A program made the position numbers and the translations under genes. 64,000 nt of DNA. Origin: an uncultured Chloroflexia bacterium (lineage in GTDB: Bacteria > Chloroflexota > Limnocylindria > Limnocylindrales > CSP1-4). Under the pieces are notes generated by a model that saw only the letters and a program-made list of their open reading frames with translations, searched no databases and was not told the origin of the DNA. The DNA lies in the NCBI GenBank assembly GCA_963704775.1, contig CAVPHR010000006.1, forward strand, positions 67,523 through 131,522, given 5' to 3'. This document shows positions 1 through 64,000 of the stretch, piece by piece. Positions within the stretch are counted from its first letter, which is position 1; the number at the start of each line of letters is the position of its first letter.

Positions 1-2
1 GC

Positions 3-233
3 GCCCAGCCCTTCACCCTCGGGCACTGCGGGCTGTGGAGTGGCATCGACCTCGGTGGCAGCTGGTGGGACCCGGTCGGACCCATCGATCAGGACCATCC
101 CGATGCGATCAACTCGGCCGAGGGCACGATCGCCTTCGCCGATCCGGACCACGCCACCTTCACGTCGAAAGCCGGGCTGATCGTCCAGCTGCAGCGTCGC
201 GACGGACCGAAATACCTCCCGTTCTGCGACTGA
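3..233 (+). CDS. hypothetical protein, C-terminal fragment (5' end outside window)
   Basis: Frame 3 is open from the window edge to TGA 231-233. It reads AQPFTLGHCGLWSGIDLGGSWWDPVGPIDQDHPDAINSAEGTIAFADPDHATFTSKAGLIVQLQRRDGPKYLPFCD. Composition is protein-like, not the Arg/Pro/Gly-rich pattern of off-frame translation. It has no start in the window, so it is absent from the ORF track. Confidence 0.45.
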   Translation, partial: AQPFTLGHCGLWSGIDLGGSWWDPVGPIDQDHPDAINSAEGTIAFADPDHATFTSKAGLIVQLQRRDGPKYLPFCD

Positions 234-258
234 CGACGACCCGTGCCACGATGACCGC

Positions 259-984
259 GTGGATCCCGAGGACGACCACGGGGGCATCGAATTCTCGCCT
301 GCACCCCTGACGGCGGAACGGCGGCGGGTCGATCGCGTCGCCGTCGTCGGGCTCGCGGTCGGGATCGGACTGATCCTCGCCGTTGCGAAGCCCTGGACCG
401 GGCCCCCATCGCCGGCAGTGCGTGTGTCGGCGCCAGAGGCCGCTTCGATCGCAGCCGGTCCGACGTTGCGACCTGTGACGTCTGATGGGGCGCAGTCGCC
501 GCTCGCCAGGACCACTCCGGCGACGATCCTCGCGGCCATCCAGCCACACGATGCGTGGGGCGTCCGGGCGATCACCCGGAGCGCATCGGGGCCTGCGGAC
601 CCCGACCGCTCCGAGGTCAGGGAGCGTTGGACACCTGCGCTCGAGCGCGACGATGGCACGCGGTTGGCCGTGCTCCCGACGTCCGAGGAGGTCGTTCTCG
701 CCCTGGGGGTGACATCACCGGGGTTCGTGCGACCACGCGACGTCGTGCTGTGGCGGGTGGGAGCTGACGGGATCTGGCTGGAGACGGGCGCAGAGCTGAT
801 CGCCCAAGGCGAGCCGGGTGGGGCCGTCCTGCTCGAACCGGCCACCGGTCCGGCGCTCCGCGGCGACACATGGCCGGCCGGCGCCTACCGGATCGAGCTG
901 CGTCTCGGCAGCGGTGTCCGGGTCATCGACCTGCGCCTGCCGGGGCGCTTCGAGCGGATCACCGAGCCACCACCGGCCGGCTGA
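259..984 (+). CDS. hypothetical membrane-anchored protein
   Basis: ORF-track 241 aa with a GTG start. A basic stretch is followed by one hydrophobic helix (RVAVVGLAVGIGLILAVA) and then a soluble domain ending ...YRIELRLGSGVRVIDLRLPGRF. No family recognised. Confidence 0.5.
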   Translation: MDPEDDHGGIEFSPAPLTAERRRVDRVAVVGLAVGIGLILAVAKPWTGPPSPAVRVSAPEAASIAAGPTLRPVTSDGAQSPLARTTPATILAAIQPHDAWGVRAITRSASGPADPDRSEVRERWTPALERDDGTRLAVLPTSEEVVLALGVTSPGFVRPRDVVLWRVGADGIWLETGAELIAQGEPGGAVLLEPATGPALRGDTWPAGAYRIELRLGSGVRVIDLRLPGRFERITEPPPAG

Positions 985-1024
985 CGGCGTCCTCTGGCGA
1001 CCGGGGCCGGGGTATCCTGCTGCC

Positions 1025-2080
1025 ATGGTCCGACCGCTCTCCCGGAAGCTGCCGCTGGCCGAGCTCCACTGCCATCTCGGCGGTGCCGTGACCCCGGCGA
1101 TCATGTGGGGCATCGCCCACGCCCAGGGCATCAAGCTCCCGACCAAGGACTACTGGGAGTTCCGCGACATGATCACGGTCTCGCCGCGGCGAAACCGGTC
1201 GTTCGACGGATACCTTCAGCTCTTCCACTGGACGGAGCTCATCCAGAGTTCGCCCCTCGCGGTCGAGCGCAGTGTCTACGAGGTCGTCGGCGGCGCGTAT
1301 CGCAAGAACAACGTCACGACGATGGAGCTGCGCTTCAATCCGATGAAGCGCAACCGCGGCGGCGAGCAGGACCTCGACCACATCATCGCGGCCGCGGTGC
1401 GCGGGATGGACAAGGCCGGGCTCGAATACCCGGTCAAGCCCGGGCTCATCTTCTGCCTCGACCGTGCATTCCCATTCGAGCTCAACGAGATCATCGTGGA
1501 CAAGGCCATCGCATGGCGCGATCGCGGCGTCGTCGGCGTCGACATCGCCGGCCCCGAGGCCGCGACGTTCCGGGTGGCCGACTACCGCCGGCTCTTCCGC
1601 AGGGCCCGCCAGTTCGGTCTGGGGCTGACCGTCCACACCGGCGAATCCGGCCCGGTCGACGAGGTCGCCCGGGTCGTCGAGCTCCTCGAGCCCGACCGGA
1701 TCGGCCATGGCGTGAAGGCCGCATACGACCCGCGGGCGATGGCGATGATCCGGGATCGGGGCATCGTGCTCGAGATCTGCCCGACCTCGAACCTGAACAC
1801 CCGGGTCGTCTCGGGCTGGGACGAGTTCCGCTGGATCTTCGACACGTTCCGGCGTAACGAGATCCGCTTCACGATCAATACCGACGGCCCCGAGATGCTC
1901 AAGACGTACATCCGCGACGAGATGGCGCAGCTCGGCCGGCTCGGGATCCTGTCGGTGGCCGACCAGGAGATTGCCGCGGCGACATCGCTCGCCGCGTCGT
2001 TCGTGCCGAACGTCACGGACGTGCCCCCGCCGCGCCTCGAGCCGGCCCGTCGCAAGGTGGTCGAACGCGAGGAGGCCTAG
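1025..2080 (+). CDS. add: adenosine deaminase family protein
   Basis: Lies within ORF 818..2080. The internal ATG at 1025 gives MVRPLSRKLPLAELHCHLGGAV (HxHLxG metal-binding motif). Later segments are ...LTVHTGESG... and ...FTINTDGPEM.... Length of about 351 aa fits the family. The upstream 69 codons are Arg/Ser/Pro-rich and unlikely to be coding. Confidence 0.9.
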   Translation: MVRPLSRKLPLAELHCHLGGAVTPAIMWGIAHAQGIKLPTKDYWEFRDMITVSPRRNRSFDGYLQLFHWTELIQSSPLAVERSVYEVVGGAYRKNNVTTMELRFNPMKRNRGGEQDLDHIIAAAVRGMDKAGLEYPVKPGLIFCLDRAFPFELNEIIVDKAIAWRDRGVVGVDIAGPEAATFRVADYRRLFRRARQFGLGLTVHTGESGPVDEVARVVELLEPDRIGHGVKAAYDPRAMAMIRDRGIVLEICPTSNLNTRVVSGWDEFRWIFDTFRRNEIRFTINTDGPEMLKTYIRDEMAQLGRLGILSVADQEIAAATSLAASFVPNVTDVPPPRLEPARRKVVEREEA

Positions 2081-2083
2081 GCG

Positions 2084-2461
2084 ATGCTGACCCGGACGCG
2101 ACCACTGCCCCTGACCGTCGCCGGCGGCGTGCTTGTCATCGCGGCCATCGCGTACATCGTCCTGATCGCGCTCGCGATCCCAAATGGCTCCGTGTACCTG
2201 ACCGCGCTCGGCGGCACCGAGCCCACGCCCCTCGCGACGGTGGTCGTGGTCTATGGAGCCCTCGCGATCATCGCGGCGTTCCTTGCGCGTCAGCTGCTCG
2301 CTGGCCGTGTCGACCGCCGGGTCGGCGTCGGCTTCGCCGCCTGGTACGGGGTTGCGGCGCTCGGGGCGGTCGCCGTCGGACCCATGGCGGGCGTCGGGAT
2401 CGCGTTGACCGGCCTGCTGCCGCTCGTCCTCGCCTGGTACGGGACCCACGCACCGCGCTGA
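2084..2461 (+). CDS. small integral membrane protein (about 4 TM helices)
   Basis: ORF-track 125 aa starting 3 nt after the add stop. It has four hydrophobic segments (e.g. VAGGVLVIAAIAYIVLIALAI, VVVVYGALAIIAAFLA). No family recognised. Confidence 0.6.
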   Translation: MLTRTRPLPLTVAGGVLVIAAIAYIVLIALAIPNGSVYLTALGGTEPTPLATVVVVYGALAIIAAFLARQLLAGRVDRRVGVGFAAWYGVAALGAVAVGPMAGVGIALTGLLPLVLAWYGTHAPR

Positions 2462-2477
2462 GGAGGGCGGCTCGCGC

Positions 2478-3209
2478 TCAGTCCCCGGCGCGCTCCTCGA
2501 TGCGGTAGGTGCAGCAGCGATCGCCCGAGGCGATGTGGGTCTCGCGGACCACGTCGGCGCCCAGGACGTCGCGGAAGAGCTCCAGCTCGGCCTGGCAGGC
2601 AGCCGGCGTGGCCCGCGCGACGTGGTAGATCGCGCAGTTGTGCTCGCGCAGCCGGATCGTCCCGTCGGCATCGACCGACGCCTCGGCCAGGTAGCCCTGC
2701 TCGGCCTGGATGACCGCGAGCTCCATGACCAGGTCCTTGAGCGGCGTGCCTTTCGGTGTCCGCTCCGCGAGCTGGCCGCGGACGCGGTCGCCGAGCTGGC
2801 ACCGGCGCGCGGCGAAGACCTCGTCGAGCAGATCGTCGCCGCCGACCGCGCCGATCGCCGCCAGCAGGCCGGCGGCGAGCGCGTCGTACGTGGAGGGGAA
2901 GAGGTCCTGGGCCTCGGGCGTCACGTCGTAGAGGTGCCGCGGCCGGCCCACGCCGTGACGCACGGTCTGGCGGCTGACGAGGTGCGCGGCCTCGAGCGCC
3001 CGGAGCTGCTGGAGGACGCCCGTCCGGGACGCGTCGAGTCGGGCGGCGAGCTGGTCCGGCGACGATGGGCCGTCGAGGCGCAGGCGAAGCAGCAGGTCGC
3101 GGCGCAGGCTCGATGGGCCGCCGCCGACGGATGCGGCACGCGCGGATGCGGGTCCGATGGCTGCGGCCGGTCCGTCCGAGGCCGGGACCGTGGGGGAGGT
3201 CTCGGGCAT
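2478..3209 (-). CDS. ArsR-type winged-helix transcriptional regulator with Cys-containing C-terminal domain
   Basis: ORF-track 243 aa. HTH region: PDQLAARLDASRTGVLQQLRALEAAHLVSRQTVRHGVGRPRHLY. C-terminal part: REHNCAIYHVARATPAACQAE...GDRCCTY (C-X12-C then CC). Divergent from the acyl-CoA dehydrogenase gene. Confidence 0.75.
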   Translation of the reverse strand: MPETSPTVPASDGPAAAIGPASARAASVGGGPSSLRRDLLLRLRLDGPSSPDQLAARLDASRTGVLQQLRALEAAHLVSRQTVRHGVGRPRHLYDVTPEAQDLFPSTYDALAAGLLAAIGAVGGDDLLDEVFAARRCQLGDRVRGQLAERTPKGTPLKDLVMELAVIQAEQGYLAEASVDADGTIRLREHNCAIYHVARATPAACQAELELFRDVLGADVVRETHIASGDRCCTYRIEERAGD

Positions 3210-3283
3210 CCCGGAAGGCTAGCACCGGCGTTCACGACGCGCTGTCCGGCCGAGTCGCGACCGTGGCTGGTACGCTCGCGGCG

Positions 3284-4450
3284 ATGGACCTGGACCTCTC
3301 GCCCGAACACGCGCTCCTGCGCGACACGATCCGCGACTTCATGCTCACCGAGGTCGCGCCCGTCGTCGAGGCGCACGAGCGCGAGCGCCGCTTCCCGGTC
3401 GAGATCGTCCGCCGCATCGGCGAGCTCGGCTGGCTGGGCATCCCGATCCCCGAGGACGAGGGCGGCGCCGGGCTCGACACGCTCGCCTACGCCATCGCGA
3501 TCGAGGAGATCGGCCGCGTCTGGGGGTCGCTCGGGCTGATCGTGGCGGCGCACACGAGCCTCGGGTGCGGGCCGCTCCACCTCGCGGGCTCGAAGGACCA
3601 GCAGCAGCGATTCCTCGTGCCGATGGCACAGGGCACGGTCATCGGGGCCTACGGCCTGACCGAGCCCGGCGCCGGCAGCGACTCCGGCGGCACCCGCACG
3701 ACCGCCAGTCACGAGGACGGGCCCGACGGCGGGTCGTGGGTCATCGACGGCGGCAAGCGCTTCATCACGAACGCCGGCCAGGCGGGAACCTACATCGTCA
3801 CGGCGCGGACCGGATCCCGGGACGACGGCTCGCCCGAGATCAGCGCCTTCATCGTTCCGGCCGACACGCCCGGGTTCTCGGTGGGGCGACTCGAGGACAA
3901 GCTCGGCCTGCACGCGTCGGCGACCGGCGAGCTCCTGTTCGAAGGGGCCCGGATCCCGGCCGCCAACATGCTCGGCGAGCAGGGGAGTGGCTTCAAGACG
4001 TTCCTCGCCATCCTCGATGGCGGGCGGATCAGCATCGGGGCGCTCGCGGTCGGGCTCGCCCAGGCGGCGCTCGACGCCGCCGTCCCGTACGCGCAGACGC
4101 GCGAGCAGTTCGGCCGGCCGATCGGCTCGTTCCAGGGCGTGGCGTTCATGATCGCGGACATGGCGACCGAGATCGACGCTGCCCGGGCGCTCGTCTGGCG
4201 TGCCGCGTGGCTCAAGGACCAGGGTCGCGACTACGGCCTGGCCGCCGCCGAGGCGAAGCTCTTCGCGTCCGAGGTGAGTTCCCGGGCCACCAACAACGCG
4301 ATCCAGGTGCATGGCGGCTACGGGTACGTGACCGACTACCCGGTCGAGCGCTACATGCGCGACGCGAAGCTCACCGAGATCGGCGAGGGGACGAGCCAGG
4401 TGCAGCGGCTCGTGATCGCCCGCAAGATCCTCGGCCTGCGGGTCGTCTAG
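3284..4450 (+). CDS. acyl-CoA dehydrogenase
   Basis: Lies within ORF 3065..4450. The ATG at 3284 gives MDLDLSPEHALLRDTIRDF.... Characteristic ACAD segments: GAYGLTEPGAGSD, KRFITNAG, IQVHGGYGYVTDYPVERYMRDAKLTEIGEGTSQVQR. Confidence 0.92.
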   Translation: MDLDLSPEHALLRDTIRDFMLTEVAPVVEAHERERRFPVEIVRRIGELGWLGIPIPEDEGGAGLDTLAYAIAIEEIGRVWGSLGLIVAAHTSLGCGPLHLAGSKDQQQRFLVPMAQGTVIGAYGLTEPGAGSDSGGTRTTASHEDGPDGGSWVIDGGKRFITNAGQAGTYIVTARTGSRDDGSPEISAFIVPADTPGFSVGRLEDKLGLHASATGELLFEGARIPAANMLGEQGSGFKTFLAILDGGRISIGALAVGLAQAALDAAVPYAQTREQFGRPIGSFQGVAFMIADMATEIDAARALVWRAAWLKDQGRDYGLAAAEAKLFASEVSSRATNNAIQVHGGYGYVTDYPVERYMRDAKLTEIGEGTSQVQRLVIARKILGLRVV

Positions 4451-4453
4451 GCG

Positions 4454-5179
4454 CTAGCCGACCTGGGTCAGCCGGACGATGAGCCGGTACTGGCTCCGCG
4501 AGCCGACGCACGTCTGCAGGGTCAGGCTCGGGTTCTTCTGTGCGGCGTAGGCCCATGTGCCCTTGGTCGGGGTCGTGACCTTCCACCAGGCGACCTTGTA
4601 GGTCCGGACCTGGCCGCTCGAGTCGGCGTAGTAGAGCATCGCGCCCTTCTTGAGCCGGCCGCGAACGTACGCGTCATGGAGCGTCTTGAAGACGCTGTGG
4701 GCATGACCGAACAGGTACACGTTGTTCCGCCCCGCGCAGCCCCAGCGATAGACGCGATTCCCCGGGTACGACTTGTTCGAACACGAATAGGCCGCGACCG
4801 ACTTGTCGATCCGCAGCGACGGCATCCAGATGTGGTTGCGCCCGTGGTACCTGGCGCTGACCGCCGTGTCGCCGCCCGAGCTGACGGCCGGGCGCGGCTC
4901 TGGCAGGCTCGGGACCGGTCGCGTGCCCGGGGCGCCGACGATGATCGCGGGCGCCGCCGCCGAGAGGATCCGCGACACCTCGACGACGCGAGACTGGGCC
5001 GCGAGGACCTCGCCGGTCGGGGCCGGCGCGACCTCGGTCGTCGGCGTCGCGACGGCCGCGGTCGAGCTCGACGGCATCGCTGCGTCGCGGCCGATCGCCC
5101 CCGAAACGGTGCCGATCCCGAGGGTCAGGGCGAGGAGCGAAGGCGTCAGAAAACGGGTGACACGAGGGATCCGGGGCAT
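4454..5179 (-). CDS. sortase family transpeptidase (class E/F-like)
   Basis: ORF-track 241 aa with an N-terminal signal or anchor (FLTPSLLALTLGIGTVSGA). Catalytic motifs are LFGHAH (His) and SLTLQTCVG (TLxTC Cys). Confidence 0.8.
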   Translation of the reverse strand: MPRIPRVTRFLTPSLLALTLGIGTVSGAIGRDAAMPSSSTAAVATPTTEVAPAPTGEVLAAQSRVVEVSRILSAAAPAIIVGAPGTRPVPSLPEPRPAVSSGGDTAVSARYHGRNHIWMPSLRIDKSVAAYSCSNKSYPGNRVYRWGCAGRNNVYLFGHAHSVFKTLHDAYVRGRLKKGAMLYYADSSGQVRTYKVAWWKVTTPTKGTWAYAAQKNPSLTLQTCVGSRSQYRLIVRLTQVG

Positions 5180-5307
5180 GCCGCCAGCGTCCCCCGGCGG
5201 ACCCCCGGTTGACCGTCACCCGGTCGTCCCATCGGCGTCGAGGCATGAGGACCTTGGCAGACCACACCGCACGGGTACGGACCGGTGCGGACCCGACCGC
5301 CCGACCC

Positions 5308-5787
5308 TCAGCCCCCGTTGCCGGCGGCGACCTCCAGGCCCTTCCGCAGGGCCGCCTCGAAGGCCGGCGCCCAGGGTCCCTGGCCGGCGAGGACGTAGGG
5401 CGACTGGTCGATCGACTCGAAGCTCTCGGGGTCGGTCACGAAGCTTCGGGCGCAGTCGTCCACCGTCGAGCGCAGGCGCTCGAAGACCTCGCTCGTCCGG
5501 AAGACGTAGAGGTAGATCCGGACCGGCTTGGTCTGGCCCATCCCGGACGCGTCCATGGCGATCGCGGTCGGGATGAGGACCGGGTCGTCGCAGCCCGCGT
5601 CGCCCGAGACGACGTTGTCGATGACGATGCCCTGCTGGGTCAGCTCGATCGCGAGGTCCGAGAAGTCGGCCGGCGTCGGCGCCGGCGGCGATGTCGAGAC
5701 GATGCCGCAGCCGCCGACGACGAGCGCGACGAGCAGGAGTCCGGCAAGGCCGATCCGACGGGGGGACATCGGCGCGAAGGCTATCAT
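5308..5787 (-). CDS. lipoprotein, function unknown
   Basis: Only the last 159 codons of ORF 5308..7404 look real. The ATG at 5787 gives MIAFAPMSPRRIGLAGLLLVALVVGGCG (signal peptide plus lipobox L-V-V-G-G-C), followed by a soluble domain. The upstream ~540 codons are Arg/Gly/Asp-rich antisense of the FG-GAP gene. Confidence 0.65.
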   Translation of the reverse strand: MIAFAPMSPRRIGLAGLLLVALVVGGCGIVSTSPPAPTPADFSDLAIELTQQGIVIDNVVSGDAGCDDPVLIPTAIAMDASGMGQTKPVRIYLYVFRTSEVFERLRSTVDDCARSFVTDPESFESIDQSPYVLAGQGPWAPAFEAALRKGLEVAAGNGG

Positions 5788-5847
5788 CGACCGACTCGAG
5801 GGCCCTCCCGACGTACAGTGACGCCCTCGCTGCAGGTCTCCAAGTCG

Positions 5848-8154
5848 ATGCCCGACCGCCGTCCGTCGCTCCGCCTCGCGCTCTCGATCGTGGCCCTGGT
5901 CGCGATGCTCGCGCCGTCGTCGAGCGTCGCGATCGATGCGCCGCCGGTCCCGGTGTCGGACAACCGGCTCGATCGGCCGATCGTCGACGTCGCGCTCGTG
6001 GCCCGCGCCGATGGCCAGCCGACGCCCGATCTCCTCACCCTGAGCACCGTCGGCCAAGGCCCCGGCGGCGTCGCCGTCGCGCTGCTCCGACGCGAGGACA
6101 CGTGGTCCCCGATCATCGAGGAGACCATCGGCGTCGGGTCCGCGACGGGGGGATCGAAGCCGTGGCTCGTCGAGCTGGGCGCCCGACGATTTGCCGTGCT
6201 GACGGTCGACCCCGACACCGGTCGCACCTTCGTCACTGCGGTCTCGGTCGCCGGCGACCCCGACATCGGACACCCCCTGGCACAGGCGACGACGACGATC
6301 GACCTGGTCGTCACCGATGCGGGCGCCGCCGACACCGATGGCGACGGCATCGCGGAACTGGTCGTGACCGGAGTCGTCGGCCAGCCCGACTCCCCACCGC
6401 GATGCGTGCAGACCATCGTCGAGGTCATCGACAGCTCCAGCCTCGTCCGACGGGCGGCGTACCCCATGACTGATCGCCGGCTGGCGGGGGCCGCGATCGG
6501 CGAATGGGACGGCCGGCCTGGAGCTGACCTGCTTGCCTATGTCGCGGAGGGGGATCCGTGCACGATCGGCTCGACCGCGGATCCCGAGGAGTTGTCCGGA
6601 CTCCTTGCCCTCCGGCTCCGCGACGGGTCCACGATCGTCGACCTGACAAGACGCAGCTCGATCGACCCGCTGGGCCCGCCGCTCGCCTTCGATCTCGACG
6701 ATGACGGCCAGGACGAGGCGCTCGTGCGCGACGGGTCCTCGCTCGTCCTGCTCGACCCGTCGCGCGGCTGGTCGGCGACAGCCGTCGCTGACGAAGGCGC
6801 CATCCCCATGCTCGCGGCGCCGAGCGAGGGCCCTGACGCGAACGGCGGCCGCATCGCCTGGTTCGGGCCTGAGGGCACGCGATCGGGCATGGTCGTCTCG
6901 ATGACCGGCGTGTTCCGGGCGCGCACCGGCGAGATCGTCGTGACCACGCCGGCATCGATGGACCTGCCCGGCCTGCCGTCGACCCGGGGCGAGCTCGGGC
7001 GGCTGCTCATGCAGGACGCGGCGACGCTCCAGCAGGCGCCGCAGGTGTGGCGCGGCGACCTCGACGGCGACGGCTGCCCCGAGGTGCTCGCGCCGCTCGT
7101 GACCGCCGAGTGCGACGGACAGCGCTCGCTTCGAGCGGGCGCGCTCTGGCTGGCCACCCGACCGTTGACGACCTTCGACGTCGGCGCGAACCGCGAGCTG
7201 CTGGTGGCCCCGGCGATGGACTGGGATCCCGTGCTCGGCAGGCCGATCGCACCGACCCCGGCCGCTGCGGGTGCGCCCGGGGCCTGGCGGCATGGGCCAT
7301 CGGTCCGCTTCGTGCTCTCGGAGCTGCGCGCGGGCGACGCGACGTACTTCGCGACCTACCCGATCCCGCGGCCGACGATCGACCGGATCGCGGTGCGTGA
7401 GCATGCCACCGACGTGCCCGGCTTCACCGGCGCACGGGTGCTGGTCCGGTCCGAGACGACCAAGCTCAAGGACCGGCGGCCGCCGGTCGCCCCCACGCTC
7501 GAGGTGTTCCTGGGCGACAGCGTCGACCCGGGCGAACTGGTGTCGCTCGCCCGGATCCCGGTCCCGTCAGGAGCCGAGGCGGGCCGCGACGGCTCGTTCG
7601 TGCGCGTGCCCCTGCCCGACATCCTCACGAGCGCCGACGTGCCCGTGGAAGGCTGGGCCGTATCGATGTCGCAGCTCAACGACTGGGGCGAGATCGCGCC
7701 GCCGGTCGCCGGGACCGTGACCCGGGACACCACCGGGCCCTCGCTCGCGCTCGAGAACCCGTTCACCAGCGCGCCCTGGCCGTGGGAGGCTTCCCTGCAC
7801 GGTCGCTCGGAGCGGGGCGTCATGGTGAGCATCGGGGGCGGACCCCCGGTCGAGACCGACCGGCTCGGGCGGTTCGTCATCGGGACGCAGCTCGCGCCGT
7901 GGCCGCAGACCGTCGCGGTGACCGCGGTCGACCCGTCCGGCAACGCGACGACGGCCACGGTGTCGGTGATCGGTGGCGTCGACTACCGGGAGTTCCCGTG
8001 GCCGGCGATCCTGGCGACCGTCCTCATCCTGGGCGCCCTCATCGGCGCCGTGCGGTCGGGGAGGGGCGGGGCGGTCCGTGAGCTCGTCCCGCCGTCCTTC
8101 GACGACGAGCCGTTCCCCGAGATCGAGGACCTGCCGTCGGGGACGCGCTTCTAG
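5848..8154 (+). CDS. large secreted FG-GAP/VCBS-like repeat protein with C-terminal membrane anchor
   Basis: Lies within ORF 5209..8154. The ATG at 5848 gives the signal peptide MPDRRPSLRLALSIVALVAMLAPSSSVA. It has DxDxDG-type loops (DTDGDGIAELVV, DLDDDGQDEALV, DLDGDGCPEVLA) and a C-terminal TM (WPAILATVLILGALIGAV). No LPXTG motif seen. Confidence 0.75.
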   Translation: MPDRRPSLRLALSIVALVAMLAPSSSVAIDAPPVPVSDNRLDRPIVDVALVARADGQPTPDLLTLSTVGQGPGGVAVALLRREDTWSPIIEETIGVGSATGGSKPWLVELGARRFAVLTVDPDTGRTFVTAVSVAGDPDIGHPLAQATTTIDLVVTDAGAADTDGDGIAELVVTGVVGQPDSPPRCVQTIVEVIDSSSLVRRAAYPMTDRRLAGAAIGEWDGRPGADLLAYVAEGDPCTIGSTADPEELSGLLALRLRDGSTIVDLTRRSSIDPLGPPLAFDLDDDGQDEALVRDGSSLVLLDPSRGWSATAVADEGAIPMLAAPSEGPDANGGRIAWFGPEGTRSGMVVSMTGVFRARTGEIVVTTPASMDLPGLPSTRGELGRLLMQDAATLQQAPQVWRGDLDGDGCPEVLAPLVTAECDGQRSLRAGALWLATRPLTTFDVGANRELLVAPAMDWDPVLGRPIAPTPAAAGAPGAWRHGPSVRFVLSELRAGDATYFATYPIPRPTIDRIAVREHATDVPGFTGARVLVRSETTKLKDRRPPVAPTLEVFLGDSVDPGELVSLARIPVPSGAEAGRDGSFVRVPLPDILTSADVPVEGWAVSMSQLNDWGEIAPPVAGTVTRDTTGPSLALENPFTSAPWPWEASLHGRSERGVMVSIGGGPPVETDRLGRFVIGTQLAPWPQTVAVTAVDPSGNATTATVSVIGGVDYREFPWPAILATVLILGALIGAVRSGRGGAVRELVPPSFDDEPFPEIEDLPSGTRF

Positions 8155-8185
8155 CCGGGTCAGGGCAACCGCGGCGACGGCCTGG

Positions 8186-11155
8186 TCAGCGCTCGCGGGC
8201 GCGCCGCTTGGCCTCCCGAAGGCGGGCCATGGTGTCCGACGGATCCGCGGCGGCCGGGGTCGCGGCAGGCTCGGCGGTCCCTGCCGGCTTCGGGGACGAT
8301 CCCGGTGCGGCCGGAGCTGCAGGCGCCGGGGCCGGGCGGGTCGCGGGCTTCGTCGCGCGGCTCGCGGCCGGTGTGGCCGTTGCGGTCGGCGCGGCCGGGC
8401 TGGTCACGGTCGCCTCGGTCGGGGATGTTCGAAGGGCCGCCCGCGAGGGCGCGCCGCTGGCCCGCTCCCGAGCCGCGAACAGGCCCTCCCCGGTCGCGGT
8501 GCGTGGCGCCGTCGAGCCGCGTCGTCGACGGGCCCCGGCGAGCCAGCCACGGGCGGCCACGAGCTCGCGGCGGCCGATCGACACGCGCCGCAACGCGATG
8601 TCGAGGGGCCAGAGCAACAGCGCGATGAGCAGCAGGAGCGGCCACAGGTCGGTGTAGCGGTTCGTCGCGGTCAGGTCGTGGGTCCAGGGATCGAGCGCGG
8701 TCTCGACCACCTCGCCGCCGGTCGCGGACCGCAGCGCGGCCATGAACGGCTCATCCGGTCCGAGGAGTCGGTACTCGGCGGCGGTCGGGGCGACGAGTCC
8801 GATCGTCCGTCCCAGGGCCGAGGACCCCGGCCGGGTCTGGGTCACGCGCAGGGCGTAGGCGCCCGGCGCGACATCCCCGAGCGGCACCTCGTAGACGCCC
8901 GGTGCCACCTGCGCGAGCGCGACGTCAACAGGCTCGAGGTCGGGCCCGACGACCGTGGCGCGGGTGGCGTAGAAGTCGCGCGGCGAGCCGTCGGCCTCCA
9001 CGCTCTCGACGTGCAGCGAGGTCTTGCCGTCCTTCGAGTCGAAGCGCGCCTCGATGCCGTCGGTCTCCTCACCCGGGAACGTCCAGCTCACGAGCTGGGA
9101 GAAGAAGCGGCTGAACCCGCCCCAGGGCAGCCAGTCCTTGGCCCACCGGCCTGTCGAGTCCGACGTCCACGCCACCGACCGCCCGAGGCCGTACTGCCAT
9201 TGGGCGAGGAGCGGATCGTCGCGCGCGGTCACGAGCACGGTCTGGGCGGCCGGCTTGGCGGTCGTCCCGTTGTAGCCGCGGAGCTGCGGCAGGCCGTCGT
9301 CGAGGCCGCGCATGATCGGCGACGATGACGTCAGGATCGGGAAGAACGGTTCCTCGACGATCTGCTGGCCCGACACCTGCTGGGTCTCCTTGAGGAAGAT
9401 GTCGGGGATGCTCGCGGGGTTGGCCGCCGCGTAGAAGCGCCCGCCGCCCTTGGTCGCGAGCTGCTCGAGGAACGGGTTGGCGCCGCCGCCTGCGCCGACG
9501 GTCGAGAGCGTGATCCCGTCGGCCTTCATCTTGGCGAGGATCTCGTCGTACTGGCCCGAGGTGGACCAGCCGTCAGTCAGGAGGATGATGTGGCGGCGGG
9601 TCGCCGTGACCCCCTCGAGCGACTGCACGGCCTGGTCGAGGCCCGCGAAGATGTTCGTCTGGCCGTCGGCGCGGATGCCGCTGATCTGGCCCTGCAGGTC
9701 GCCGACGCCGCCGAGGGGCTGCGTGCGGACGACCCAGTGAGCGGCCTCGTTGAAGCTGACGACGCCCAGCTCGTCGCGTTCGGTCATGGCGGCCGCGGCG
9801 CGCAGGATCGCCTCCTTGCCGATGTCGACCTTCTGGACGCCGCCGATCCCGCTGCCGCTGCCCCGTTCGAACGTGTTGCAGTGGCAGGCGGCCATCGAGC
9901 CCGACGCGTCGATCACGACGACCAGCGCGATGTCAGGCTGCTTCTGCCGGTCGCGCACGCCCATGTCGACTGGCAGCGTCTCCTCGAGCGGCGTCTTCTG
10001 GTAGCCACCGGCTCCGTAGCTGTCCGGGCCGCCGACCATCACAAGGCCCTTGCCGAGGTCGCGGACGTAGACCTGCAGCGCCGCGAGCTGGCGGTCCGAG
10101 AGACGGATCCGCGGCACGTCGACGAGCACGACGCTGTCGTAGGTGGCGAGCCCGGCGAAGTCGGTCGGGAGCGCCTCGGGCACGATGGTGTCGACCTGCT
10201 GGCGCTGGCTCTCGAGCGCCTGGACGAGCTCGGCCGCGACCACGTCGTCCCCCGCGAGGACCAGCGTCCTCGGCTCGCCCTTGACGATCGTGTTGGAGTC
10301 CGCCCGGTCGTTCTCGCTGAACGTGTCGAGCGCGGCCTCCACGCGCACGCGGAATGTGTGGAAGCCGGCTTCGCTCGGCTTGATGTCGAACGTGACCCGG
10401 GTGATGCCTTCCTCGAGCTTGACCGGCTGCGAGGCGACCTCGGTGCCGTCCGCGAACAGGAAGACGACCGCCTGCTGGGCGACCGACGAGCGGATCTCCG
10501 CGACCGCCTCGATCGACTCGCCGAGGCGCGCGGTCGACGGCGTCGTGAGACGCTCGACGAGCACCTCTTCGGCGTCGCCGATGCCGATCTGGCGCGTCTC
10601 GATCTCCACGCCGCGGCTCGCGGCAAGGGCGCCCTCGGCCTGGCCGGATCCCGTCGTGTCGTTGCCGTCGCTCAACAGCACGATCCGCTTCTGAGCGTCG
10701 TCGGGGAAGAGCGCCGTCGCGAGGCGGAGGGCGGCGCCGATGTCGGTGGCGGACTTGACCGGTGCCGACGCGATCCGGTCGATGTCCTCGAGCTCGGACG
10801 GGAGCCGCTCGACCAGTGCGTCCTTCCCGAACGCGACGATGCCCGCCACGTCGCCGGGCGGCTTCACCTTGAGCGTCTCGCGCAGGAAGGCCAGCGCGTC
10901 CGAGCGGCCCGCGTTGCCGACGGAGTCCGAGAGGTCCACCACGAAGACGGTCGCGAGTCGATCGACCGGCAGGACCAGCTGGAACCCGGCGATCGCGAGA
11001 ACCAGGGCGGTCAGCACGACGGTCCGCAGGATCAGGGCCGCACGGCGACGCCCGGTCCCCATCCGCCGGCGTGCCCCGGCGTGCAGCCCGATCGTCAGGA
11101 TCAGGGCCGGGATCAGGAGGGCGAGCGCGAGGGGCGCCTCGAACGCGATGCCCAT
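8186..11155 (-). CDS. large double-VWA membrane protein (BatB-like, Bat/MoxR operon member)
   Basis: Intact 989-aa ORF. N-terminal BatA-type TM: MGIAFEAPLALALLIPALILTIGL. Two MIDAS-containing VWA domains: VFVVDLSDSVG and ALVVVIDASGSMAA. C-terminal TM (LWPLLLLIALLLWPLDIAL) and an Ala/Pro-rich tail. Its start abuts the stop of the upstream gene (11155/11156). Confidence 0.85.
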   Translation of the reverse strand: MGIAFEAPLALALLIPALILTIGLHAGARRRMGTGRRRAALILRTVVLTALVLAIAGFQLVLPVDRLATVFVVDLSDSVGNAGRSDALAFLRETLKVKPPGDVAGIVAFGKDALVERLPSELEDIDRIASAPVKSATDIGAALRLATALFPDDAQKRIVLLSDGNDTTGSGQAEGALAASRGVEIETRQIGIGDAEEVLVERLTTPSTARLGESIEAVAEIRSSVAQQAVVFLFADGTEVASQPVKLEEGITRVTFDIKPSEAGFHTFRVRVEAALDTFSENDRADSNTIVKGEPRTLVLAGDDVVAAELVQALESQRQQVDTIVPEALPTDFAGLATYDSVVLVDVPRIRLSDRQLAALQVYVRDLGKGLVMVGGPDSYGAGGYQKTPLEETLPVDMGVRDRQKQPDIALVVVIDASGSMAACHCNTFERGSGSGIGGVQKVDIGKEAILRAAAAMTERDELGVVSFNEAAHWVVRTQPLGGVGDLQGQISGIRADGQTNIFAGLDQAVQSLEGVTATRRHIILLTDGWSTSGQYDEILAKMKADGITLSTVGAGGGANPFLEQLATKGGGRFYAAANPASIPDIFLKETQQVSGQQIVEEPFFPILTSSSPIMRGLDDGLPQLRGYNGTTAKPAAQTVLVTARDDPLLAQWQYGLGRSVAWTSDSTGRWAKDWLPWGGFSRFFSQLVSWTFPGEETDGIEARFDSKDGKTSLHVESVEADGSPRDFYATRATVVGPDLEPVDVALAQVAPGVYEVPLGDVAPGAYALRVTQTRPGSSALGRTIGLVAPTAAEYRLLGPDEPFMAALRSATGGEVVETALDPWTHDLTATNRYTDLWPLLLLIALLLWPLDIALRRVSIGRRELVAARGWLAGARRRRGSTAPRTATGEGLFAARERASGAPSRAALRTSPTEATVTSPAAPTATATPAASRATKPATRPAPAPAAPAAPGSSPKPAGTAEPAATPAAADPSDTMARLREAKRRARER

Positions 11156-13245
11156 CTAGGTGGTCCCGCCGGGCTGCCGGCCGAAGCGGGCGACCAGCGA
11201 CCGCCGGATTCGGACCACGGCGTCGCGGTGGTAGAGCGCCCACTCGACGCACAGGCCGAAGAGAACGAGCAGCACGATCGGCAGCCACAGCTCGTCGCGG
11301 GTCGTCGGGCGGTCGGTGGGGGCGCCGTTCCCGGGCGACCCGGACGGATCCGGCGCCGCCCCGAGGCCCTCGATGGCGGCCACGGACCCCGGCGCGATGT
11401 TCGACTCGCCCACGTCGAAGAGGTCCACCGCGAAGCGGACCGGGGCGTTCGGGTCGACCGGGACGGCGGGCGCCGCAGCGGACCCGGATGGCCGGGCGCT
11501 CGCCAGGGGCGTGGGGTCCGGGCTCCTGACGCCGCTGGCCGACGGGTTCGTTGACGCATCGGCCGGCCGGATCGGGGTGACGGTGTAGATGCCGGGCAGA
11601 TCGGTCGCGACGTACGACACCGAGGCGCCGCCCGCGACGCTCGCGACGAGATCGAGGGTCGTGCCGTCCGGTCGCGTGACGGTGACGCCGGTCGCGCCCG
11701 AGGGGACCGTCAGGTTGACCGGGGTGCCGGGCGCGACCGCGTCGGTCGGGGCCGCCGAGCCGCCGAGCAGCTCACCGGTGAGGTTGGAGAGCAGGATGGG
11801 GAACGCGACCTGGAGCGGCAGGTCGGAGCGCCGCGGCTCGAATGCCAGCACCGCGGTCGGTAGGCCGGCGCGCACGCCGGTGTAGAGGAGGGGAGCGCCC
11901 TTGGGCCCCGGGATGACCGTCCGTGCCCAGTCGGGCGTCGTGAGCTGTTGCGCCTGCGAGATGTGGGTCGTGGAGAGGTCGACGTAGCGCAGGACCGGCT
12001 CGTCGGGGCTCGAGCGATCCGATGCCCGGGTCCTTGAGCGTGCCGGTCACGACGCCGAGCGCGCTGGTCCGGGGCGGCGCGATCGCCAGGATGGGCGTCG
12101 TCGGGAGCGTGCTCGGCAGGTTCGACTCGAAGATCGTCAGGTCCCACGGGCGGCCGTCGGTGCGCTGCGACGCGGGCCCGTAGTCGGCCGGCGCGACGCC
12201 GTACAGCTCGACGTTGGGGAGGTACGAGAGCGCGGTCTCGAGGTACGGGTCGCCGTCGCCGACGAGCAGGACGAGCCGGGTCTGCGTCGGCGGCAGGACC
12301 GCCCACGCCCGGTCGTCGATGGCGAGCTGGTCCGCCGCCCCCTCGGCCGCCGGATCGCGACCGACCAGCCGGACCTCGACGACCGCGACATCGGCCGGCA
12401 CGTCGTCGATCACGACATCGGACTTCGCCTGCGCGTCGAGGGCCAGGTCGCGCGCCTCGAGCAGGCGGTCGTCGCCCCAGACCTCGATCCGGCGCTGCGC
12501 GCTCTCGATGTCGAGGTTCGCGACGCTGATGAAGACCGAGCGGGTGACGGCCGACGGAGACGTCCGCACCGCGAGTGCGACGATCGCCTGGTTCTTCCGC
12601 TCGCGGCCGACCGGCAGGACCTTGATCGGCGCATCCACCTTCGTGGTCGGCACGGTCGCGAGGGCCGCGTCGGTGGCGATGAGGATCTGGGCGTCCCCGG
12701 AGCGTGCGGCGAGCTTGGAGGCGAGCTCCAGGGCGTCGCCGAGGTCCCCTCGGCTGGCCGCCGGCTGCAGCTCGTCGAGCGCCTGGCGGACGCGGCTGAG
12801 GTCGCTCGTGTCGTTGACCACGATCCGGGCGCTCCGGTCCACCGCGATGACGCTCACCCGGCCGCCCGTCGGCAGGTCCCCGAGGGCGTCGATGGCGGCG
12901 GCGCGCGCGGCGGCGAGCCGATTCGGGGCGACGTCGGTGGCGGCCATGCTGGCCGAGGTGTCCATGACGAGGACGATGTCCCGGGCCAGGCCGGCGGGCC
13001 GCTCCAGGAACGGCCGCGCCGCGAGCAGGACGAGGGCGATCGACCAGCAACAGTTGAAGGAGCAGCAGCGGGCTCCGTCGCAGGCGTTGCCACGGGGCGT
13101 TCGCCTCGACGTCGGTCAGGAGGCGGCTCCACAGCAGCGTCGATGGGACGACGGCCTGGTCGCGCCGGAGCTTGAGCATGTACATCGCGATGACGGCCGG
13201 CACGAAGATGAGGCCGGCCAACGCGAGCGGTGTGATGAACGGCAT
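11156..13245 (-). CDS. BatA-like TM + VWA protein, reading frame broken at least twice in this sequence
   Basis: Rebuilt from three fragments. 11710..13245 supplies the N-terminus MPFITPLALAGLIFVPAVIAMYMLKLRRDQAVVPSTLLWS. 11772..12965 supplies MDTSASMAATD (a MIDAS motif) through ...APPRTSALGVVTGTLKDPG. 11156..11875 supplies ...LPLQVAFPILLSNLTGELLG... and the C-terminal TM LWLPIVLLVLFGLCVEWAL. Frame switches are near 13020 and 12000. Confidence 0.75.
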
Positions 13246-13248
13246 CGG

Positions 13249-14235
13249 CTAGCCCAGGACCCGGCGCCGGCGCAGCTCGGCGAACATGAGGTCGGCGAGG
13301 TTGACGTCGGACGACAGGTCGACATAGCTGGCGCCGCGCTTGGCGGCAAGGTCCGCGAAGCCGGCCTTCCATGCCGCGAGACGGGCCTTGTAGGCATCGA
13401 TCGTCGAGAGGTCGACGGTCACGTCGATGCCGTCGCCGGTCTCGCTGTCGACGAGCCGGAGATCGCCCTCGAGGACGGGGTCCAGCTCATCGGGCGACAG
13501 GATGTGCATGACGATGAGCTCTGAGCCGGTCGCGGCCAGCTCGCGGACGACGCGGTCGGCCGATGGGTCGAGCAGGTCCGAGAGCAGGATCACGACGCCC
13601 CGGCCGTGGAGTTGCGCGGCGGCATGCCGGGCCGCGACCAGCAGGTCGGTGCGGCCGTCGGCCGGGGTGATGGCCGACAGGTCGGCCAGCAGGCGGAAGA
13701 CCCGGCCCGAGCCTCGGAGGGAGTTCCGGCGGCGAGCCGTGCGCCCGGCGAGCGCCGTGACCGCGACCCGATCCTCGCTCGCGAGCCCGATGTAGCCGAG
13801 CGCTGCAGCGGCCCGCTTGGCGAAGAGCAGCTTGGCCGGGCTTCCCGCCGCCATCGACGCCGAGGCATCGACGAGCAGCGTCACGGTGACGTCCTCTTCC
13901 TCGACGAAGAGCTTGACGAACAGGCGCTCGAGGCGGGCGTAGACGTTCCAGTCGAGCTGGCGCAGGTCGTCGCCGAGCGTGTAGTCGCGGTAGTCGGCGA
14001 ACTCGACCGACTGGCCCCGCTTGACGCTGCGCCGACCGCCCTTGAGACCGCCGCGGACCGGGGCGCGCATGAGCAGGAGAAGGCGCTCGAGCTGCCGTAG
14101 GAAGGCCTCGTCGAAGACGGTCGGGTCGACCTCGCTCGGCAGGAACGCCTGGCGCGTGCCGGCCGCGGCGGGCCGGTCACCCGACGGTGACGGGGTCGGC
14201 GCGTCGGTCAGCGGCCCGGGTAGTCCCTCGGTCAT
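13249..14235 (-). CDS. DUF58 family protein (MoxR-associated)
   Basis: Lies within ORF 13249..14346. The ATG at 14235 (MTEGLPGPL...) avoids overlapping moxR. DUF58 hallmark: VEFADYRDYTLGDDLRQLDWNVYARLERLFVKLFVEEED, followed by LLVDASASM. Confidence 0.85.
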   Translation of the reverse strand: MTEGLPGPLTDAPTPSPSGDRPAAAGTRQAFLPSEVDPTVFDEAFLRQLERLLLLMRAPVRGGLKGGRRSVKRGQSVEFADYRDYTLGDDLRQLDWNVYARLERLFVKLFVEEEDVTVTLLVDASASMAAGSPAKLLFAKRAAAALGYIGLASEDRVAVTALAGRTARRRNSLRGSGRVFRLLADLSAITPADGRTDLLVAARHAAAQLHGRGVVILLSDLLDPSADRVVRELAATGSELIVMHILSPDELDPVLEGDLRLVDSETGDGIDVTVDLSTIDAYKARLAAWKAGFADLAAKRGASYVDLSSDVNLADLMFAELRRRRVLG

Positions 14236-14269
14236 GCGCTGGTCGCTCGGATCGGGTCCGATGGACCCG

Positions 14270-15324
<1,055 letters not shown>

Positions 15325-15328
<4 letters not shown>

Positions 15329-17094
15329 TTGGACGGGTCGAGCGAGCTGAAGTAGTCGCGCACGAAGTCCTTGACCGAGAGCGGGATGTAGCCGCGCTCG
15401 AGCGAGGTCTGTGCGTACTGCTCGAAGTCGGCGTAGACCTGCTGGTAGGGCGTCAGCGCCCCGTTGTTGGTGCCGCTGCCGACCTGGTTTCCCTGCTGGG
15501 TCTGGCCGTCACCGCCGGTGCCCGCGATATACGACGGATCGCCGGGCCGGCCGATGCGATCGAACGGCGCGTAGACCGAGGACAGGTCCTCCCCGAGCTG
15601 TGCCGGGCGGTTCGGGTTGGTCGGGCCGGCTGGCCGGCCGTTGCCGCCGATGCCGTTGCCGAGCGATCGGGCGTTCGAGCCGCCGCCACCGATGGCTCCT
15701 GAGCCCTGACCTTGGCCCTGACCCTGACCCTGACCCTGCCCCTGCCCTTGCCCCTGACCCTGCCCTTGCCCCTGGCCCTGACCCTGACCCTGCCCTGCCC
15801 TGGCCCTGACCCTGCCCCTGACCCTGACCCTGCCCTTGCCCCTGGCCCTGGCCCTGCCCCTGCCCTTGACCTGGGCTGGCACCGGGGCTCCCCTGGGCCT
15901 GACCCTGACCCGTGCCCGGGCTGCCGCTCGGACGCGGGCTCCCCTGGGCCTGGCCCTGCTGCCCTGCCCCTGCGGCGGTGGTGGGCTTGCCCGAGTCGGC
16001 CAGCTGGCGCCGTGCGTCCTGGAGCCGCGACGCCGCCCCCGACAGGTCGCGGTTGGCCGTCACCTGGCGCTCGGTCCCGGTCAGCGCCTCCCCGAGCCGA
16101 TCGAGCGCGGACTTGGCGCCCTCCGTGTCGCCCTGGGCGAGGCTCTGCGCCGCGTCATGGAGGGCCGTCGATGCCGCCCCGTTCGTCCCGGATGCCGCGG
16201 CCTGCTGCTCGGCGAGCTGGCGGGCGAGGGTCGCGCGCTCCTCGGGCGTCATCTCGTCGAGCTTGTCGCCGAGCTTGTCGAGGTCCTCCTGCGTCTCCTT
16301 GGGATCGCCGGCCTTGTTCGCGTCGGGCTTGCCGGTCGCGGCCCTGGACAGCGCCCGGCTGAGCGAGGTCATCGCCGCGGCCCGCTGCTCCGTCGCCGGG
16401 TCGATCTGGGCGCGGACCGCGGCCTCGACCGATCCGAGGCGGGCCAGGTTCACGTCGAGCTGGTCCGGCCGGTCGCGCAGCTGGCGGGCGAGGTCGCGCA
16501 GGTCCTGCGCCAGTCGCGTGCGCGGATCCTTGGCGTCGGCGCCCTTCGTCTCGAGCTCGTGGGCGAGGTCGTCGAGCCGCTCGGCCTGCTGGTTCGCGGC
16601 CTCGCGGACCTGTCGCTGCTGGGCGATCGCCGCGTCCTGCGGGTTCGGGATGAGCAGCACGGGCGCAAGCAGGAGCGCGGCGACGACCGCCGCGACCGCC
16701 GGCTGGCGCGAGAACCGCGGCCGGAACAGGTTCTGAGGCGCGCCCCGAAGGGACGCGACCGCATCGGCACGCTGGCGCCGGACGAAGCGGTCGGTCTGGG
16801 CGGCCTCGTCGACTGGGCCATCGGAAGGCGACGGCGTCGGACTCGGCCGAAGCCTTCGGCGGCCGGGCCGGCCGATGCCGGGAAGCCGACCGCGAGCTCG
16901 AGCGCGCTGGAGATGCGGTCGCCGAGCCGACCCTCGGTGTCGAGCGCGAGCGCGGTCTCGCCCAGCGACGGACGGGCGCGGACGACGGCGATGAGCCAGC
17001 CCACCGCGCCGACGACCGGGATGGCCGCTCCGGCGACCGGCGCCCATTCGATGGGCACGAACCGCGCGACGGTCCACAGCACCAGCTCGGCCAC
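15325..17094 (-). CDS. TM + coiled-coil protein with long (GQ)n tract and conserved C-terminal YF motif, frameshifted at least twice
   Basis: Rebuilt from three fragments. 16450..17094 gives the TM helices and ETALALDTEGRLGDRISSALELA. 15509..17146 gives the coiled coil (AIAQQRQVREAANQQAERLDDLAHELE...RQLRDRPDQLD... and SPGQGQGQGQ...). 15325..15882 gives ...GQGQGQGSGAIGGGG... and the C-terminal YIPLSVKDFVRDYFSSLDPSK. One frame switch lies inside the hexanucleotide repeat (about 15792-15797) and another near 16800. The true start may lie upstream (up to 17290); no start codon is visible there. Confidence 0.7.
15702..15975 (-). repeat. hexanucleotide (CAGGGN)n coding microsatellite encoding about 30 Gly-Gln dipeptides
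   Basis: The plus strand reads ccctga/ccctgc/ccttgc... almost uninterrupted from about 15702 to 15870, with degenerate copies to about 15975. One 5-nt unit at about 15792-15797 breaks the frame. Confidence 0.9.
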
Positions 17095-17293
17095 CAGGAT
17101 CGCGGCGAGCGCGAGCCAGGTCCGTCGGACGATCCGGCGGACCCACAGGCGGCGGCGATGCGAGGCGAGACCGGCCCGGACGGCGAGCAGCGACCGGGTC
17201 CAGCGGGCCGTCGATGACGCCGCGTGGGTCGACCGGGATGTAGGCGGCCTCGGTCGATCGGCGATGGGCGCGCGGGCACCGGGCGTCGGACCC

Positions 17294-18495
17294 TCACGCG
17301 ACGGCCTCCTTCGGTGCTCTGCGCGGCAGGCGTGGTCGCCAGCGACGCGTCGGCGAGACGAGCTGGATGGAGAGGAACAGGAAGATGACCGAGAGGATCA
17401 GCCACGTCGCGACGCTCTTCGGCCAGACCGTGTCGTGGATGCCGCCGAACGGGGCCACGTCGTTGATCGGGTTCCCGAACTGGTCGATCGCCACGTTCAC
17501 GCCGCGGTCCAGGACGACGCCGCCGTTCGCGAACCCGACGACGGGCACCGGCGCCCGAGAACCCCTTGTCGACGTTGACGATGCCGTTCTGGTTCGGGAC
17601 GAGCGACTGGGTCAGGCTGCACCAGGTCCCGAACGACAGCTCCGTGCCGCACAGCACGTCCGCCTGGGCGATGAACGGGTTCACGTAGGCGACGATCTCG
17701 GGCGCGCGGCCCTTGATCGGGCCGAAGCCGCGGCCCTGGTCCGTGCTGGCCATCCCGGTCCAGAAGATCAGCACGAACAGCGACCCGATCGAGACCGCGA
17801 GGACGCCGAAGATCGAGATCGCCGTGGCCGCCTGCGTCCGCTTGACGAGGCTCGAGCAGAAGAGGCCGAAGGAGCCGAGCCCGAACGCCGTCGCGAGCAG
17901 GACCGCGTAGCCCTTGCAGGACGTCGTCGGGGCCGACGCCGCCGTAGACGAACACGACGGCCGTCAGCGGGACCGAGGCGACGATCAGGAGGAAGACGTA
18001 GGTCAGCGCGCTCAGGAGCTTGCCGAGCACGATCGCCACCGACGTGATCGGCGTCGCGATGAGCATGTCGAGGGTCTGCTTCTCGCGCTCGAGGCTGATC
18101 GCGCCGGCCGTCGCGGCGGGCGCCAGGAAGACGACCTGGAGGGTCTCGAGCATCAGGAGCGACGGCGAAGATCCCTGGCCGATCGACGCGGACGCGTAGG
18201 CCGCCGAGTTGCCGAACCCGCTCGTGTAGGACCGCTCCATGAGCAGCTCGACCATCCAGGCGAAGCCGCCGAGCAGCAGCAGGTAGATCGTCAGGATCAC
18301 GAACGCCCGGCGGCCGCGCATCCGGCCGCGGAGCTCCTTGACGCCGACGGCCGCGATCCCGCCCGAGGTGCGGCGCAGGCTCAACCGCGGCAGGCCGATC
18401 CGTCGGCGTCGGCCCGGTGACCGAGGCCGTCTCGACGGCCTCGAGTCGCCCGCGATCGGGGCGGGCGCGATCTCCTCGACGGTCGGTTCGGTCAT
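17294..18495 (-). CDS. ABC-2 type transporter permease, frameshifted (at least 3)
   Basis: Rebuilt from three fragments. 17497..18516 gives MTEPTVEE... (ATG 18495, preceded by GAGGAG), then [45 protein letters not shown] and [20 protein letters not shown]. Part of 16155..17774 gives [13 protein letters not shown]...[16 protein letters not shown]. 17294..17548 gives ...[16 protein letters not shown]. Confidence 0.75.
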
Positions 18496-18505
18496 CGCGG
18501 GCTCC

Positions 18506-19478
18506 TCACGCCGCATCGAGCGGCGCTCGGTCGGGTGCGGTCACCTGGAGGAAGAGCTCCTCGAGATCGCTCGCGGCACGCGCGAAGCTCGCGATCGGCA
18601 GCCCGGCGCGCACGGAGTCGGCGAGCAGTCGGGCCGACGCCGCGTCGTCGCCTCGGAAGCCGAGCTCGATCGTGCCGTCCTCGAGGATCACCGCCGACGC
18701 GACCTCGGGGTCGGCCGCGAACCGGTCCCGGGCGGCCTCGAGGGCCTCGCGGTCGGCGAGCAGCCGGACGCGGAGCACGGCCCCGAAGCGGAGTCGCCGC
18801 TCGATGTCGGAGACGCGGCCCTGGGCGAGCACCTGGCCGCGATCGACGATCGCGACGCTGGTGCACAGCTCCTCGAGCTCGGGCAGGATGTGGCTGCTGA
18901 TGAGGATCGTCTTGCCCAGCGAGCGCAGCTCGCGGAGCAGCTCGCGAAGCTCGACCCGGGCCCGCGGGTCGAGGCCCGAGGCCGGCTCGTCGAGGAGCAG
19001 GACCTCCGGGTCGTGGACGAGGGCGTGCGCCAGGCACAGCCGCTGCTGCATGCCGCGCGACAGCGTCTGGACGTACTGGTCGCGCTTGTCGCCGAGGTCG
19101 ACGAGCTCGAGGAGGTCGCCGATCATGCGTCGCCGGCCGGCCGCCGGGATGCCGTAGCAGCGGGCGAAGAAGTCGAGGTACTCCCAGACCTTCATGTCGT
19201 CGTAGACCCCGAACACGTCCGGCATGAACCCGAGGACGCGCCGGACCTGATCGGGGTTCCGGGTCACGGACCAGCCCGGCGATCTCGGCCTCCCCGGCCG
19301 ACGGCCGGAGGAGCGTGGCCAGCATGCGCAGGGTCGTGGTCTTGCCGGCGCCGTTGGGCCCGACCAGCCCGAAGATCTCGCCGGCCTCGACGGACAGGTC
19401 GACGCCGGCCACGGCCAGCGTGCCGTCGTACCGCTTGACCAGGCCCTCGGTCCGCAGGATCGGCGGTCATCGGACGTT
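18506..19478 (-). CDS. ABC transporter ATP-binding protein, frameshifted (2)
   Basis: The ATG at 19478 is followed by an immediate frame slip. Then come [47 protein letters not shown] (Walker A, ORF 18492..19412), a switch near 19265, and ORF 18506..19267 with [12 protein letters not shown] (signature) and [11 protein letters not shown] (Walker B). Confidence 0.88.
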
Positions 19479-19483
19479 CCCCG

Positions 19484-21971
19484 TCATGGACAGGTCGAAG
19501 CTGAAGCCGACGCCGTCGCTCCGGTCGTTGACGAACCTGACCACGACGCTGCCCGAGGTCGGGTCGACGTAGCGGGTCGGCTCCGAGATGCGCATAGCGG
19601 GCGCCGCCGGCCAGGTGCGGCAGGCGGACCCAGTCGCCGGCGACCAGGTCGAACAGCTCGACCTCGGGCAGGCCGTCGAAGCCGGCCAGGGTGCAGTCGG
19701 GCGTCGGCGGATCCGCGCACGGCTCCGGGATCGCGGGCAGCGGTTCGAGGGTCTTGACCGGCGGGATGGCCGGCATGTCGCCCCCGAAGTTCATGCCCAT
19801 CGCGAGCTCGGTCGGCGCGAACGTGCCCCCGAACGGGATCGGCCGGTACGCGATCGTCGCGCTGCCCTTGCCGAAGTTGATGTTGAACGGGTCCTTGTTG
19901 AAGAACGCGGCGCTCGCGTCGATCGTGCTGGAGCGCAGCAGGTCGCCGCGGAACGTGGTCTTGCCGTGGACCGCGACGTCGGCCGGCAGGTAGTAGAGGA
20001 CGTTGCCCGTGGCCCGTGCCTTCTGGCCGACGATGTCGACCGGCAGGAGGCTGCCCGAGCCCCAGGCGAGGATGACCGCCCCGTCCGTGGCGAGCGACCC
20101 GGTCGCACCCCAGTTCGGGTCGTAGGTCAGCTGGTCGACGATCGTGTGGCGGATGTAGGTGTCCGTCATGTCGGCGGTGAGCTGGCCCGTGTCGCCGAAG
20201 AAGAGCGGCCCGACGACCTTGTCCGAGAGCGGCTGGCCGAAGGGGATCGGCGCGACGAGCGACGTCGACGTTCGCCACGGCGCCGGCCGCCAGGTCCTTC
20301 AGGTCGGCGACCGTGCCGCCGAGCACGACGGTCGGCTTCAGAAGCGCGACCGTCGAGGCGTTCTTGACGGTGCCCTTGAGGCGCCCGTCGATGAGCTGGA
20401 GGTCCGTCTCGATCAGGGGCACGCGTGACCGCGGTCTCGGCCCGGATCGTCCGCAGCGAGCCGAACCCGACGGCGAGGTCGCGGACCTTGGCCGGGTCGC
20501 CCTGCAGGACGTCGAGCGCCGAGGCCGTGCCGTCGCCGCCGAAGAAGTCGCCGCTGATCGGCGCCGAGAGCAGCGCCCCGCCCGGCACGTTGACCTGGTA
20601 CGTGCCGCGCGACGGCGAGAAGACCCCGATGTAGACCTGGGCGGTGCCGTCGGTGGCGCCGGGCGAGCCGCGGACGATGGCGACCTCGTTGACGAGCACG
20701 TCGCTGCCGCGCAGGAGCGCGCCGTACCCGTACGCCCCGACCGCGAAGACGCCGATGAGGGCCGGCATCGTGATCCAGGCCCAGTCGCGCCGGTCGAGGC
20801 GGCGGAGGACGAGGTAGTTGATCGGGCCGACGAGCAGGATGTAGGCCCCGAGCAGGACGATCAGTCCGCCGATCGGCGGCAGGGCCAGCGACGGGCAGTT
20901 GCGAGACCGCGCTCACGAGCTGGCTGTCGTCGCCGAGCACGAGGCCGGCGTACGTGCGGGCCGGGAGGAGTCGGCGCCAGAGGGTCTCGCCGGCGCTGCC
21001 GTCGGCGATCCACTTGGTCGAGGGGTCGAAGCCGATGAGCGTCACGGCGCCGCTGCCGTAGCCGCGCTCGGCGGCGACGACGCGGTCGCCGCTCGTCACG
21101 AGGGCGCGGCCGCTCGATCAGCGCGCCGCCGAGCGCCGGCAGGTCGGCCGTGTCCGCCGGGACGCTGCCGACGAGGCTGGTCAGAGAGGCTGGCCGGGAC
21201 GTCGACGGTGGCGCGTCGGCCGGTAGGGCAGCAGCGCGTCGGGGAAGGCCGACAGGCTGTTCGGCCCGGCCGTGCCGCCGACGATGACGAGGCGCCCGCC
21301 GCCGGCGACCCAGCCACGGAGCGACGCGAGCTGGTCCGGTCGTCAGCCGGTTCGAATCGACGTCCTGCCAGACGAGGCGGTCGAGGCCGCCCCACGCCTC
21401 GACGCGCTCGGGCAGGTCCTCCGGGTCGAGCGGCACGATGACCGGCGCGAGCTGGTTCTGGTTCGGGAGCAGGTCGATCGGCCCCGACGATGTCGCCGGG
21501 CCGCTCGGCGACGACGCCGACGACGAGCTGGGTCCCGTCGTGGACGTGAAGCCGACCTTGGCCTTGGCGATGACCTGCTCACCGTCGACGAGCGCGACCT
21601 CGAGCTCGCGCCCGAAGGCCGGCGGCTGGGCGTACAGGACGAAGGTCTTGTCCGAGAGGGTCGGCAGGTCGACGACCTGGCCGAACCGGGTCCGGCCCTG
21701 CGAGCCGCCGGCCATCCGCAGCTCGCCGATCGAGCGCCGGACCGTCGTTCTTGATGTGGACCGAGATCGCCATCCACGACCCGACGCGGGCGTGCCCGTC
21801 GAGCAGGGCCTGTGCCTCCATCGTGAGGCCGTCGGCAGCGACGGCCGGCGCCGGGATCAGGCCAAGGGCGACGAGCGCGAGGAGCGCGGTCGCCACCAGC
21901 GGGCGCGTGCGACGGCCGTGATGCGCATGTCGGGCGGCGACGGCCAGGCCGGCTCGGGGATGGAGGCGCAC
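19484..21971 (-). CDS. large signal-peptide membrane protein, possible auxiliary component of the adjacent ABC-2 exporter (GldG/DUF4350-like, tentative), frameshifted (at least 6)
   Basis: Rebuilt from six fragments. 21579..21971: signal peptide LVATALLALVALGLIPAPAVAADG. 20861..21715: FVLYAQPPAFGRELEVALVDGE...VIVPLDPEDLPERVEAWGGLDRLVWQDVD. 20413..21099: AAERGYGSGAVTLIGFDPSTKWI. 20166..20768: TM helix MPALIGVFAVGAYGYGALL. The rest comes from 19484..20422 and 19264..20169. The stop is 5 nt before the ABC ATPase start. The family call is from memory of motif style only. Confidence 0.55.
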
Positions 21972-22157
21972 GAGGACTCCGCGAGGGGTTCGGCTTGCGA
22001 TGGTCGGAGCAAGGACGTCTCACCCCGTGTGAAAGTTGCGTAGGCGGGCGAGACGCGAGCGGGCCCCGAGCCGCATGGTCGCGTCGCCGCTGCTCGTATC
22101 GTACGATGCCATCGTCCCGCACGCCGTCGGCCCCCGTGCCGCCCTCCCGAAGGTCCC

Positions 22158-23485
<1,328 letters not shown>

Positions 23486-23492
<7 letters not shown>

Positions 23493-24376
23493 GCCCGTTG
23501 CCCGACCAGACCCCCGACGCGATCCTCGCCCAGGCCCAGCTCCCGCCGATCAACGGCCGGCCCGTCCGCAAGGACGAGATCGAGCTCCACGATCGCGGGC
23601 TCTACATCGAATCGTGGCTGCCGGAGCGCCGATCGCGCCGCAAGCCGCTGCTGTTCGTCCACGGCGAGCTGACCGGCTCGTGGCTCTGGGAGCGCTACCT
23701 CGGCTACTTCGCGGGGCGCGGCTGGGAGGGCCACGCCCTCAACCTGCGCAACCACCACTGGTCGCAGACCGCCGACCCGGCGCAGCTCTCGTTCGACACC
23801 TACACCGAGGACGTGGTCGCGCGCTCGAGCGGCTCGGCCCGTCGACGGTCGTCGATCGGCCACGGGATGGGCGGCCTGCTCGCGCTCAAGGCGGCCGAGC
23901 GGATGCCGATCAGCGGCATCGTCCTGCATCGGCCCCGAGCTGCCGCGCGACCTGCGCCCGCCGGCCCGGCCGTACGAGCTCCGCGAGATCCCCGAGGTCT
24001 ACGGCCGGTCGATGATCGGCTGGGAGACGCTCCCCGAGCGACTGGTCCGCGACCACCGCGACCTGACCCTCGCGGACGTCCTGCGCATCCAGCACCTGCT
24101 CGGCCAGAAGCCGCACGAGGCCGGCGCCGCCCGGCGCCAGATGCTGGCCGGCGTCAGGTCGACCGGCGGGGCGTCGAGGCCGTCCCGCGGCTGGTCATCG
24201 GCGGCGGCCTCGACCGGGCGGTCACCGCCGACGAGGCCGAGCGGCTGGCGGAGTGGCTGGACGCCGAGTTCGAGCCGTTCGGCGCGCACTCGCACTACGG
24301 CCTGGTCATCGGCGAGAACAGCTACCAGCAGGTCGCCGAGGCGATCCGCGGGTTCCTGGAGACGCACCGCCTCTGA
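23486..24376 (+). CDS. alpha/beta hydrolase fold protein, frameshifted (about 4); nucleophile elbow reads GHGMG
   Basis: PLLFVHGELTGSWLWERY..., IGHGMGGLLALKAAE (a G-x-S-x-G position with Gly where Ser is expected), ...VPRLVIGGGLDRAV...FGAHSHYGLV. The middle segments come from frames 23614.. and 24012... Confidence 0.7.
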
Positions 24377-24443
24377 GGGGATCGGCTCGTCGTCTGGTAT
24401 CATCCCGACCGGCCGGGCGGTCCCGTCGCCCGCGCCACTTCTG

Positions 24444-24520
24444 GCCGCATTCGTCTAGAGGCCCAGGACACCGCCCTCTCAAGGCGGAGATCACCGGTTC
24501 GAATCCGGTATGCGGTACCA
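24444..24520 (+). tRNA. tRNA-Glu: tRNA-Glu (anticodon CUC)
   Basis: Cloverleaf by eye. Acceptor GCCGCAT/ATGCGGT (G1-U72 wobble). Anticodon stem CCGCC/GGCGG with loop CTCTCAA (anticodon CTC). T-arm ACCGG-TTCGAAT-CCGGT. Discriminator A, and CCA is encoded (24518-24520). Confidence 0.9.
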
Positions 24521-24553
24521 ACCCCCTGATCGCCGGCCCGGCGAAAGCCTTGC

Positions 24554-26642
24554 CTACGGCCCGACCGGCGTCAGCGCGATCCCGCTCGCCATGATGTTCG
24601 CGCCAGCCTTCATCGGGCCGACCGTGCCCCCGGACGCGATGTACCCGTCGGCCATCGCCATGCCCGGGTACGACGTGCCCGCGGTCAGCCCGTTGACGAG
24701 GAACGCGCCGTCCGCCCCGGTCCGCGCGAACGAGACGATCTGGCTCTGCTGGGGGTTGTCGAACCACGCCTGGAGGTCGGTGCCGGGCGCCAGGAGGTAG
24801 ACGACCGCGCCGGCGATCGGCGCGGCCGCTGTCCGCGTCCACGACGAGGCCGGCCAGCGTCGCGACCTCGCTCGCCCCGACCGGGCCGATGGTCGTCTGG
24901 CCGGTGGTCATCGGTCGGAGCGTCGGTCCGCCGAAGACCTCGACCTGGTACGTCCCGTCCGGGAGGCCGCGGTCGTAGTAGAGCTGGGTGAAGTAGCAGC
25001 CGCCGTTCTCGGCGCCCTGCGGGAGGCGGATGCCGCCGCGGTTGACGACCTCGCCGTCGAGCCGCCACTGGCTGACGACGTCCTCGCCGCTCGCGAAGCC
25101 CGGTGTGCTTGACCGAGGCCACGATGTTCGTGGTCCCCGACGGGTAGTTGTTGAGCCGCTTCTGCGGCGGGCAGACGGCGCCACTGTCGGTCCATGTGTC
25201 CACCGTCATGCTCTCGCGGCCGGTCGCCGCCGACCACGTACTTGCTGTCGACCGACCGGCGGCCCGCCTTGGCCCCGTCGATGAGCGGCATGACGAGCGC
25301 GATCGGCCGGACCCACGAATAGCCACCGACGTCCTCACGTGCTCGCGTCGGGATCCCGATGATCGACCCGGCCTCGTTCGCGGCCAGGCCGCCGGAGTTG
25401 CCACTGCTGATGACGGCATCGGTCTTGATCCAGGCGCGCGACCCGATCCGGTCGTCGCTCAGGAAGCCGGACACGCGGCCGGAGCTCAGGCTGATCGTGT
25501 TGCCGCCGATGCCGGGGAAGCCGACGACCGTCAGCGGGTCACCCGCGTGCAGCGTGTCCGAGACGCCGATCGGGACGGTCGGCAGGGTCAGCGGGGCGCC
25601 CGAGAGCGGCCGCCCGGCAAGGTCACGATCGATCTTGATGACGGCGGCGTCGAGGTAGCCGTCCGCCGCGACGACGCTCGCGCGGTACTTCGGCACAGCC
25701 GGCTGGTCCTCCGACTCGATGACAGCGACGACCAGGTCCTCGGGATCGACTTCCGGCGTCGGGTCCATCGTCGAACACGCCGCGACCGGCCGCCGAGGGC
25801 ATGGCCACATGGGCGTTCGTGAGGATGAGTCCGCCTGGCGTGATGATCGTGCCGGAGCCCCAGCCGTAGGCCTGCTCCTGCCCGCCGATCGTCGCGACCA
25901 TCAGGATCTGGACCGTGGCGTTGACGAGGTCGGACGCAGCGGCCGGGGTCGGTCGGCGCGCCCTCGGTCGGGTCGCCGACCGAGGCCAGCTGCGGCCCTC
26001 CGAGCGCTCGTCCGAGGACGGGTCCCGGCACGGCCGCGGTCCCGGCCCGACCGGCGATCTGGCGGGCGAAGCGATCGAAGTCGGGCAGTGCGGCCTCGAG
26101 CTTGTCGGGCGGCGCCTCGACGATGACGGCGAGCACGCGGTCCTCGGGGAAGAGGGCGCCGTCCGCGAAGTAGTGCTCGATCGCCTCGATCGCGGTCGTC
26201 TGGCCGCCAGGGGCATGGTCGACGAACGTGTAGCGGACCTCGTATGTCGGCACGGAGCCGAGCGCGCCCGGGCCCTCCGACGACACCTTGAACGCCTCGA
26301 GCAGGTTCGCGCGGTCGGCGATCCGGCGAGCCGCTGCGTCCTCCGGTGTCACGGTCCCGCCTGCGGCCGCGTCGATGGCCGCGACGCCATAACGCAGGTC
26401 CGGGTCGAGCGGGTCGTACGCGGTCAGCAGGCGGTCACCGGCGGCCGGCAGGACGATCCAGCCGGCCGGCAGCTCGGCGTTGAGCCCGCCTGCGTCGACC
26501 TGCTGCGTGGCGCGCTCGACGTTGTTCCGGATGAGCAGCCCGGCCGCGATGGCGACCAGGACCACGACGATGACGGCGACGAACGACTGCAGCTCGCGCC
26601 GGTCGCGAGCCGCTCGCGGGCTGGCGGCGACGGCCGCGGTCA
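24554..26642 (-). CDS. membrane-anchored trypsin-like (S1/HtrA-type) serine protease with C-terminal beta-sandwich domain, frameshifted (at least 4)
   Basis: The GTG at about 26642 overlaps the prsW stop. It has an N-terminal TM (FVAVIVVVLVAIAAGLLI). The catalytic triad pieces lie in different frames: GLILTNAHV (His), YLDAAVIKID (Asp), SSGNSGGLAANEAG (Ser). The C-terminus ...AVVYLLAPGTDLQAWF...GADGAFLVNGLTAGTSY resembles a carboxypeptidase-regulatory-like fold and ends at TAG 24554-24556. Confidence 0.75.
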
Positions 26643-27594
26643 CGACGAGGCCCCCGCTCCGGCGCCGGCCTCGGCGCTGCCCTGCGCCAGTTCCCGCCGG
26701 ATGAGGGTGGACAGGACGGCCGTCACGGCCGCGGCAAGGACCGCGGCGAGGACCAGCCCGATCCACGGCGCGATCGCGGCGAGCGGGCCCTCGATCGTGC
26801 CCGCGCCCGACGGTGCTGCGCAGGAAGAAGAACGTGCCGTTGAGGCGGCCGCAAGGGCCACGCCGGCCGGCATCCACCAGATCGGCCGCGGCTCGAACTT
26901 CTGGCGTCCCGAGGAAGTAGCCGATGACGCCGCCGAACGACGCGTGGGCGAGCGACGTCAGCACGATGCGGATCGCGCCCGTGCCGAGGTCGACGCCGCC
27001 CGAATCGACGACGAACGCGACGTTGAGCGCGGTCGCGAAGCCGAGGCCGACCGCCGTCCCGTAGATGATCCCGTCGGTCCGCTCGTCGAACTCGCGCGAG
27101 TCGTAGACGGACAGCCGGATCGTGAGGTACTTCAGGCCCTCCTGGGCGAAGCCGACGACGAGGATGCCGCCCGCGAGGTGGACGAGCGGCGAGGTGAACA
27201 GCCAGCTGCCGACATCGAAGAGCTGGTCGACGAGCGGGATGGCGATCGCGGTAGCGACCAGCGCGCCGAGCACGAACTCGCCGACGACCATCGTCCGCGG
27301 CTCGGGCTCGAGGCGGTCGCGACGGTAGAAGAAGCCCAGCCAGACGACGGCCGGCACGATGGCGATGACCAGCCCGATGACGGTCAGGGCCGTGCCGGAG
27401 AGCTGGGGCTGGACCAGCGAGTCGATGGCGTACAGGACGACGACGAACGCGACGAGCAGGACGATCGACGCGACGTCAGCCTGCCAGCCGCCCCGGCGCT
27501 CGCGCGTCGCCCGTTCGAAGTGGAGGTCGCAGAACGCGTAGTCGCCGATCGACCGTGTCGCCGGCTCGTCGCAGATCCTGCACGTCCCGCTCAT
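26640..27594 (-). CDS. PrsW-family intramembrane protease with N-terminal Cys-rich (zinc-ribbon-like) segment, frameshifted near 3' end
   Basis: Lies within ORF 25588..27633. The ATG at 27594 gives MSGTCRICDEPATRSIGDYAFCDLH. It is multi-TM, with FAQEGLKYLTIR and LTSLAHASFGGVIGYFLG motifs typical of the PrsW family. The C-terminal TM is recovered from frame 26640..26873. Confidence 0.7.
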
Positions 27595-27743
27595 GGTCCT
27601 CCGTCCTGCCCGCTTCACCCTCCCAGTGGGCACGGCCGGCCACCCAGACCCCGACTGGTCCGCATGCTAGCGCCCGACCGTGGGCTGTCAATGCCCGTCC
27701 GGGCGGCCTCCGGCGAGGTGGCGCGTTTCCCTACACTCCCCCG

Positions 27744-28841
27744 ATGCGACCGACCGACCTGCGCCGCCTCGTCATCCTCGCCGAAGGGCAGTTCGGCGCC
27801 CACCACGCCAAGACCGCGTACGGCGTCATCCGCTACGGACGCGACGACGTCGTCGCGGTCCTCGATTCGACGCAGGCCGGCCAGAACGTCGACGCGTACC
27901 TGCCCGGCCACGACATCCCGATCGTCGCGACGCTCGACGAGGCGCTCGCGCTGCCGAGCCCGCCCGACGCGCTGCTGATCGGCATCGCGCCGACCGGCGG
28001 CAGGCTGCCGGCGGCGTGGCGGGCGATCATCCTCGACGGCGATCGCGGCCGGCCTCGACGTCCTGTCCGGGCTGCACACGTTCCTCGGCGACGACCCGGA
28101 GTTCGCGGCGGCGGCCGCGGCGCGCGGGCACCGCGATCGTCGACTACCGGCGCCCGCCGGACCGGATGGAGACCGCCGTCGGCCGCCGCCACGCGCCGGG
28201 CAAGCGGGTGATCCTGACGGTCGGCACCGACTGCGCGATCGGCAAGATGTCGGTCGCGCTCGAGCTGCGCGGGCGGCCGCTCGCGCGCCGGCGATCGCGC
28301 CGTCGTTCGTGCCGACCGGCCAGACCGGGATGATGATCGAGGGCTGGGGCGTCGCGGTCGACCGGCTGATCAGCGACTTCGCCCAGGGCACCGTCGAGTG
28401 GCTGGTCGAGCAGGGCGAGGCGCTGGGCGACTGGGTCATCGTCGAGGGCCAGGGCTCGCTCGACCACCCGGCCTACTCGTCGGTGACGCTCGCGCTCATC
28501 CACGGCGCGACGCCGCAGGCGATGGTCATGGTCCACAAGCCGGGCCTCGCCGAGCACGACTTCGACCACCTGCCCGAGGCGTCGTTCCCGATCGCGACGC
28601 TGCCCGGGTTCATCGACCTGCACGAGCGGGTCGCCGGGCTCGTCGCGCCGTCGAAGGTCGTGGCGGTCGCGCTCAACACGTCGCTCTACCCGCGACGACG
28701 ACGAGGCGCGCGCCGGTCGATCGCCGCGATCGCGGCCGAGACCGGGCTGCCGGCCGACGACCCGGTCCGGTTCGGCGCGGACCGGCTGTGGGCGGCGATC
28801 CGCGACGGCCGTCGACGCGCTGCCGTGGGTCGCGGCGATGA
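27744..28841 (+). CDS. DUF1611 family protein (DgcN-type putative N-acetyltransferase), frameshifted (at least 2)
   Basis: The ATG at 27744 gives MRPTDLRRLVILAEGQFGAHHAKTAYGVIRYGRDDVVAVLD. Later pieces are VILTVGTDCAIGKMSVALEL (frame 27680..) and MMIEGWGVAVDRLISDFAQGTVEWLV...IVEGQGSLDHPAYSSVTLALIHG (frame 28309..). The 3' end is inferred from an ATGA overlap with the next gene. Confidence 0.75.
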
Positions 28842-29884
28842 GCCTGACCGTCACGCCACGAGGTCCTGCACCTCGCCCTGCGCGACCCGTTCCGGATCGC
28901 CCGCACCGACCACGACTCGGGCGACGGGCGTGACGACGGTCGTCGTCGAGCTGCGCGACGACCGGTTCCCGGGCATCGTCGGGGTGGGGGAGGGCTACCC
29001 GGACCGGTTCTACGGCGAGACGCCCGAGACGATGGCGGCGGTCTTCCCGCTGCTGCTCGACGCGGTCGGCGAGCTCGACGCCGACGCGGCCGGGCCTGCG
29101 AGCGCCGCCGACCCGGCGATGGACGGCGGCGATCCGCTGGCCACGGCGCGGCCAAGTGCGCCGTCGACATCGCCCTGCACGACCTCGTCGGCAAGGTCCT
29201 CGGCGTCCCGGTCCACGAGCTGCTCGGCCTGTCGGCCGAGATCCCGCCGACCGACTTCACGATCGGCATCGACGAGCCGGCGATCGTCGCCGAGCGCGCC
29301 GCCCGCGCGGCCGACTTCCCGGCGCTCAAGATCAAGTGCGGCGGGCCGCAGGACCTCGCGACGCTCGGGCGGTCCGCGAGCGTCTTCGACGGCCCGATCC
29401 GGGTCGACGCCAACACCGGCTGGACCCGCGACGACGCCGAGCGCGCTGCTGCCCGAGCTCGATCGACCTCGGCGTCGAGCTGATCGAGCAGCCGTTCCCG
29501 GCGCGCGCCTACCGCGACCTCGCGCTGGCTCCAGGAGCGCTCGTCGCTGCCGATCGTCGCCGACGAGAGCGCGGTCACCGATCGAGGACCTCGACGCGCT
29601 GGTCGGCGTCGTCGGCGGGCGTCAACGTCAAGCTCGCCAAGTGCGGCGGGATCGGGCCGGCCAAGGCGATGCTCGAGCGCGCGCGCGAGCTCGGCTTCCG
29701 GACGTTCCTCGGCTGCATGGAGGAGACGTCGGTCGGGATCGCCGGCGTCGGCGGCCGTCGCGTCGCTCGCCGACTGGGTCGACCTCGACGGCTGCCTGCT
29801 GCTCGCCGACGACCCGTTCGAGGGCCTCGAGCTGGGCGCCGACCACCGCTGGATCCTGTCCGCCGCGGCCGGGCCTCGGGCTGA
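28838..29884 (+). CDS. enolase-superfamily dipeptide-epimerase / N-acyl-amino-acid racemase-like protein (DgcA-type), frameshifted (at least 5)
   Basis: The ATG at 28838 gives MSLTVTPR. Pieces in three frames: VLHLALRDPFRIART, VTTVVVELRDDRFPGIVGVGEGYP, AKCAVDIALHDLVGKVLGVPVHELLG, FPALKIKCGG (KxK), IRVDANTGW, VELIEQPFP, AGVNVKLAKCGGIGPA, GCMEETSVGIA. The stop taken at 29882-29884 sits 40 nt before a terminator hairpin. Confidence 0.75.
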
Positions 29885-29923
29885 CCGCGCCGGCACGCCT
29901 GAACCGGTTCACGCTCGTACCGC

Positions 29924-29946
29924 ACGGGCGTTCGGTGAACGCCCGT
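29924..29946 (+). terminator. hairpin terminator candidate after the epimerase gene
   Basis: Perfect 10-bp inverted repeat ACGGGCGTTC-GGT-GAACGCCCGT, followed by TCGTGTGG (a weak U-tract). Confidence 0.5.
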
Positions 29947-30193
29947 TCGTGTGGATAACTTGGTGGACGAAGTCGTGGACAAGCCCCCTTCCCGGCGGTC
30001 CGGACGCGGTCCTACGATAGTCGGCATCCACCGGCCGGCAGGGACCCGAGGGAGCGGCAGGCCGGAGGCCATCCGGGACCATGTCCGGCGGGCGGACCGA
30101 CCCGTCCGACCCGTCGGACCGTGCTTCGTATTGCCTCACGCCGTCCGCGCCATCGTGCCGGCCCGCGGGGATCGGAGGGAGGGCAGGCCATCG

Positions 30194-30633
30194 ATGGAAT
30201 CCACGCAGCGCCAGCCTCGCAGACGCCCGACCCGGACGCCGTCGAGTTCGTGCGGTTCTGCTACCGCCGCCGACGCGTCGGCTGGCCGGAGCTGTATGAC
30301 GAGATGTGCGCGGTGGCGGGGCGCGGCCTGTTCCGCGGCTACGAGCGCGGACGACCTGGCCGGGCTCGGGATCGGGTTCAGCCTCTTCGACATGCCGGCC
30401 CTGGCCGTCCTGGCCGCCCGGATCGTCGCCGAGGAGCAGGCGCTCCGCCGTCCGGTCGCCGTCGTGATCGCGGCCGAGCCGTGGCTCGGTGCGGCCGTGG
30501 CCGACGAGCCGCAGCCGTCGGCGACTCACCGACGACCGCCGCCGAGGCGTCGATCCCGACCGACCCCGCCGACGAGCGGTCCGTTCGACGTCGCCGAGTC
30601 CGCCGATCGTCCTCGTCGCCGTCCGGCGCCTGA
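30194..30633 (+). CDS. hypothetical protein (conserved-looking core FVRFCYRRRRVGWPELYDEMCAVAGRGLF / DDLAGLGIGFSLFDMPALAVLAARIV), frameshifted; 3' end uncertain
   Basis: The ATG at 30194 is preceded by GGAGGGAGG. Protein-like segments lie in two frames (30121..30633 and 29951..31153). No family recognised. The end coordinate is a guess (stop of frame 30121..30633). Confidence 0.35.
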
Positions 30634-30709
30634 CCCGCACGCGATCTCGTCCCGTCGGTCATCGACGGAGGTCTCGAACCCCGCGTCGCGCCGGGCGGTC
30701 GTTCGGGAT

Positions 30710-30937
30710 TCAGGCGCGGATGCGGCGCCTCGCCATCTCGCCCTCGATCTGGCGCTCCGCCTCGACGTAGCGGTCGATCTGCTCGCGGAGCTGGTTCGCC
30801 TCGGGCGTGTAGAGGTGGACCTGCTGCTGGAGGATGTACGACAGCCGCCGGCTGGTCATCCGGACGTGGTCGAGGTTCTTCATCAGGACCAGCGGATCCA
30901 TCGAGGCCAGGTCCGACGGGTGGTACATCTGCTGCAT
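30710..30937 (-). CDS. small hypothetical protein (75 aa), probably leaderless
   Basis: Intact ORF: MQQMYHPSDLASMDPLVLMKNLDHVRMTSRRLSYILQQQVHLYTPEANQLREQIDRYVEAERQIEGEMARRRIRA. It has balanced composition, lower GC than its neighbours and a predicted helical C-terminus. TAGAAT lies 6 nt upstream of the ATG and there is no SD. Confidence 0.65.
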   Translation of the reverse strand: MQQMYHPSDLASMDPLVLMKNLDHVRMTSRRLSYILQQQVHLYTPEANQLREQIDRYVEAERQIEGEMARRRIRA

Positions 30938-30943
30938 GGCGGC

Positions 30944-30949
30944 ATTCTA
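30944..30949 (-). promoter_or_regulatory. -10 element (TAGAAT) positioned for a leaderless transcript of the 75-aa ORF
   Basis: The minus strand reads ...CTC TAGAAT GCCGCC ATG. The 6-nt spacer puts the expected transcription start on the A of the start codon. No Shine-Dalgarno sequence is present. Confidence 0.4.
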
Positions 30950-32352
30950 GAGGGAGCGGCAGGCGCCCTCGGCGGCCAGGTCCAGTCGACGTCGAGCGGC
31001 GCACCGGCGAGCGCGCGGCGGCGGCCCGCCTCGGTCGCGCCCGAGGACGAGGATCCGGTCGGTCTTGGTCGCCCGGCCCGCCTCGTCGCCCCACAGCTTG
31101 GTCATCTTGCGGCCGCGGCGACGTCGTCGAGGGCGACCCCGGCGAGCCGGTAGCCCTCGGGCTCGGCGGCGGCGCTCCCAGGTCCGCTCGGCGAGGCCGA
31201 CGCCGCCCCGGATGTCGCCGGCCGCGGTCGGTCTCGACGTCGCCGATGACCAGGACGACGACGGCGTCGTCGGCGAGGACCGGCCGGAGGCCGGCGAGGA
31301 CGTCGCGCAGGAACAGCGAGGTACGGCTCGCGGTGGTGGGCGTCGTCGAGCGTCGCGTCGATCGCGCGGGCGTCGAAGCCGAGGAACCACGTCCGCAGCC
31401 AGTTGTAGTAGCCGTACTTGACGACGCGCAGGTACGGCGGCGAGGTGACCACGAGCCGGGCCCGCTCGGGCCGGCCGCGCGCGCGCAGCGCCGCCCGGGC
31501 GCGCGGCGCGACGTCGCGCGCGTCGCCGAGCAGGGCGATCCCCTCGATCGACGGCGGCGGCTGGCGGAAGAGCCGGTCGAGCTTCTTGGCGAGGCCGTCG
31601 AAGACGTCGCGCTCCGGCGAGGCGAACGCGGTCCGGGCGGCGAAGTCGCGGACGTAGCGCGGCGCCATGCTGAACGTGTTCGGCATCAGCTCCGAGAGGT
31701 ACGATCGCGCTCTTGCCGTGGAGGATCCCGGTGATCGCGGCGGCCAGGAAGCGGTCGGTCCGGTCGTCGAGGCGGAGCGTCGGTCCGGACGAACAGCAGC
31801 TGGCCGAGCGTCCGCGGGTGGAACGCGAGCGCGACCTCGACCGGGACGGGCTCGACGCCGTCGGCGGCGAGCCGTGCCCGAGCCGGCGGCGGGCACGAGC
31901 GACGTCGCGGCGCCCGGGTCGCGTCGAGACGCGCTCGCCGAGGGCCAGCCAGCCGCGCGAGTCCGCGTTCCAGCCGAGCCGGAGCTGCGGCCAGGCGGGT
32001 CGCCGCCTGCGGCGCGCGTCGCCGGCTCGACCTTGGCCGCGGTCAGCAGGTGGGCGAACGGGTTGAGGTCGTTGCCGACGCCGATCCGGCCCTCGGCGCA
32101 GGCCTGGAGCGGCGTCGTGCCGCGGCCGGAGAACGGGTCGAGGACGACGTCACCGGGCCGCGAGTAGCGGGCGATGAAGGCGTGGGTCAGGGCCGCCGGG
32201 AAGCTCGCGAGGTACGAGCACATCGGGTGGAACGCGTGGCCCCACAGCCGCTGCTGGTCCTTCCACTCGGGCGCGAGGGCGATCGGCGGCAGCTCGAGCG
32301 GCAGCTCGAGGGCGAGCTGGCCGGCGGTGGCGCGCGTCGGGGGTCCCGACAT
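30947..32352 (-). CDS. orphan DNA (or nucleic-acid) methyltransferase with SPPY catalytic motif, frameshifted (at least 3)
   Basis: The N-terminus from ORF 31102..32352 reads WGHAFHPMCSYLASFPAALTHAFIARYSRPGDVVLDPFSGRGTTPLQA (an FxGxG SAM motif I). Later come LVVTSPPYLRVVKYGYYNWLRTWFLG (motif IV, SPPY) and ...KMTKLWGDEAGRATKTDRILVLG (frame 30947..31390). Motif I precedes motif IV, i.e. not the beta-class order. The 3' end is approximate. Confidence 0.7.
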
Positions 32353-32523
32353 CGGCGATATGCGACCTCATTGACCCTCGTCCCGGCGCGGATCGGGCGA
32401 TGGGGCGGGGAGCATAGCACGCCGGATTCGGCCGTCCGGAGCCGGCCGGCGGTTGAGCCGTGCAGCTCTGTTGATCGAGCGGCGGCCCCTTACGCGCTCA
32501 CGACGGCGTGCCTCGGCGCCGCC

Positions 32524-32985
32524 CTAGGAGCACTGGGTCAGCGCGGCCTTGAGTGCCGTCGCGGCCACTTCGACGCCTGCAGCGGCAGTTCGGACATCTG
32601 CCGCCTTCTCGGCGACACTTTCGTCGCTCGTCAGGTCGTTGAGCGCGGTCTTCAGCGTGCCGATCGCGGTCGTGAGTGCCTCGACCTGTGGGCCCGCGGC
32701 CTCCTTCGCCGAGGTCGCCAGCTTCGTCACGGCCGCGTCGACCTTGTCGATGGCCGCGGTGAGTCCGGCCTTGCCTGCCGTCTTCAGATCGAGAGCCTTG
32801 AGGTCCTCCAGCGACGACTTCACCGCTTCGGCGTCAGCGCACACTCCGGCGCCTGCTGCAGGCGCGGACGCAGCGGCTGACGGAACGGAGGTCGCCGCCG
32901 ACGGCGACGACCCGGTCGAGCTGCACGCTCCGAGAATCATGGCGACGCTCGCGACCGCCATCAACAGGAGAGCACGTTTCGTCAC
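32524..32985 (-). CDS. helical lipoprotein, function unknown
   Basis: Intact 153-aa ORF. MTKRALLLMAVASVAMILGACSS is a signal peptide plus lipobox. An Ala/Ser linker follows, then an amphipathic helical region (SSLEDLKALDLKTAGKAGLTAAIDKVDAAVTKLATSAKEA...) and a C-terminal Cys. Confidence 0.7.
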   Translation of the reverse strand: MTKRALLLMAVASVAMILGACSSTGSSPSAATSVPSAAASAPAAGAGVCADAEAVKSSLEDLKALDLKTAGKAGLTAAIDKVDAAVTKLATSAKEAAGPQVEALTTAIGTLKTALNDLTSDESVAEKAADVRTAAAGVEVAATALKAALTQCS

Positions 32986-33027
32986 CTTGATGTCCTCCTT
33001 CGCATGGGCGATCGACGGTCGAGGCGG

Positions 33028-33237
33028 CTAGAACCGGCGGCGGCGACCGGGCGTCACGGCTGCCCCGACGACGGCCGCCTTGGCGATGGGCGACGGGCCC
33101 GGTGACACGGCGGCCCCGACGACCGCCGCCTTGGCGACGGGCGAGCGGCCGGGCGAGACAGCCGCGCCGACGACTGCGGCCTTGGCGACGGGAGCACCGA
33201 TGACGCCGACTCCGCGGCGACGTGGTCCGAGCGGCAT
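33028..33237 (-). CDS. small Gly/Ala/Val-rich protein built of three 17-aa tandem repeats
   Basis: 69-aa ORF starting 1 nt after the upstream stop. The three repeats are PVAKAAVVGAAVSPGRS, PVAKAAVVGAAVSPGPS and PIAKAAVVGAAVTPGRR, flanked by Arg-rich ends. Confidence 0.55.
   Translation of the reverse strand: MPLGPRRRGVGVIGAPVAKAAVVGAAVSPGRSPVAKAAVVGAAVSPGPSPIAKAAVVGAAVTPGRRRRF
33040..33192 (-). repeat. 3 x 51-nt in-frame tandem repeat
   Basis: Coordinates were computed from the protein repeat boundaries (residues 16-66 of ORF 33028..33237). The three DNA units are near-identical when read on the plus strand. Confidence 0.8.
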
Positions 33238-33238
33238 G

Positions 33239-33697
33239 TCAGCCTCCTACTTCGACGAGCGCCTCGTCAGCCTCGACGGCGGCGATGATGGCCTGGATCG
33301 GGATCCGGCCGTTGGCGATCAGCTGCCCACCGGCACGGCGCATGGCCGAGGCGAATGGCGCGGCCCACAGGTTCTCGTAGACGAGGACGCCGGCGACGCT
33401 GCCGGGATCCATCGCGGCAGCGAGATGGTCGACGTCCAATTCGGCCAGAGTCTGCACCAGCTCGGCCTCGAGCCGGGCGAGCTCCCCGAGGTCGTCGAGA
33501 TCACCGAGCTCCTGGGCCATCACCGTGCCGTCCTCGCCCTTCTGCAGGATGAGCAGGTCCATGAGCCGGATGATCCCGGCGTCGTGCAGTCGCAGGAGCT
33601 CGACAGCGCCCTCGCCGGTGAAGTTCTGGGCCCCTGCCGGGAATTCCACGATCAGATAGTCGACGGGTCCGAGCTCGTCGAGCGATCGGTCAGCCAT
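33239..33697 (-). CDS. small acidic cytoplasmic protein (I tentatively recall this family as DUF6325)
   Basis: Intact 152-aa ORF: MADRSLDELGPVDYLIVEFPAGAQNFTGEGAVELLRLHDAGIIRLMDLLILQKGEDGTVMAQELGDLDD... The family name is from memory and not verified. Confidence 0.65.
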   Translation of the reverse strand: MADRSLDELGPVDYLIVEFPAGAQNFTGEGAVELLRLHDAGIIRLMDLLILQKGEDGTVMAQELGDLDDLGELARLEAELVQTLAELDVDHLAAAMDPGSVAGVLVYENLWAAPFASAMRRAGGQLIANGRIPIQAIIAAVEADEALVEVGG

Positions 33698-33889
33698 GAC
33701 TCCTCCACGTTCCAGAGCGCTCCGGCAGCAGCCAGCCGGAGTCGGTCGCGTGTCATCGGCGCGGCCGACTCACGTGCGCCTGCGTCGACGCTTGGCCGAA
33801 TCGGAGGTTACGTCTCGGGTCGGCGGTCGGCATCCACCGAATCGGGTGAGTCTGGCGGTGGGGTCTCTGGAATGGGCCTGGGTCCGTTC

Positions 33890-36800
33890 CTACTGGCAGG
33901 CGCGAGGGGCGTCGTCGTGGATGTACGGCCTGAGCTCTTCGATCGGCAGTGATGACTGAGCCAGTGGGCCTGAGCATGCCAGGCCCGCGAGCTCGGCGGA
34001 CGTCATCGTCTCCGCGTCGCCGTCCATCGCTCGCAGCCAGTCGGGGTCGACGAGATACGCGTCGCCCGAGAGATAGCGGACAGCGATGCGAGGGGCGCCG
34101 GGCACGAACCCTTCGCCACCAAGTCGGAGACCGAGGTCCACGAGCCGCATGGGCGCGCTCGCCGTGTCCCAGAGTTCGCTGCGCCCGTCACCGAGTGACA
34201 CCACCGCCAGGCTGGAATCCGGACTGAAATGCGCCTCGGTCACGGCCGCGTCGAACGTGGTCACCGTGCCATCGCCGAGGTGAACGAGCTCACCTGGAGC
34301 GGACCGCGATCGGACGATCGCCAGCCTGCCATCGGGGCTGTAGACGACGTCGTCGAGGACCGATATCGCAAGGCCGACGAGGCGCGTCCCGTCGGACATC
34401 CGCCGGACCTCGGCAGGATCGTCGCCATTGTCGACGACGAAGCCGTTCGCCTCCTCCGGCGAGTCCGGCCAGAAGATCCCGTCGCTCGCGACCCCCTGTG
34501 TGAACCGTTGGAGGTCGGTCGTGCCGAGCCGCTCGACAGAGGAAAGATCGGCGATCGGTCGCAGCTCGCGGTGCCCGTCTGGGTAAGTCGATAGCACGAA
34601 CGCCGAGTCCGGCGTCCCGCCGAAGCGCACGAGGTCGGGAAGCGGGGACGTCCCGGTCGAGGCCGGAACGTCAACGACCTCTGCCGTCGTTCGTCTGCGC
34701 AATTCGGAGTGGCCCGAACGCCGGATCGCGAAGTACCGCCCAGCCGAATCGCTGATGAACGTCCGGTCCGGGTAGAGGAGCGACTCATCCGACGTGGCGA
34801 TCGAGTGCCCGTCGCGCGTCGAGAAGAGCTCATCCCCGCCGTCGAGATACTGCACGAGGACCGGGCCGTCGCCCGGGCCATAGGTGGCCGTCCATACCTC
34901 CTTGTTCAGCGTGGCCACGACTTCGCCTGTGGCCGTGCGGATGATCTGGCTGATCGGCGTCCCGTCGAACCCGACCGTCAAGATCGAGCCGTCATCGCTG
35001 AACGCGGCCATTCCACCCTCACCGAACACACCCGCCAGCGTGGCGACGACCGATCCGTCGGCGGATCGCCGGAGCTCGCCCGGATCAGTCTGGTACCGGA
35101 CCACGAAGTAGCGCGACTCCGGGTCGGGGCTGAAATTGATGGAGTTGTCGCCGTCAAATCGCGCGAGCACGACGCCGTCGCTTGTCTGCCGGAGTTCGCT
35201 CCGGCGCTCGCCCTCTTCCCCATACGTGACGACGAACCTGTGTGAATTGAGATCGGGACTGAAGGTGACGCCCGTCGCGAGCCCGTCGAGGACGCGGATG
35301 ATCGATCCGTCGGATGTCCGCCGCAATTCGCTCGGAAGCGTGCCTGGCCCCCCGACGCCGCGGTTCACGACGAACGCTGCTTCACGCGGGTCCGAGCTCA
35401 CGTCCTCGAAGGACACGTTGCCGCCCAGGATCAGGCCGCCATCGGAAACCCGACGAAATTCGTTCCTGAAGTTGTCCACGGTGATGACGATGACTGTCGG
35501 CTGGCCCGGTTCACCCAAGAAGGCTGCGCCCACGGAACCCTCGAAGGTTGCGACCGCCACTCCATCGGTCACCCGTCGGAGCTCGCTTTGCCCATGGGAT
35601 CGACTGACGACGACCAACCCGCTGCCGGCCGCCGAGATCAGTTCGTCGGTGTCGGTGCCCAGGTAGGCGACACGGCCCTGTCCGGCGATGTCCGCAACGG
35701 TCGGAGCGAGGTCGATCGCGACGTCGGGATCCGTCACCTGCGCGAGCGCCTCCCCCTCGAGTGCCACCCGCAGGCCCAACAAGGGATCCGTCGCTGCCAG
35801 GTTCTGGCCGGTCGATACGAGCAAGCGAGCCTGGCCCCGTCGCTCCTCGGTGCCGACCCCCAGCCAATTCACCAGTGCCACGAGCGCGAAGCCGGCAACG
35901 AAGGCGAAGGCGGCAATGAAGCCCCCTCTCATGGCCCTCGAGCGACGTCGTTCGGCACGTTCTTCCGCATCCTTGGCCGCGATGCTGGCGTCGAGGAAAT
36001 CGCGTTCGAGTGCGTTGAGGTCGTCTCGGTTCTGCGCGGACCAGGTCACGGCCTCCGTCAGTCGAGTTCCCCCGTAGAAATAGCTCGGATCGCGATCCCG
36101 GGAGGACCACTCCTCGGCGGCCTCGGTCAGGCGGCGGTGGATCCGAAGGCCGGCAGGGTTCTCGTCGACCCAGCCCTGGAGACGAGGCCAGCCGCGGATC
36201 AGTGCCTCATGGGCGACGTCGACGATCTCGCCCGATGGATCATCGCGATCGGTGATGAGCAATCGCGCATCCGCGAGGCGCTGGATGACGGCCTCCGCGT
36301 CACTCGCGCCGTCGCCTGCCGGCAGCAACTCGGCGATCGAGGCGCGGCGCCGGGTGTCCTCGGTGCCTTCGCCGGGCTGTGTCAGGCGAAGCAGGATCCG
36401 CCGGGCCGCAACCTGCTGCGCCGGCGTGAAGCGTGCATATTCGGTCTCGGCCTGCTGGGCGATCGCGCCGCGAACCCCACCGATCTCCCGATACCGGTCA
36501 GTGGTGAGCCATCGGCCACGGCGACCCTCCCACAGCTGCAGCAAGCGTGTGCTGCAAGAGGGGCAGCATCCCGGGCTCGCTGCCGAGATCGGCGAGGATC
36601 GTCTCGACGAGGCCCTTCTCGTAGTTGAGGCCGACGCGTTCGGCTGGCTTGAGGATGGCGTCGTGCAGCTCGTTCGCATCGAGTGGCGTGACGAGGATGT
36701 CTCGCTCGGCCAGCCGGTCGGCGAGGTCGGGCAGCGCGGCCGCCTTGCCGAAGAAGTCGGCCCGCATCGTGACGACGACGACGGTCTGCCCACCGGCCAG

Positions 36801-37933
36801 TGACGAGGCGTAGAGGAGCCCCTCGCACGAACGCGGCCCGCTCCGCGTCGTCACGACACAGCGTGAAGATCTCCTCGAACTGGTCGATGACGATGACGAT
36901 CCGCGCGTCGGCCGGCGCCTTCCCGAGCGCGACCTGCGTGATGACGTGGAGCCCTCGCTCATCGGCCTTCAGCTGCGTGAGGACCGAATCCCGGGCCGTC
37001 AGCGGGTCGGAGTCGCCGGCTACCAGCGGAGCCAGGCGTGCCGCAAGGGATTCGAACGGATGGGGTCCGGGTCGAACGACGGCGATCGACCACGTCGCAC
37101 TGCCCGGGAGGGCGCCGGCGCGCAACTGCGGGATCAGCCCGGCCCGAACTGCCGAACGACTTGCCGCTTCCCGACGCGCCCATGACCGCGAGGAATCGAT
37201 CGGTTCGCAGTTGCTCGACGAGATGCTGGACGAGCGCCTCCCGTCCGAAGAAGAACTCGGCGTGGTCCTCGTCGAAGACTTCGAGACCGCGGAACGGGCA
37301 GACCGACGTGCCTTCCTCGAGTGCTTCGGCGGAGGCGTCCGAAGGCGCGACGCCGCGGATCCCGCTGACCAGTCGGTCGAAGGCGTCCTGATCGTCCAGG
37401 CCCGGGCGGAAGTCGACCCAGGTCAGCCGGGACAGGAACCGCGGCAGCCGCCCGCGTTCCGGAAGCTTGGCCCCCGGCAGGAGGACCGGGATCACCCGGA
37501 ATGTCTGCTCCGATGCACGGCGGCTCAACGCGGCGCGCATCTCCTCGTTCTCCCATGTGCCGAACCCGGCCGGGCCGAGAAAGACCGCGCACGTGGCGCT
37601 CGTATCGATCGCCTCCTCGAGCGCCTCCTGCCAGGGCGCGCCTGGGACGAGATGCCAGGCGTCGATGAACGGCCGGACACCGGCCTCGTCCTGGAGTCGC
37701 CGAGCGAGGTCGAGGACCGCAGGCTTGTCGGCGCTGTTGTGCGACAGGAATACGTCGTACTTGGCCGTCGCGGCGTCCACTCGCCCCTCGCCTTGCCAAA
37801 CTCGAGCTACTTGGATCGCGGTGCCGTGAATACTATCGACGGCCGTCACGGCAGCGTCGTATTCGGACCGACGAGGTCCGACGCGGCGATCGACCGTTCT
37901 CGATGGCGTAGATTCGGGGCGAAGATCAAGCAC
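33890..37933 (-). CDS. TIR domain - STAND (NACHT/nSTAND-like) P-loop NTPase - single TM helix - ~12 degenerate beta-propeller-like repeats; three 1-nt frameshifts
   Basis: Rebuilt from four fragments. 36959..37933 gives the TIR domain (KYDVFLSHNSADKPAVLDLARRLQ...GTWENEEM...RVIPVLLPG), CPFRGLEVFDEDHAEFFFGRE and Walker A GASGSGKS. 36382..37125 gives AVRAGLIPQL... and Walker B RIVIVIDQFEEIF. 36498..36962 gives LLYASSLAGGQTVVVVTMRADFFG...MLPLLQHTL. 33890..36793 gives LQLWEGRRGRW..., the TM GGFIAAFAFVAGFALVALVNWLGV, and repeats with SELRRVTDG / SELRRTSDG / GELRRSADG signatures. Indels lie near 37150, 36820 (a CCCC run) and 36540. The GTG at 37933 is only 8 nt from tRNA-Arg, so the true start may be the GTG at 37849. 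Confidence 0.8.
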
Positions 37934-37941
37934 CCGCCTTC

Positions 37942-38017
37942 GTCCCCGTAGCTCAGTGGACAGAGCAGCCGCCTTCTAAGCGGAAGGTCCCAGGTTCGAA
38001 TCCTGGCGGGGGCGCCA
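37942..38017 (+). tRNA. tRNA-Arg: tRNA-Arg (anticodon UCU)
   Basis: Acceptor GTCCCCG/CGGGGGC. D-arm GCTCAGTGGACAGAGC. Anticodon loop CTTCTAA (anticodon TCT). T-arm CCAGG-TTCGAAT-CCTGG. Discriminator G, and CCA is encoded (38015-38017). Confidence 0.9.
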
Positions 38018-38163
38018 ATCTCTACCGAAAGATGACCGAGCCTGACCGTCGGCCGAGGTAGGATTGGGCTCCGCACGCGGGAAGCCCATACGACCGCGAG
38101 TGGATCCCGATCCCTGATTTCGAGAGCGCGCCGCATCGACGCGCCGCCGAGGAGGCATCCCTT

Positions 38164-39817
38164 ATGACGACGCCGTCGGCCACGGACGAGCCAGCGATCC
38201 AACTCAGCGACCGGGCGCGCCTCGAGATCCTCGGCGCGATCCTCCTCGCGCTGTTCCTGTTCGCGCTCGACCAGACCGTGGTCGGCACGGCGCTGCCCGG
38301 TCATCGTCACCGACCTCAACGGGCAACGAGCTGTACACCTGGGTCGGTCACGATCTACCTGCTGACCGCGACGATCAGCGGCCCGATCTACGGCAAGCTG
38401 TCGGACCTCTTCGGGCGGCGCCCGATCATCATCTTCGCGGTCAGCCTGTTCCTGATCGCATCGGTCGTGTGCCGGCCTCAGCCAGGAGATGTGGCAGTTC
38501 ATCCTGTTCCGCGGGCTCCAGGGCCTCGGTGGCGGCGCCGTCTTCCCGGTCGCGCTCGCGGTGGTCGCCGACCTCTACACGCCGGCCGAGCGGGGCAAGT
38601 ACCTCGGCCTGTTCGGGGCGGTGTTCGGGCTGTCGTCGCTCGTCGGGCCGGCCATCGGCGGCATCATCACCGACAACTTCGGCTGGCACTGGATCTTCTT
38701 CGTCAACGTGCCGATCGGCCTCATCTCGCTGTTCATCCTGTGGCGGCTGCTGCCGGCCATCAAGCGGCCCGATGCGGCCGAAGCACATCGACTACGTCGG
38801 CGCTGCGCGTCTTCACCCTCGCGATCGCGCCCTTCCTCATCGGCCTCACGAACAAGGCAGGCCGGCGAATGGACCGATCCGAGCGGTCGGCGGCCTGATC
38901 CTCGTCGGGCTCGTCTTCGGCGCGCTGTTCGTGTGGATCGAATCGCGCGCCCCGGATCCGATCGTGCCGCTGTCCCTGTTCCGGATGCGGCACATTCACG
39001 ATCTCGGTGGCGGCGATGTTCCTGGCCGCGTTCGGGTTCTTCGGCGCGGTCATCTTCCTGCCGCGCTGGTTCCAGACGGTCGCCGGGGCCAGCGCGACCG
39101 AGTCCGGCTACAGCATCCTGCCGCTCCTCGTTCGGCCTGATCTTCAGCGCCATCGCATCCGGCCAGATCGTCGCGCGGACCGGCCGCTACAAGGTGCTGA
39201 TCCTCGGGTCGCTGCGTCCTGCTGGCCGTCGGGCTGTGTGCTGCTGACGCAACCTGCACGCGGACACGGATCGCCTCGTCCTGTCGCTCTGGATGCTCAT
39301 CACCGGGCTTGGGCATCGGACCGTCGTTCGCGGTCTTCACGCTGATCGTCCAGAACGCCGTGTCGCCGCGACCGGATCGGCGTGGCGACCAGCAGCCTGA
39401 CGTTCTTCCAGCAGATCGGCGGGACCGTCGGCCTGACGATCGCGGGCACGGTCTTCGCGAGCCGGCTGACGGAGGAGATCCCGACCCAGCTCCTGGCCGC
39501 GGGCGTTCCACAGCAGTTCGTCGACCAGTTCGCGGGCGGGCAACAGCGTCGACGTCACCGGGACCGGCGACCTCGGCGAGCGGATCCTCGCCGCCGTGCC
39601 CGCCGAGCCGCGCAGGCCGCCGTCGAGCCGCTTGATCCCCAGCATCGTGCACGGGATCTACGAGGCGTTCTCGCTCGCGGTCGCCTCGACGTTCTGGGTC
39701 GGCATCGTCGGCGCCATGATCGGCGGCGGTGGTGGTCCTGTTCCTTCGCGAAGAGCCGATGCGATCGACCTTCGAGTTCGAGGCCCCGGCGCCGGCGGCG
39801 GAAGGCTCACCCGGGTA
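38164..39817 (+). CDS. MFS transporter, DHA2/EmrB-like (14-TM type), heavily frameshifted (at least 8)
   Basis: The ATG at 38164 is preceded by GAGGAGG. Fragments lie across all three frames: LFALDQTVVGTALP, TIYLLTATISGPIYGKLSDLFGRRPIIIFAVSLFLIAS, MWQFILFRGLQGLGGGAVFPVALAVVADLYTPAERGKYLGLFGAVFGLSSLVGPAIGGII, AAMFLAAFGFFGAVIFLPRWFQTVAGASATESGY, ATSSLTFFQQIGGTVGLTIAGTVF. TAA at 39815-39817. Confidence 0.75.
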
Positions 39818-39888
39818 AGGGCCGGACACCTGAGATCGGGGCCCGCCTCGGCTCGCGGTGTCCCCAGGCTCGAAGGCGAAAGGACCAC

Positions 39889-41798
39889 ATGCCCTTCAGC
39901 GACATGGCGGAGCGACTGGTCGCGCTCCGGACGCCGGGCGAGATCGCGATCGCTCCGGACGGCGAGACCGTCGTCTTCTCGCTCCACCCGGCCGCAGCGG
40001 ATGCCGGCTCGCACCTGCCGAGTGAGGTGTGGCTGCTCCGTGGCGACGGACCCGCGACGCTGCTGACGGACGGCTCGATGCCCGCGTGGTCACCGGACGG
40101 CGGTCGCATCGCGTTCCTCTCGGACCGGGCGACGCCGGGACATCAGCTGCCGTACACGACGACCCTCGATGGCAGGCCGGTGCTGGCGGCGGAGCTGACC
40201 GGCTCGGCCGAGGCGGTCGCCTGGTCGTCCGACGGCACGCATCTCCTCGTGATGGCCGCCGACGCAGGCCTGTATGGGCTCGACTTCTCGGCTCGCGCGG
40301 TGCTGTGGTCCGAGCACACGGGCCTCGAGGTCCGGCGGCCGAACGAGTGCCTGGCGCCGCCTGTTCTGGATCGACCTCGAGTCCGATGTCGTCCAGGAGG
40401 TCGGCCCGCCGAACCACAGTGTCTGGGAGTTCGACCTGCTCGACGATTCGACGGTCGTCGCGATCGTCTCGGACGCGCCCAGCGGCTACGGCTGGTACCA
40501 CTCGCGGCTCGTCGTGCATCGACCTCGCCAGCCGGACCGCCCGAACGCTGTACCAGCCGACCTGGCACCTCGAGGGGCTGACCGTGTCGCCCGACGCACG
40601 GCGGGCCGCGGTCGTCGAAGGCTACTCGAGCGACCCGGGCCTGCTCAGCGGCAGCATCAAGGTCATCGACCTCGACGATGCGTCGATCGCTGATCCCTGG
40701 CGCGGCCTCGAGACCGTGGGTCTGGCGTCCTGGTGTGATGCCGAGTCGCTCTGGTACGCGCGGACCGACAGCCTCGGGACCGCCGCGGGTCGGGTCTGGC
40801 TGGACGGCCGCCGCGACGAGGTCTGGTCCGGGCACGCGTTCATCGGCGGGAACGTCGTCAAGCCACAGTGCGCGGTGAGCGACGGCGCGGCCACGGTCCT
40901 CACCACCCATGAGGCGCACGGCGTCCCGCCCGAGATCGCCCGTTTCGATCCGGCGACGCGCGACTGGGTCCGCCTCACGACGTTCAACGACGCGCTCATG
41001 GCCGACGACCCGGTCTGGCCTGACGCCCGGCCGATGCGCTGGACCGCTCCGGACGGCCTCGAGATCGAGGGCTGGCTGATGACCCCGCACGGCGCGAACG
41101 GGCCGCTGCCGCTCATCGCCGCCGTCCACGGCGGCCCGAGCTGGTGCTGGAGCACGTACTTCTCCGAGTCCGAGCCGAACGGCGTCGTCCTCGCCGACGC
41201 CGGGTTCGCGGTCCTCCTGGCGAACCAGCGCGGCAGCACCGGTCGTGGGCACGCGTTCGCACAAGGCGTCATCGGCGACCCTGGCGGCGGGGACTTCGCC
41301 GACATCCTGTCCGGGATCGACGCGTGCATCGAGGCCGGCATCGCCGACCCGGATCGGCTCGGGATCGCCGGGTTGTCGTACGGCGGCTTCATGGCCGGCT
41401 GGGCCGTCGGCCAGACGGACCGGTTCAAGGCCGCCGTCGCCATGTCGGTCGTGGCCGACTTCCGGTCGCTGCACCTGACCTCGGAGGTGGCGGCCTGGGG
41501 CGAGGGCATCCTCGCCGGGCGGTGGGACGATCCGTCCGGCGCCTACACGGACCGATCGCCGGTCGTCCACGCCCACCGCTGCGTGACGCCGACGCTCGTG
41601 ACGGCCGGGGAGCTGGACCGCTGCACGCCGATGGAGCAGGGGGTCCAGCTCTACACGGCGATCGTGGCAGCCGGCGCCGAGACCGAGCTCGTCATCTATC
41701 CGCGCGAGGGCCACGTCGTCGTCGAGCGGGCGCACGCCCTCGACCAGATCCGGCGCACGACCGAATGGTTCGAGCGCTATCTGTCGGCGGGCGCCTGA
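39889..41798 (+). CDS. S9 family serine peptidase (prolyl oligopeptidase/acylaminoacyl-peptidase-like), frameshifted (2)
   Basis: The ATG at 39889 is preceded by GAAAGGA. N-terminal beta-propeller segments: AWSPDGGRIAFLSDR, VAWSSDGTHLLV. Catalytic domain from ORF 40029..41798: GIAGLSYGGFMAGWA (GxSxGG), ...ELDRCTP..., YPREGHVV. Frame switches are near 40340 and 40520. Confidence 0.85.
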
Positions 41799-41862
41799 CA
41801 GGCTCCCCGCAACGGCCAGACTCGCCGGCTCGCGCGTCGCCCGCGGCGCGTACGATGCCGGC

Positions 41863-42528
41863 GTGTCGACACGCCCCGCATCGGGCCAGCCGATCCTCGC
41901 CCTGATCCCCGGCTACCAGGAAGGGCCGCGCATCGCCGCCGTCGTGGTCGGTCGCCGGCGCGTCATCTGCCGGTCGTCGTCGTCGACGACGGCTCGACCG
42001 ACGACACCGCCGCCCAGGCCGAGGCGGCCGGCGCCACCGTCATCCGCCAGGTCCCGAACCAGGGCAAGGGCGCGGCGCTGCGGGCGGGCTTCCGGCACGC
42101 CCTCGACCCGGGCGCGGATGCGGTCGTCACGCTCGACGCGGACGGGCAGCACGACCCCGGCGGAGATCCCCGCCTTCCTCGGCGGCGTTCGAGCGCGACC
42201 GGCCCGAGCTCGTCATCGGGCGGCGCGACTTCGGCGCAGATGCCCGCCGTCCGACGCCTCTCGAACACGCTGGGCGGGTGGGTCTTCTCGGCGGCGGTCG
42301 GCGCGGTCGTCCCGGACAACCAGTCCGGCTACCGGCTGATCGGGCGGCCGACTGATGCGCGACGCTCCTCGACTCGGACGAGCCCGGGTTCGAGTTCGAG
42401 GTCGAGATGATCGCCCGCTGCATCGCGCTCGGCCTGCCGATCGCCTGGGTCCCGATCCGGACGATCTACGCGGGCGAGCCGAGCCACATCCGGCCGCTGG
42501 CACCACTTCACGCAGTTCCTGCGCGTGA
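41863..42528 (+). CDS. family-2 glycosyltransferase, frameshifted (at least 4); 3' end uncertain by about 60 nt
   Basis: ILALIPGYQEGPRIAAVV, then in other frames VVVVDDGSTDDTAAQAEAAGATVIRQVPNQGKGAALRAGF, AVVTLDADGQHDP (a DxD-type motif), PDNQSGYRLIG, GFEFEVEMIARCIALGLPIAWVPIRTIY. Confidence 0.7.
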
Positions 42529-42560
42529 CGCCGCGACGCGCGGCGGATCGTCAGCGGCGG

Positions 42561-44504
42561 TCAGGCCGGCCCGCGCCGGTAGGGGACGTCGCGCGACCAG
42601 CACGTTCGGGCGGCCGAGCAGCGCCTCGCGGATCCGCCGGCCGTTGTCGTTGTAGAGCAACCGCTCGAGCCGGTTGCGGGGCACGTACACGGGCAGCAGC
42701 ACGACGACGACCTCGTCGCCGGCCCGGCGCGACCGCCTCCTCGAGGTAGCGGACGAGCGGCCGAACCAGCGAGCGGTACGGCGACTCGACGATGACGAAC
42801 GGCACGCCGGGGACCTGGCGCTCGAAGCGCGCCCGCAGCTCCGCGCCTCGCTCGGCGTCGTCGGTGACGTGGACCGCGGTGACGTCGTCGGACATCGTCC
42901 GGGCGAACGTCAGCGCGTGGACGACGTCGCGGGTGACGTCGGCGACCGGGACGATGACCCGCTGCGTCCGCCTCGGCGGCCCGACGACGGTCTCCGCGCG
43001 GACCGCCGTCTCGACCCGACGCCGCTCGTAGCGCCGCTGGATCAGCACCATCGCCGCGACCAGCAGCGGGATGACGATCACGATCAGCCAGGCGCCGAGG
43101 GCGAACTTGGCGACGGCGAAGATCACGGTGACGATCCCGGTCGCGACCGCGCCGAACCCGTTGATGACGATGCTCCGCCGCCAGCCCGGTCTCGCGGCCT
43201 CGCCACCAGTGGCGGACCATGCCGGCCTGCGAGAGCGTGATCGAGGTGAAGACGCCGATCGCGTAGAGCGGGATGAGCGCCTCGACGCGGCCGCCGAAGG
43301 CGGCGAGGACGACGATCGACAGGAGTCGCGAGCGCCACGATCCCGGTGCTGAACGCGAGGCGCTCGCCGCGGAACGCGAACCGGCTCGGCATGAACCCGT
43401 CGCGGGCGAGCAGCGACGAGAGGCGCGGGAAGTCGGCGAAGGCCGTGTTCGCCGCCAGGATGAGGATGCCCATCGTCGAGAACTGGAGGATGTAGTAGAC
43501 CGGGCCGAGGCCGAACACCGCCCGGCCGAGCTCGGACAGGATCGTCTCGCCCTGGGCCGGCTGCGCGCCGGCGACGAGGGCCAGGTACGACGTCCCGAGG
43601 AACATGACCCCGACCAGGACGGCCATGACGGTCAGCGTCGTGCGGGCGTTGCGCGCCTCGGGCGGCCGGAACGCCGGGACGCCGTTCGAGACGGCCTCGA
43701 CGCCGGTGATCGCGCTGCACCCGTCGGCGAACGCGCGCATCAGCAGCAGGGCGCCCAGCGCCTCGGCCGGCACCACGAGCGGCGTGACGCCGGTGACCTG
43801 GGGCGGGCCGCCGAGCGAGCGTCTGGACGATGCCGATCGCCGATGAGCGCGAGCATCGAGACGACGAACACGTAGGTCGGGATGGCGAAGATCGTGCCGC
43901 TCTCGCGGACGCCGCGCAGGTTGATGAGCATCACGACCACGATCCCGACGCGCGGCCAGTCTCGACACGCAGGCCGTCGAGCGACCCGGGAAGGCCGACG
44001 TGATCGCCGCGATCCCGGCGGCGACGCTGACCGAGACCGTCAGCACGTAGTCGGTGAGGAGCGCCGCGGCGGCGACCAGGCCCGCCCCGACCCCCAGGTT
44101 CTCGCGCGCGACGATGTAGCTGCCGCCGCCGTTGGGGTAGGCGCGGATGGTCTGCCGGTACGAGACGACGATGATCGCCGAGCACGGCCACGATGAGCAC
44201 CGAGATCGGCAGCGACGAGCCCGAAGGTCGCCGACCCGGCGGCGAGCAGGGTGAACAGGATCGCCTCGGTCGCGTAGGCGACCGACGAGAGGTTGTCGCT
44301 CGAGAAGACGGCCAGGGCCTTGACCTTGGTCAGGCGCTCGGCGGCTTCCTCGGCATTGGCGAGCGGGCGACCGAAGGCCGTCCGGCGGAGCCGTGCGAGG
44401 GCCCGGTCGAGGCCGCCGGTCGGGTCGATCGCGGCGGGCCTGGCGACGACGACACCGGGCGCGCCGGTCCGGAAATAGCGCGACCGCGGCCGGTCGACGC
44501 GCAC
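42561..44504 (-). CDS. APC-superfamily permease with C-terminal cytoplasmic USP-like domain, frameshifted (at least 4)
   Basis: The GTG at 44504 gives ...FGRPLANAEEAAERLTKVKALAVFSSDNLSSVAYATEAILFTLL. TM core fragments lie in frames 43123..44805 and 42551..43720 (YRQTIRAYPNGGGSYIVARENLGVGAGLVAAAALLTDYVLTVSVSVAAG). The C-terminal piece is QRVIVPVADVTRDVVHALTFARTMSDDVTAVHVTDD...FVIVESPYRSLVRPLVRYLEE, ending ...LVARDVPYRRGPA at TGA 42561-42563. Confidence 0.75.
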
Positions 44505-44554
44505 GCGCCGATCCGCCGGCCGTCGGCCGGTTCTTGGGGATGGCCATCCGTCGG

Positions 44555-44805
44555 TCAGTCGTCGGGCCGAAGATCAGGGCGGCGGCGCCAGTCGGTGCGG
44601 TCGATCCGGAAGGCGACGGCCGGCGGCCTGGGCGTGCGCGAGAGCCGTCGGGGCGACGATCTCGGGCCCGCCGCAGCCCGACCAGGCGAGACACGCCGGC
44701 GGCGCCGCCCGCCACGAGCGCGATCGCGGCGTCGACCTCGGCGAGGTCGGCATCGATCAGGTCGGCCGGCCGGCGCGCGATGGTGACGGGATCGGTGAGG
44801 TCCAT
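44555..44805 (-). CDS. small hypothetical protein (~83 aa), probably frameshifted once or twice
   Basis: The ATG at 44805 is preceded by a strong SD (GGTGGAGG). It reads MDLTDPVTIARRPADLIDADLAEVDAAIALVAGGAA.... The plausible C-terminus ...AVAFRIDRTDWRRRPDLRPDD lies in another frame ending at 44555. No family recognised. Confidence 0.35.
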
Positions 44806-44862
44806 GCCTCCACCGTAGGCCGAGGCCCAAGAGGGAACGGCCAGCCGACCGGGCCTCGGCCC

Positions 44863-45609
44863 TCAACGATCGCTCAACGTTCCCCGTCGGACGCCGATCC
44901 TCGACCGATTCGCCGATCCGATAGCCGACGCCGGGTTCCGCCGTGATCGAGCTGCCCGGCCACGCCAGACGGGTCGGCCGCGGCGAGCTTGCGGCGAAGC
45001 CGGCTGACGTAGACGTGCAGGTAGTGCGCCTTCGTCGGCGTAGGCCGTGCCCCAGACCGCGCGGAGCAGGCGTCCCTTGGTGAGGAGCCGGCCGGGCTGG
45101 CCGGCCATCACCTTGAGCAACTCGTACTCGCGCGGCGTCAGGTCGACTCGCGTACCGTCGACCGTGACGCGCCGCGCGGCGATGTCGATGACGATCGGGC
45201 CCAGGGTCAACGACGCCATCCGAGGCCGCCGCCGGGCCCGCCTGCCCGACGCAGCAACGCGCCCACGCGGGCCCGCAGCTCGTCCATGCCGAACGGCTTC
45301 GTGACGTAGTCGTCAGCGCCGGCCTCGAGGGTGGCGACCTTGTCGCGCTCGTCGGAGCGAGCGGACAGGATCAGGATCGGCGTCGTCGCGTCGTGGCGGA
45401 TGCGGCGGACGACCGCCGCGCCGTCGAGGTCCGGCAGGCCGAGGTCCAGCAGGACGATGTCCGGGCGCTCGGCGTCCCAGCGTCGCAATGCCTCCGCCGC
45501 ATCGCCGGCGTCGTCGACGCGATAGCCGTGCGCCTCCAGGTTGCGGGCGACCGCGGCGCGGGTCGCCTGCGTCGTCCTCGACGAGGAGGACATGGGCGCC
45601 GACGGTCAT
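44863..45609 (-). CDS. OmpR/PhoB-family response regulator (KdpE-like), frameshifted (2)
   Basis: The ATG at 45609 gives MTVGAHVLLVEDD. The receiver domain is in ORF 45207..45593 (PDIVLLDLGLPDLDG...ILILSARSDERDKVATLEAGADDYVTKPF). The winged helix is in ORF 44863..45219 (VDLTPREYELLKVMAGQPGRLLTKGRLLRAVWG) plus off-frame HYLHVYVSRLRRKL and EPGVGYRI. Confidence 0.85.
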
Positions 45610-47274
45610 CGGTCCGACCCGTCGCCGGGGACGTGCGGCGACGGCCAGTGTCACGATGACGGCCAGGCCGCCGAGCTCGCTGCGAGGTGGCGGCGACGGT
45701 GCCGCCCATCGCCTCGACCAGGCCGCGCACGACGCTGAGACCGATGCCGAGGCCCTGTCGTGCGCCGGAGCCGCTGCCCGGGACACGGTAGAAGCGGTCG
45801 AACAGGTGCGCCAGGGCCTCGCGCGGGACGCCCGGCCCCCCGTCCTCCACGTCGAGGTGGACCCGCCCGTCGGCGGTCGATCGCGGCCGAGATCCGCACG
45901 GGCGCCGGCGACGCCGCGTGCACGAGCGCGTTGTCGAGCAGGTTCGTCAGGACGACGTCGAGAGGACGGCGTCGACGAGCACGGCGGGCAGCCCTCCGGA
46001 AGCGGAGACCTCGACCGTGCGCGTCGGGCGCGGCCGTAGCGCGTCCGAGCGACGACGGCCTCGACCAGGTCCGGCAGGTCGTGCGGCTCGAGGTCCGGGC
46101 GGAGCGCGCCTGCCTCGATCCTGCTCGAGGTCCAGCACGGCCGCGGACGAGATGGTCGAGGCGGGCGGCCTCCTCATCGATCACCCGCGCGGCGGCCCTC
46201 GTCGACCCTCGGTCCACGGGGACGGCCGGGTCGGTCAGACCGCCGGCAGTCGCCCGGATGCTGGCGAGAGGTGTGCGCAGGTCGTGCGACACCGAGTCGA
46301 TCAACGCGGTCTTGAGCGCGTCGCCCTGGCGGGCGATCTCGACGTCGGTCGCCTCCCGGCGAGCTGATCGCGTCGCAACGAGAGCGCGATCTGGTCCGCG
46401 GCGAGGGCCAGGATCCTCGTCTCGGCGCGTGTCGGCAACCCGCTCGAGCGGTCGCGAATCGCGCCGATGCTGCCGAGGACGCCGATCGACTCGGCCGATC
46501 CGTCGCCCGACGATGTCTCGATCCGGACCTTGAGGACCTGGAGGCCACTGCCCAATGGCTCCTTCCCGCGGCCGGCCTCGTGCGTGCGAACCCATCGCGC
46601 GGGTTCGTCACCGGGCGTCCGGACGAGCGTGCTGAGCACCGCGCTGGCCGGGATCGGCACGGCGGGGTCCGTGTCGGCCACGATCGCCTGACGTCCGTGA
46701 TCGCCGACCGCGATCCACACCCGTCGAAGGCCGGCATCGGCCGCCAGGCGGCGTGCGAGCTCGGGCGCGGCCTGGTCGGCCGAATCGGCGGTCGCGAGCA
46801 GGCGGCTCATCGCGAACAGGCTCGACGCCTCCCTCGCCCGCGCGTCGGACTCCTCGGCTCGCCCGTGCTGGATCGCGACCAGCCGCCCGATCGCGATGGC
46901 GACGAACAGGAAGAGCAGCAGGTCGAGCCACTCGCGGGGGTCGCTGACCACGAGCGAGAAGCGCGGCTGGGTCAGCAGGAGGTCGTAGGCCAGGAACGAG
47001 ACGAGCGCCGTCGCGATGGCCGCCCAGGTGCCGAACTGCGATCCGACGGCGACGACCGCGAGGAGGTAGACGGGCGACGCATCCTCGATGCCGATGTCGC
47101 CCGATTCGAGCGCGATCGCGAGGGCCGTGGCGAGCAGCAGCGTGACGGCGGCCAGGATCGCGGCCGCGGCCGCGCGTCGCGGGCTCGGGCGGGACGGGAA
47201 CGCGGCCGCCGCCCAGCCGCGGATCGTGAGGCCCAGATCGTCGGGCCGGGGCGGGATCGACACCGGTGAACGCA
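45606..47274 (-). CDS. sensor histidine kinase of the KdpD C-terminal type (DUF4118 TM domain + GAF-like + HisKA + HATPase), lacking the N-terminal KdpD/Usp sensor; frameshifted (at least 4)
   Basis: ORF 46301..47374 gives ASPVYLLAVVAVGSQFGTWAAIATALVSFLAYDLLLTQPRFSLVVSDPREWLDLLLFLFVAIAIGRL (DUF4118-like). The H-box ALIDSVSHDLRTPLASI is in frame 45651..46595. The ATP-lid pieces VEDGGPGVPREALAHLFDRFYR and GLGIGLSVVRGLVEAMGG are in frame 45371..45850. The start is taken at GTG 47274. The stop is inferred to overlap the response-regulator ATG (ATGA). Confidence 0.8.
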
Positions 47275-47468
47275 CGCCCAGATGGTAGGCCCGTGTCGAC
47301 CATATCGAGGCCCCTCGCGGTGCGTGGTACTGGCGGCTACCCCAAAGTACGGCTTGGCGGTGGTGGTACCTCACTCATACGCTCTGCCTCGCAGCGGGCC
47401 GCACCCTACCCCTGGCTACCCCAGGGGCCCGGACCGCCGACAAATGCGCAGAACGAGGCAACGACCAC

Positions 47469-47663
47469 ATGGCATCGATGGCCGTCAACGAACTTGGACC
47501 GATGCTCACCGCGACCGAAGTCGCCGAGATGCTTCACCTCCACGTGAACACCGTGAAGCGCCTGGGCGACCGGGGTGAGCTGCCGTTCTATCGCGTCTGC
47601 AAGCGCGGGGACCGCCGGTTCCGGCTCGACGACGTTATGAAGTTCCTCTCGCAGAACCGCTGA
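47469..47663 (+). CDS. small excisionase-family / BldC-like MerR-type HTH DNA-binding protein (64 aa)
   Basis: Intact ORF: MLTATEVAEMLHLHVNTVKRLGDRGELPFYRVCKRGDRRFRLDDVMKFL. This is the pattern of single-domain excisionase/BldC-type HTH proteins. It is flanked by about 190-nt non-coding stretches that look less GC-rich. Confidence 0.8.
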   Translation: MASMAVNELGPMLTATEVAEMLHLHVNTVKRLGDRGELPFYRVCKRGDRRFRLDDVMKFLSQNR

Positions 47664-47806
47664 CCGTCCCTGGTCGGACCCCGGTCCGACGGGATCGTCG
47701 TTCCTCTGCGCGTGTTCGAGCGCCCGGCCCACGAGGGCACGGGCGCTCCTTGCTGTCCCGGTCTGGAGCTGAGACGGGCCCAGACCCGAGCCCTATCAGT
47801 AAGGGC

Positions 47807-47837
47807 TTGACCCTCACGTAACGTCAGGGTCTAGACT
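47807..47837 (+). promoter_or_regulatory. MerR/TipA-type promoter-operator: -35 TTGACC, 19-nt spacer carrying an inverted repeat, -10 TAGACT
   Basis: TTGACC (47807-12), a 19-nt spacer, then TAGACT (47832-37). The 23-nt palindrome GACCCTCACGT-A-ACGTCAGGGTC (47809-47831) pairs at 10 of 11 positions. The ATG of the MerR gene lies 10 nt after the -10 element, giving a near-leaderless transcript. Confidence 0.7.
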
Positions 47838-47847
47838 CCCGATCGAG

Positions 47848-48630
47848 ATGGACGGCAACGGGCGCACCTACACGGTCGGAGAACTCGCCGACCTTGCGCA
47901 GGTCAGCGTCCGGACGCTCCACCACTACGACGCGATCGGGCTCCTGAGCCCGTCGGAACGGACCGCGTCGGGCTACCGGCTCTATCGCCACGAGGAACTC
48001 GAGGACCTGCAGCAGATCCTGCTGTTCCGGGAGCTCGACTTCCCGCTCGATGCGATCGGGCGCCTGATGCTCGACCCGAACTTCGACCGGCGGGCCGCGC
48101 TGGTCGCCCAACGCGAACAGCTGGCGGGTCGGACCCGTCGCATGGAGGCGATCCTCGCCGCCATCGACAGGGCCTTGGACGCGCTCTCGAAAGGAACGAC
48201 GATGAACGACGCCGACATGTTCGAGGTCTTCGGCGACTTCGACCCCAAGGCCTACGAGATCGAGGTCAAGGAGCGCTGGGGCGACACGGACGCCTACGCC
48301 GAGTCGGCGCGCCGGACCGCTAGCTACACCAAGGACGATTGGAAGGCGATCAAGGCCGAGAGCGAGGCCATCGGGACGGGCCTCGGCGCGGCGCTGGCCG
48401 CCGGCACAGCCCCGGGCGACCCCGAGGTCCAGGCGCTCGTCGAGCGTCACCGGCTGCAGATCGACACGCGGTTCTACCCGTGCTCGAAGGAGATGCACGC
48501 AACGCTCGGCGATATGTACGTCGCCGACCCGCGGTTCGAGGCGACCTACGAGCGGATCCAGCCCGGCCTCGCCCGGTTCGTCCGCGATGCGATCCGGATC
48601 AACGCGGGGATGCCGCCGGCCGCCGACTGA
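47848..48630 (+). CDS. MerR-family transcriptional regulator with TipAS-like C-terminal ligand domain (TipAL/Mta-like)
   Basis: Intact 260-aa ORF. The N-terminal MerR HTH is YTVGELADLAQVSVRTLHHYDAIGLLSPSERTASGYRLY. A coiled-coil linker follows, then a C-terminal domain with WGDTDAYAES...YPCSKEMHATLGDMYVADPRFEATYE. Confidence 0.9.
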   Translation: MDGNGRTYTVGELADLAQVSVRTLHHYDAIGLLSPSERTASGYRLYRHEELEDLQQILLFRELDFPLDAIGRLMLDPNFDRRAALVAQREQLAGRTRRMEAILAAIDRALDALSKGTTMNDADMFEVFGDFDPKAYEIEVKERWGDTDAYAESARRTASYTKDDWKAIKAESEAIGTGLGAALAAGTAPGDPEVQALVERHRLQIDTRFYPCSKEMHATLGDMYVADPRFEATYERIQPGLARFVRDAIRINAGMPPAAD

Positions 48631-48639
48631 GGGGCCGGG

Positions 48640-49908
48640 TCAGTCCAGCCCGGACAGAGTCTCCCCGAAGATCTCGACGGCCTCGGCGATCTCGGCGCCG
48701 GTGACGTCGAGCGGCGGGATCCAGCGGACGACCTCGTGCTGTCGGCCGCACGTCAGCACCAGCAGTCCGGCGTCCGCGCAGGCCGCGATCAGTCGATCGG
48801 GCAGCGCGGTGTCGGGCTCGCGGGTGCGCTTGTCGCGGACGAATTCGACGCCGACCATCAGGCCCGGCCCGCGGACGTCGCCGATGCGCTCGTCCTCGGC
48901 TGCCACGGCCGCGAGCCCGGCAACGAGCTCCGCGCCGCGCGCGACGACGTTCTCCACCAGCCGCTCCTCGCGGATCGTCTCGAGGACGGCGATGCCCGCC
49001 GCGCAGGCCACCGGGTTGCCGCCGTAGGTGGACCCGTGCGCGCCGCGGCCCCAGCGCTCCTGGAGGTCGCGCGACGACACGATCGCCGAGAGCGGCAGGC
49101 CGTTGGCGATCGCCTTGGCCAGGACCACGACGTCAGGCACGATCCCTGCGTGCTCGAATGCCCACATCTTCCCGGTACGCCCGAAGCCCGACTGGACCTC
49201 GTCGGCGATTAGCAGGATCCCGTGCTCGTCGCAGATGGATCGGAGCCCCTGCAGGAAGGCCGCCGGCGCGGGCATGTAGCCCCCTTCGCCGAGCACGGGC
49301 TCGATGAGGATCGAAGCGACGGTCGACGGCGCCACGACCGTCTCCATCAGCGAGCGGAGGATGTCGAGGCAGGCCTCCGACGCGCGTGCCTCGTCCCCGT
49401 CGAAGTCGTCGTAGACGGCCGGGTACGGCGCGAAGTAGACGCCCGGGACGAACGGCTCGTAGCCCGTCCGGTAGTTGAGGTTCGTGGTCGTCACGCTCAT
49501 CGCCCCGAACGTCCGCCCGTGGAAGCCGCCGCGGAACGCGATGATCCCGGGCCGTCCCGTCACCCGACGGGCGAGCTTCAGGGCCCCGTCGATCACCTCC
49601 GACCCGGAGTTCAGGAACATGACGGAGTCGAGCGGCGCGGGGAAGGTCGCCGCGAGGTCCGTCGCGAGGCGCGAGATGGGCTCCGTGTAGCCGATCGCGT
49701 TGATGGGGCCGCTGAGCTTGTCCACCTGGGCGTGGACCGCGGCCGTGACCCGTGGGTGGGCGTGCCCCAGGGCCGTCACGGCGATGCCGTTCGCGAAGTC
49801 CAAGTAGGCCTTGCCGTCGGTGTCGAACAGGCGGTGGCCGACGCCGTGGCTCCACTCGCGTTCGTAGTAGCGGCCGACGACGGGGGTCAGGTTCGGGGCG
49901 GTGTCCAT
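48640..49908 (-). CDS. class-III PLP-dependent aminotransferase (GABA/ornithine aminotransferase-like)
   Basis: Intact 422-aa ORF with SGSEVIDGALKLAR, GGFHGRTFGAMSVT, LLIADEVQSGFGRTGKMWAFEH, AKAIANGLPLS (the PLP-Lys region) and STYGGNPVACAAG. Confidence 0.9.
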   Translation of the reverse strand: MDTAPNLTPVVGRYYEREWSHGVGHRLFDTDGKAYLDFANGIAVTALGHAHPRVTAAVHAQVDKLSGPINAIGYTEPISRLATDLAATFPAPLDSVMFLNSGSEVIDGALKLARRVTGRPGIIAFRGGFHGRTFGAMSVTTTNLNYRTGYEPFVPGVYFAPYPAVYDDFDGDEARASEACLDILRSLMETVVAPSTVASILIEPVLGEGGYMPAPAAFLQGLRSICDEHGILLIADEVQSGFGRTGKMWAFEHAGIVPDVVVLAKAIANGLPLSAIVSSRDLQERWGRGAHGSTYGGNPVACAAGIAVLETIREERLVENVVARGAELVAGLAAVAAEDERIGDVRGPGLMVGVEFVRDKRTREPDTALPDRLIAACADAGLLVLTCGRQHEVVRWIPPLDVTGAEIAEAVEIFGETLSGLD

Positions 49909-49970
49909 CGCCCGAGTGTATCGACGGGAACCGGGCAGCGTCGGCCTGTGCGGCCGCGTAGCATGCCGCG

Positions 49971-51179
49971 ATGGTGGACTTCACGCTGACCGAGGAGAAC
50001 AAGCTCGTCCGCGACAGCGTCCGGGCGTTCGCCGAGGCCGAGATCCTGCCCCACATCCGCGAGTGGGACGAGAAGGGCGAGGTCCATCGCGAGATCTTCG
50101 TGCGGATGGCCCAGCTCGGGTTCCTCGGCGCCCCGATCCCCGAGGCGTACGGCGGCGCCGGCATGGACTACATCAGCTTCGCGCTCCTGTGCGAGGAGCT
50201 GGAGCGTGCCGACACGGCGTTCCGGGTCGTCCAGAGCGTGCACGTCGGGCTCAACTCGCTCGCGCTCCTGCAGTGGGGGACCGAGGAGCAGCGCCAGCGC
50301 TGGCTCGTCCCGCAGGCGAAGGGCGAGAAGCTCGCCACGTTCGGGTTGACCGAGCCCGGCGTCGGCACCGATGCCGCGAACCTGCAGACGACCGCCCGCC
50401 GCGATGGCGACGCCTACCGGCTCAACGGTCAGAAGATCTGGATCAGCCTCGCGGACATCGCCGACCACTTCCTGGTCTTCGCCTCCGTCGACCGTGCGAA
50501 GAAGCACAAGGGCGTGACGGCCTTCATGCTCGAGCGCGGCATGGCCGGCCTCACGACCGGCACGCTGCACGGCAAGCTCGGCATCAGGGCCGGGAACACC
50601 GGTCTGATCAACCTCGACGACGTGCCCGTCCCGGCCGAGAACCGGATCGGCGAGGAGGGCGAGGGCTTCCTCGTCGCGATGAGCGCCATCGACCAGGGCC
50701 GCTACACGGTCGCGGCGGGCGCGGTCGGCCTTGCCGAGGCATGTCTCGACGCGAGCGTGCGCTACGCCCACGAGCGCCACACGTTCGGCCAGGAGATCGG
50801 CGAGCACCAGCTGGTCAAGCAGCTCATCGCCAAGATGGCCGCCGGCACCGAGATGGGCCGCCTGCTCGTGTGGCGGGCGGGCTGGCTCAAGAACCAGGGC
50901 CTGCGCAACACGCGCGAGACGAGCCTGGCCAAGTGGCACGCCACCGAGCACGCCGTCCAGAGCGCGCTCGATGCCATCCAGGTCCACGGCGCCAACGGCT
51001 ACTCGAACGAGTTCCCCGTCGAGCGCTACCTGCGCAACTCGAAGGCGGCCGTCATCTACGAGGGCACGAGCCAGCTCCATACCCTCATCCAGGCCGACTA
51101 CGCGCTCGGCTATCGCGAAGATCGGCCCCTGCGATGCGAACCCTGGCCGGCGCAGGGCTGGGAGCGGCCGGGCGGCTGA
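49971..51179 (+). CDS. acyl-CoA dehydrogenase
   Basis: Intact 402-aa ORF with FGLTEPGVGTDAANL, GQKIWISLADIADHFLVFA and IQVHGANGYSNEFPVERYLRNSKAAVIYEGTSQLH. Confidence 0.92.
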   Translation: MVDFTLTEENKLVRDSVRAFAEAEILPHIREWDEKGEVHREIFVRMAQLGFLGAPIPEAYGGAGMDYISFALLCEELERADTAFRVVQSVHVGLNSLALLQWGTEEQRQRWLVPQAKGEKLATFGLTEPGVGTDAANLQTTARRDGDAYRLNGQKIWISLADIADHFLVFASVDRAKKHKGVTAFMLERGMAGLTTGTLHGKLGIRAGNTGLINLDDVPVPAENRIGEEGEGFLVAMSAIDQGRYTVAAGAVGLAEACLDASVRYAHERHTFGQEIGEHQLVKQLIAKMAAGTEMGRLLVWRAGWLKNQGLRNTRETSLAKWHATEHAVQSALDAIQVHGANGYSNEFPVERYLRNSKAAVIYEGTSQLHTLIQADYALGYREDRPLRCEPWPAQGWERPGG

Positions 51180-51194
51180 GGGCCCGGCGCGCGG

Positions 51195-52205
51195 TCAGGC
51201 GCTCGAGGCGGGACTGGCCACGATCGGGCTCACCTCCGGCGCGGTCGCCCGCTTCGGGGACGACATCCGGCTCCGGGTCGTCACGATGAGCGCCACGGCG
51301 AAGACGATGATCGCGCCCGCGAGCAGCGTCCGTGGCTCGATGGGCTCCTGCAGCACGAGGGCGCCGAGGGCGACCGCGACGACCGGATTGACGTACGCGT
51401 AGGTCGCGATCAGCGGCAACGGCGCGACGCGTAGCAGCCAGCCGTACGTCGTGAACGCCAGCAGGCTGCCGATGACGGTCAGGTAGACGAGCGCCGTCAG
51501 CGACTCGGCCGAGACGGCCGCGGGATCGAAGACGCCGAACTCGCCCCTCACGGTGGCCATGACCGTCAGGACGGCGGCACCGGCCAGCATCTGGGCACTC
51601 GTCGCAAGAAGCGGCCTGCGCGGCAGGGTCGCGCGATGCGACGCGAACAGCGAGCCGAGCGTCCAGAAGATCGGGGAGAGGAGGACCGCGGCCAGGCCGA
51701 GCGGATCGAGGGAGCCGCTGCCACCGAAGGCCGAGGGTCCGACCAGGATCGCGACGCCGACGAAGCCGACCGCGATGCCGACGATGGCGAGCCGCGGCAG
51801 CCCCTCGCCGAGGAACAGCCGCCCGAAGATCGCGACCCAGACCGGCATGAGCGCGATGAGCAACGCGGTGATGCCGGACGGGATCGTCAGCTCCCCGAAC
51901 GCGACCATGCCCATGCCGCCGCCGAGCAGCAAGCCGCCCACGATGAACGAGTCGCGCCATTCACGGCGGGTCGGTGCGACGAAGTCACCGCGATCGCGAG
52001 CGAGCGACCAGAGGAGCAGGACGGCCCCGGCGATGCCGAAGCGGATCGCCGCCATGAGGAAGGGCGGGATCGTCTCGACGGCCACGGCGATGCCGAGGTA
52101 CGTCGAGCCCCAGACGACGTAGAGGACCAGCATGCCGGCCCACAGCGAGGCGCCGCGACGCGAGGCAGCGGCGGCCGGCTTGGTTGGCATAGGCGGGTGG
52201 TCCAA
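51195..52205 (-). CDS. EamA/DMT-superfamily transporter
   Basis: Intact 336-aa ORF with about 10 TM helices and two EamA-like halves (LYVVWGSTYLGIAVAVE..., YAYVNPVVAVALGALVLQEPI). Confidence 0.85.
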   Translation of the reverse strand: MDHPPMPTKPAAAASRRGASLWAGMLVLYVVWGSTYLGIAVAVETIPPFLMAAIRFGIAGAVLLLWSLARDRGDFVAPTRREWRDSFIVGGLLLGGGMGMVAFGELTIPSGITALLIALMPVWVAIFGRLFLGEGLPRLAIVGIAVGFVGVAILVGPSAFGGSGSLDPLGLAAVLLSPIFWTLGSLFASHRATLPRRPLLATSAQMLAGAAVLTVMATVRGEFGVFDPAAVSAESLTALVYLTVIGSLLAFTTYGWLLRVAPLPLIATYAYVNPVVAVALGALVLQEPIEPRTLLAGAIIVFAVALIVTTRSRMSSPKRATAPEVSPIVASPASSA

Positions 52206-52277
52206 GGTGTCGGCAGTCTACGTCGCGCGGGTTGGCCTAGTCCAGTAGGACAAATGCCGGTGCGGGCCGGGCCCAGC

Positions 52278-53069
52278 TCAGGCGGCGACCGCCGCGCCGC
52301 CGCTCACCGGCCGGCAGACCTTGCACGGTCGGTATCCGGCGGCGGCCGCGTCCTCGAGCGACCGGAACGGCCGGCGGTTGCGCTCGAGCATGTGGCGACC
52401 GGTGCGGCACGTCGGCCAGCACACGATGTGGGTCGAGGCGCAGCCGATCAGCCGCTCGCCGCGGCGAGCGGCGCCTTCCATCTCGTCGGGGTCGAGGCCC
52501 TCGGAGGCGAGGATCGCGCGCTTGTTCTCCGGTCCGCCCAGCGAGTACTGGCCGAGGTGGCCGTCGGTGCGGACGACCCGATGGCACGGCACGATGAGCG
52601 GGACCGGGTTGTGGCCGAGCGCCGTTCCGACCGCGCGGACCGCCTTCGGTCGACCGATCTCGGCGGCGACCCAGCCGTACGGTCGGACTTCGCCGCGCGG
52701 GATGTCGAGCGCCTTCCGCCACACATCGCGCTCGAACTCGCTGTGGCCACGCAGGTCGAGGTCGATGCGCACGCGGCGATCGCCACCGAGCCGCCGCTCG
52801 ATCGCTCTCGCAAGGTCGGCGGGGAGTTCATCGGTCGGGAAGACCGGCCGCCCGGTCCGGGCAGCGTGGCTCGCGGCGAACTCCTCGGACTCCACGCCGC
52901 TGACGCCCAGGCCGTTCCACGCGACGTGGAGCGGGCCGATCACGGTGTCGATGCGGGCCATCCGGTCGGCGAGGCCGATCTCGACGAGGACGTTGGGGGC
53001 GAGGCGGGTCGGGGCGGTCGTGGCGAGGTCGGCCATCGCGGTCTCCAGGGTCAGGTCATCGGTGGTCAT
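52278..53069 (-). CDS. methylated-DNA-protein-cysteine methyltransferase (Ogt/MGMT) fused to a C-terminal Ada-type Cys4 zinc domain
   Basis: Lies within ORF 52278..53855 with ATG at 53069. It has an MGMT N-domain, then ...VRPYGWVAAEIGRPKAVRAVGTALGHNPVPLIVPCHRVV (the PCHR active site). The C-terminus VCWPTCRTGRHMLERNRRPFRSLEDAAAAGYRPCKVCRP parallels the E. coli Ada segment as I recall it (FCRPSCRAR...FRPCKRCQP). No AraC-type HTH is present. Confidence 0.85.
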   Translation of the reverse strand: MTTDDLTLETAMADLATTAPTRLAPNVLVEIGLADRMARIDTVIGPLHVAWNGLGVSGVESEEFAASHAARTGRPVFPTDELPADLARAIERRLGGDRRVRIDLDLRGHSEFERDVWRKALDIPRGEVRPYGWVAAEIGRPKAVRAVGTALGHNPVPLIVPCHRVVRTDGHLGQYSLGGPENKRAILASEGLDPDEMEGAARRGERLIGCASTHIVCWPTCRTGRHMLERNRRPFRSLEDAAAAGYRPCKVCRPVSGGAAVAA

Positions 53070-53674
53070 GCGGTCATCTCCTCGCGCTCGAGTCGGTTCG
53101 CCGTCTCGAAGGCGGTGCGCAACATCGCCAGGCCGCGGTGGACCTGGGCCTTGACGGTGCCCTCGGGTCGTCCGAGGGCGAGGGCGAGATCGGGATAGGA
53201 CAGGCCGTCGACGTGTCGCAGGACGACGGCGGCCCGGTAGGCGGGCGGCAGGGTCGCAAGGAGGCCGGCCCAGTGGTCCCGGGCGGCTCGCCGTTCCGCG
53301 ACCGCCGTCGGTGATGTCGACGGGTCCGTCGCGGCCGGCTCCGGCAGCGTCACCCGCTCGGGATCGGCGTCGAGCGAGAGCGGCGCCCGGCCGGCGGTCG
53401 CGCGTCGCGCGAGTCGCGTTCGACACAGGTTCAGCACGATCGTGGCCAGCCACGGCCGCAGGCGCAGCTCCAGGATCCGCGTGGCGTCGTAGCCGGAAAG
53501 GGCCCGATAGGCGCGCACGAAGGCGTCCTGGGCGGCCTCCTCGGCTGCGCCTGGGTCGCTCAGCATCCGCAGCGCGATCGAGTAGCAACGGTCCTGGTGC
53601 GCCAGCACGAGCCTCTCGAACGTCCCGTCGAGATCGTGCGCGAGCCCAGCGATGAGCGCGTCGTCGGTGTCCAT
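53066..53674 (-). CDS. ECF-type RNA polymerase sigma-70 factor
   Basis: Lies within ORF 53066..53845 with ATG at 53674 (MDTDDALIAGLAHD...). Region 2 is AEEAAQDAFVRAYRAL...RPWLATIVLNLCRTRL. Region 4 is YRAAVVLRHVDGLSYPDLALALGRPEGTVKAQVHRGLAMLR. Its stop overlaps the downstream ATG by 4 nt. Confidence 0.88.
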   Translation of the reverse strand: MDTDDALIAGLAHDLDGTFERLVLAHQDRCYSIALRMLSDPGAAEEAAQDAFVRAYRALSGYDATRILELRLRPWLATIVLNLCRTRLARRATAGRAPLSLDADPERVTLPEPAATDPSTSPTAVAERRAARDHWAGLLATLPPAYRAAVVLRHVDGLSYPDLALALGRPEGTVKAQVHRGLAMLRTAFETANRLEREEMTA

Positions 53675-53902
53675 CGCCCTCCAGAACCGGCACGAGGCAC
53701 GGAGCGTTGCATCCGACCATCGCCCGTGTGGATAAGGTACCCGGCCCGACCGTGCCCGACAGATTGAGGCGAGCCGATCCTCCGGCATAGGCAGCCGGCC
53801 CGATGGCGGGGCCGTTCGCCAGATCGAGCATGGCGACAGCACCACGGACCGTCACTCGGATGTCCCGAGCGCCGATCCTGGTCCAGACAAGGAGGTCGGA
53901 CG

Positions 53903-54304
53903 ATGTCCGCCAGCACCACGCAGCCCATGGCCGGGCATGCCAACCAGAGCGCGCCGCTCGGCGCGATCGCCATCCTCGTCGGCGCGCTCGCGCTCGGCGC
54001 GGTCGGCATCGCTCTCGGCACGACCTACAAGGCGGCGCCCGCCGCCGGCGCCATCAGCCCGCAGGCCGCGCTCGAAGCGCAGCGAAAGGGCGAGATCGGC
54101 GGGAGCGCCACGATGGACTACGCGCTCCGGATCCAGCGCCGCGGCGAGATCGGTGGATCCGCTGTGGCAGCCCCCACGGTCGCCAAGAGTGGCGTCCCGA
54201 GCGGCGTCTCGGGTCCCCGGACGCGGTCGCACAGGGGTCACCCCGCACCGCTCGTCGCGCTTCCCGTCGACGCCCCGTCGCGAACGCAGTACACCCGCCG
54301 CTAG
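53903..54304 (+). CDS. small membrane-anchored hypothetical protein with duplicated QR(K/R)GEIGGSA motif
   Basis: The ATG at 53903 is preceded by AAGGAGG. It has one TM (LGAIAILVGALALGAVGIALG) and the repeats QRKGEIGGSA and QRRGEIGGSA. It is followed by a canonical terminator. Confidence 0.65.
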   Translation: MSASTTQPMAGHANQSAPLGAIAILVGALALGAVGIALGTTYKAAPAAGAISPQAALEAQRKGEIGGSATMDYALRIQRRGEIGGSAVAAPTVAKSGVPSGVSGPRTRSHRGHPAPLVALPVDAPSRTQYTRR

Positions 54305-54326
54305 TCCGGGCACCGTGCCCGAACCA

Positions 54327-54360
54327 GACACCGCCCGACACCGTTCGGGCGGTGTCTTTT
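54327..54360 (+). terminator. rho-independent terminator
   Basis: The 11-bp stem GACACCGCCCG / CGGGCGGTGTC encloses an 8-nt loop and is followed by TTTT (54357-54360). Confidence 0.8.
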
Positions 54361-54392
54361 CATGCCCCGTGCGTGCGACAATCGCTCCGCCG

Positions 54393-55406
54393 ATGCAGCT
54401 CGATGAACGCTTCGACGACCTCGTCGCCAGCCTGGCCGGGTTCCACAACACCTGGCTGGTGTATCTGGGTGTCGAGCTGGGCATCTTCACGCACCTCCGC
54501 GCCGCCGGGGCAGCCGGCCTGACCACGGTCGAACTCGCCGAGGCCACGGGCTGTCGGCCGGAGGCGATCGAAGTTTGGGCGTGGGCGGCCGACGCCCACG
54601 AGCTCGCCACGCTCGAGGGTGACCGGCTGACGGTCGACGAGAACACCGCGATCGTGCTCCTCGACGAGCAGCGCCCCGAATTCCTTGGCGGCCAATTCGT
54701 GCACTCGGTGACGGCGTCGCTCGACTGGGGCGGGATGCTCGACTTCTTCCGGACCGGGCGCCCGATCACCGATCGGCCCGATCGCTATCGCGTGTCGATC
54801 GAGCGCCTCACCGTCCAGGACATCGCCGTGTTCTTCCAGGAGGTCCTCGCCCAGCTGCCGCAGCTCGTCGCCGACCTCGCGAGTGGCGGCCACGTGGTCG
54901 ACATCCACTGCGGCGGCGGCCGCTGGCTCATCGCGATGGCCCGCCGGTTCCCGGCGCTGCAACTCGTCGGGGTCGAGTTCGAGCCCGACTCGGTCATGCG
55001 CGCGCGGGCGAACGTCGAGGCAGCCGGACTGTCCGACCGGATCGTGATCCGCCAGGCCGATGTCAGCCGACCCGGTCCGGCCGGCGAGTACGACCTGGCC
55101 TACTTCCAGTACGCGATCCACCAGCTGACAGACCCGGTCGCCGCGCTGCGGGCGGCGTGGGGGTCGCTCCGACCCGGTGGCCGGATCGTCGTCCTCGACT
55201 GGCCCCTGCCGTCAACGACGGAGGAGTTCCGGACGCGCCACGGCGAGCTGATCACGGGCGTCCAGATCGACGAGCTCTACCAGGGCACGGCGCTCCCGAC
55301 GCGCGAGAAGCTGCGCGAATGGTTCGCGGCCGCGGAGCTCCCAGAGCCGCTGCTCATCGACCTGCCGTCTGGCGCCTCGGTGCTGCAGGTCGAACGCCCG
55401 AGCTAG
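54393..55406 (+). CDS. class I SAM-dependent methyltransferase with N-terminal winged-helix/dimerisation-like domain (O-methyltransferase-like)
   Basis: Lies within ORF 53937..55406 with ATG at 54393 (MQLDERFDDLVASLAGFHNTW...). SAM motif I is VVDIHCGGGRWLIAMARRF. Later segment: LRPGGRIVVLDWPLP. Confidence 0.8.
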   Translation: MQLDERFDDLVASLAGFHNTWLVYLGVELGIFTHLRAAGAAGLTTVELAEATGCRPEAIEVWAWAADAHELATLEGDRLTVDENTAIVLLDEQRPEFLGGQFVHSVTASLDWGGMLDFFRTGRPITDRPDRYRVSIERLTVQDIAVFFQEVLAQLPQLVADLASGGHVVDIHCGGGRWLIAMARRFPALQLVGVEFEPDSVMRARANVEAAGLSDRIVIRQADVSRPGPAGEYDLAYFQYAIHQLTDPVAALRAAWGSLRPGGRIVVLDWPLPSTTEEFRTRHGELITGVQIDELYQGTALPTREKLREWFAAAELPEPLLIDLPSGASVLQVERPS

Positions 55407-55417
55407 ACCGGCCGTCC

Positions 55418-55834
55418 CTACTCGGTGACGGTGATCGTGCCCTTCATCTGGGCGTGGATCGCGCAGTGGAACGGGTAGCTGCCGGCGACGCTGAACGTGA
55501 GGCCGTCCGCCGCTCCCGCGGCGATGTTCGGGGTGGTGCAGGTGCCGTCGTCCAGGGTGGCCGTGTGCGGCGCCGCGCCCGTGTTGGTGAAGGCGATGAC
55601 CTGGCCGACCTTCGCGGTGATCGCAGTCGGATCGAAGGCGAAGTCCTTCACGTTCACGGCCACGTCACCCGGATCGGTCGTCTCCTCGCAGGCGGCAGCC
55701 GCGGCCGGCGCGGACGCGGGTGGAGCGGCGCTCGCCGCGGTGCTCGGGGCCGTTGACGCACTGCTGCCTCCGCAGGCGGCCAGGGCGAGCGTCATGAACG
55801 CGGACAGGGCGAGGGTGAGGATGGCGCGGGACAT
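55418..55834 (-). CDS. cupredoxin (plastocyanin/amicyanin-like blue copper) lipoprotein
   Basis: Only the last 138 codons of ORF 55418..57235 look real. The ATG at 55834 is preceded by GAAGGAG. The signal peptide plus lipobox is LALSAFMTLALAAC. Type-1 Cu ligand pattern: His in GAAPHTA, then FHCAIHAQM (Cys, His, Met). Confidence 0.85.
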   Translation of the reverse strand: MSRAILTLALSAFMTLALAACGGSSASTAPSTAASAAPPASAPAAAAACEETTDPGDVAVNVKDFAFDPTAITAKVGQVIAFTNTGAAPHTATLDDGTCTTPNIAAGAADGLTFSVAGSYPFHCAIHAQMKGTITVTE

Positions 55835-55933
55835 GGGCGACTCCTTCGCGGCAGGCGATGTCGACTCAACGGTACGTCGTTCAGCGATACGTCGTCGCCA
55901 TCGCGACGGTTTCGCCGCCGGTATGGTTGGGGC

Positions 55934-56797
55934 ATGGGCATCCACCACGCGTCCGGCGAGCGCATGAACGGCCTCGTGGACCCGGACACCATGCGCCGGC
56001 TGCTCGTGCACGAGGCTCGCGTCCACGCCATGCCGAATCGCGAACTGCGTGACCTCGGCGACGCGATCCTCCTGTACGACCCGGCCGAGCCGGAGCCGTT
56101 CTGGAACCGGGTCGAGGCCATCCGGTGGCCGGCCGACGCCGACGCCTTCGATCGACGGCTGACCGAGGTCCTGGTCCTGTTCACCTCGATCGGCCGCCAG
56201 CCCCACATCTGGCCGTCGCCGATCCACGACGTGCCGGGCGACCTCGTCGAACGCCTGGTCGCGAACGGCTTTCATGATGTCGGGGCCGGCTGCATGATGG
56301 CCATGACGGACCCCGAGCCCTCCCGCCGTGGCGCTGCTCGCGCGATGGGGCCCCAGGTCACCCTCGAGCGGCTGGGGCACGGTGCAGGTGGCGGGTCGAC
56401 GACGACGCTCGCCGACCTTGTCTCGGTGCTCTGCGATGCGTTCCACGTCGAGGAGGCCCGCCGGCCGGGGGTCGCGGCCGAGACGGCCGCCTCGCTGGCG
56501 AACGCCTCGTTCACCCATTACCTGGCCCGGATCGACGGCGAGCCGGCCGCTGTCGCACGGCGGGCGACGTTCGATGGCGTGAGCTATCTCTCCTCGATCG
56601 GGACGGCCGCCTGGGCTCGCGGGCGCGGGCTGGGCGAGATGGTCACGATGGCCGCGGCCGCCGACGCCGTGGCGGCCGACAGCGAGTGGGTCCATCTCGG
56701 CGTCTTCGCCGACAACGAGGTCGCCATCCGGCTGTACCACCGGGCCGGCTTCGAGATGCTCGGCGCGCCGGCTCCGGACCTGCTCCTGCTCGGCTAG
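55934..56797 (+). CDS. GNAT-family N-acetyltransferase (two-lobed, 287 aa)
   Basis: Intact ORF. The C-terminal half carries the acetyl-CoA binding pattern IGTAAWARGRGLGEMVTMAAAADA...NEVAIRLYHRAGFE. Confidence 0.75.
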   Translation: MGIHHASGERMNGLVDPDTMRRLLVHEARVHAMPNRELRDLGDAILLYDPAEPEPFWNRVEAIRWPADADAFDRRLTEVLVLFTSIGRQPHIWPSPIHDVPGDLVERLVANGFHDVGAGCMMAMTDPEPSRRGAARAMGPQVTLERLGHGAGGGSTTTLADLVSVLCDAFHVEEARRPGVAAETAASLANASFTHYLARIDGEPAAVARRATFDGVSYLSSIGTAAWARGRGLGEMVTMAAAADAVAADSEWVHLGVFADNEVAIRLYHRAGFEMLGAPAPDLLLLG

Positions 56798-56803
56798 GCG
56801 AGC

Positions 56804-57277
56804 ATGCGACCGACCCTGGCCGATCTCGCGGACGCCGTGTCCGAGGCCCGCGACCGCCTGGCGACGGCGTTGCCGGACGCGGGACAGGCAGCCCGCCCGG
56901 TCGCTGTCGGCTGGGTGACGGTCGAGACGGAGCGAGCCGAGCGGGAGCTCGCCGAGGCGTTCGGCACGGGGCTCGGCGTGTTCGGCGATGCGCCCGACGA
57001 CCACATCCTCGGCGCCAGATGCCGGATCGCGGCCGGGGGACCAGCCGGGATCGTCGCGATCCTGGAACCGGCAACCGAAGGCCGCCTCGCGGAGGCTCTC
57101 GCACGACTGGGCGAGGGTCCGGCCGTGGTCTGGTTCGCGCACGGGGTCGTCCCGACCCTGGGCACGTCGGCCCCGTCCGCCGGCCCGTTCGGCCCGGAGC
57201 GGCTGGTCGATCGCGGCGTCCGCGACGGCCGACACGTGCTCCTGCTCGAGGGCGAGCCGGGTACCATCGGCACATGA
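56804..57277 (+). CDS. hypothetical protein (157 aa)
   Basis: Intact ORF in an operon with two GNAT genes. Its stop overlaps the next start (ATGA at 57274-57277). No family recognised. Confidence 0.55.
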   Translation: MRPTLADLADAVSEARDRLATALPDAGQAARPVAVGWVTVETERAERELAEAFGTGLGVFGDAPDDHILGARCRIAAGGPAGIVAILEPATEGRLAEALARLGEGPAVVWFAHGVVPTLGTSAPSAGPFGPERLVDRGVRDGRHVLLLEGEPGTIGT

Positions 57278-57726
57278 CCGACCAGTCGACCGATCGCTCG
57301 GCCGTGACGCTTCGCCCGGCCACGCCAGCCGACGCCGACGCGATCGCGTCGCTGTTCACCGACGAGGGCTATCCGGCCGGGCCCACCGACATCGTCGCGC
57401 GCCTCGAACGCTTCGGCTCGGCGCACTCGCGCGTCGTCGTCGCCGAGCACGACGGGGCGATGCTGGGCTTCATCGCCGTCCACGCGCTGCCCCGATTCGA
57501 GCACGACGACCGGATCCTGCGGATCCTCGCCCTGGTCGTGGACGCGGGGGCCCGGGAACGCGGGGTCGGGCGGACCCTGATGGCCGAGGCGGAGCGGATC
57601 GGTGCCGAGCTCGGCGTGGCCTTCGTCGAGATCACCGCCGGGCACCACCGACCCGAGGCGCGCCACCTCTACGAATCGCTGGGCTACGACGCGACGGTCG
57701 CCGCCTACCTGCGCAAGAAGCTCTGA
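57274..57726 (+). CDS. GNAT-family N-acetyltransferase (150 aa)
   Basis: Lies within ORF 56686..57726 with ATG at 57274 (MTDQSTDRSAVTLRPATPADADAIASLF...). The acetyl-CoA motif is LVVDAGARERGVGRTLMAEAE...ARHLYESLGY. Confidence 0.85.
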   Translation: MTDQSTDRSAVTLRPATPADADAIASLFTDEGYPAGPTDIVARLERFGSAHSRVVVAEHDGAMLGFIAVHALPRFEHDDRILRILALVVDAGARERGVGRTLMAEAERIGAELGVAFVEITAGHHRPEARHLYESLGYDATVAAYLRKKL

Positions 57727-57758
57727 GAGAGACCGCCGTCCAGCGCGCCTTCCCGAGG

Positions 57759-59033
57759 CTGCGACTTCGAGATCGCGCCGGCGTCCTGCTGGACCTGCCC
57801 TGGGAGCAACCGCTCGCCGACTGGTCGCCCGAGACGTTCGAGTTCCGCGAGCTGCCCGTCGGGCCGTCGCGCCACCTCGTCCGGTTCCTGGTCGCCGACG
57901 AGCGCACGTACGCCCTCAAGGAGGAACCCCTCGACGTCGGTCGCACCGAGTTCGACGTCCTGCGCCACCTCGAGGCGCTCGGGCTGCCCGCGGTCCTCGC
58001 GGTGGGCATCGCCGAATCACCGGAGCGCGAGTCGGCCATCCTGATGACCGAGTACCTCGCGTTCTCGATCCAGTACCGACGGTTGATGTCACGGTTCCCG
58101 CTCGGCCCCGGGCCGTATCGGGACCGGCTGCTCGACGCGATGGCGTGGCTCCTCGTCGACCTCCATCGGGCGGGCGTGTTCTGGGGCGACTGTTCGCTCG
58201 CGAACACCCTGTTCCGCCGCGACGGGGACAAGATCCAGGCCTTCCTCGTCGATGCCGAGACCAGCGAGATCCACCCGAGCCTGTCCGACGGCCAGCGTCG
58301 CTACGACCTCGACATCCTCGTGGAGAACGTCGCATTCGGGCTAGCCGACCTCGGCGTGCTGCAAGGTCGCGAGGACGCCTTCGACGATGCGGTCGAGGCC
58401 GCCGAGACGGTCCGCTCACGGTACGAATCGGTCTGGGACGAGCTCCATCTCGTGCCCGAGCTCTCCCCGGACGATCGGCACGCCGTCCGGGCCCGCATCC
58501 GGCGGCTCAACGACCTCGGATTCGCGGTCGACGAGATCGAGCTCGAGCCGTCCGGTCCGGATGGCGGCTCCGTCCGCCTGCGGGTCGCGGTCACCAACCG
58601 CCGGTTCCACGCGCGGGAGCTGGAGCGGCTGACGGGCATCCGCGCGCTCGAGGGCCAGGCCCGGCTGCTCCTCAACGACCTGCGCGAGTACCGGGCCTGG
58701 CTCGAGCACCACGGGAAGAAGTTCGTCGGCGAGGACGAGGCGGCCGCGCTCTGGCTCGTCGACGTGCTCCAGCCCAGCCTGGCGGTGCTCGTGCCCGCCA
58801 TCGGGGAAGGCCGCGACCCGATCCAGGCGTACTGCGACGTTCTCGAACAGAAGTGGATCCTCTCGGAGCTGGCCGGGCGCGACGTCGGGCTCGAGGCGGC
58901 GATGGAGGCCTACCTGAAGCTCGGGGCGCCGGCCCCGGAGGACGACCGGACGCCTGGGACCTCGCTTGCGCTCGACATCGACTGGTCGACGTCCCTCGAC
59001 GGGGCGGACCCCGAGGTCGTCGCCGAGTCCTGA
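57759..59033 (+). CDS. DUF4032 domain protein (Kdo/WaaP-like kinase fold); start codon unclear
   Basis: This is the C-terminal ~425 codons of ORF 56988..59033: RLRLRDRAGVLLDLPWEQPLADWS..., ILMTEYLAFSIQY, DLHRAGVFWGDCSLANTLFRRDGDKIQAFLVDAETSE. No ATG, GTG or TTG lies between the upstream stop (57724-57726) and this region. The start is placed at a CTG and may reflect a sequence error. Confidence 0.75.
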   Translation: MRLRDRAGVLLDLPWEQPLADWSPETFEFRELPVGPSRHLVRFLVADERTYALKEEPLDVGRTEFDVLRHLEALGLPAVLAVGIAESPERESAILMTEYLAFSIQYRRLMSRFPLGPGPYRDRLLDAMAWLLVDLHRAGVFWGDCSLANTLFRRDGDKIQAFLVDAETSEIHPSLSDGQRRYDLDILVENVAFGLADLGVLQGREDAFDDAVEAAETVRSRYESVWDELHLVPELSPDDRHAVRARIRRLNDLGFAVDEIELEPSGPDGGSVRLRVAVTNRRFHARELERLTGIRALEGQARLLLNDLREYRAWLEHHGKKFVGEDEAAALWLVDVLQPSLAVLVPAIGEGRDPIQAYCDVLEQKWILSELAGRDVGLEAAMEAYLKLGAPAPEDDRTPGTSLALDIDWSTSLDGADPEVVAES

Positions 59034-59084
59034 TCCCTCGCGACGGCCCCAGCGCAGGCAACGGACCTCTGGCACCATCAGCCG

Positions 59085-60023
59085 ATGCAGACGATCGCCA
59101 TCGGCGCCGACCCGGTCATCCGGGTGCGCGGTCTGGTCAAGCGCTACGGCGACCTGGTCGCGGTCGACGGCATCGACTTCGAGGTCGCGCGTGGCGAGAT
59201 CTTCGGCCTCCTCGGGCCGAACGGTGCCGGCAAGACCACGACCGTCGAGATCCTGGAGGGGCTTCGCTCGCCGGACGCGGGCGAGACGACGGTGCTCGGA
59301 CTCGACGTCGCCAAGGATGCGACCGCGCTCAAGCCGCGCATCGGCGTCAGCCTCCAGACCGCGGCGCTGTACCCGAAGCTCACGGTCATCGAACTCATCG
59401 ACCTGTTCCGGAGCTTCTACAAGACATCGCGTCCCACGGCCGAGCTGATCGACGCGCTCGAGCTCGGGGAGCGCAAGCACGCCCGGACCAGCGAGTTGTC
59501 GGGCGGCCAGCGGCAACGCCTCGCGGTCGCCCTGGCCCTGGTCAACGACCCCGAGCTGGTCTTCCTCGACGAGCCGACGACCGGCCTGGACCCGGCCGCT
59601 CGACGGGCACTGTGGGACCTGGTCCTCGATCTCAAGCGCAAGGGCCGGACCGTGCTCCTGACGACGCACTACATGGAGGAGGCGGAGCTTCTGTGCGACC
59701 GGCTCGCGATCATGGACCACGGCCACATCCTCGAGATGGGGACCGTGCAGGAGCTCGTCTCGAAGCGGTTCCAGGAGCGGGCCGTCCAGTTCGACTCGCT
59801 GGAAGCCGTCGCCGACAGCGATCTGGCGGCGATGCCGGCGGTGACGAGCGTCAAGCACGATGCCGGCGTGTCGCTGCTATACACGCGGGACGTCGCGGCG
59901 ACCATCGGGGCGCTGCTGGCCCTCACCGAAACGCGCGGGCTCGAACCCCAGAACCTCCTCGTGCGCCGGGCGACCCTCGAGGACGTCTTCCTCGACCTGA
60001 CCGGACGGGCGCTCCGTGACTGA
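59085..60023 (+). CDS. ABC transporter ATP-binding protein (ABC-2/DrrA-like exporter subunit)
   Basis: Intact 312-aa ORF with Walker [13 protein letters not shown], signature LSGGQRQRLAVA and Walker B VFLDEPTTGLD. Confidence 0.92.
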   Translation: MQTIAIGADPVIRVRGLVKRYGDLVAVDGIDFEVARGEIFGLLGPNGAGKTTTVEILEGLRSPDAGETTVLGLDVAKDATALKPRIGVSLQTAALYPKLTVIELIDLFRSFYKTSRPTAELIDALELGERKHARTSELSGGQRQRLAVALALVNDPELVFLDEPTTGLDPAARRALWDLVLDLKRKGRTVLLTTHYMEEAELLCDRLAIMDHGHILEMGTVQELVSKRFQERAVQFDSLEAVADSDLAAMPAVTSVKHDAGVSLLYTRDVAATIGALLALTETRGLEPQNLLVRRATLEDVFLDLTGRALRD

Positions 60024-60039
60024 CGGGCGACGCTGACCG

Positions 60040-61132
60040 ATGCAGGCGCTGTTCGCCCTGACCCTGGCCAACATCCGGAGCTACGTCCGCGATCGCGCGG
60101 CCCTGTTCTGGACGCTCGCGTTCCCGCTGGTCTTCATCGTCATGTTCGGCCTGATCTTCCAGGGAGGCGGTGGACCCTCGCTGACCCTCGCCTTCGTCGA
60201 CGACGACGGCGGGGCCGGGTCGGCGGCGCTGCATGAGCTCTTCAAGAGCCAGGACGGCGTCGAGCCTGGTCGACACGACCCAGGCCGACGCGATCGATCA
60301 GATGAAGCTCGGCAAGGTCGACGCGATCATCGTCGTGCCGAAGGGCTACACAGCCGGCCTTGTCGCGAGCGCGACGGGGCCCGCGACGCCCTCCCAGATC
60401 GCGGTCTACACGGACCCGACGCGTCAGCAGCTTGCGGGTTCGGTCTACCAGGTGGTCGGGGGCGTGCTCGGCGTCGTCAACCTCGGCGGCAAGCCTCCGC
60501 TCGTGGTCCCGAAGCCGGAGACGGTCCAGACCGAGAATCTCAACTTCATCAGCTACTTCGTGCCGAGCATGCTCGGGCTCTCGGTGATGCAGGTCGGGAT
60601 CTTCGCCGCCATCCCGCTGGTCGCCGATCGCGAGAAGGGCATCCTCAAGCGTCTGGCCGCCACGCCGCTGCGGCGCTGGCAGCTGGTCGGCTCGAACGTG
60701 ATGATGCGACTCCTCATCGCGCTCGCCCAGACGATCATCATCGTCGCCGTCGGGACGCTGGCGTTCGGCGTCGAGATCGTCGGCTCGATGATCGTCACGT
60801 TCGCATTCGTCGTCCTGGGGGCGGTGACGTTCCTCGCGCTCGGGTACGTGATCGCATCGTTCGCAACCACCGAGGACTCGGCGAACGGGATGACGAGCAT
60901 GATCCAGTTCCCGATGATGTTCCTGTCCGGGGCGTTCTTCCAGATCGACCAGATGCCCCAGTTCCTGCAGGTCATCGCTCGGGTCATCCCGTTGACCTAT
61001 CTCGCCGACGCGCTGCGCCAGGTCATGGTCGGGGGCGCCCCGTTCGCCCCGCTGTGGGTGTGCGTCGCCGTGCTTCTTGGCTGGCTGGTCGTGTGCTTCG
61101 GGATCGCGTCGGTGAAGTTCCGCTGGCAGTAG
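60040..61132 (+). CDS. ABC-2 type transporter permease, one frameshift near 60255
   Basis: The N-terminus from ORF 60040..61194 is MQALFALTLANIRSYVRDRAALFWTLAFPLVFIVMFGLIF. The rest comes from ORF 60233..61132: ...REKGILKRLAATPLRRWQLVGSNVMMRLL... and SMIQFPMMFLSGAFF. Confidence 0.85.
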
Positions 61133-61138
61133 GCGCCG

Positions 61139-61673
61139 CTACCAGCGTTCCTCGTGGACCAGCTCGTCCCGCGACACGCGGCCGCCGGCCTTGAGCGGCC
61201 GGGTCAGGTCGGAGGGATCGGCCGGGTAGCCGAACGAGAGCAGGAACTCGCAGTGCTGGTCGGCCGGATAGCCGAGCAGTCGCCGGGCGAGGTCGTGCTC
61301 GTAGACGGTCGCGGGCACGCTGCCGATCCCGAGCTCCCAGGCCGCCAGCATCATGTTCTCGGCCGCCTGGCCGAGGTCGAACAGCACCGAGAGCGGCGCG
61401 TCGGTCGTGGCCGGGTCCGGGGTCACGAGGGCGATCCCGACGGCCGCTCCCGCGAGATGGCCGGCGTACGGCCCGACGTGTGACAGCTCGCGCAGATGGG
61501 CCCGGTCGCGACAGACGATGAACGCCCAGCGCTGCGAGTTCTTCGAGCTGCCGGCACGACGCGCCGCGTCGAGGATCCGCTCGAGATGCGCCGGCTCGAG
61601 CGGGCGGTCGGCGAAGGCGCGGATGGCGCGCTTCGCGATGGATCGCGTCCCAGACCGGGTCGTCGTCGTTCAT
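61139..61673 (-). CDS. nitroreductase family protein, frameshifted (at least 2)
   Basis: The ATG at 61673 (MNDDDPVWDAI...) overlaps the upstream stop (ATGA). Off-frame pieces are RAGSSKNSQRWAFIV and, from ORF 61139..61426, LFDLGQAAENMMLAAWELGIGSVPATVYE...LLSFGYPAD. Confidence 0.75.
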
Positions 61674-62795
61674 TCGATCACCTGTTCGTCGACGACCGGC
61701 ACGGGCGCGGGTGCCCGCGTCGCGCCCGGCAGCGCGACCTGGGCCAGGGTCCGGAAGCCGCCGGGCGTGTCCTCGATCGCGCCGAACCGTGGCTCCGCAT
61801 CGGGGATCCGCTCGGCCGGGGTCGCGGCGGCGAGCTCGCCGGCCGCGTCGGGCTCCATCGGCCCGCCGAACGCGCGGGCCACGAAGCTCGCCACCGCCCG
61901 GCGATAGGCCGGGATCTCGTACAGCCAGGAGTGCTGGCCCTCGGGGATCAGCACGGTCTCGACCGGGGCGGCATCGTCCACCCCGCTGGCGTCCGTGACG
62001 CGCCCGGCCCGAGCTGCCGCGGCGAGTCGTGCCATGTGGGCGGGCGGCACGACGGTGTCCTGCTCACCGTGCGCCAGCAGCACCGGGCCGTGGTATCGGG
62101 CGATCGCATCCGAGGCGCTGACGTCGCGGACCACATGTCCGCGGGGCCGCAGGTAGACGCGCGTGGTCAGCCACGCAAGGGGGTAGGCGATCGGATCGGG
62201 GATCGGCAGATGGGCGAGCCGGAAGGTCTGGCGCGTGAGGCGGTACGGGTCCGCCGGCGTCGAGCTCGCGACGAGGACCGCGGTCCGCGGGTCCGCGGCG
62301 GCCGCCAGGATGGCCCCGATGCCGCCGAGCGAGTGCCCGACGAGGCCGCCCGCCGTCACCTCCGGACGAGCCAGCAGCGCGTCGAGCGCGGCCAGTGTGT
62401 CGAGCCCGAACTCGCCGGCGCTGAGCGGGAGCTCCTCGGGCGCATTCGCCCCGTGGCCCCGGACGTCGAAGGTCAGGCAGTGGTAGCCGACCGCGTGGAG
62501 GAACACGGCCATCGGCAGGGTCCGGTCCCTCGCCGACTCCCAGCCATGGACGAGGACCACGCCCGGGCCGGATGCCCCGTCCGCGTGCCGGGATGAACCA
62601 GGCGGGAAGGTCGACGCCAGCGGAGCGCACCGTCGTGGTCTCGAAGGGCAGTCCGAGGGCGCCGGGCGTGACGTGTGGCGGGTGCTGTCGCGGATACCCG
62701 GCGCGGACCCGGTACGCGAGGGCGAATCGATACGCCAGCCCGGCCGGCACGGCGGCCGCAGCCGCCAACAGACCGGCCCGACGGACTCTCCCCAT
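61670..62795 (-). CDS. alpha/beta hydrolase, one frameshift near 62570
   Basis: The N-terminal anchor and FETTTVRSAGVDLPAWFIPAR come from ORF 62064..62831. The rest comes from ORF 61670..62560: VLVHGWESARDR..., LVGHSLGGIGAILAA (GxSxG) and VLLAHGEQDTVVP. Confidence 0.8.
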
Positions 62796-62869
62796 GTGGG
62801 AAGGGGACGGCACGGACCGTGACCCTGTCAAGCGTCGGGGCCGCCGGCACGCCCCGTTACACTGGCTTG

Positions 62870-63589
62870 ATGGCGAAACGCGACCCGCGCGAAGTCCTCG
62901 GCGTCGACGCCGGGGCCTCGGCGACGCAGATCAAGGCGGCCTGGCGGCGGCTGGCCCGGGCGCACCATCCCGACCTGACGGGCGACGACCCGGCGGCCTC
63001 GCGGGTCGCCACACGCCAGATGGCCGAGATCAACGACGCCTATGCCGCGCTGACCCGAACGGACGGGTCCGGCCGAGGTCGGGGCGCGGCCGACGACGAG
63101 GCGCCGTTCGACGCCACCGCTCCCCGGCGAGGCGGGCCGCCGCGGCCCAAGCCCTCACCGCCGGTGACGGGGCGGGTGGACATGAGTGCCACCTACCGGC
63201 CGCGCAACCAGGTCGCGGGGAACCCATCGCGTCGCGTGCCGCTGGCCGGACAGCCGCCGCTGCGGGGCAGCCAGGTCGATCGCGAGCCGCCGCGGGCCTC
63301 GACCCCGACCGGGCCGCCGGTCAAGGGCCGCATCCGCCACTTCCGCCGTCCGACCCCGCCATCGCTGGACCGCGCGTCGAACCACATGGTCGAATTCGGC
63401 AAGTTCCACGGCCACACGCTGGGCCAGATCGCCGCCTTCGAGCCGTCCTACATCGACTGGCTCGCGGGCACGGTCACGCGCGACCCCGATCTCGTCGCCG
63501 CCGCCCGGGTCATCCGTGGCGACCTCGACCGACGCGGCGTCCTGCGCCGCACGCGCCCGACACCGGAGCGCCCCGGCCGCTCGGCCTGA
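62870..63589 (+). CDS. J-domain protein with C-terminal FGK(F)HG...YIDWL motif domain
   Basis: Lies within ORF 62675..63589 with ATG at 62870. The J domain is DPREVLGVDAGASATQIKAAWRRLARAHHPDL (HPD motif). A Pro/Arg-rich linker follows. The C-terminal VEFGKFHGHTLGQIAAFEPSYIDWLAG resembles the short ExoX-C-terminal/DUF3820-type module (recalled, not verified). Confidence 0.8.
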   Translation: MAKRDPREVLGVDAGASATQIKAAWRRLARAHHPDLTGDDPAASRVATRQMAEINDAYAALTRTDGSGRGRGAADDEAPFDATAPRRGGPPRPKPSPPVTGRVDMSATYRPRNQVAGNPSRRVPLAGQPPLRGSQVDREPPRASTPTGPPVKGRIRHFRRPTPPSLDRASNHMVEFGKFHGHTLGQIAAFEPSYIDWLAGTVTRDPDLVAAARVIRGDLDRRGVLRRTRPTPERPGRSA

Positions 63590-63607
63590 CCCTGCGCCGG
63601 ACGCGAA

Positions 63608-63633
63608 AACGCCCTCCGATACCGGAGGGCGTT
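63608..63633 (+). terminator. hairpin terminator (could act in both directions)
   Basis: The 11-bp perfect stem AACGCCCTCCG / CGGAGGGCGTT encloses the loop ATAC, 19 nt after the J-protein stop. The downstream tract CTGTTCG is a weak U-run. On the minus strand the hairpin is followed by TTTCGCG. Confidence 0.6.
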
Positions 63634-64000
63634 CTGTTCGCTGAATGAAGAGAAGCGATGACTGCTGCCGTCCCGACGGTCCACCAGGCCTGCTGGCCGA
63701 AGAACCTGTTATTCGGCTCGTGATCCAGATCCGGGGTCGCCCGATCGAACCTTCCTCGATCGCTTGTCCGTCTCCGGTTCCGTGACCGACGCCCCAGGAT
63801 TTTGTCCCGGTACGATCGCGGGTCGGCGTAGGCAGCACATTAGGACGATGGGCGGTCCGGGGCAATGGCACCCTTTTCCCCCTCGGCCCGGGGTCATAGG
63901 TCGGGCGCACGCGCGCACCACTTTGGTACCGAAGTACCAGGTGCAGGCAGGCACCATCGGCGGCGCGTCGCATCCGGTCTTGGGTACGATCGCGCACGAT

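Follow-up and report, generated by a model that had tools for sequence, protein, structure and literature searches.

Two questions are raised by a fragmented gene beside a tRNA-Arg gene: whether it encodes an intact receptor, and on which side of the membrane the sensor of that receptor lies. In the window, the 64,000-nucleotide stretch of DNA analysed here, inspection of the open reading frames gives four minus-strand fragments in three frames between 33890 and 37933, and removal of three inserted bases turns them into one open frame of 1,295 codons (Table 1). The likely start is GTG 37780, with GAGGGG just upstream and in agreement with the N-termini of the homologues P0002 and P0003, and the gene therefore probably begins there rather than at 37933. 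An initial annotation of this DNA had proposed a joined protein of about 1,340 aa whose gene begins 8 nt from the tRNA; the single joined frame stands, whereas a start at GTG 37780 makes the protein 1,295 aa long and places the coding sequence 161 nt from the tRNA gene, the figure of 8 nt requiring an unlikely upstream start codon. The reading that we favour, with somewhat better than even confidence, is that the locus holds one intact, single-gene NLR-like receptor, frameshifted only by indels from long-read metagenome assembly, with its TIR and NTPase domains inside the cell and its propeller outside.

The inserted bases were placed by a three-way alignment of the window with two syntenic relatives, L001 and L002, and they lie close to the three 1-nt indels suspected earlier near 37150, 36820 and 36540. 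After that repair the Pfam nSTAND1 profile (PF20703) matches at full length across all three junctions (446.8 bits, E 1.3e-133, model positions 1-378 of 379). A competing explanation is that the three 1-nt insertions are real and that the gene is the decaying remnant of an immune receptor, for which one may cite the four fragments in three frames, the location of the inserted bases outside homopolymer runs and their grouping within about 610 bp. Neutral decay could also yield three or four indels against 48 substitutions, and accessory immune genes are often lost, five relatives being entirely without this one. Nevertheless, the insertions are private to this assembly: L001, at 98.8% identity, has none of the three and carries its own, different private deletion instead, and L002 breaks elsewhere. 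In addition, dN/dS between the window and L001, the closer relative, is 0.16 (33 synonymous changes vs 15 non-synonymous ones), stop mutations are absent from the reading frame, and indels are implausibly dense in neighbouring housekeeping-type genes of the same assembly, where the adjoining MFS and S9 peptidase genes are frameshifted too and gap openings of the window against both relatives number 18-59 per kb, in patches. An intact homologue of 1,294 aa is also known at 62% identity. Because the indels are private, dN/dS has this value and the neighbours are likewise indel-rich, the gene is most likely intact and its frameshifts errors of assembly, and a true pseudogene, formed very recently, appears quite improbable. 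The "frameshifts" of this locus warn of indel errors in MAGs built from long reads.

With the frame restored, Pfam, AlphaFold2 and Foldseek show the architecture of the protein: a TIR domain, an nSTAND1 NTPase, a helical and winged-helix arm, a single transmembrane (TM) helix, a three-helix bundle, a propeller of about 13 blades and a tail with two cysteines. This is the domain order read from the DNA in the initial annotation (TIR, STAND, helical arm, TM helix, repeat sensor), with the STAND module now specified as nSTAND1, and it contains the tripartite STAND/NLR-like order of effector, NTPase with helical/winged-helix arm, and repeat sensor.

Table 1. Features of the receptor locus and its flank, with positions in the window.
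Feature	Position	Strand	Remarks
Variable 4,075-bp segment	33866..37940	-	whole gene plus 161-nt upstream region
TIR-nSTAND1-TM-propeller gene	33890..37780	-	1,295 codons after base removal; stop 33890-33892
TIR domain	37367..37753	-	residues 10-138; Pfam TIR_2, 90 bits
W76	37553-37555	-	TIR W-x3-E motif
E80	37541-37543	-	catalytic-equivalent Glu, in GTWENEEM
nSTAND1 NTPase module	36086..37297	-	residues 162-564; PF20703 match
Walker A GASGSGKSS	about 37153-37180	-	restored once base 37157 is removed
Walker B IVIVIDQFEE	36871-36900	-	motif conservation
Single TM helix	35855..35926	-	residues 618-641; Kyte-Doolittle 2.39 over 19 residues
Post-TM three-helix bundle	35678..35854	-	residues 642-700; AF2 pLDDT 90-98
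Tandem WD40-like beta-propeller, ~13 blades	34049..35677	-	residues 701-1243; AF2 and Foldseek
C-terminal helical tail	33893..34048	-	residues 1244-1295
Conserved C1268	33974-33976	-	tail
Conserved C1294	33896-33898	-	tail
Inserted base, frameshift 1	37157	-	G (coding strand); within Walker A; gap in L001 and L002
Inserted base, frameshift 2	36818	-	C (coding strand); window-private; absent from L001 and L002
Inserted base, frameshift 3	36546	-	G (coding strand); window-private; absent from L001 and L002
tRNA-Arg(UCU)	37942..38017	+	ARAGORN (tct); 5' end is the right-hand edge of the variable segment

The TIR domain scores far above the Pfam TIR_2 cut-off of 28 bits (E 2e-25) and just above that of Pfam TIR (22.8 vs 21.3). 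Its GTWENEEM stretch, earlier singled out for a candidate catalytic Glu, places E80 at the W-x3-E position, where, by sequence alignment only, it aligns with the Glu of BtpA/TcpB "WPARELDG" (4lzp/4lqc) and of AbTIR "WTNYELDG" (7uwg/8g83), the Glu of this W-x3-E-L motif in BtpA/AbTIR being the catalytic one. W76 is kept in 119 of 120 homologues and E80 in 108 of 120. The profile match and the W-x3-E Glu lead us to predict a TIR of the NADase-competent type.

The CPFRGL...FFFGRE motif and both Walker motifs named in the initial annotation are present in the NTPase, and GKSS and DQFEE are unchanged in 120/120 homologues. Its call of a STAND NTPase holds, more precisely as nSTAND1, and the repaired protein has no Pfam NACHT match. 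In PADLOC no model fits the protein and no Avs model matches it; only weak matches to TIR-containing models are returned (best E 5e-7). In an AlphaFold2 model of the orthologue (pLDDT 84.3), the cytosolic half is matched by Foldseek to the plant TIR-NLR RPP1, Orc1/Cdc6, Apaf-1 and Avs5.

Beyond the TM helix, the three-helix bundle contains a PLLGLR motif that is conserved in the homologue alignment. The AlphaFold2 model of the ectodomain (pLDDT 87.7, pTM 0.85) has about 52 strands arranged in about 13 four-stranded blades, and the roughly twelve degenerate repeats of about 45 aa seen earlier correspond to 12 ELRR-like signatures spaced 39-52 residues apart. The top 50 Foldseek matches include double WD40 propellers, Apaf-1 among them, with E values of 4e-17 to 8e-14 and probability 1.00, their TM-scores being low at 0.2-0.29. 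There is no match to Pfam WD40 (PF00400 and relatives), only a sub-threshold Beta-prop_THOC3 hit of 16.8 bits against a cut-off of 305. C1268 and C1294 are the only cysteines among the 654 post-TM residues, and each is present in 38 of 39 aligned homologues, the sole exception at each column probably being the out-of-frame tail of P0122. We infer that the pair forms a disulfide.

Where the propeller lies depends on the hydrophobic helix, which the initial annotation had noticed behind RRRSRAMR and which is, by Kyte-Doolittle hydropathy, the only span of TM length in the protein. In the orthologue model it belongs to a longer, unbroken helix of about 75 residues (589-663) and packs against no domain. 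It is flanked by six Lys and Arg on the N-side and three on the C-side in the window protein. One strong hydrophobic helix occurs in 112 of 134 homologues (the window protein counted); in full-length TIR-nSTAND1 homologues it lies about 40-90 residues past nSTAND1, and it is also found in homologues with canonical WD40 or FGE-sulfatase sensors. Across the family this helix has 21-29 uncharged residues and a Kyte-Doolittle value of 2.0-3.0 over 19 residues. The 15 residues flanking it hold on average 5.25 Lys and Arg on the N-side and 2.71 on the C-side, the N-side exceeding the C-side in 100 of the 112, and even cysteine counts are found in 76/99 post-TM parts (p = 8.5e-8) against 48/99 pre-TM parts, with the qualification that the homologues in both counts are related and the counts are thus not independent. 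Together with the conserved cysteine pair of the ectodomain, the even-Cys bias is an indirect sign that the post-TM part is exported into an oxidising environment. Moreover, the same module exists as a stand-alone protein with an N-terminal signal anchor and no cytosolic domain (P0124), and it is also found adjoining a PPC domain, which is typical of secreted proteases. Because of the charge bias, the even-Cys bias and this stand-alone, signal-anchored version, the sensor is placed outside the cytoplasm, and from these sequence features we infer an N-terminus inside, a C-terminus outside and a propeller beyond the cytoplasmic membrane.

One may argue that the hydrophobic helix is instead a buried or oligomerisation helix that spans no membrane, leaving the propeller in the cytosol as in Apaf-1. 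The great majority of WD40 propellers reside in the cytosol, the top structural matches (Apaf-1, Pwp2, COPI) are cytosolic or nuclear, and a recent STAND survey regards WD40 and FGE sensors as intracellular. However, such a helix would be expected neither to recur at this strength and, in full-length TIR-nSTAND1 proteins, at an equivalent position, nor to show so strong a positive-inside bias and an even-Cys bias confined to the part after it; it would also leave the signal-anchored module and the unpacked state of the helix in the model without a ready account. We consider a cytosolic propeller very unlikely. An external sensor had been called unusual, which is true against the characterised cytosolic STAND proteins but not within this family, and the TM helix and outside sensor location of nSTAND1 proteins are not discussed in the literature searched.

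The family is large: from 8,000 word-sharing candidates that were scored, 4,309 homologues were retained at E <= 0.001, and the subtype with an ELRR-signature sensor comprises about 1,000 cluster representatives. Viral contigs yielded no close relatives. The nSTAND1 clade of conflict systems (Pfam PF20703) was named by Kaur, Iyer, Burroughs & Aravind 2021 and described amid apoptosis-like systems of multicellular prokaryotes (PMC8195603). TIR-STAND proteins in general are, as previously stated, established immune effectors; this does not carry over to nSTAND1, since the literature searched reports assays of defence, NADase activity or oligomerisation for no nSTAND1 protein. Compared with P0002, the TIR domain is 83% identical, nSTAND1 77% and the propeller 49-52%, a gradient which suggests receptor-like evolution with the propeller diverging faster than the TIR and nSTAND1 domains. 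The gene is an ordinary member of this large, known family, and its interest lies in the outside-sensing topology predicted for that family.

Genomic context supports a history of gain or loss. By tblastn, three assemblies carry the gene, namely the window, L001 and L002, and five related MAGs (L003-L006 and L012) lack it although they retain tRNA-Arg(tct). Homology between the window and L012 in blastn breaks at 33865 and 37941, and the site holds 523 bp with a SnoaL-like ORF in L012 and about 35 nt in L003. The tRNA acquisition hotspot suggested at first is therefore upheld as a gain/loss site but not as a classic tRNA-3'-end integrative island, because the variable segment abuts the 5' end of the tRNA and holds just this gene, with no integrase and no bracketing repeats. 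The lower GC content that had been spotted is real but modest: 68.05% in the gene vs 72.2% in the rest of the window, making it the lowest 3.9-kb stretch (z = -4.15), and its GC3 of 0.80 is the lowest among the listed reading frames of the window, tied with one neighbour. Its neighbourhood yielded no known defence genes. We read the gene as accessory cargo, lying at a variable tRNA-Arg-adjacent site, of a soil lineage with MAGs labelled Chloroflexia, and taken alone this locus has the more modest meaning of one such accessory gene of immune type beside a tRNA.

Several known systems resemble this receptor. The closest are other TIR-nSTAND1-WD40 proteins, which share the full-length PF20703 match, the NTPase motifs, the N-terminal TIR, the C-terminal propeller and the post-NTPase hydrophobic helix, whereas the propeller here is a divergent ELRR-signature subtype without a Pfam WD40 match. 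Plant TIR-NLRs (the RPP1 and ROQ1 resistosomes) have the same succession of TIR, STAND NTPase and helical/winged-helix arm; Foldseek ranks RPP1 (7crc) first for the cytosolic half, with E 4e-9 over about 585 aligned columns, and by analogy the expected logic would be alike, with oligomerisation building TIR NADase sites. They differ in being soluble, in having LRR and C-JID sensors that read intracellular effectors and NB-ARC rather than nSTAND1, and their sequence identity to this protein is only 14-15%. Apaf-1 and bacterial Apaf-1-like STAND proteins likewise carry a tandem WD40 double propeller after a STAND NTPase, and Apaf-1 (3sfz, 3shf) is among the top structural matches of both halves, but Apaf-1 is cytosolic, with a CARD effector adaptor and propellers that bind cytochrome c intracellularly, whereas a TM helix here separates the NTPase from the propellers. 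Avs1-5 and bNACHT proteins share the single-gene effector-NTPase-sensor design and the accessory distribution, EfAvs5 being among the structural matches, although the protein here lacks the Avs and NACHT profile matches that would place it with them. Toll-like receptors, which use TIR domains, and the mycobacterial kinase PknD, which has an external beta-propeller, are built in a like manner, with repeats outside the cell, a single TM helix and a signalling domain in the cytosol. In contrast to these, the protein here is N-in/C-out and has an NTPase switch between TM helix and TIR, and the likeness is one of overall logic, implying no homology to the TLR ectodomain or the PknD NHL propeller.

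A mechanism can be proposed on the model of plant TIR-NLRs, of Apaf-1 and of the Avs and TIR systems of bacteria. The propeller would bind a ligand at the cell surface or wall, which might come from a phage, from the surface of a foreign cell or from envelope damage, and the change would be transmitted down the continuous helix. The NTPase would then swap its nucleotide and oligomerise in the plane of the membrane, the TIR domains, once clustered, would make active NADase sites, and the cell would be arrested or killed by loss of NAD+ or by a TIR-made signal. The receptor may work in this way and yet serve not phage defence but an envelope-stress response, kin/non-kin recognition or a developmental cell-death switch. 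Such roles have been suggested for the conflict systems of bacteria that are multicellular or filamentous, and the nSTAND1 context is apoptosis-like (PMC8195603); moreover, an outside-facing sensor would be blind to the intracellular phage proteins that all characterised Avs and bNACHT proteins sense in the cytoplasm (PMC13581612). The lack of known defence genes alongside, of a matching PADLOC system and of close relatives on viral contigs points the same way. On the other hand, presence/absence polymorphism, deviant composition and a fast-evolving sensor are typical of immune genes, and TIR effectors are best known from anti-phage systems. A role other than phage defence thus seems somewhat unlikely to us, with the proviso that the two roles are not mutually exclusive and that nothing in the analysis separates them.

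For the family, we hold it to be an evenly balanced proposition that most sampled nSTAND1 proteins, the one encoded here among them, are transmembrane NLR/TLR hybrids, in which an extracytoplasmic propeller or FGE-type sensor reads surface ligands and triggers a cytosolic STAND-TIR suicide module via one continuous helix. The characterised bacterial STAND/NLR-like immune proteins so far all sense their ligand intracellularly, whereas, if this topology is true, sensing takes place outside the membrane in a large and widespread clade. Its members would be bacterial pattern-recognition receptors that detect threats before cell entry. Bacterial immunity or cell-death control would gain a layer of surveillance at the surface, and receptors that join a TLR-like topology with an NLR-like switch would have a prokaryotic counterpart. 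The family also has plain TIR-TM-propeller relatives without the NTPase (P0125 and P0126), which would then be direct topological analogues of Toll-like receptors.

On the minus strand of the window, four open fragments that overlap one another and use three different frames lie within 33890-37933. A three-way alignment with L001 (98.8% identical across the gene) and L002 (84% identical), two syntenic relatives found via protein look-ups, locates exactly three single bases that are extra in the window relative to both, namely G 37157, C 36818 and G 36546 on the coding strand, and the initial annotation had placed these indels accurately, near 37150, 36820 and 36540. With the three bases removed, a single frame of 1,295 codons without internal stops is obtained. 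The alignment gives …FVRGVLYAS… at the second junction, which rules out the reading …FVEGLLYAS…. The start of the gene is most likely GTG 37780, which is preceded by a Shine-Dalgarno-like GAGGGG and agrees with the N-termini of two homologues (P0002 and P0003), and is preferred on these grounds over GTG 37933, the unlikely start of the maximal ORF. The protein would therefore have 1,295 aa, and its start would lie 161 nt from tRNA-Arg(UCU) rather than the 8 nt first proposed. No promoter or terminator turned up when 33600-38200 was scanned with a consensus that may not fit the host phylum.

The evidence favours assembly error as the source of the three frameshifts. Private indels differ by assembly: the window has three insertions, L001 has one T deletion at 36988, and L002 has a break much further downstream. 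The relatives derive from ENA assemblies with "contig_NNNN"-style names and from MFD MAGs, which we take to be nanopore-based, and the window assembly is itself apparently a nanopore metagenome of the Microflora Danica type. Moreover, gap openings reach 18-59 per kb against both L001 and L002 in window patches 28-32, 38-40 and 42-46 kb, and two genes beyond the tRNA are also affected (see table). The consensus of the window assembly thus seems locally poor, and every pseudogene call in the window is suspect for that reason. One may argue that the frameshifts record a very recent, real inactivation of the receptor gene, but we consider this unlikely. Of the differences between the window and L001 across the gene, 33 are synonymous and 15 non-synonymous, and the resulting dN/dS of 0.16 reads as a signature of purifying selection; an intact homologue, P0002, has 1,294 aa and 62% identity to the receptor protein.

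Coordinates of the receptor gene and of other features of the window
Feature	Position	Strand	Remark
tRNA-Glu(ctc)	24444-24520		borders apparent second variable segment
PrsW-family intramembrane protease gene	25591-27666	minus	part of apparent segment replaced in L012; kept in L001 and L002
Ala-rich, lipoprotein-like 153-aa ORF	32524-32985		low GC3, as receptor gene
69-aa ORF	33028-33237	minus	three tandem repeat units
DUF6325 gene	33239-33697		low GC3, as receptor gene
Receptor gene, repaired	33890-37780	minus	start most likely GTG 37780
tRNA-Arg(UCU)	37942-38017	+	borders variable segment
MFS transporter gene	about 38164-39700	+	split across frames
S9 peptidase gene	about 39900-41798	+	split across frames

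In the N-terminal half of the repaired protein, Pfam assigns residues 10-138 to TIR_2 (E 2e-25) and residues 162-564 to nSTAND1 (E 1.3e-133, model positions 1-378 of 379), the latter unbroken over all three repaired junctions. The TIR domain aligns with the PDB sequences of Brucella BtpA/TcpB and Acinetobacter AbTIR; its W76-x3-E80 ("TWENEEM") coincides with the W-x3-E-L motif of these proteins, in which we take the Glu to be catalytic. Among 120 homologues, GKSS and DQFEE are each kept in 120/120, W76 in 119/120 and E80 in 108/120. Because the window copy is frameshifted here, this half was modelled on P0003, an 89%-identical orthologue. The AlphaFold model (pLDDT 84.3) predicts a TIR domain, a P-loop NTPase, and helical and winged-helix domains, followed by one unbroken helix (589-663) that contains the hydrophobic span. 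In a Foldseek search of the PDB, the best match of the model is the plant TIR-NLR RPP1 (E 4e-9 over about 585 columns), followed by Orc1/Cdc6, Apaf-1 and Avs5. PADLOC and NCBIfam searches with the repaired protein returned weak TIR matches alone and no system model.

AlphaFold predicts that the 654 C-terminal residues (642-1295) start with a three-helix bundle, continue as about 13 four-stranded blades and end in a short helical tail (pLDDT 87.7, pTM 0.85). Tandem WD40 double propellers head the Foldseek matches of this half (Pwp2, a Nostoc repeat propeller, Apaf-1, COPI beta', Aip1 and Gemin5); the 50 matches listed have E values of 4e-17 to 8e-14. What had been described as about twelve repeats of ~45 aa corresponds to these predicted blades, with 12 ELRR-like signatures counted, and the DNA repeats picked up in a search for att-like repeats mirror the blade signature only. 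No Pfam WD40 model matches the receptor protein, and the propeller is therefore a divergent subtype. Identity to P0002 is 83% in the TIR domain, 77% in nSTAND1 and 49-52% in the propeller; relative to L002, the most diverged stretches (residues 1068-1187 with 62% identity and 1185-1276 with 71%) lie toward the propeller's C-terminal end. In this the receptor protein shows the usual combination of a signalling core that is conserved and a sensor that evolves fast.

One strong hydrophobic helix is found in 112/134 sequences, a set made up of the window protein plus 133 homologues that the two protein searches yielded. Full-length TIR-nSTAND1 homologues carry it about 40-90 residues C-terminal of nSTAND1, whether they end in an ELRR-type propeller, in canonical WD40 repeats or in an FGE-sulfatase domain. 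The initial annotation had regarded a transmembrane (TM) helix with an outside sensor as unusual; the helix holds, but since most homologues share it, it is no peculiarity of the window gene. From these sequences we infer an N-in/C-out topology. The TIR-NTPase half must be cytosolic because it depends on ATP and NAD+, and the propeller sensor is probably outside the cytoplasm, a placement that draws on four independent sequence signals: charge, conserved cysteines, even cysteine counts and the contexts of the module. Counting K+R in the 15 residues on each side of the helix gives means of 5.25 (N-side) and 2.71 (C-side), with N > C in 100/112 proteins. Two C-terminal-tail cysteines (C1268 and C1294), the only ones among the receptor's 654 post-TM residues, are kept in 38/39 aligned homologues; in each column one homologue deviates, probably P0122 with a tail that is out of frame. 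An even-Cys bias is a mark of exported, disulfide-bonded proteins; even counts occur in 76/99 post-TM parts versus 48/99 pre-TM parts, with a binomial p = 8.5e-8 for the former that overstates independence, the sequences counted being related.

As for module contexts, the TM helix, helical bundle and propeller stand alone in P0124 (L015 1803-3941), which begins with a basic tail of roughly 30 residues and then an N-terminal signal anchor; the gene upstream is unrelated and 555 nt off. In two metagenome proteins that lack the NTPase, P0125 (962 aa) and P0126 (863 aa), TIR is fused straight to the TM helix, helical bundle and ELRR-propeller, an arrangement topologically like that of Toll-like receptors, in bacteria. 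The metagenome nSTAND1 protein P0141 (2,268 aa) combines an ELRR-type propeller with more WD40 repeats and a bacterial pre-peptidase C-terminal (PPC) domain, which is typical of secreted proteins, proteases among them. P0128 was ruled out as a second stand-alone signal-anchor case, being a fragment at a contig edge. Its gene (L017 2-1963) is cut by the contig end, and a second nSTAND1 gene (1992-5741, 1,249 aa) follows 29 nt downstream, which suggests tandem paralogous receptors.

The receptor gene belongs to an already known, computationally defined kind: Kaur et al. (2021, PMC8195603) gave the name nSTAND1 to a clade of STANDs in conflict systems that employ TIR and other effectors. DGR-diversified nSTAND1 proteins with FGE/CLec sensors have also been described, and the two nSTAND1-type targets in that work were judged likely cytoplasmic (PMC10907252). 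A 2026 survey of prokaryotic STANDs in Nature includes WD40 and FGE among the sensors but frames sensing as intracellular; in its main text "membrane", "periplasm" and "extracellular" are absent, and "transmembrane" occurs solely as a figure-legend abbreviation. Our literature search found no explicit account of an nSTAND1-TM-propeller topology, only general remarks on TM-bearing bNACHTs and DGR targets, and no experimental work on any nSTAND1 protein. The under-described part appears to be the family-wide outside-sensor topology, a hypothesis testable at the family level.

The receptor gene is accessory in distribution and combines this domain architecture with intact motifs, and a mechanism can be proposed by analogy from what is established for RPP1/ROQ1, Apaf-1, Avs and bacterial TIR NADases. 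The propellers would bind a ligand from outside the cell, possibly a phage particle, a molecule on a competitor's surface or a product of wall damage, and the continuous juxtamembrane helix would carry the change inward. Nucleotide exchange by nSTAND1 and oligomerisation in the membrane plane would then allow TIR domains to pair into active NADase sites, and growth might be stopped by NAD+ depletion or a TIR-derived signal. A role outside defence, in kin recognition or as a death switch triggered by stress, has to be taken seriously as an alternative. Overall, the initial observation is confirmed and its interpretation partly supported.

Relatives of the window were found by scanning species-representative genomes with the neighbouring S9 peptidase, and the closest (82-95% identity) are MAGs under the title "uncultured Chloroflexia bacterium". 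Those of the next tier (62-66%) bear the titles Actinomycetes or Actinomycetota, and the 72% G+C and gene content of the window would have suggested Actinobacteria, against the Chloroflexia label. In five related MAGs (L003-L006 and L012), tRNA-Arg(tct) is kept in 5/5 and the receptor gene is present in 0/5. Homology to L012 ends at 33865 and restarts at 37941, and the 4,075 bp between are essentially the receptor gene and its upstream region. At the same site L012 has 523 bp (6921-7443) with a small SnoaL-like ORF, L003 about 35 nt only, and L004 about 3 kb of other cargo (6170-9250) encoding two small helical proteins and one with a hemerythrin domain; just beyond lies a gene for an N6/N4 DNA methylase (L004 4674-6275). 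The 4,075-bp segment has no integrase, a repeat search found no att-like repeats bracketing it, and it adjoins the tRNA on its 5' rather than its 3' side. By these comparisons the site is a variable hotspot and not an integrative island of the classic kind, so that the proposed tRNA acquisition hotspot stands as to presence and absence but not as a classic island. The lower GC noted initially is borne out, the receptor gene having 68.05% versus 72.2% (z = -4.15), the lowest 3.9-kb stretch of a window with about 72% G+C. Its GC3 of 0.80 is the lowest among the listed window reading frames, tied by one downstream neighbour, 32527-33027 (0.80); the other downstream neighbour, 33242-33769, has 0.82. 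No relatives on viral contigs were found with an N-terminal query.

Between the DUF6325 gene and the 153-aa ORF sits the 69-aa ORF, whose unit of roughly 20 residues is Ala/Val/Pro-rich (…VAKAAVVGAAVSPG(R/P)SP…). Elsewhere in the window, 24522-27643 looks like a second presence/absence polymorphism, beside tRNA-Glu(ctc): homology to L012 ends right after this tRNA and restarts at 27644, with about 3.1 kb in the window corresponding to about 470 bp in L012.

What the first reader, a model, noticed from the sequence alone, without database searches (positions are those of the whole stretch)
52278..53674. ECF sigma factor translationally coupled to an Ogt + Ada-Zn(Cys4) fusion: possible alkylation-sensing sigma/anti-sigma-like module
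The ECF sigma gene (53066..53674) ends 4 nt inside the start of the next gene (ATG at 53069), which is where an anti-sigma factor is normally encoded. The partner is instead a complete O6-alkylguanine methyltransferase (PCHRV active site) fused at its C-terminus to an Ada-type Cys4 zinc module (VCWPTCRTGR...GYRPCKVCRP). In E. coli Ada that module, at the N-terminus, accepts methyl groups from DNA methylphosphotriesters and switches on transcription through AraC-type HTH domains. Here the domain order is reversed and no HTH is present. A damage-sensing domain with no DNA-binding output, tightly coupled to a sigma factor, suggests the methylation signal is passed to the ECF sigma by protein-protein contact. 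I am not aware of this being characterised, but I cannot search the literature.
Basis: partly seen in the sequence, partly recalled or inferred. Interest (0 to 1): 0.62.

Follow-up and report, generated by a model that had tools for sequence, protein, structure and literature searches.

The report
Sigma factor paired with alkyl-repair sensor

Summary
On the minus strand, an ECF sigma gene (53674..53066) overlaps by ATGA a 263-aa gene (53069..52278). That gene encodes a two-domain O6-alkylguanine alkyltransferase (PCHRV) plus a C-terminal Ada-type Cys4 zinc domain.

The pairing is not chance. In four genome scans (320 loci; Chloroflexota, Actinomycetota, Dormibacterota, Acidobacteriota and others), sigma and partner were adjacent wherever the contig allowed, whichever gene seeded the scan, usually with the same 4-nt overlap.

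An ECF-type promoter (TGCAAC-N17-GGTTC) lies directly upstream of sigma in 161/194 loci, so the operon is probably autoregulated.

Some relatives carry a full zf-HC2 anti-sigma domain N-terminal to the same Ogt+Ada body. The window protein's 35-residue N-terminal extension aligns to the last-helix segment of that domain, which in solved complexes binds sigma region 2.

Two Streptomyces genomes have a partner with a dead Ogt site, an intact Ada zinc site and a separate ogt downstream.

Best reading: a consumable, alkylation-sensing anti-sigma factor driving an Ada-like adaptive response. Binding and release remain inferred.

A 2022 review lists the sigma–Ogt association as group ECF122, "unknown mechanism", so the association is not new.

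The parts
53679..53715 (-). ECF-type promoter of the operon. The -35 element TGCAAC is at 53711..53706 and the -10 element GGTTCT is at 53688..53683. The GTT core ends 10 nt before the sigma start codon, so the transcript is predicted to be leaderless or to have a very short leader.
   Evidence: CAAC-N15-20-GTT is found upstream of sigma in 161/194 distinct loci, with an 18-nt spacer in 152. The distance from GTT to the start codon is 10 nt in 98 loci. The PWM score here is 28; the next best score in the 64-kb window is 11.7, inside the shuffle range of 2-13.
53066..53674 (-). ECF sigma factor gene (202 aa; sigma2 plus sigma4 only).
   Evidence: Pfam Sigma70_r2 and Sigma70_r4_2; NCBIfam TIGR02937 at 76 bits against a 42.9 cut-off. 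Sources name its homologues 'RNA polymerase sigma-70 factor (ECF subfamily)'.
53066..53069 (-). ATGA stop/start overlap (translational coupling) between sigma and partner.
   Evidence: Read directly. The overlap is -4 nt in 75/80, 58/80 and 64/75 related loci.
52278..53069 (-). Partner gene (263 aa): N-terminal extension, two-domain Ogt and Ada zinc domain. Proposed anti-sigma factor and alkylation sensor.
52965..53069 (-). N-terminal extension (residues 1-35) with two predicted helices (5-14 and 25-30) and the conserved motif L15..A19-P20..L23...V27-L28...G32-L-A-D35. Proposed sigma-binding element, equivalent to the end of helix 3 plus helix 4 of class I anti-sigma domains.
   Evidence: Conservation across 75 orthologues. 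It aligns to the segment after HxxxCxxC in zf-HC2-bearing relatives. hhalign gives probability 84%, E 7e-6. 4 of the top-20 inter-protein DCA couplings link residues 19-25 to sigma regions 2.1/2.2. Helices are taken from the AlphaFold model.
52497..52964 (-). O6-alkylguanine-DNA alkyltransferase body. The N-domain spans residues ~36-105 and DNA_binding_1 spans residues 111-191. The PCHRV active site is at 52589..52575 (Cys162 codon 52586..52584).
   Evidence: Pfam E 2.4e-30. Y131, R145, N154, C162, H163 and E190 are invariant in a 15-sequence alignment of diverse relatives. Foldseek matches M. tuberculosis OGT, E. coli Ada-C and human AGT.
52308..52454 (-). Ada-type Cys4 zinc domain (residues 206-254). 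Cys217 (codon 52421..52419) is the equivalent of Cys38, the methyl acceptor of E. coli Ada.
   Evidence: Pfam Ada_Zn_binding, E 9e-10. phmmer to N-Ada 1adn/1wpk gives E 4e-8 with all four Cys aligned. C217 and C221 are conserved in at least 98% of 75 orthologues, and C249 and C252 in 90-98%.
51195..52205 (-). EamA-family transporter gene, 72 nt downstream on the same strand. Probably the third gene of the operon in this lineage only.
   Evidence: Pfam EamA, E 1.7e-29. It lies downstream in about 74 of 80 Limnocylindrales loci but is not conserved in other phyla. No terminator-like site lies between it and the partner gene.

Best explanation
This is a two-gene regulatory module in which the alkyltransferase acts as the anti-sigma factor and damage sensor for its own ECF sigma.

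Proposed working, step by step:
1. Sigma and partner are made in about equal amounts through the ATGA coupling. This is shown by the sequence.
2. The partner's short two-helix N-terminal extension, a cut-down class I anti-sigma domain, holds sigma region 2 and blocks binding to RNA polymerase core. Other surfaces may contribute. This is inferred from homology and weak covariation.
3. When DNA is alkylated, the partner irreversibly takes the alkyl group onto Cys162 (O6-alkylguanine) and/or Cys217 (methylphosphotriester). The catalytic residues are present; activity is inferred.
4. The alkylated, spent protein changes conformation or is degraded and lets sigma go. This step is inferred.
5. Free sigma transcribes its own promoter TGCAAC-N17-GGTTC. 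That makes more sigma and more fresh repair protein, plus EamA here or a second Ogt in other lineages. The promoter is shown by conservation; its use is inferred.
6. Surplus unalkylated partner re-captures sigma once damage stops.

Functionally this would be an Ada-like adaptive response whose output is a sigma factor instead of an AraC-type DNA-binding domain.
For: - Forward scans. Sigma lies directly upstream of the partner in 79/79 assessable Limnocylindrales loci. It does so in 80/80 loci from many phyla and in 71/76 further loci, where 3 of the 5 exceptions are contig ends.
- Reverse scan. A scan seeded with actinobacterial sigmas finds the partner directly downstream in 75/77 loci; the other 2 are contig ends.
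- Coupling. The ATGA overlap is kept in most loci.
- Promoter. An ECF-type promoter sits at a fixed distance from the sigma start in 161/194 loci. It is the only strong site in the 64-kb window, so the regulon seems to be the operon itself.
- Fusion evidence. Relatives P0164, P0199 and P0146 combine Pfam zf-HC2, DNA_binding_1 and Ada_Zn_binding. Loci L100, L136 and L151 have an HxxxCxxC N-terminus and an upstream sigma. The profile of these N-termini hits the solved anti-sigma domains RslA, RsiW, DdvA and ChrR.
- N-terminal extension. It aligns to the post-CxxC segment of that domain (hhalign 84%, E 7e-6). In class I anti-sigma domains helix 4 binds sigma regions 2.1/2.2 (PMC7406223).
- Covariation. 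4 of the top-20 inter-protein DCA couplings link partner residues 19-25 to sigma residues 22-57. Only 0.5% of equal-size boxes reach that count.
- Subfunctionalised variant. In Streptomyces somaliensis the partner has PSHRV (dead Ogt), an intact Ada Cys4 site and a canonical ogt as the next gene. A second Streptomyces locus (L310) also lacks PCHR, keeps the Ada Cys4 site and has a second ogt downstream. This points to a regulatory rather than purely enzymatic role.
- Precedents. E. coli Ada is switched by methylation of Cys38. Caulobacter Cada2 is switched by methylation of its PCHR cysteine (PMC10957082).
Against: - No binding, release or induction data exist for any member. The literature lists the mechanism as unknown.
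- The window protein itself lacks the HxxxCxxC motif and three quarters of a canonical anti-sigma domain.
- The short N-terminal profile alone finds no solved anti-sigma factor.
- hhalign probability is only 84%, and DCA is underpowered (Neff 137) with most top couplings scattered.
- No complex model could be made; the pseudo-fusion attempt failed.
- Tight coupling to a sigma gene is also what one would see if the repair gene were merely the main cargo of the regulon.
Confidence: 0.5

Rival explanations
1. Cargo only. The sigma factor is controlled by something else (transcription, another protein, or no post-translational control). The Ogt+Ada protein is simply the main gene it expresses, and the N-terminal extension has a role inside the repair protein.
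For: The regulon appears to be just the operon. The review classes the group as lacking a cognate anti-sigma factor. The window protein has no recognisable full anti-sigma domain. The short N-terminal profile finds nothing in the PDB.
Against: - This does not explain relatives with a genuine zf-HC2 anti-sigma domain fused to the same body.
- It does not explain the conserved N-terminal motif that aligns to that domain.
- It does not explain the Streptomyces partner, which has lost the Ogt active-site cysteine yet is retained between sigma and a real ogt.
- An unregulated, positively autoregulated sigma would be locked on.
Confidence: 0.2
2. The partner is an anti-sigma factor, but the signal is not DNA alkylation. 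Its reactive thiolates (the Cys4 zinc site and the low-pKa PCHR cysteine) sense free electrophiles or oxidants directly, as in RsrA-type thiol switches.
For: Zinc-thiolate anti-sigma factors that sense thiol-reactive stress are a known class; this is established knowledge of RsrA and ChrR, not tested here. Both cysteine sites are conserved.
Against: - The full DNA-repair catalytic set is invariant (Tyr131, Arg145 finger, Asn154, His163, Glu190). That argues for selection on DNA-dependent alkyl transfer.
- Extra canonical ogt genes sit in or beside the operon in 13 other loci, which points to alkylation repair as the output.
Confidence: 0.12
3. Co-activator rather than inhibitor. The methylated partner binds DNA near the promoter or contacts the ECF sigma to stimulate transcription, the way methylated E. 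coli Ada contacts RNA polymerase.
For: Ada is an activator, as is Cada2. A conserved GGTACC(G/T)T motif lies 15 nt upstream of the -35 element in 27 loci and is unexplained.
Against: - There is no sequence-specific HTH apart from the non-specific Ogt fold.
- The homology of the N-terminus is to inhibitory anti-sigma domains.
- The GGTACC motif is confined to one clade and may belong to the divergent methyltransferase promoter.
Confidence: 0.1

Closest known systems
ECF group ECF122 (Casas-Pastor et al. 2021 classification, as summarised in PMC8999054)
   Same: It is an ECF sigma with a conserved 6-O-methylguanine DNA methyltransferase neighbour and no separate anti-sigma gene. It is listed under 'unknown mechanism', with an actinobacterial example (Cellulomonas sp. 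Root930). The family found here includes many Actinomycetota.
   Different: Membership could not be checked against the ECF122 model or its example protein. The summary does not mention the Ada zinc domain, the anti-sigma-like N-terminus, the promoter, or the spread into Chloroflexota, Dormibacterota and Acidobacteriota.
E. coli Ada (adaptive response regulator)
   Same: One polypeptide carries both methyl-acceptor modules: the Cys4 zinc site with a Cys38 equivalent, and the PCHRV Ogt. Expression is autoregulated. Irreversible self-methylation serves as the signal.
   Different: The domain order is reversed, with the zinc module at the C-terminus. There is no AraC-type HTH. The output would be release of a dedicated sigma factor rather than direct promoter binding.
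Caulobacter Cada2 (PMC10957082)
   Same: It shows that methylation of the PCHR cysteine of an Ogt-like domain can itself be the regulatory switch. That matters for relatives here that lack the Ada zinc domain.
   Different: Cada2 is a DNA-binding transcription factor with HTH domains, and no sigma factor is involved.
Class I (ZAS-type) anti-sigma factors: RslA-SigL, RsiW-SigW, ChrR-SigE
   Same: The gene position is immediately after an autoregulated ECF sigma. Relatives carry an HxxxCxxC domain whose profile hits these solved proteins (E 4e-5 to 2e-3). The window protein keeps the 'AP..L...VL' segment, which aligns to RsiW 'EAPADFTANVMAK'.
   Different: The window protein lacks helices 1-3 and the zinc-binding motif. 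Its sensor part is a soluble suicide DNA-repair enzyme rather than a membrane, cupin or redox module.
[quoted passage not shown]
   Same: It is a minimal two-helix sigma-binding element, with one helix on sigma4 and one on sigma2 (as described in PMC7406223). The window protein's N-terminal extension is also predicted as two short helices.
   Different: No sequence similarity was tested or expected. CnrY is a small membrane protein. The resemblance is architectural only.

Membership tests
ECF (group 4) sigma-70 factors | Only regions sigma2 and sigma4; matches the ECF profile. | tested here: met
   Sigma70_r2 plus Sigma70_r4_2 in 202 aa. TIGR02937 scores 76 bits against a cut-off of 42.9.
ECF122 group | Conserved 6-O-methylguanine DNA methyltransferase gene next to sigma. 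| tested here: met
   The partner is adjacent in essentially all assessable loci, in both search directions.
ECF122 group | No separate cognate anti-sigma gene. | tested here: met
   The window neighbours are an EamA transporter, a small unannotated membrane ORF and a SAM methyltransferase. Neighbours vary between phyla.
ECF122 group | Sequence match to the group's own HMM or clustering with its named member WP_057211282.1. | not testable with these tools
   The ECF Hub models and the supplement of PMC7826278 are not held. The example sequence could not be fetched.
O6-alkylguanine-DNA alkyltransferase (Ogt/AGT) | PCHRV active site plus the Tyr, Arg-finger, Asn hinge, His and Glu catalytic set. 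| tested here: met
   Y131, R145, N154, P161-V165 and E190 are invariant in the alignment of diverse relatives. TIGR00589 scores 94 bits against a 46.4 cut-off.
O6-alkylguanine-DNA alkyltransferase (Ogt/AGT) | Two-domain fold: an RNase-like N-domain plus an HTH C-domain. | tested here: met
   Foldseek matches 4wxd, 4bhb and 1sfe at E 6e-9 to 1e-7, TM on target 0.65-0.69, over 157-174 columns. Pfam Methyltransf_1N itself was not hit.
O6-alkylguanine-DNA alkyltransferase (Ogt/AGT) | Stoichiometric alkyl transfer from DNA. | not testable with these tools
   This needs a biochemical assay.
Ada N-terminal zinc domain (PF02805) | Four Cys zinc ligands, including the Cys38-equivalent methyl acceptor. 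| tested here: met
   C217/C221/C249/C252 align to Ada C38/C42/C69/C72. Pfam gives 38.9 bits against a cut-off of 23. C217 and C221 are conserved in at least 98% of 75 orthologues, and C249 and C252 in 90-98%.
E. coli-type Ada transcriptional regulator | AraC-family HTH DNA-binding domain following an N-terminal zinc domain. | tested here: not met
   There is no HTH_18/AraC hit and the zinc domain is C-terminal. The NCBIfam Ada equivalog scores 106.7 bits against a cut-off of 345.
Class I anti-sigma domain (ASDI / ZAS) | Four-helix N-terminal domain, with HxxxCxxC in the ZAS subgroup. | tested here: not met
   The window protein has only about 35 residues before the Ogt N-domain and no HxxxCxxC. 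Relatives P0164, P0199 and P0146 do have zf-HC2.
Class I anti-sigma domain (ASDI / ZAS) | Homology of the N-terminal extension to the helix-4 (sigma2-binding) segment. | tested here: inconclusive
   hhalign gives 84% probability and E 7e-6 against the ZAS-type relatives. The link to solved structures is only transitive, and there is no direct hit.
Class I anti-sigma domain (ASDI / ZAS) | Physical binding and inhibition of the cognate sigma. | not testable with these tools
   No multimer prediction is offered. The DCA signal is weak.

The most novel reading that the evidence does not exclude
A suicide DNA-repair enzyme doubles as a consumable anti-sigma factor. Irreversible alkyl transfer from damaged DNA to the protein would be the input signal of an ECF sigma pathway. 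That would make a previously uncharacterised, widespread non-Ada adaptive response in Actinomycetota, Chloroflexota, Dormibacterota and Acidobacteriota. It comes in three grades of sensor: a full ZAS domain, a two-helix remnant, and a dead-Ogt pure sensor.
Probability: 0.45. Interest if true: 0.75.

Novelty: new member of a known kind. Interest (0 to 1): 0.6.

Why it matters
ECF sigma factors are one of the main bacterial signalling systems. ECF122 is one of the groups explicitly listed as having an unknown mechanism.

If the model is right, it adds a new kind of signal input to sigma/anti-sigma biology: covalent, irreversible consumption of the inhibitor by its own repair reaction. It would also explain how large groups of soil bacteria that lack an E. 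coli-type Ada could mount an inducible response to alkylation damage.

The analysis turns an unexplained catalogue entry into a specific set of experiments:
- The N-terminal residues 1-35 as the proposed sigma-binding element.
- Cys162 and Cys217 as candidate switches.
- A defined promoter for reporter assays.
- Cultured hosts to work in, such as Nonomuraea, Actinomadura and Streptomyces somaliensis.

Tried and rejected
1. AlphaFold on P0042, a natural frameshift pseudo-fusion of sigma4 and the partner. MAFFT laid the sigma rows over the Ogt domain, giving pLDDT 67, and the tool reports no contacts anyway, so it was uninformative.
2. True sigma-Ogt fusions as Rosetta-stone evidence. The long database proteins P0212, P0154, P0220, P0359 and P0042, and loci L030 and L037, have truncated or garbled domains. 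They look like indel artefacts of long-read MAGs and were not counted as evidence.
3. A search of the PDB with the short N-terminal profile alone found nothing.
4. Mean-field DCA on 226 pairs was underpowered and gave only a local enrichment.
5. A search for further regulon members in the window with the promoter PWM found none above noise. The site at 48110-48146 scores 11.7, inside the shuffle range.
6. Conserved repair neighbours beyond the pair. Neighbours vary between phyla, and my GC3-based gene picking partly chose antisense ORFs, so only broad statements are made.
7. Soil metatranscriptome contigs. They cover the sigma/partner junction but give no transcript start and may contain DNA.
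8. The 19-sequence alignment A2 was too diverse for the locus finder.
9. The ECF122 text in the original classification paper. It is not in the main text, and the supplement is not held.
Full report
**What is there.** On the minus strand of the window, a 202-aa ORF (53674..53066) carries Sigma70_r2 and Sigma70_r4_2. It passes the NCBIfam ECF sigma model. Its last codons read GAG ATG ACC GCA TGA. The ATG of the next ORF (53069..52278, 263 aa) overlaps the stop codon as ATGA.

The second protein has three parts:
- DNA_binding_1 at residues 111-191 (E 2.4e-30), with PCHRV at 161-165.
- Ada_Zn_binding at residues 206-254 (E 9e-10).
- Four cysteines (217, 221, 249, 252) that align to Cys38, 42, 69 and 72 of E. 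coli N-Ada, so Cys217 is the equivalent of the methyl acceptor.

Pfam did not report Methyltransf_1N. However, an AlphaFold model (pLDDT 77.3) matches the entire two-domain OGT of M. tuberculosis, E. coli Ada-C and human AGT. Its C-terminal part matches N-Ada. There is no AraC-type HTH.

**Whose genome it is.** The closest proteins and loci are from soil metagenome-assembled genomes labelled Chloroflexota / Candidatus Limnocylindrales. The DNA is found in soil metagenomes.

**Is the pairing conserved?** There were four scans of one-genome-per-species contigs.
- Scan 1 was seeded with the window partner. It returned 80 Limnocylindrales loci at 57-98% identity. Sigma is directly upstream in all 79 with upstream DNA, and the junction is the same 4-nt overlap in 75.
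- Scan 2 was seeded with distant relatives. It returned 80 loci from Anaerolineales, Ktedonobacterales, Thermomicrobiales, Acidimicrobiia, Dormibacterota, Acidobacteriota, Longimicrobiales and Entotheonella. All 80 have a homologous sigma directly upstream, and 58 have the ATGA overlap.
- Scan 3 returned 76 assessable loci, including cultured Nonomuraea, Actinomadura, Nocardiopsis and Actinokineospora. Sigma is upstream in 71. Three of the five exceptions are contig ends, and two are a different Ogt type without the N-terminal extension.
- Scan 4 was the reverse test, seeded with actinobacterial sigmas only. It returned 77 assessable loci with the partner directly downstream in 75; the other two are contig ends. 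64 have the ATGA overlap.

Among 226 non-identical complete pairs:
- 215 have the short N-terminus, the Ada Cys4 site and PCHR.
- 6 lack the Ada zinc domain.
- 2 have a full ZAS N-terminus.
- 2 keep the Ada zinc site but lack the PCHR cysteine.
- 1 has neither the Ada Cys4 site nor PCHR.

Chance adjacency is excluded.

**Promoter.** Immediately upstream of sigma there is a conserved ECF-type promoter, TGCAAC(G/C)-N17-(G/T)GTT(C)(T).
- CAAC-N15-20-GTT occurs in 161 of 194 distinct upstream regions, with an 18-nt spacer in 152.
- The GTT core is exactly 10 nt from the start codon in 98 of them. This predicts a leaderless or near-leaderless, autoregulated transcript.
- In the window the site is 53715..53679, with a PWM score of 28. 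The next best score in 64 kb is 11.7, within the range of shuffled sequence. The regulon therefore appears to be the operon itself.
- No terminator-like site separates the partner gene from the EamA transporter gene downstream. EamA is a Limnocylindrales-specific addition, since neighbours differ in other phyla.

**Evidence that the partner is more than cargo.**

First, the fusion evidence. A search of 50%-identity cluster representatives found ~300-aa relatives (P0164, P0199, P0146) whose Pfam architecture is zf-HC2 + DNA_binding_1 + Ada_Zn_binding. Loci L100, L136 and L151 encode an HxxxCxxC N-terminus on the partner, with the sigma upstream. A profile of these N-termini hits solved class I anti-sigma domains: RslA (3hug_B, 4e-5), RsiW (5wuq_C, 5.5e-5), DdvA and ChrR.

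Second, the N-terminal extension. The window protein's first 35 residues carry the conserved motif L..L...AP..L...VL...GLxD.
- They align to the segment right after the CxxC of those relatives.
- A profile-profile comparison restricted to the N-termini gives 84% probability and E 7e-6.
- In the RsiW alignment the matching stretch is 'EAPADFTANVMAK'.
- According to PMC7406223, helix 4 of class I anti-sigma domains binds sigma regions 2.1/2.2 and blocks core binding. The class II factor CnrY manages with two helices.
- The model of the window protein predicts two short helices here, at residues 5-14 and 25-30.

Third, covariation. A mean-field DCA on the 226 pairs is underpowered (Neff 137). Even so, four of the twenty strongest inter-protein couplings join partner residues 19-25 to sigma residues 22, 28, 52 and 57, which lie in regions 2.1 and 2.2. 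Only 0.5% of equal-size boxes in the matrix reach that count. I treat this as suggestive only.

Fourth, a subfunctionalised variant. In Streptomyces somaliensis the partner has lost the active-site cysteine (PSHRV) and the arginine-finger region. It keeps the Ada Cys4 domain, and a canonical Methyltransf_1N + DNA_binding_1 ogt follows as the next gene. A second Streptomyces locus (L310) also lacks PCHR, keeps the Ada Cys4 site and has a second ogt downstream. In all, a second ogt lies in or beside the module in 13 loci: these two Streptomyces plus 11 from Ktedonobacteria, Pseudonocardiales, Dormibacterota and others. This is what one expects if the partner is a sensor and regulator and the output is alkylation repair.

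**Mechanism proposed.** Sigma and partner are made together. The partner's N-terminal helices hold sigma2. Alkyl transfer from damaged DNA to Cys162 and/or Cys217 irreversibly converts the partner, and sigma is released. Sigma then drives its own promoter and replenishes the consumed repair protein. Surplus fresh partner shuts the response off.

What is shown and what is inferred:
- Shown: gene structure, conservation, the promoter motif, the catalytic residues and the fusion relatives.
- Inferred: binding, which cysteine is the switch, and how alkylation causes release.
- Precedents for both switches exist. Methylation of Cys38 activates E. coli Ada. Methylation of the PCHR cysteine activates Caulobacter Cada2 (PMC10957082).
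- Relatives lacking the zinc domain (Nocardiopsis, Actinokineospora) and relatives lacking the Ogt cysteine (Streptomyces) suggest that either site can serve as the switch.

**Rivals.** Each is scored in the rival section.
- The partner is only cargo.
- The partner is an anti-sigma factor that senses free electrophiles or oxidants rather than DNA lesions.
- The partner is a co-activator.

**Comparison with what is known.** A 2022 review (PMC8999054) lists '6-O-methylguanine DNA methyltransferases (ECF122)' among conserved neighbours of ECF sigmas without anti-sigma factors. Its table files ECF122 under 'unknown mechanism', with a Cellulomonas example, citing the 2021 reclassification. No paper in the library links ECF sigma factors, Ogt and alkylation experimentally.

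The association is therefore already catalogued, and this window is a new member, from Chloroflexota, of a catalogued but uncharacterised kind. I could not test formal ECF122 membership. It is not an E. coli-type Ada, because it has no AraC HTH and the domain order is reversed. The window protein also fails the definition of a class I anti-sigma domain, although it probably retains that domain's sigma2-binding segment.

**Expression.** Soil metatranscriptome assemblies contain short contigs over sigma and partner. One matches 53057-53152 exactly and spans the junction. This is compatible with co-transcription, but it is weak evidence and gives no transcript start.

**Verdict.** Novelty is limited by the existing catalogue entry. 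Interest is moderate to high, because a specific and testable mechanism now exists for an 'unknown mechanism' ECF group.

Noticed in passing
window 53903-54304 (+), hairpin 54337-54356 (+): A small ORF of 133 aa in the 685-bp gap between sigma and the methyltransferase gene. It has one predicted membrane helix and an internal repeat QR(K/R)GEIGGSA, and no Pfam family. It is conserved at protein level in close relatives (95% in L001, 76% in L002, 49-69% in L004-L008 and L074). A terminator-like hairpin with a T-run follows it. It is probably a real unannotated gene. Its cytoplasmic N-terminus (~17 aa) is too short for an anti-sigma domain.
   Followed up: partly
window 53731-53742 and 53758-53770 (- strand); related loci upstream of the -35 element: The palindromic motif GGTACC(G/T)T is conserved upstream of the promoter: 15 nt from GCAAC in 27 loci, and about 30 nt here. 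In the window's sub-lineage there is also a block GCCTCAATCTGTC, and in most other Limnocylindrales a block GATTGTCGCA. These could be an operator or part of the divergent methyltransferase promoter. Unexplained.
   Followed up: partly
window 54360-55406 (+): A SAM-dependent methyltransferase (Methyltransf_25/11, with a weak O-methyltransferase dimerisation domain) is transcribed divergently from sigma. In most Limnocylindrales loci it starts only ~100 nt from the sigma promoter. It is lineage-specific and its function is unknown.
   Followed up: partly
L302 (Streptomyces somaliensis DSM 40738) 2473-4478; L310 (Streptomyces sp. CA2R106): A variant module. In L302 the partner has PSHRV (no active-site Cys) and a degenerate Arg-finger region but an intact Ada Cys4 domain, and a canonical stand-alone ogt follows immediately. 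L310 likewise lacks PCHR, keeps the Ada Cys4 site and has a second ogt downstream. This looks like subfunctionalisation into sensor plus enzyme.
   Followed up: yes
P0042, P0359, P0212, P0154, P0220; L030 3317-4798, L037: Database 'fusion' proteins of sigma and Ogt have truncated or out-of-frame domains. They most likely come from indel errors at the ATGA junction or inside sigma in long-read MAG assemblies. They should not be read as natural fusions.
   Followed up: yes
window 48110-48146 (-): The second-best match to the promoter PWM (TGCGAC-N17-TGTTC, score 11.7). It lies within the range seen in shuffled sequence and is probably noise.
   Followed up: partly
L225, L228 (Candidatus Microthrix and a related Actinomycetota MAG): Ogt proteins of ~196 aa without the N-terminal motif and without an upstream sigma. 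This shows that the N-terminal extension and the sigma partnership go together.
   Followed up: no
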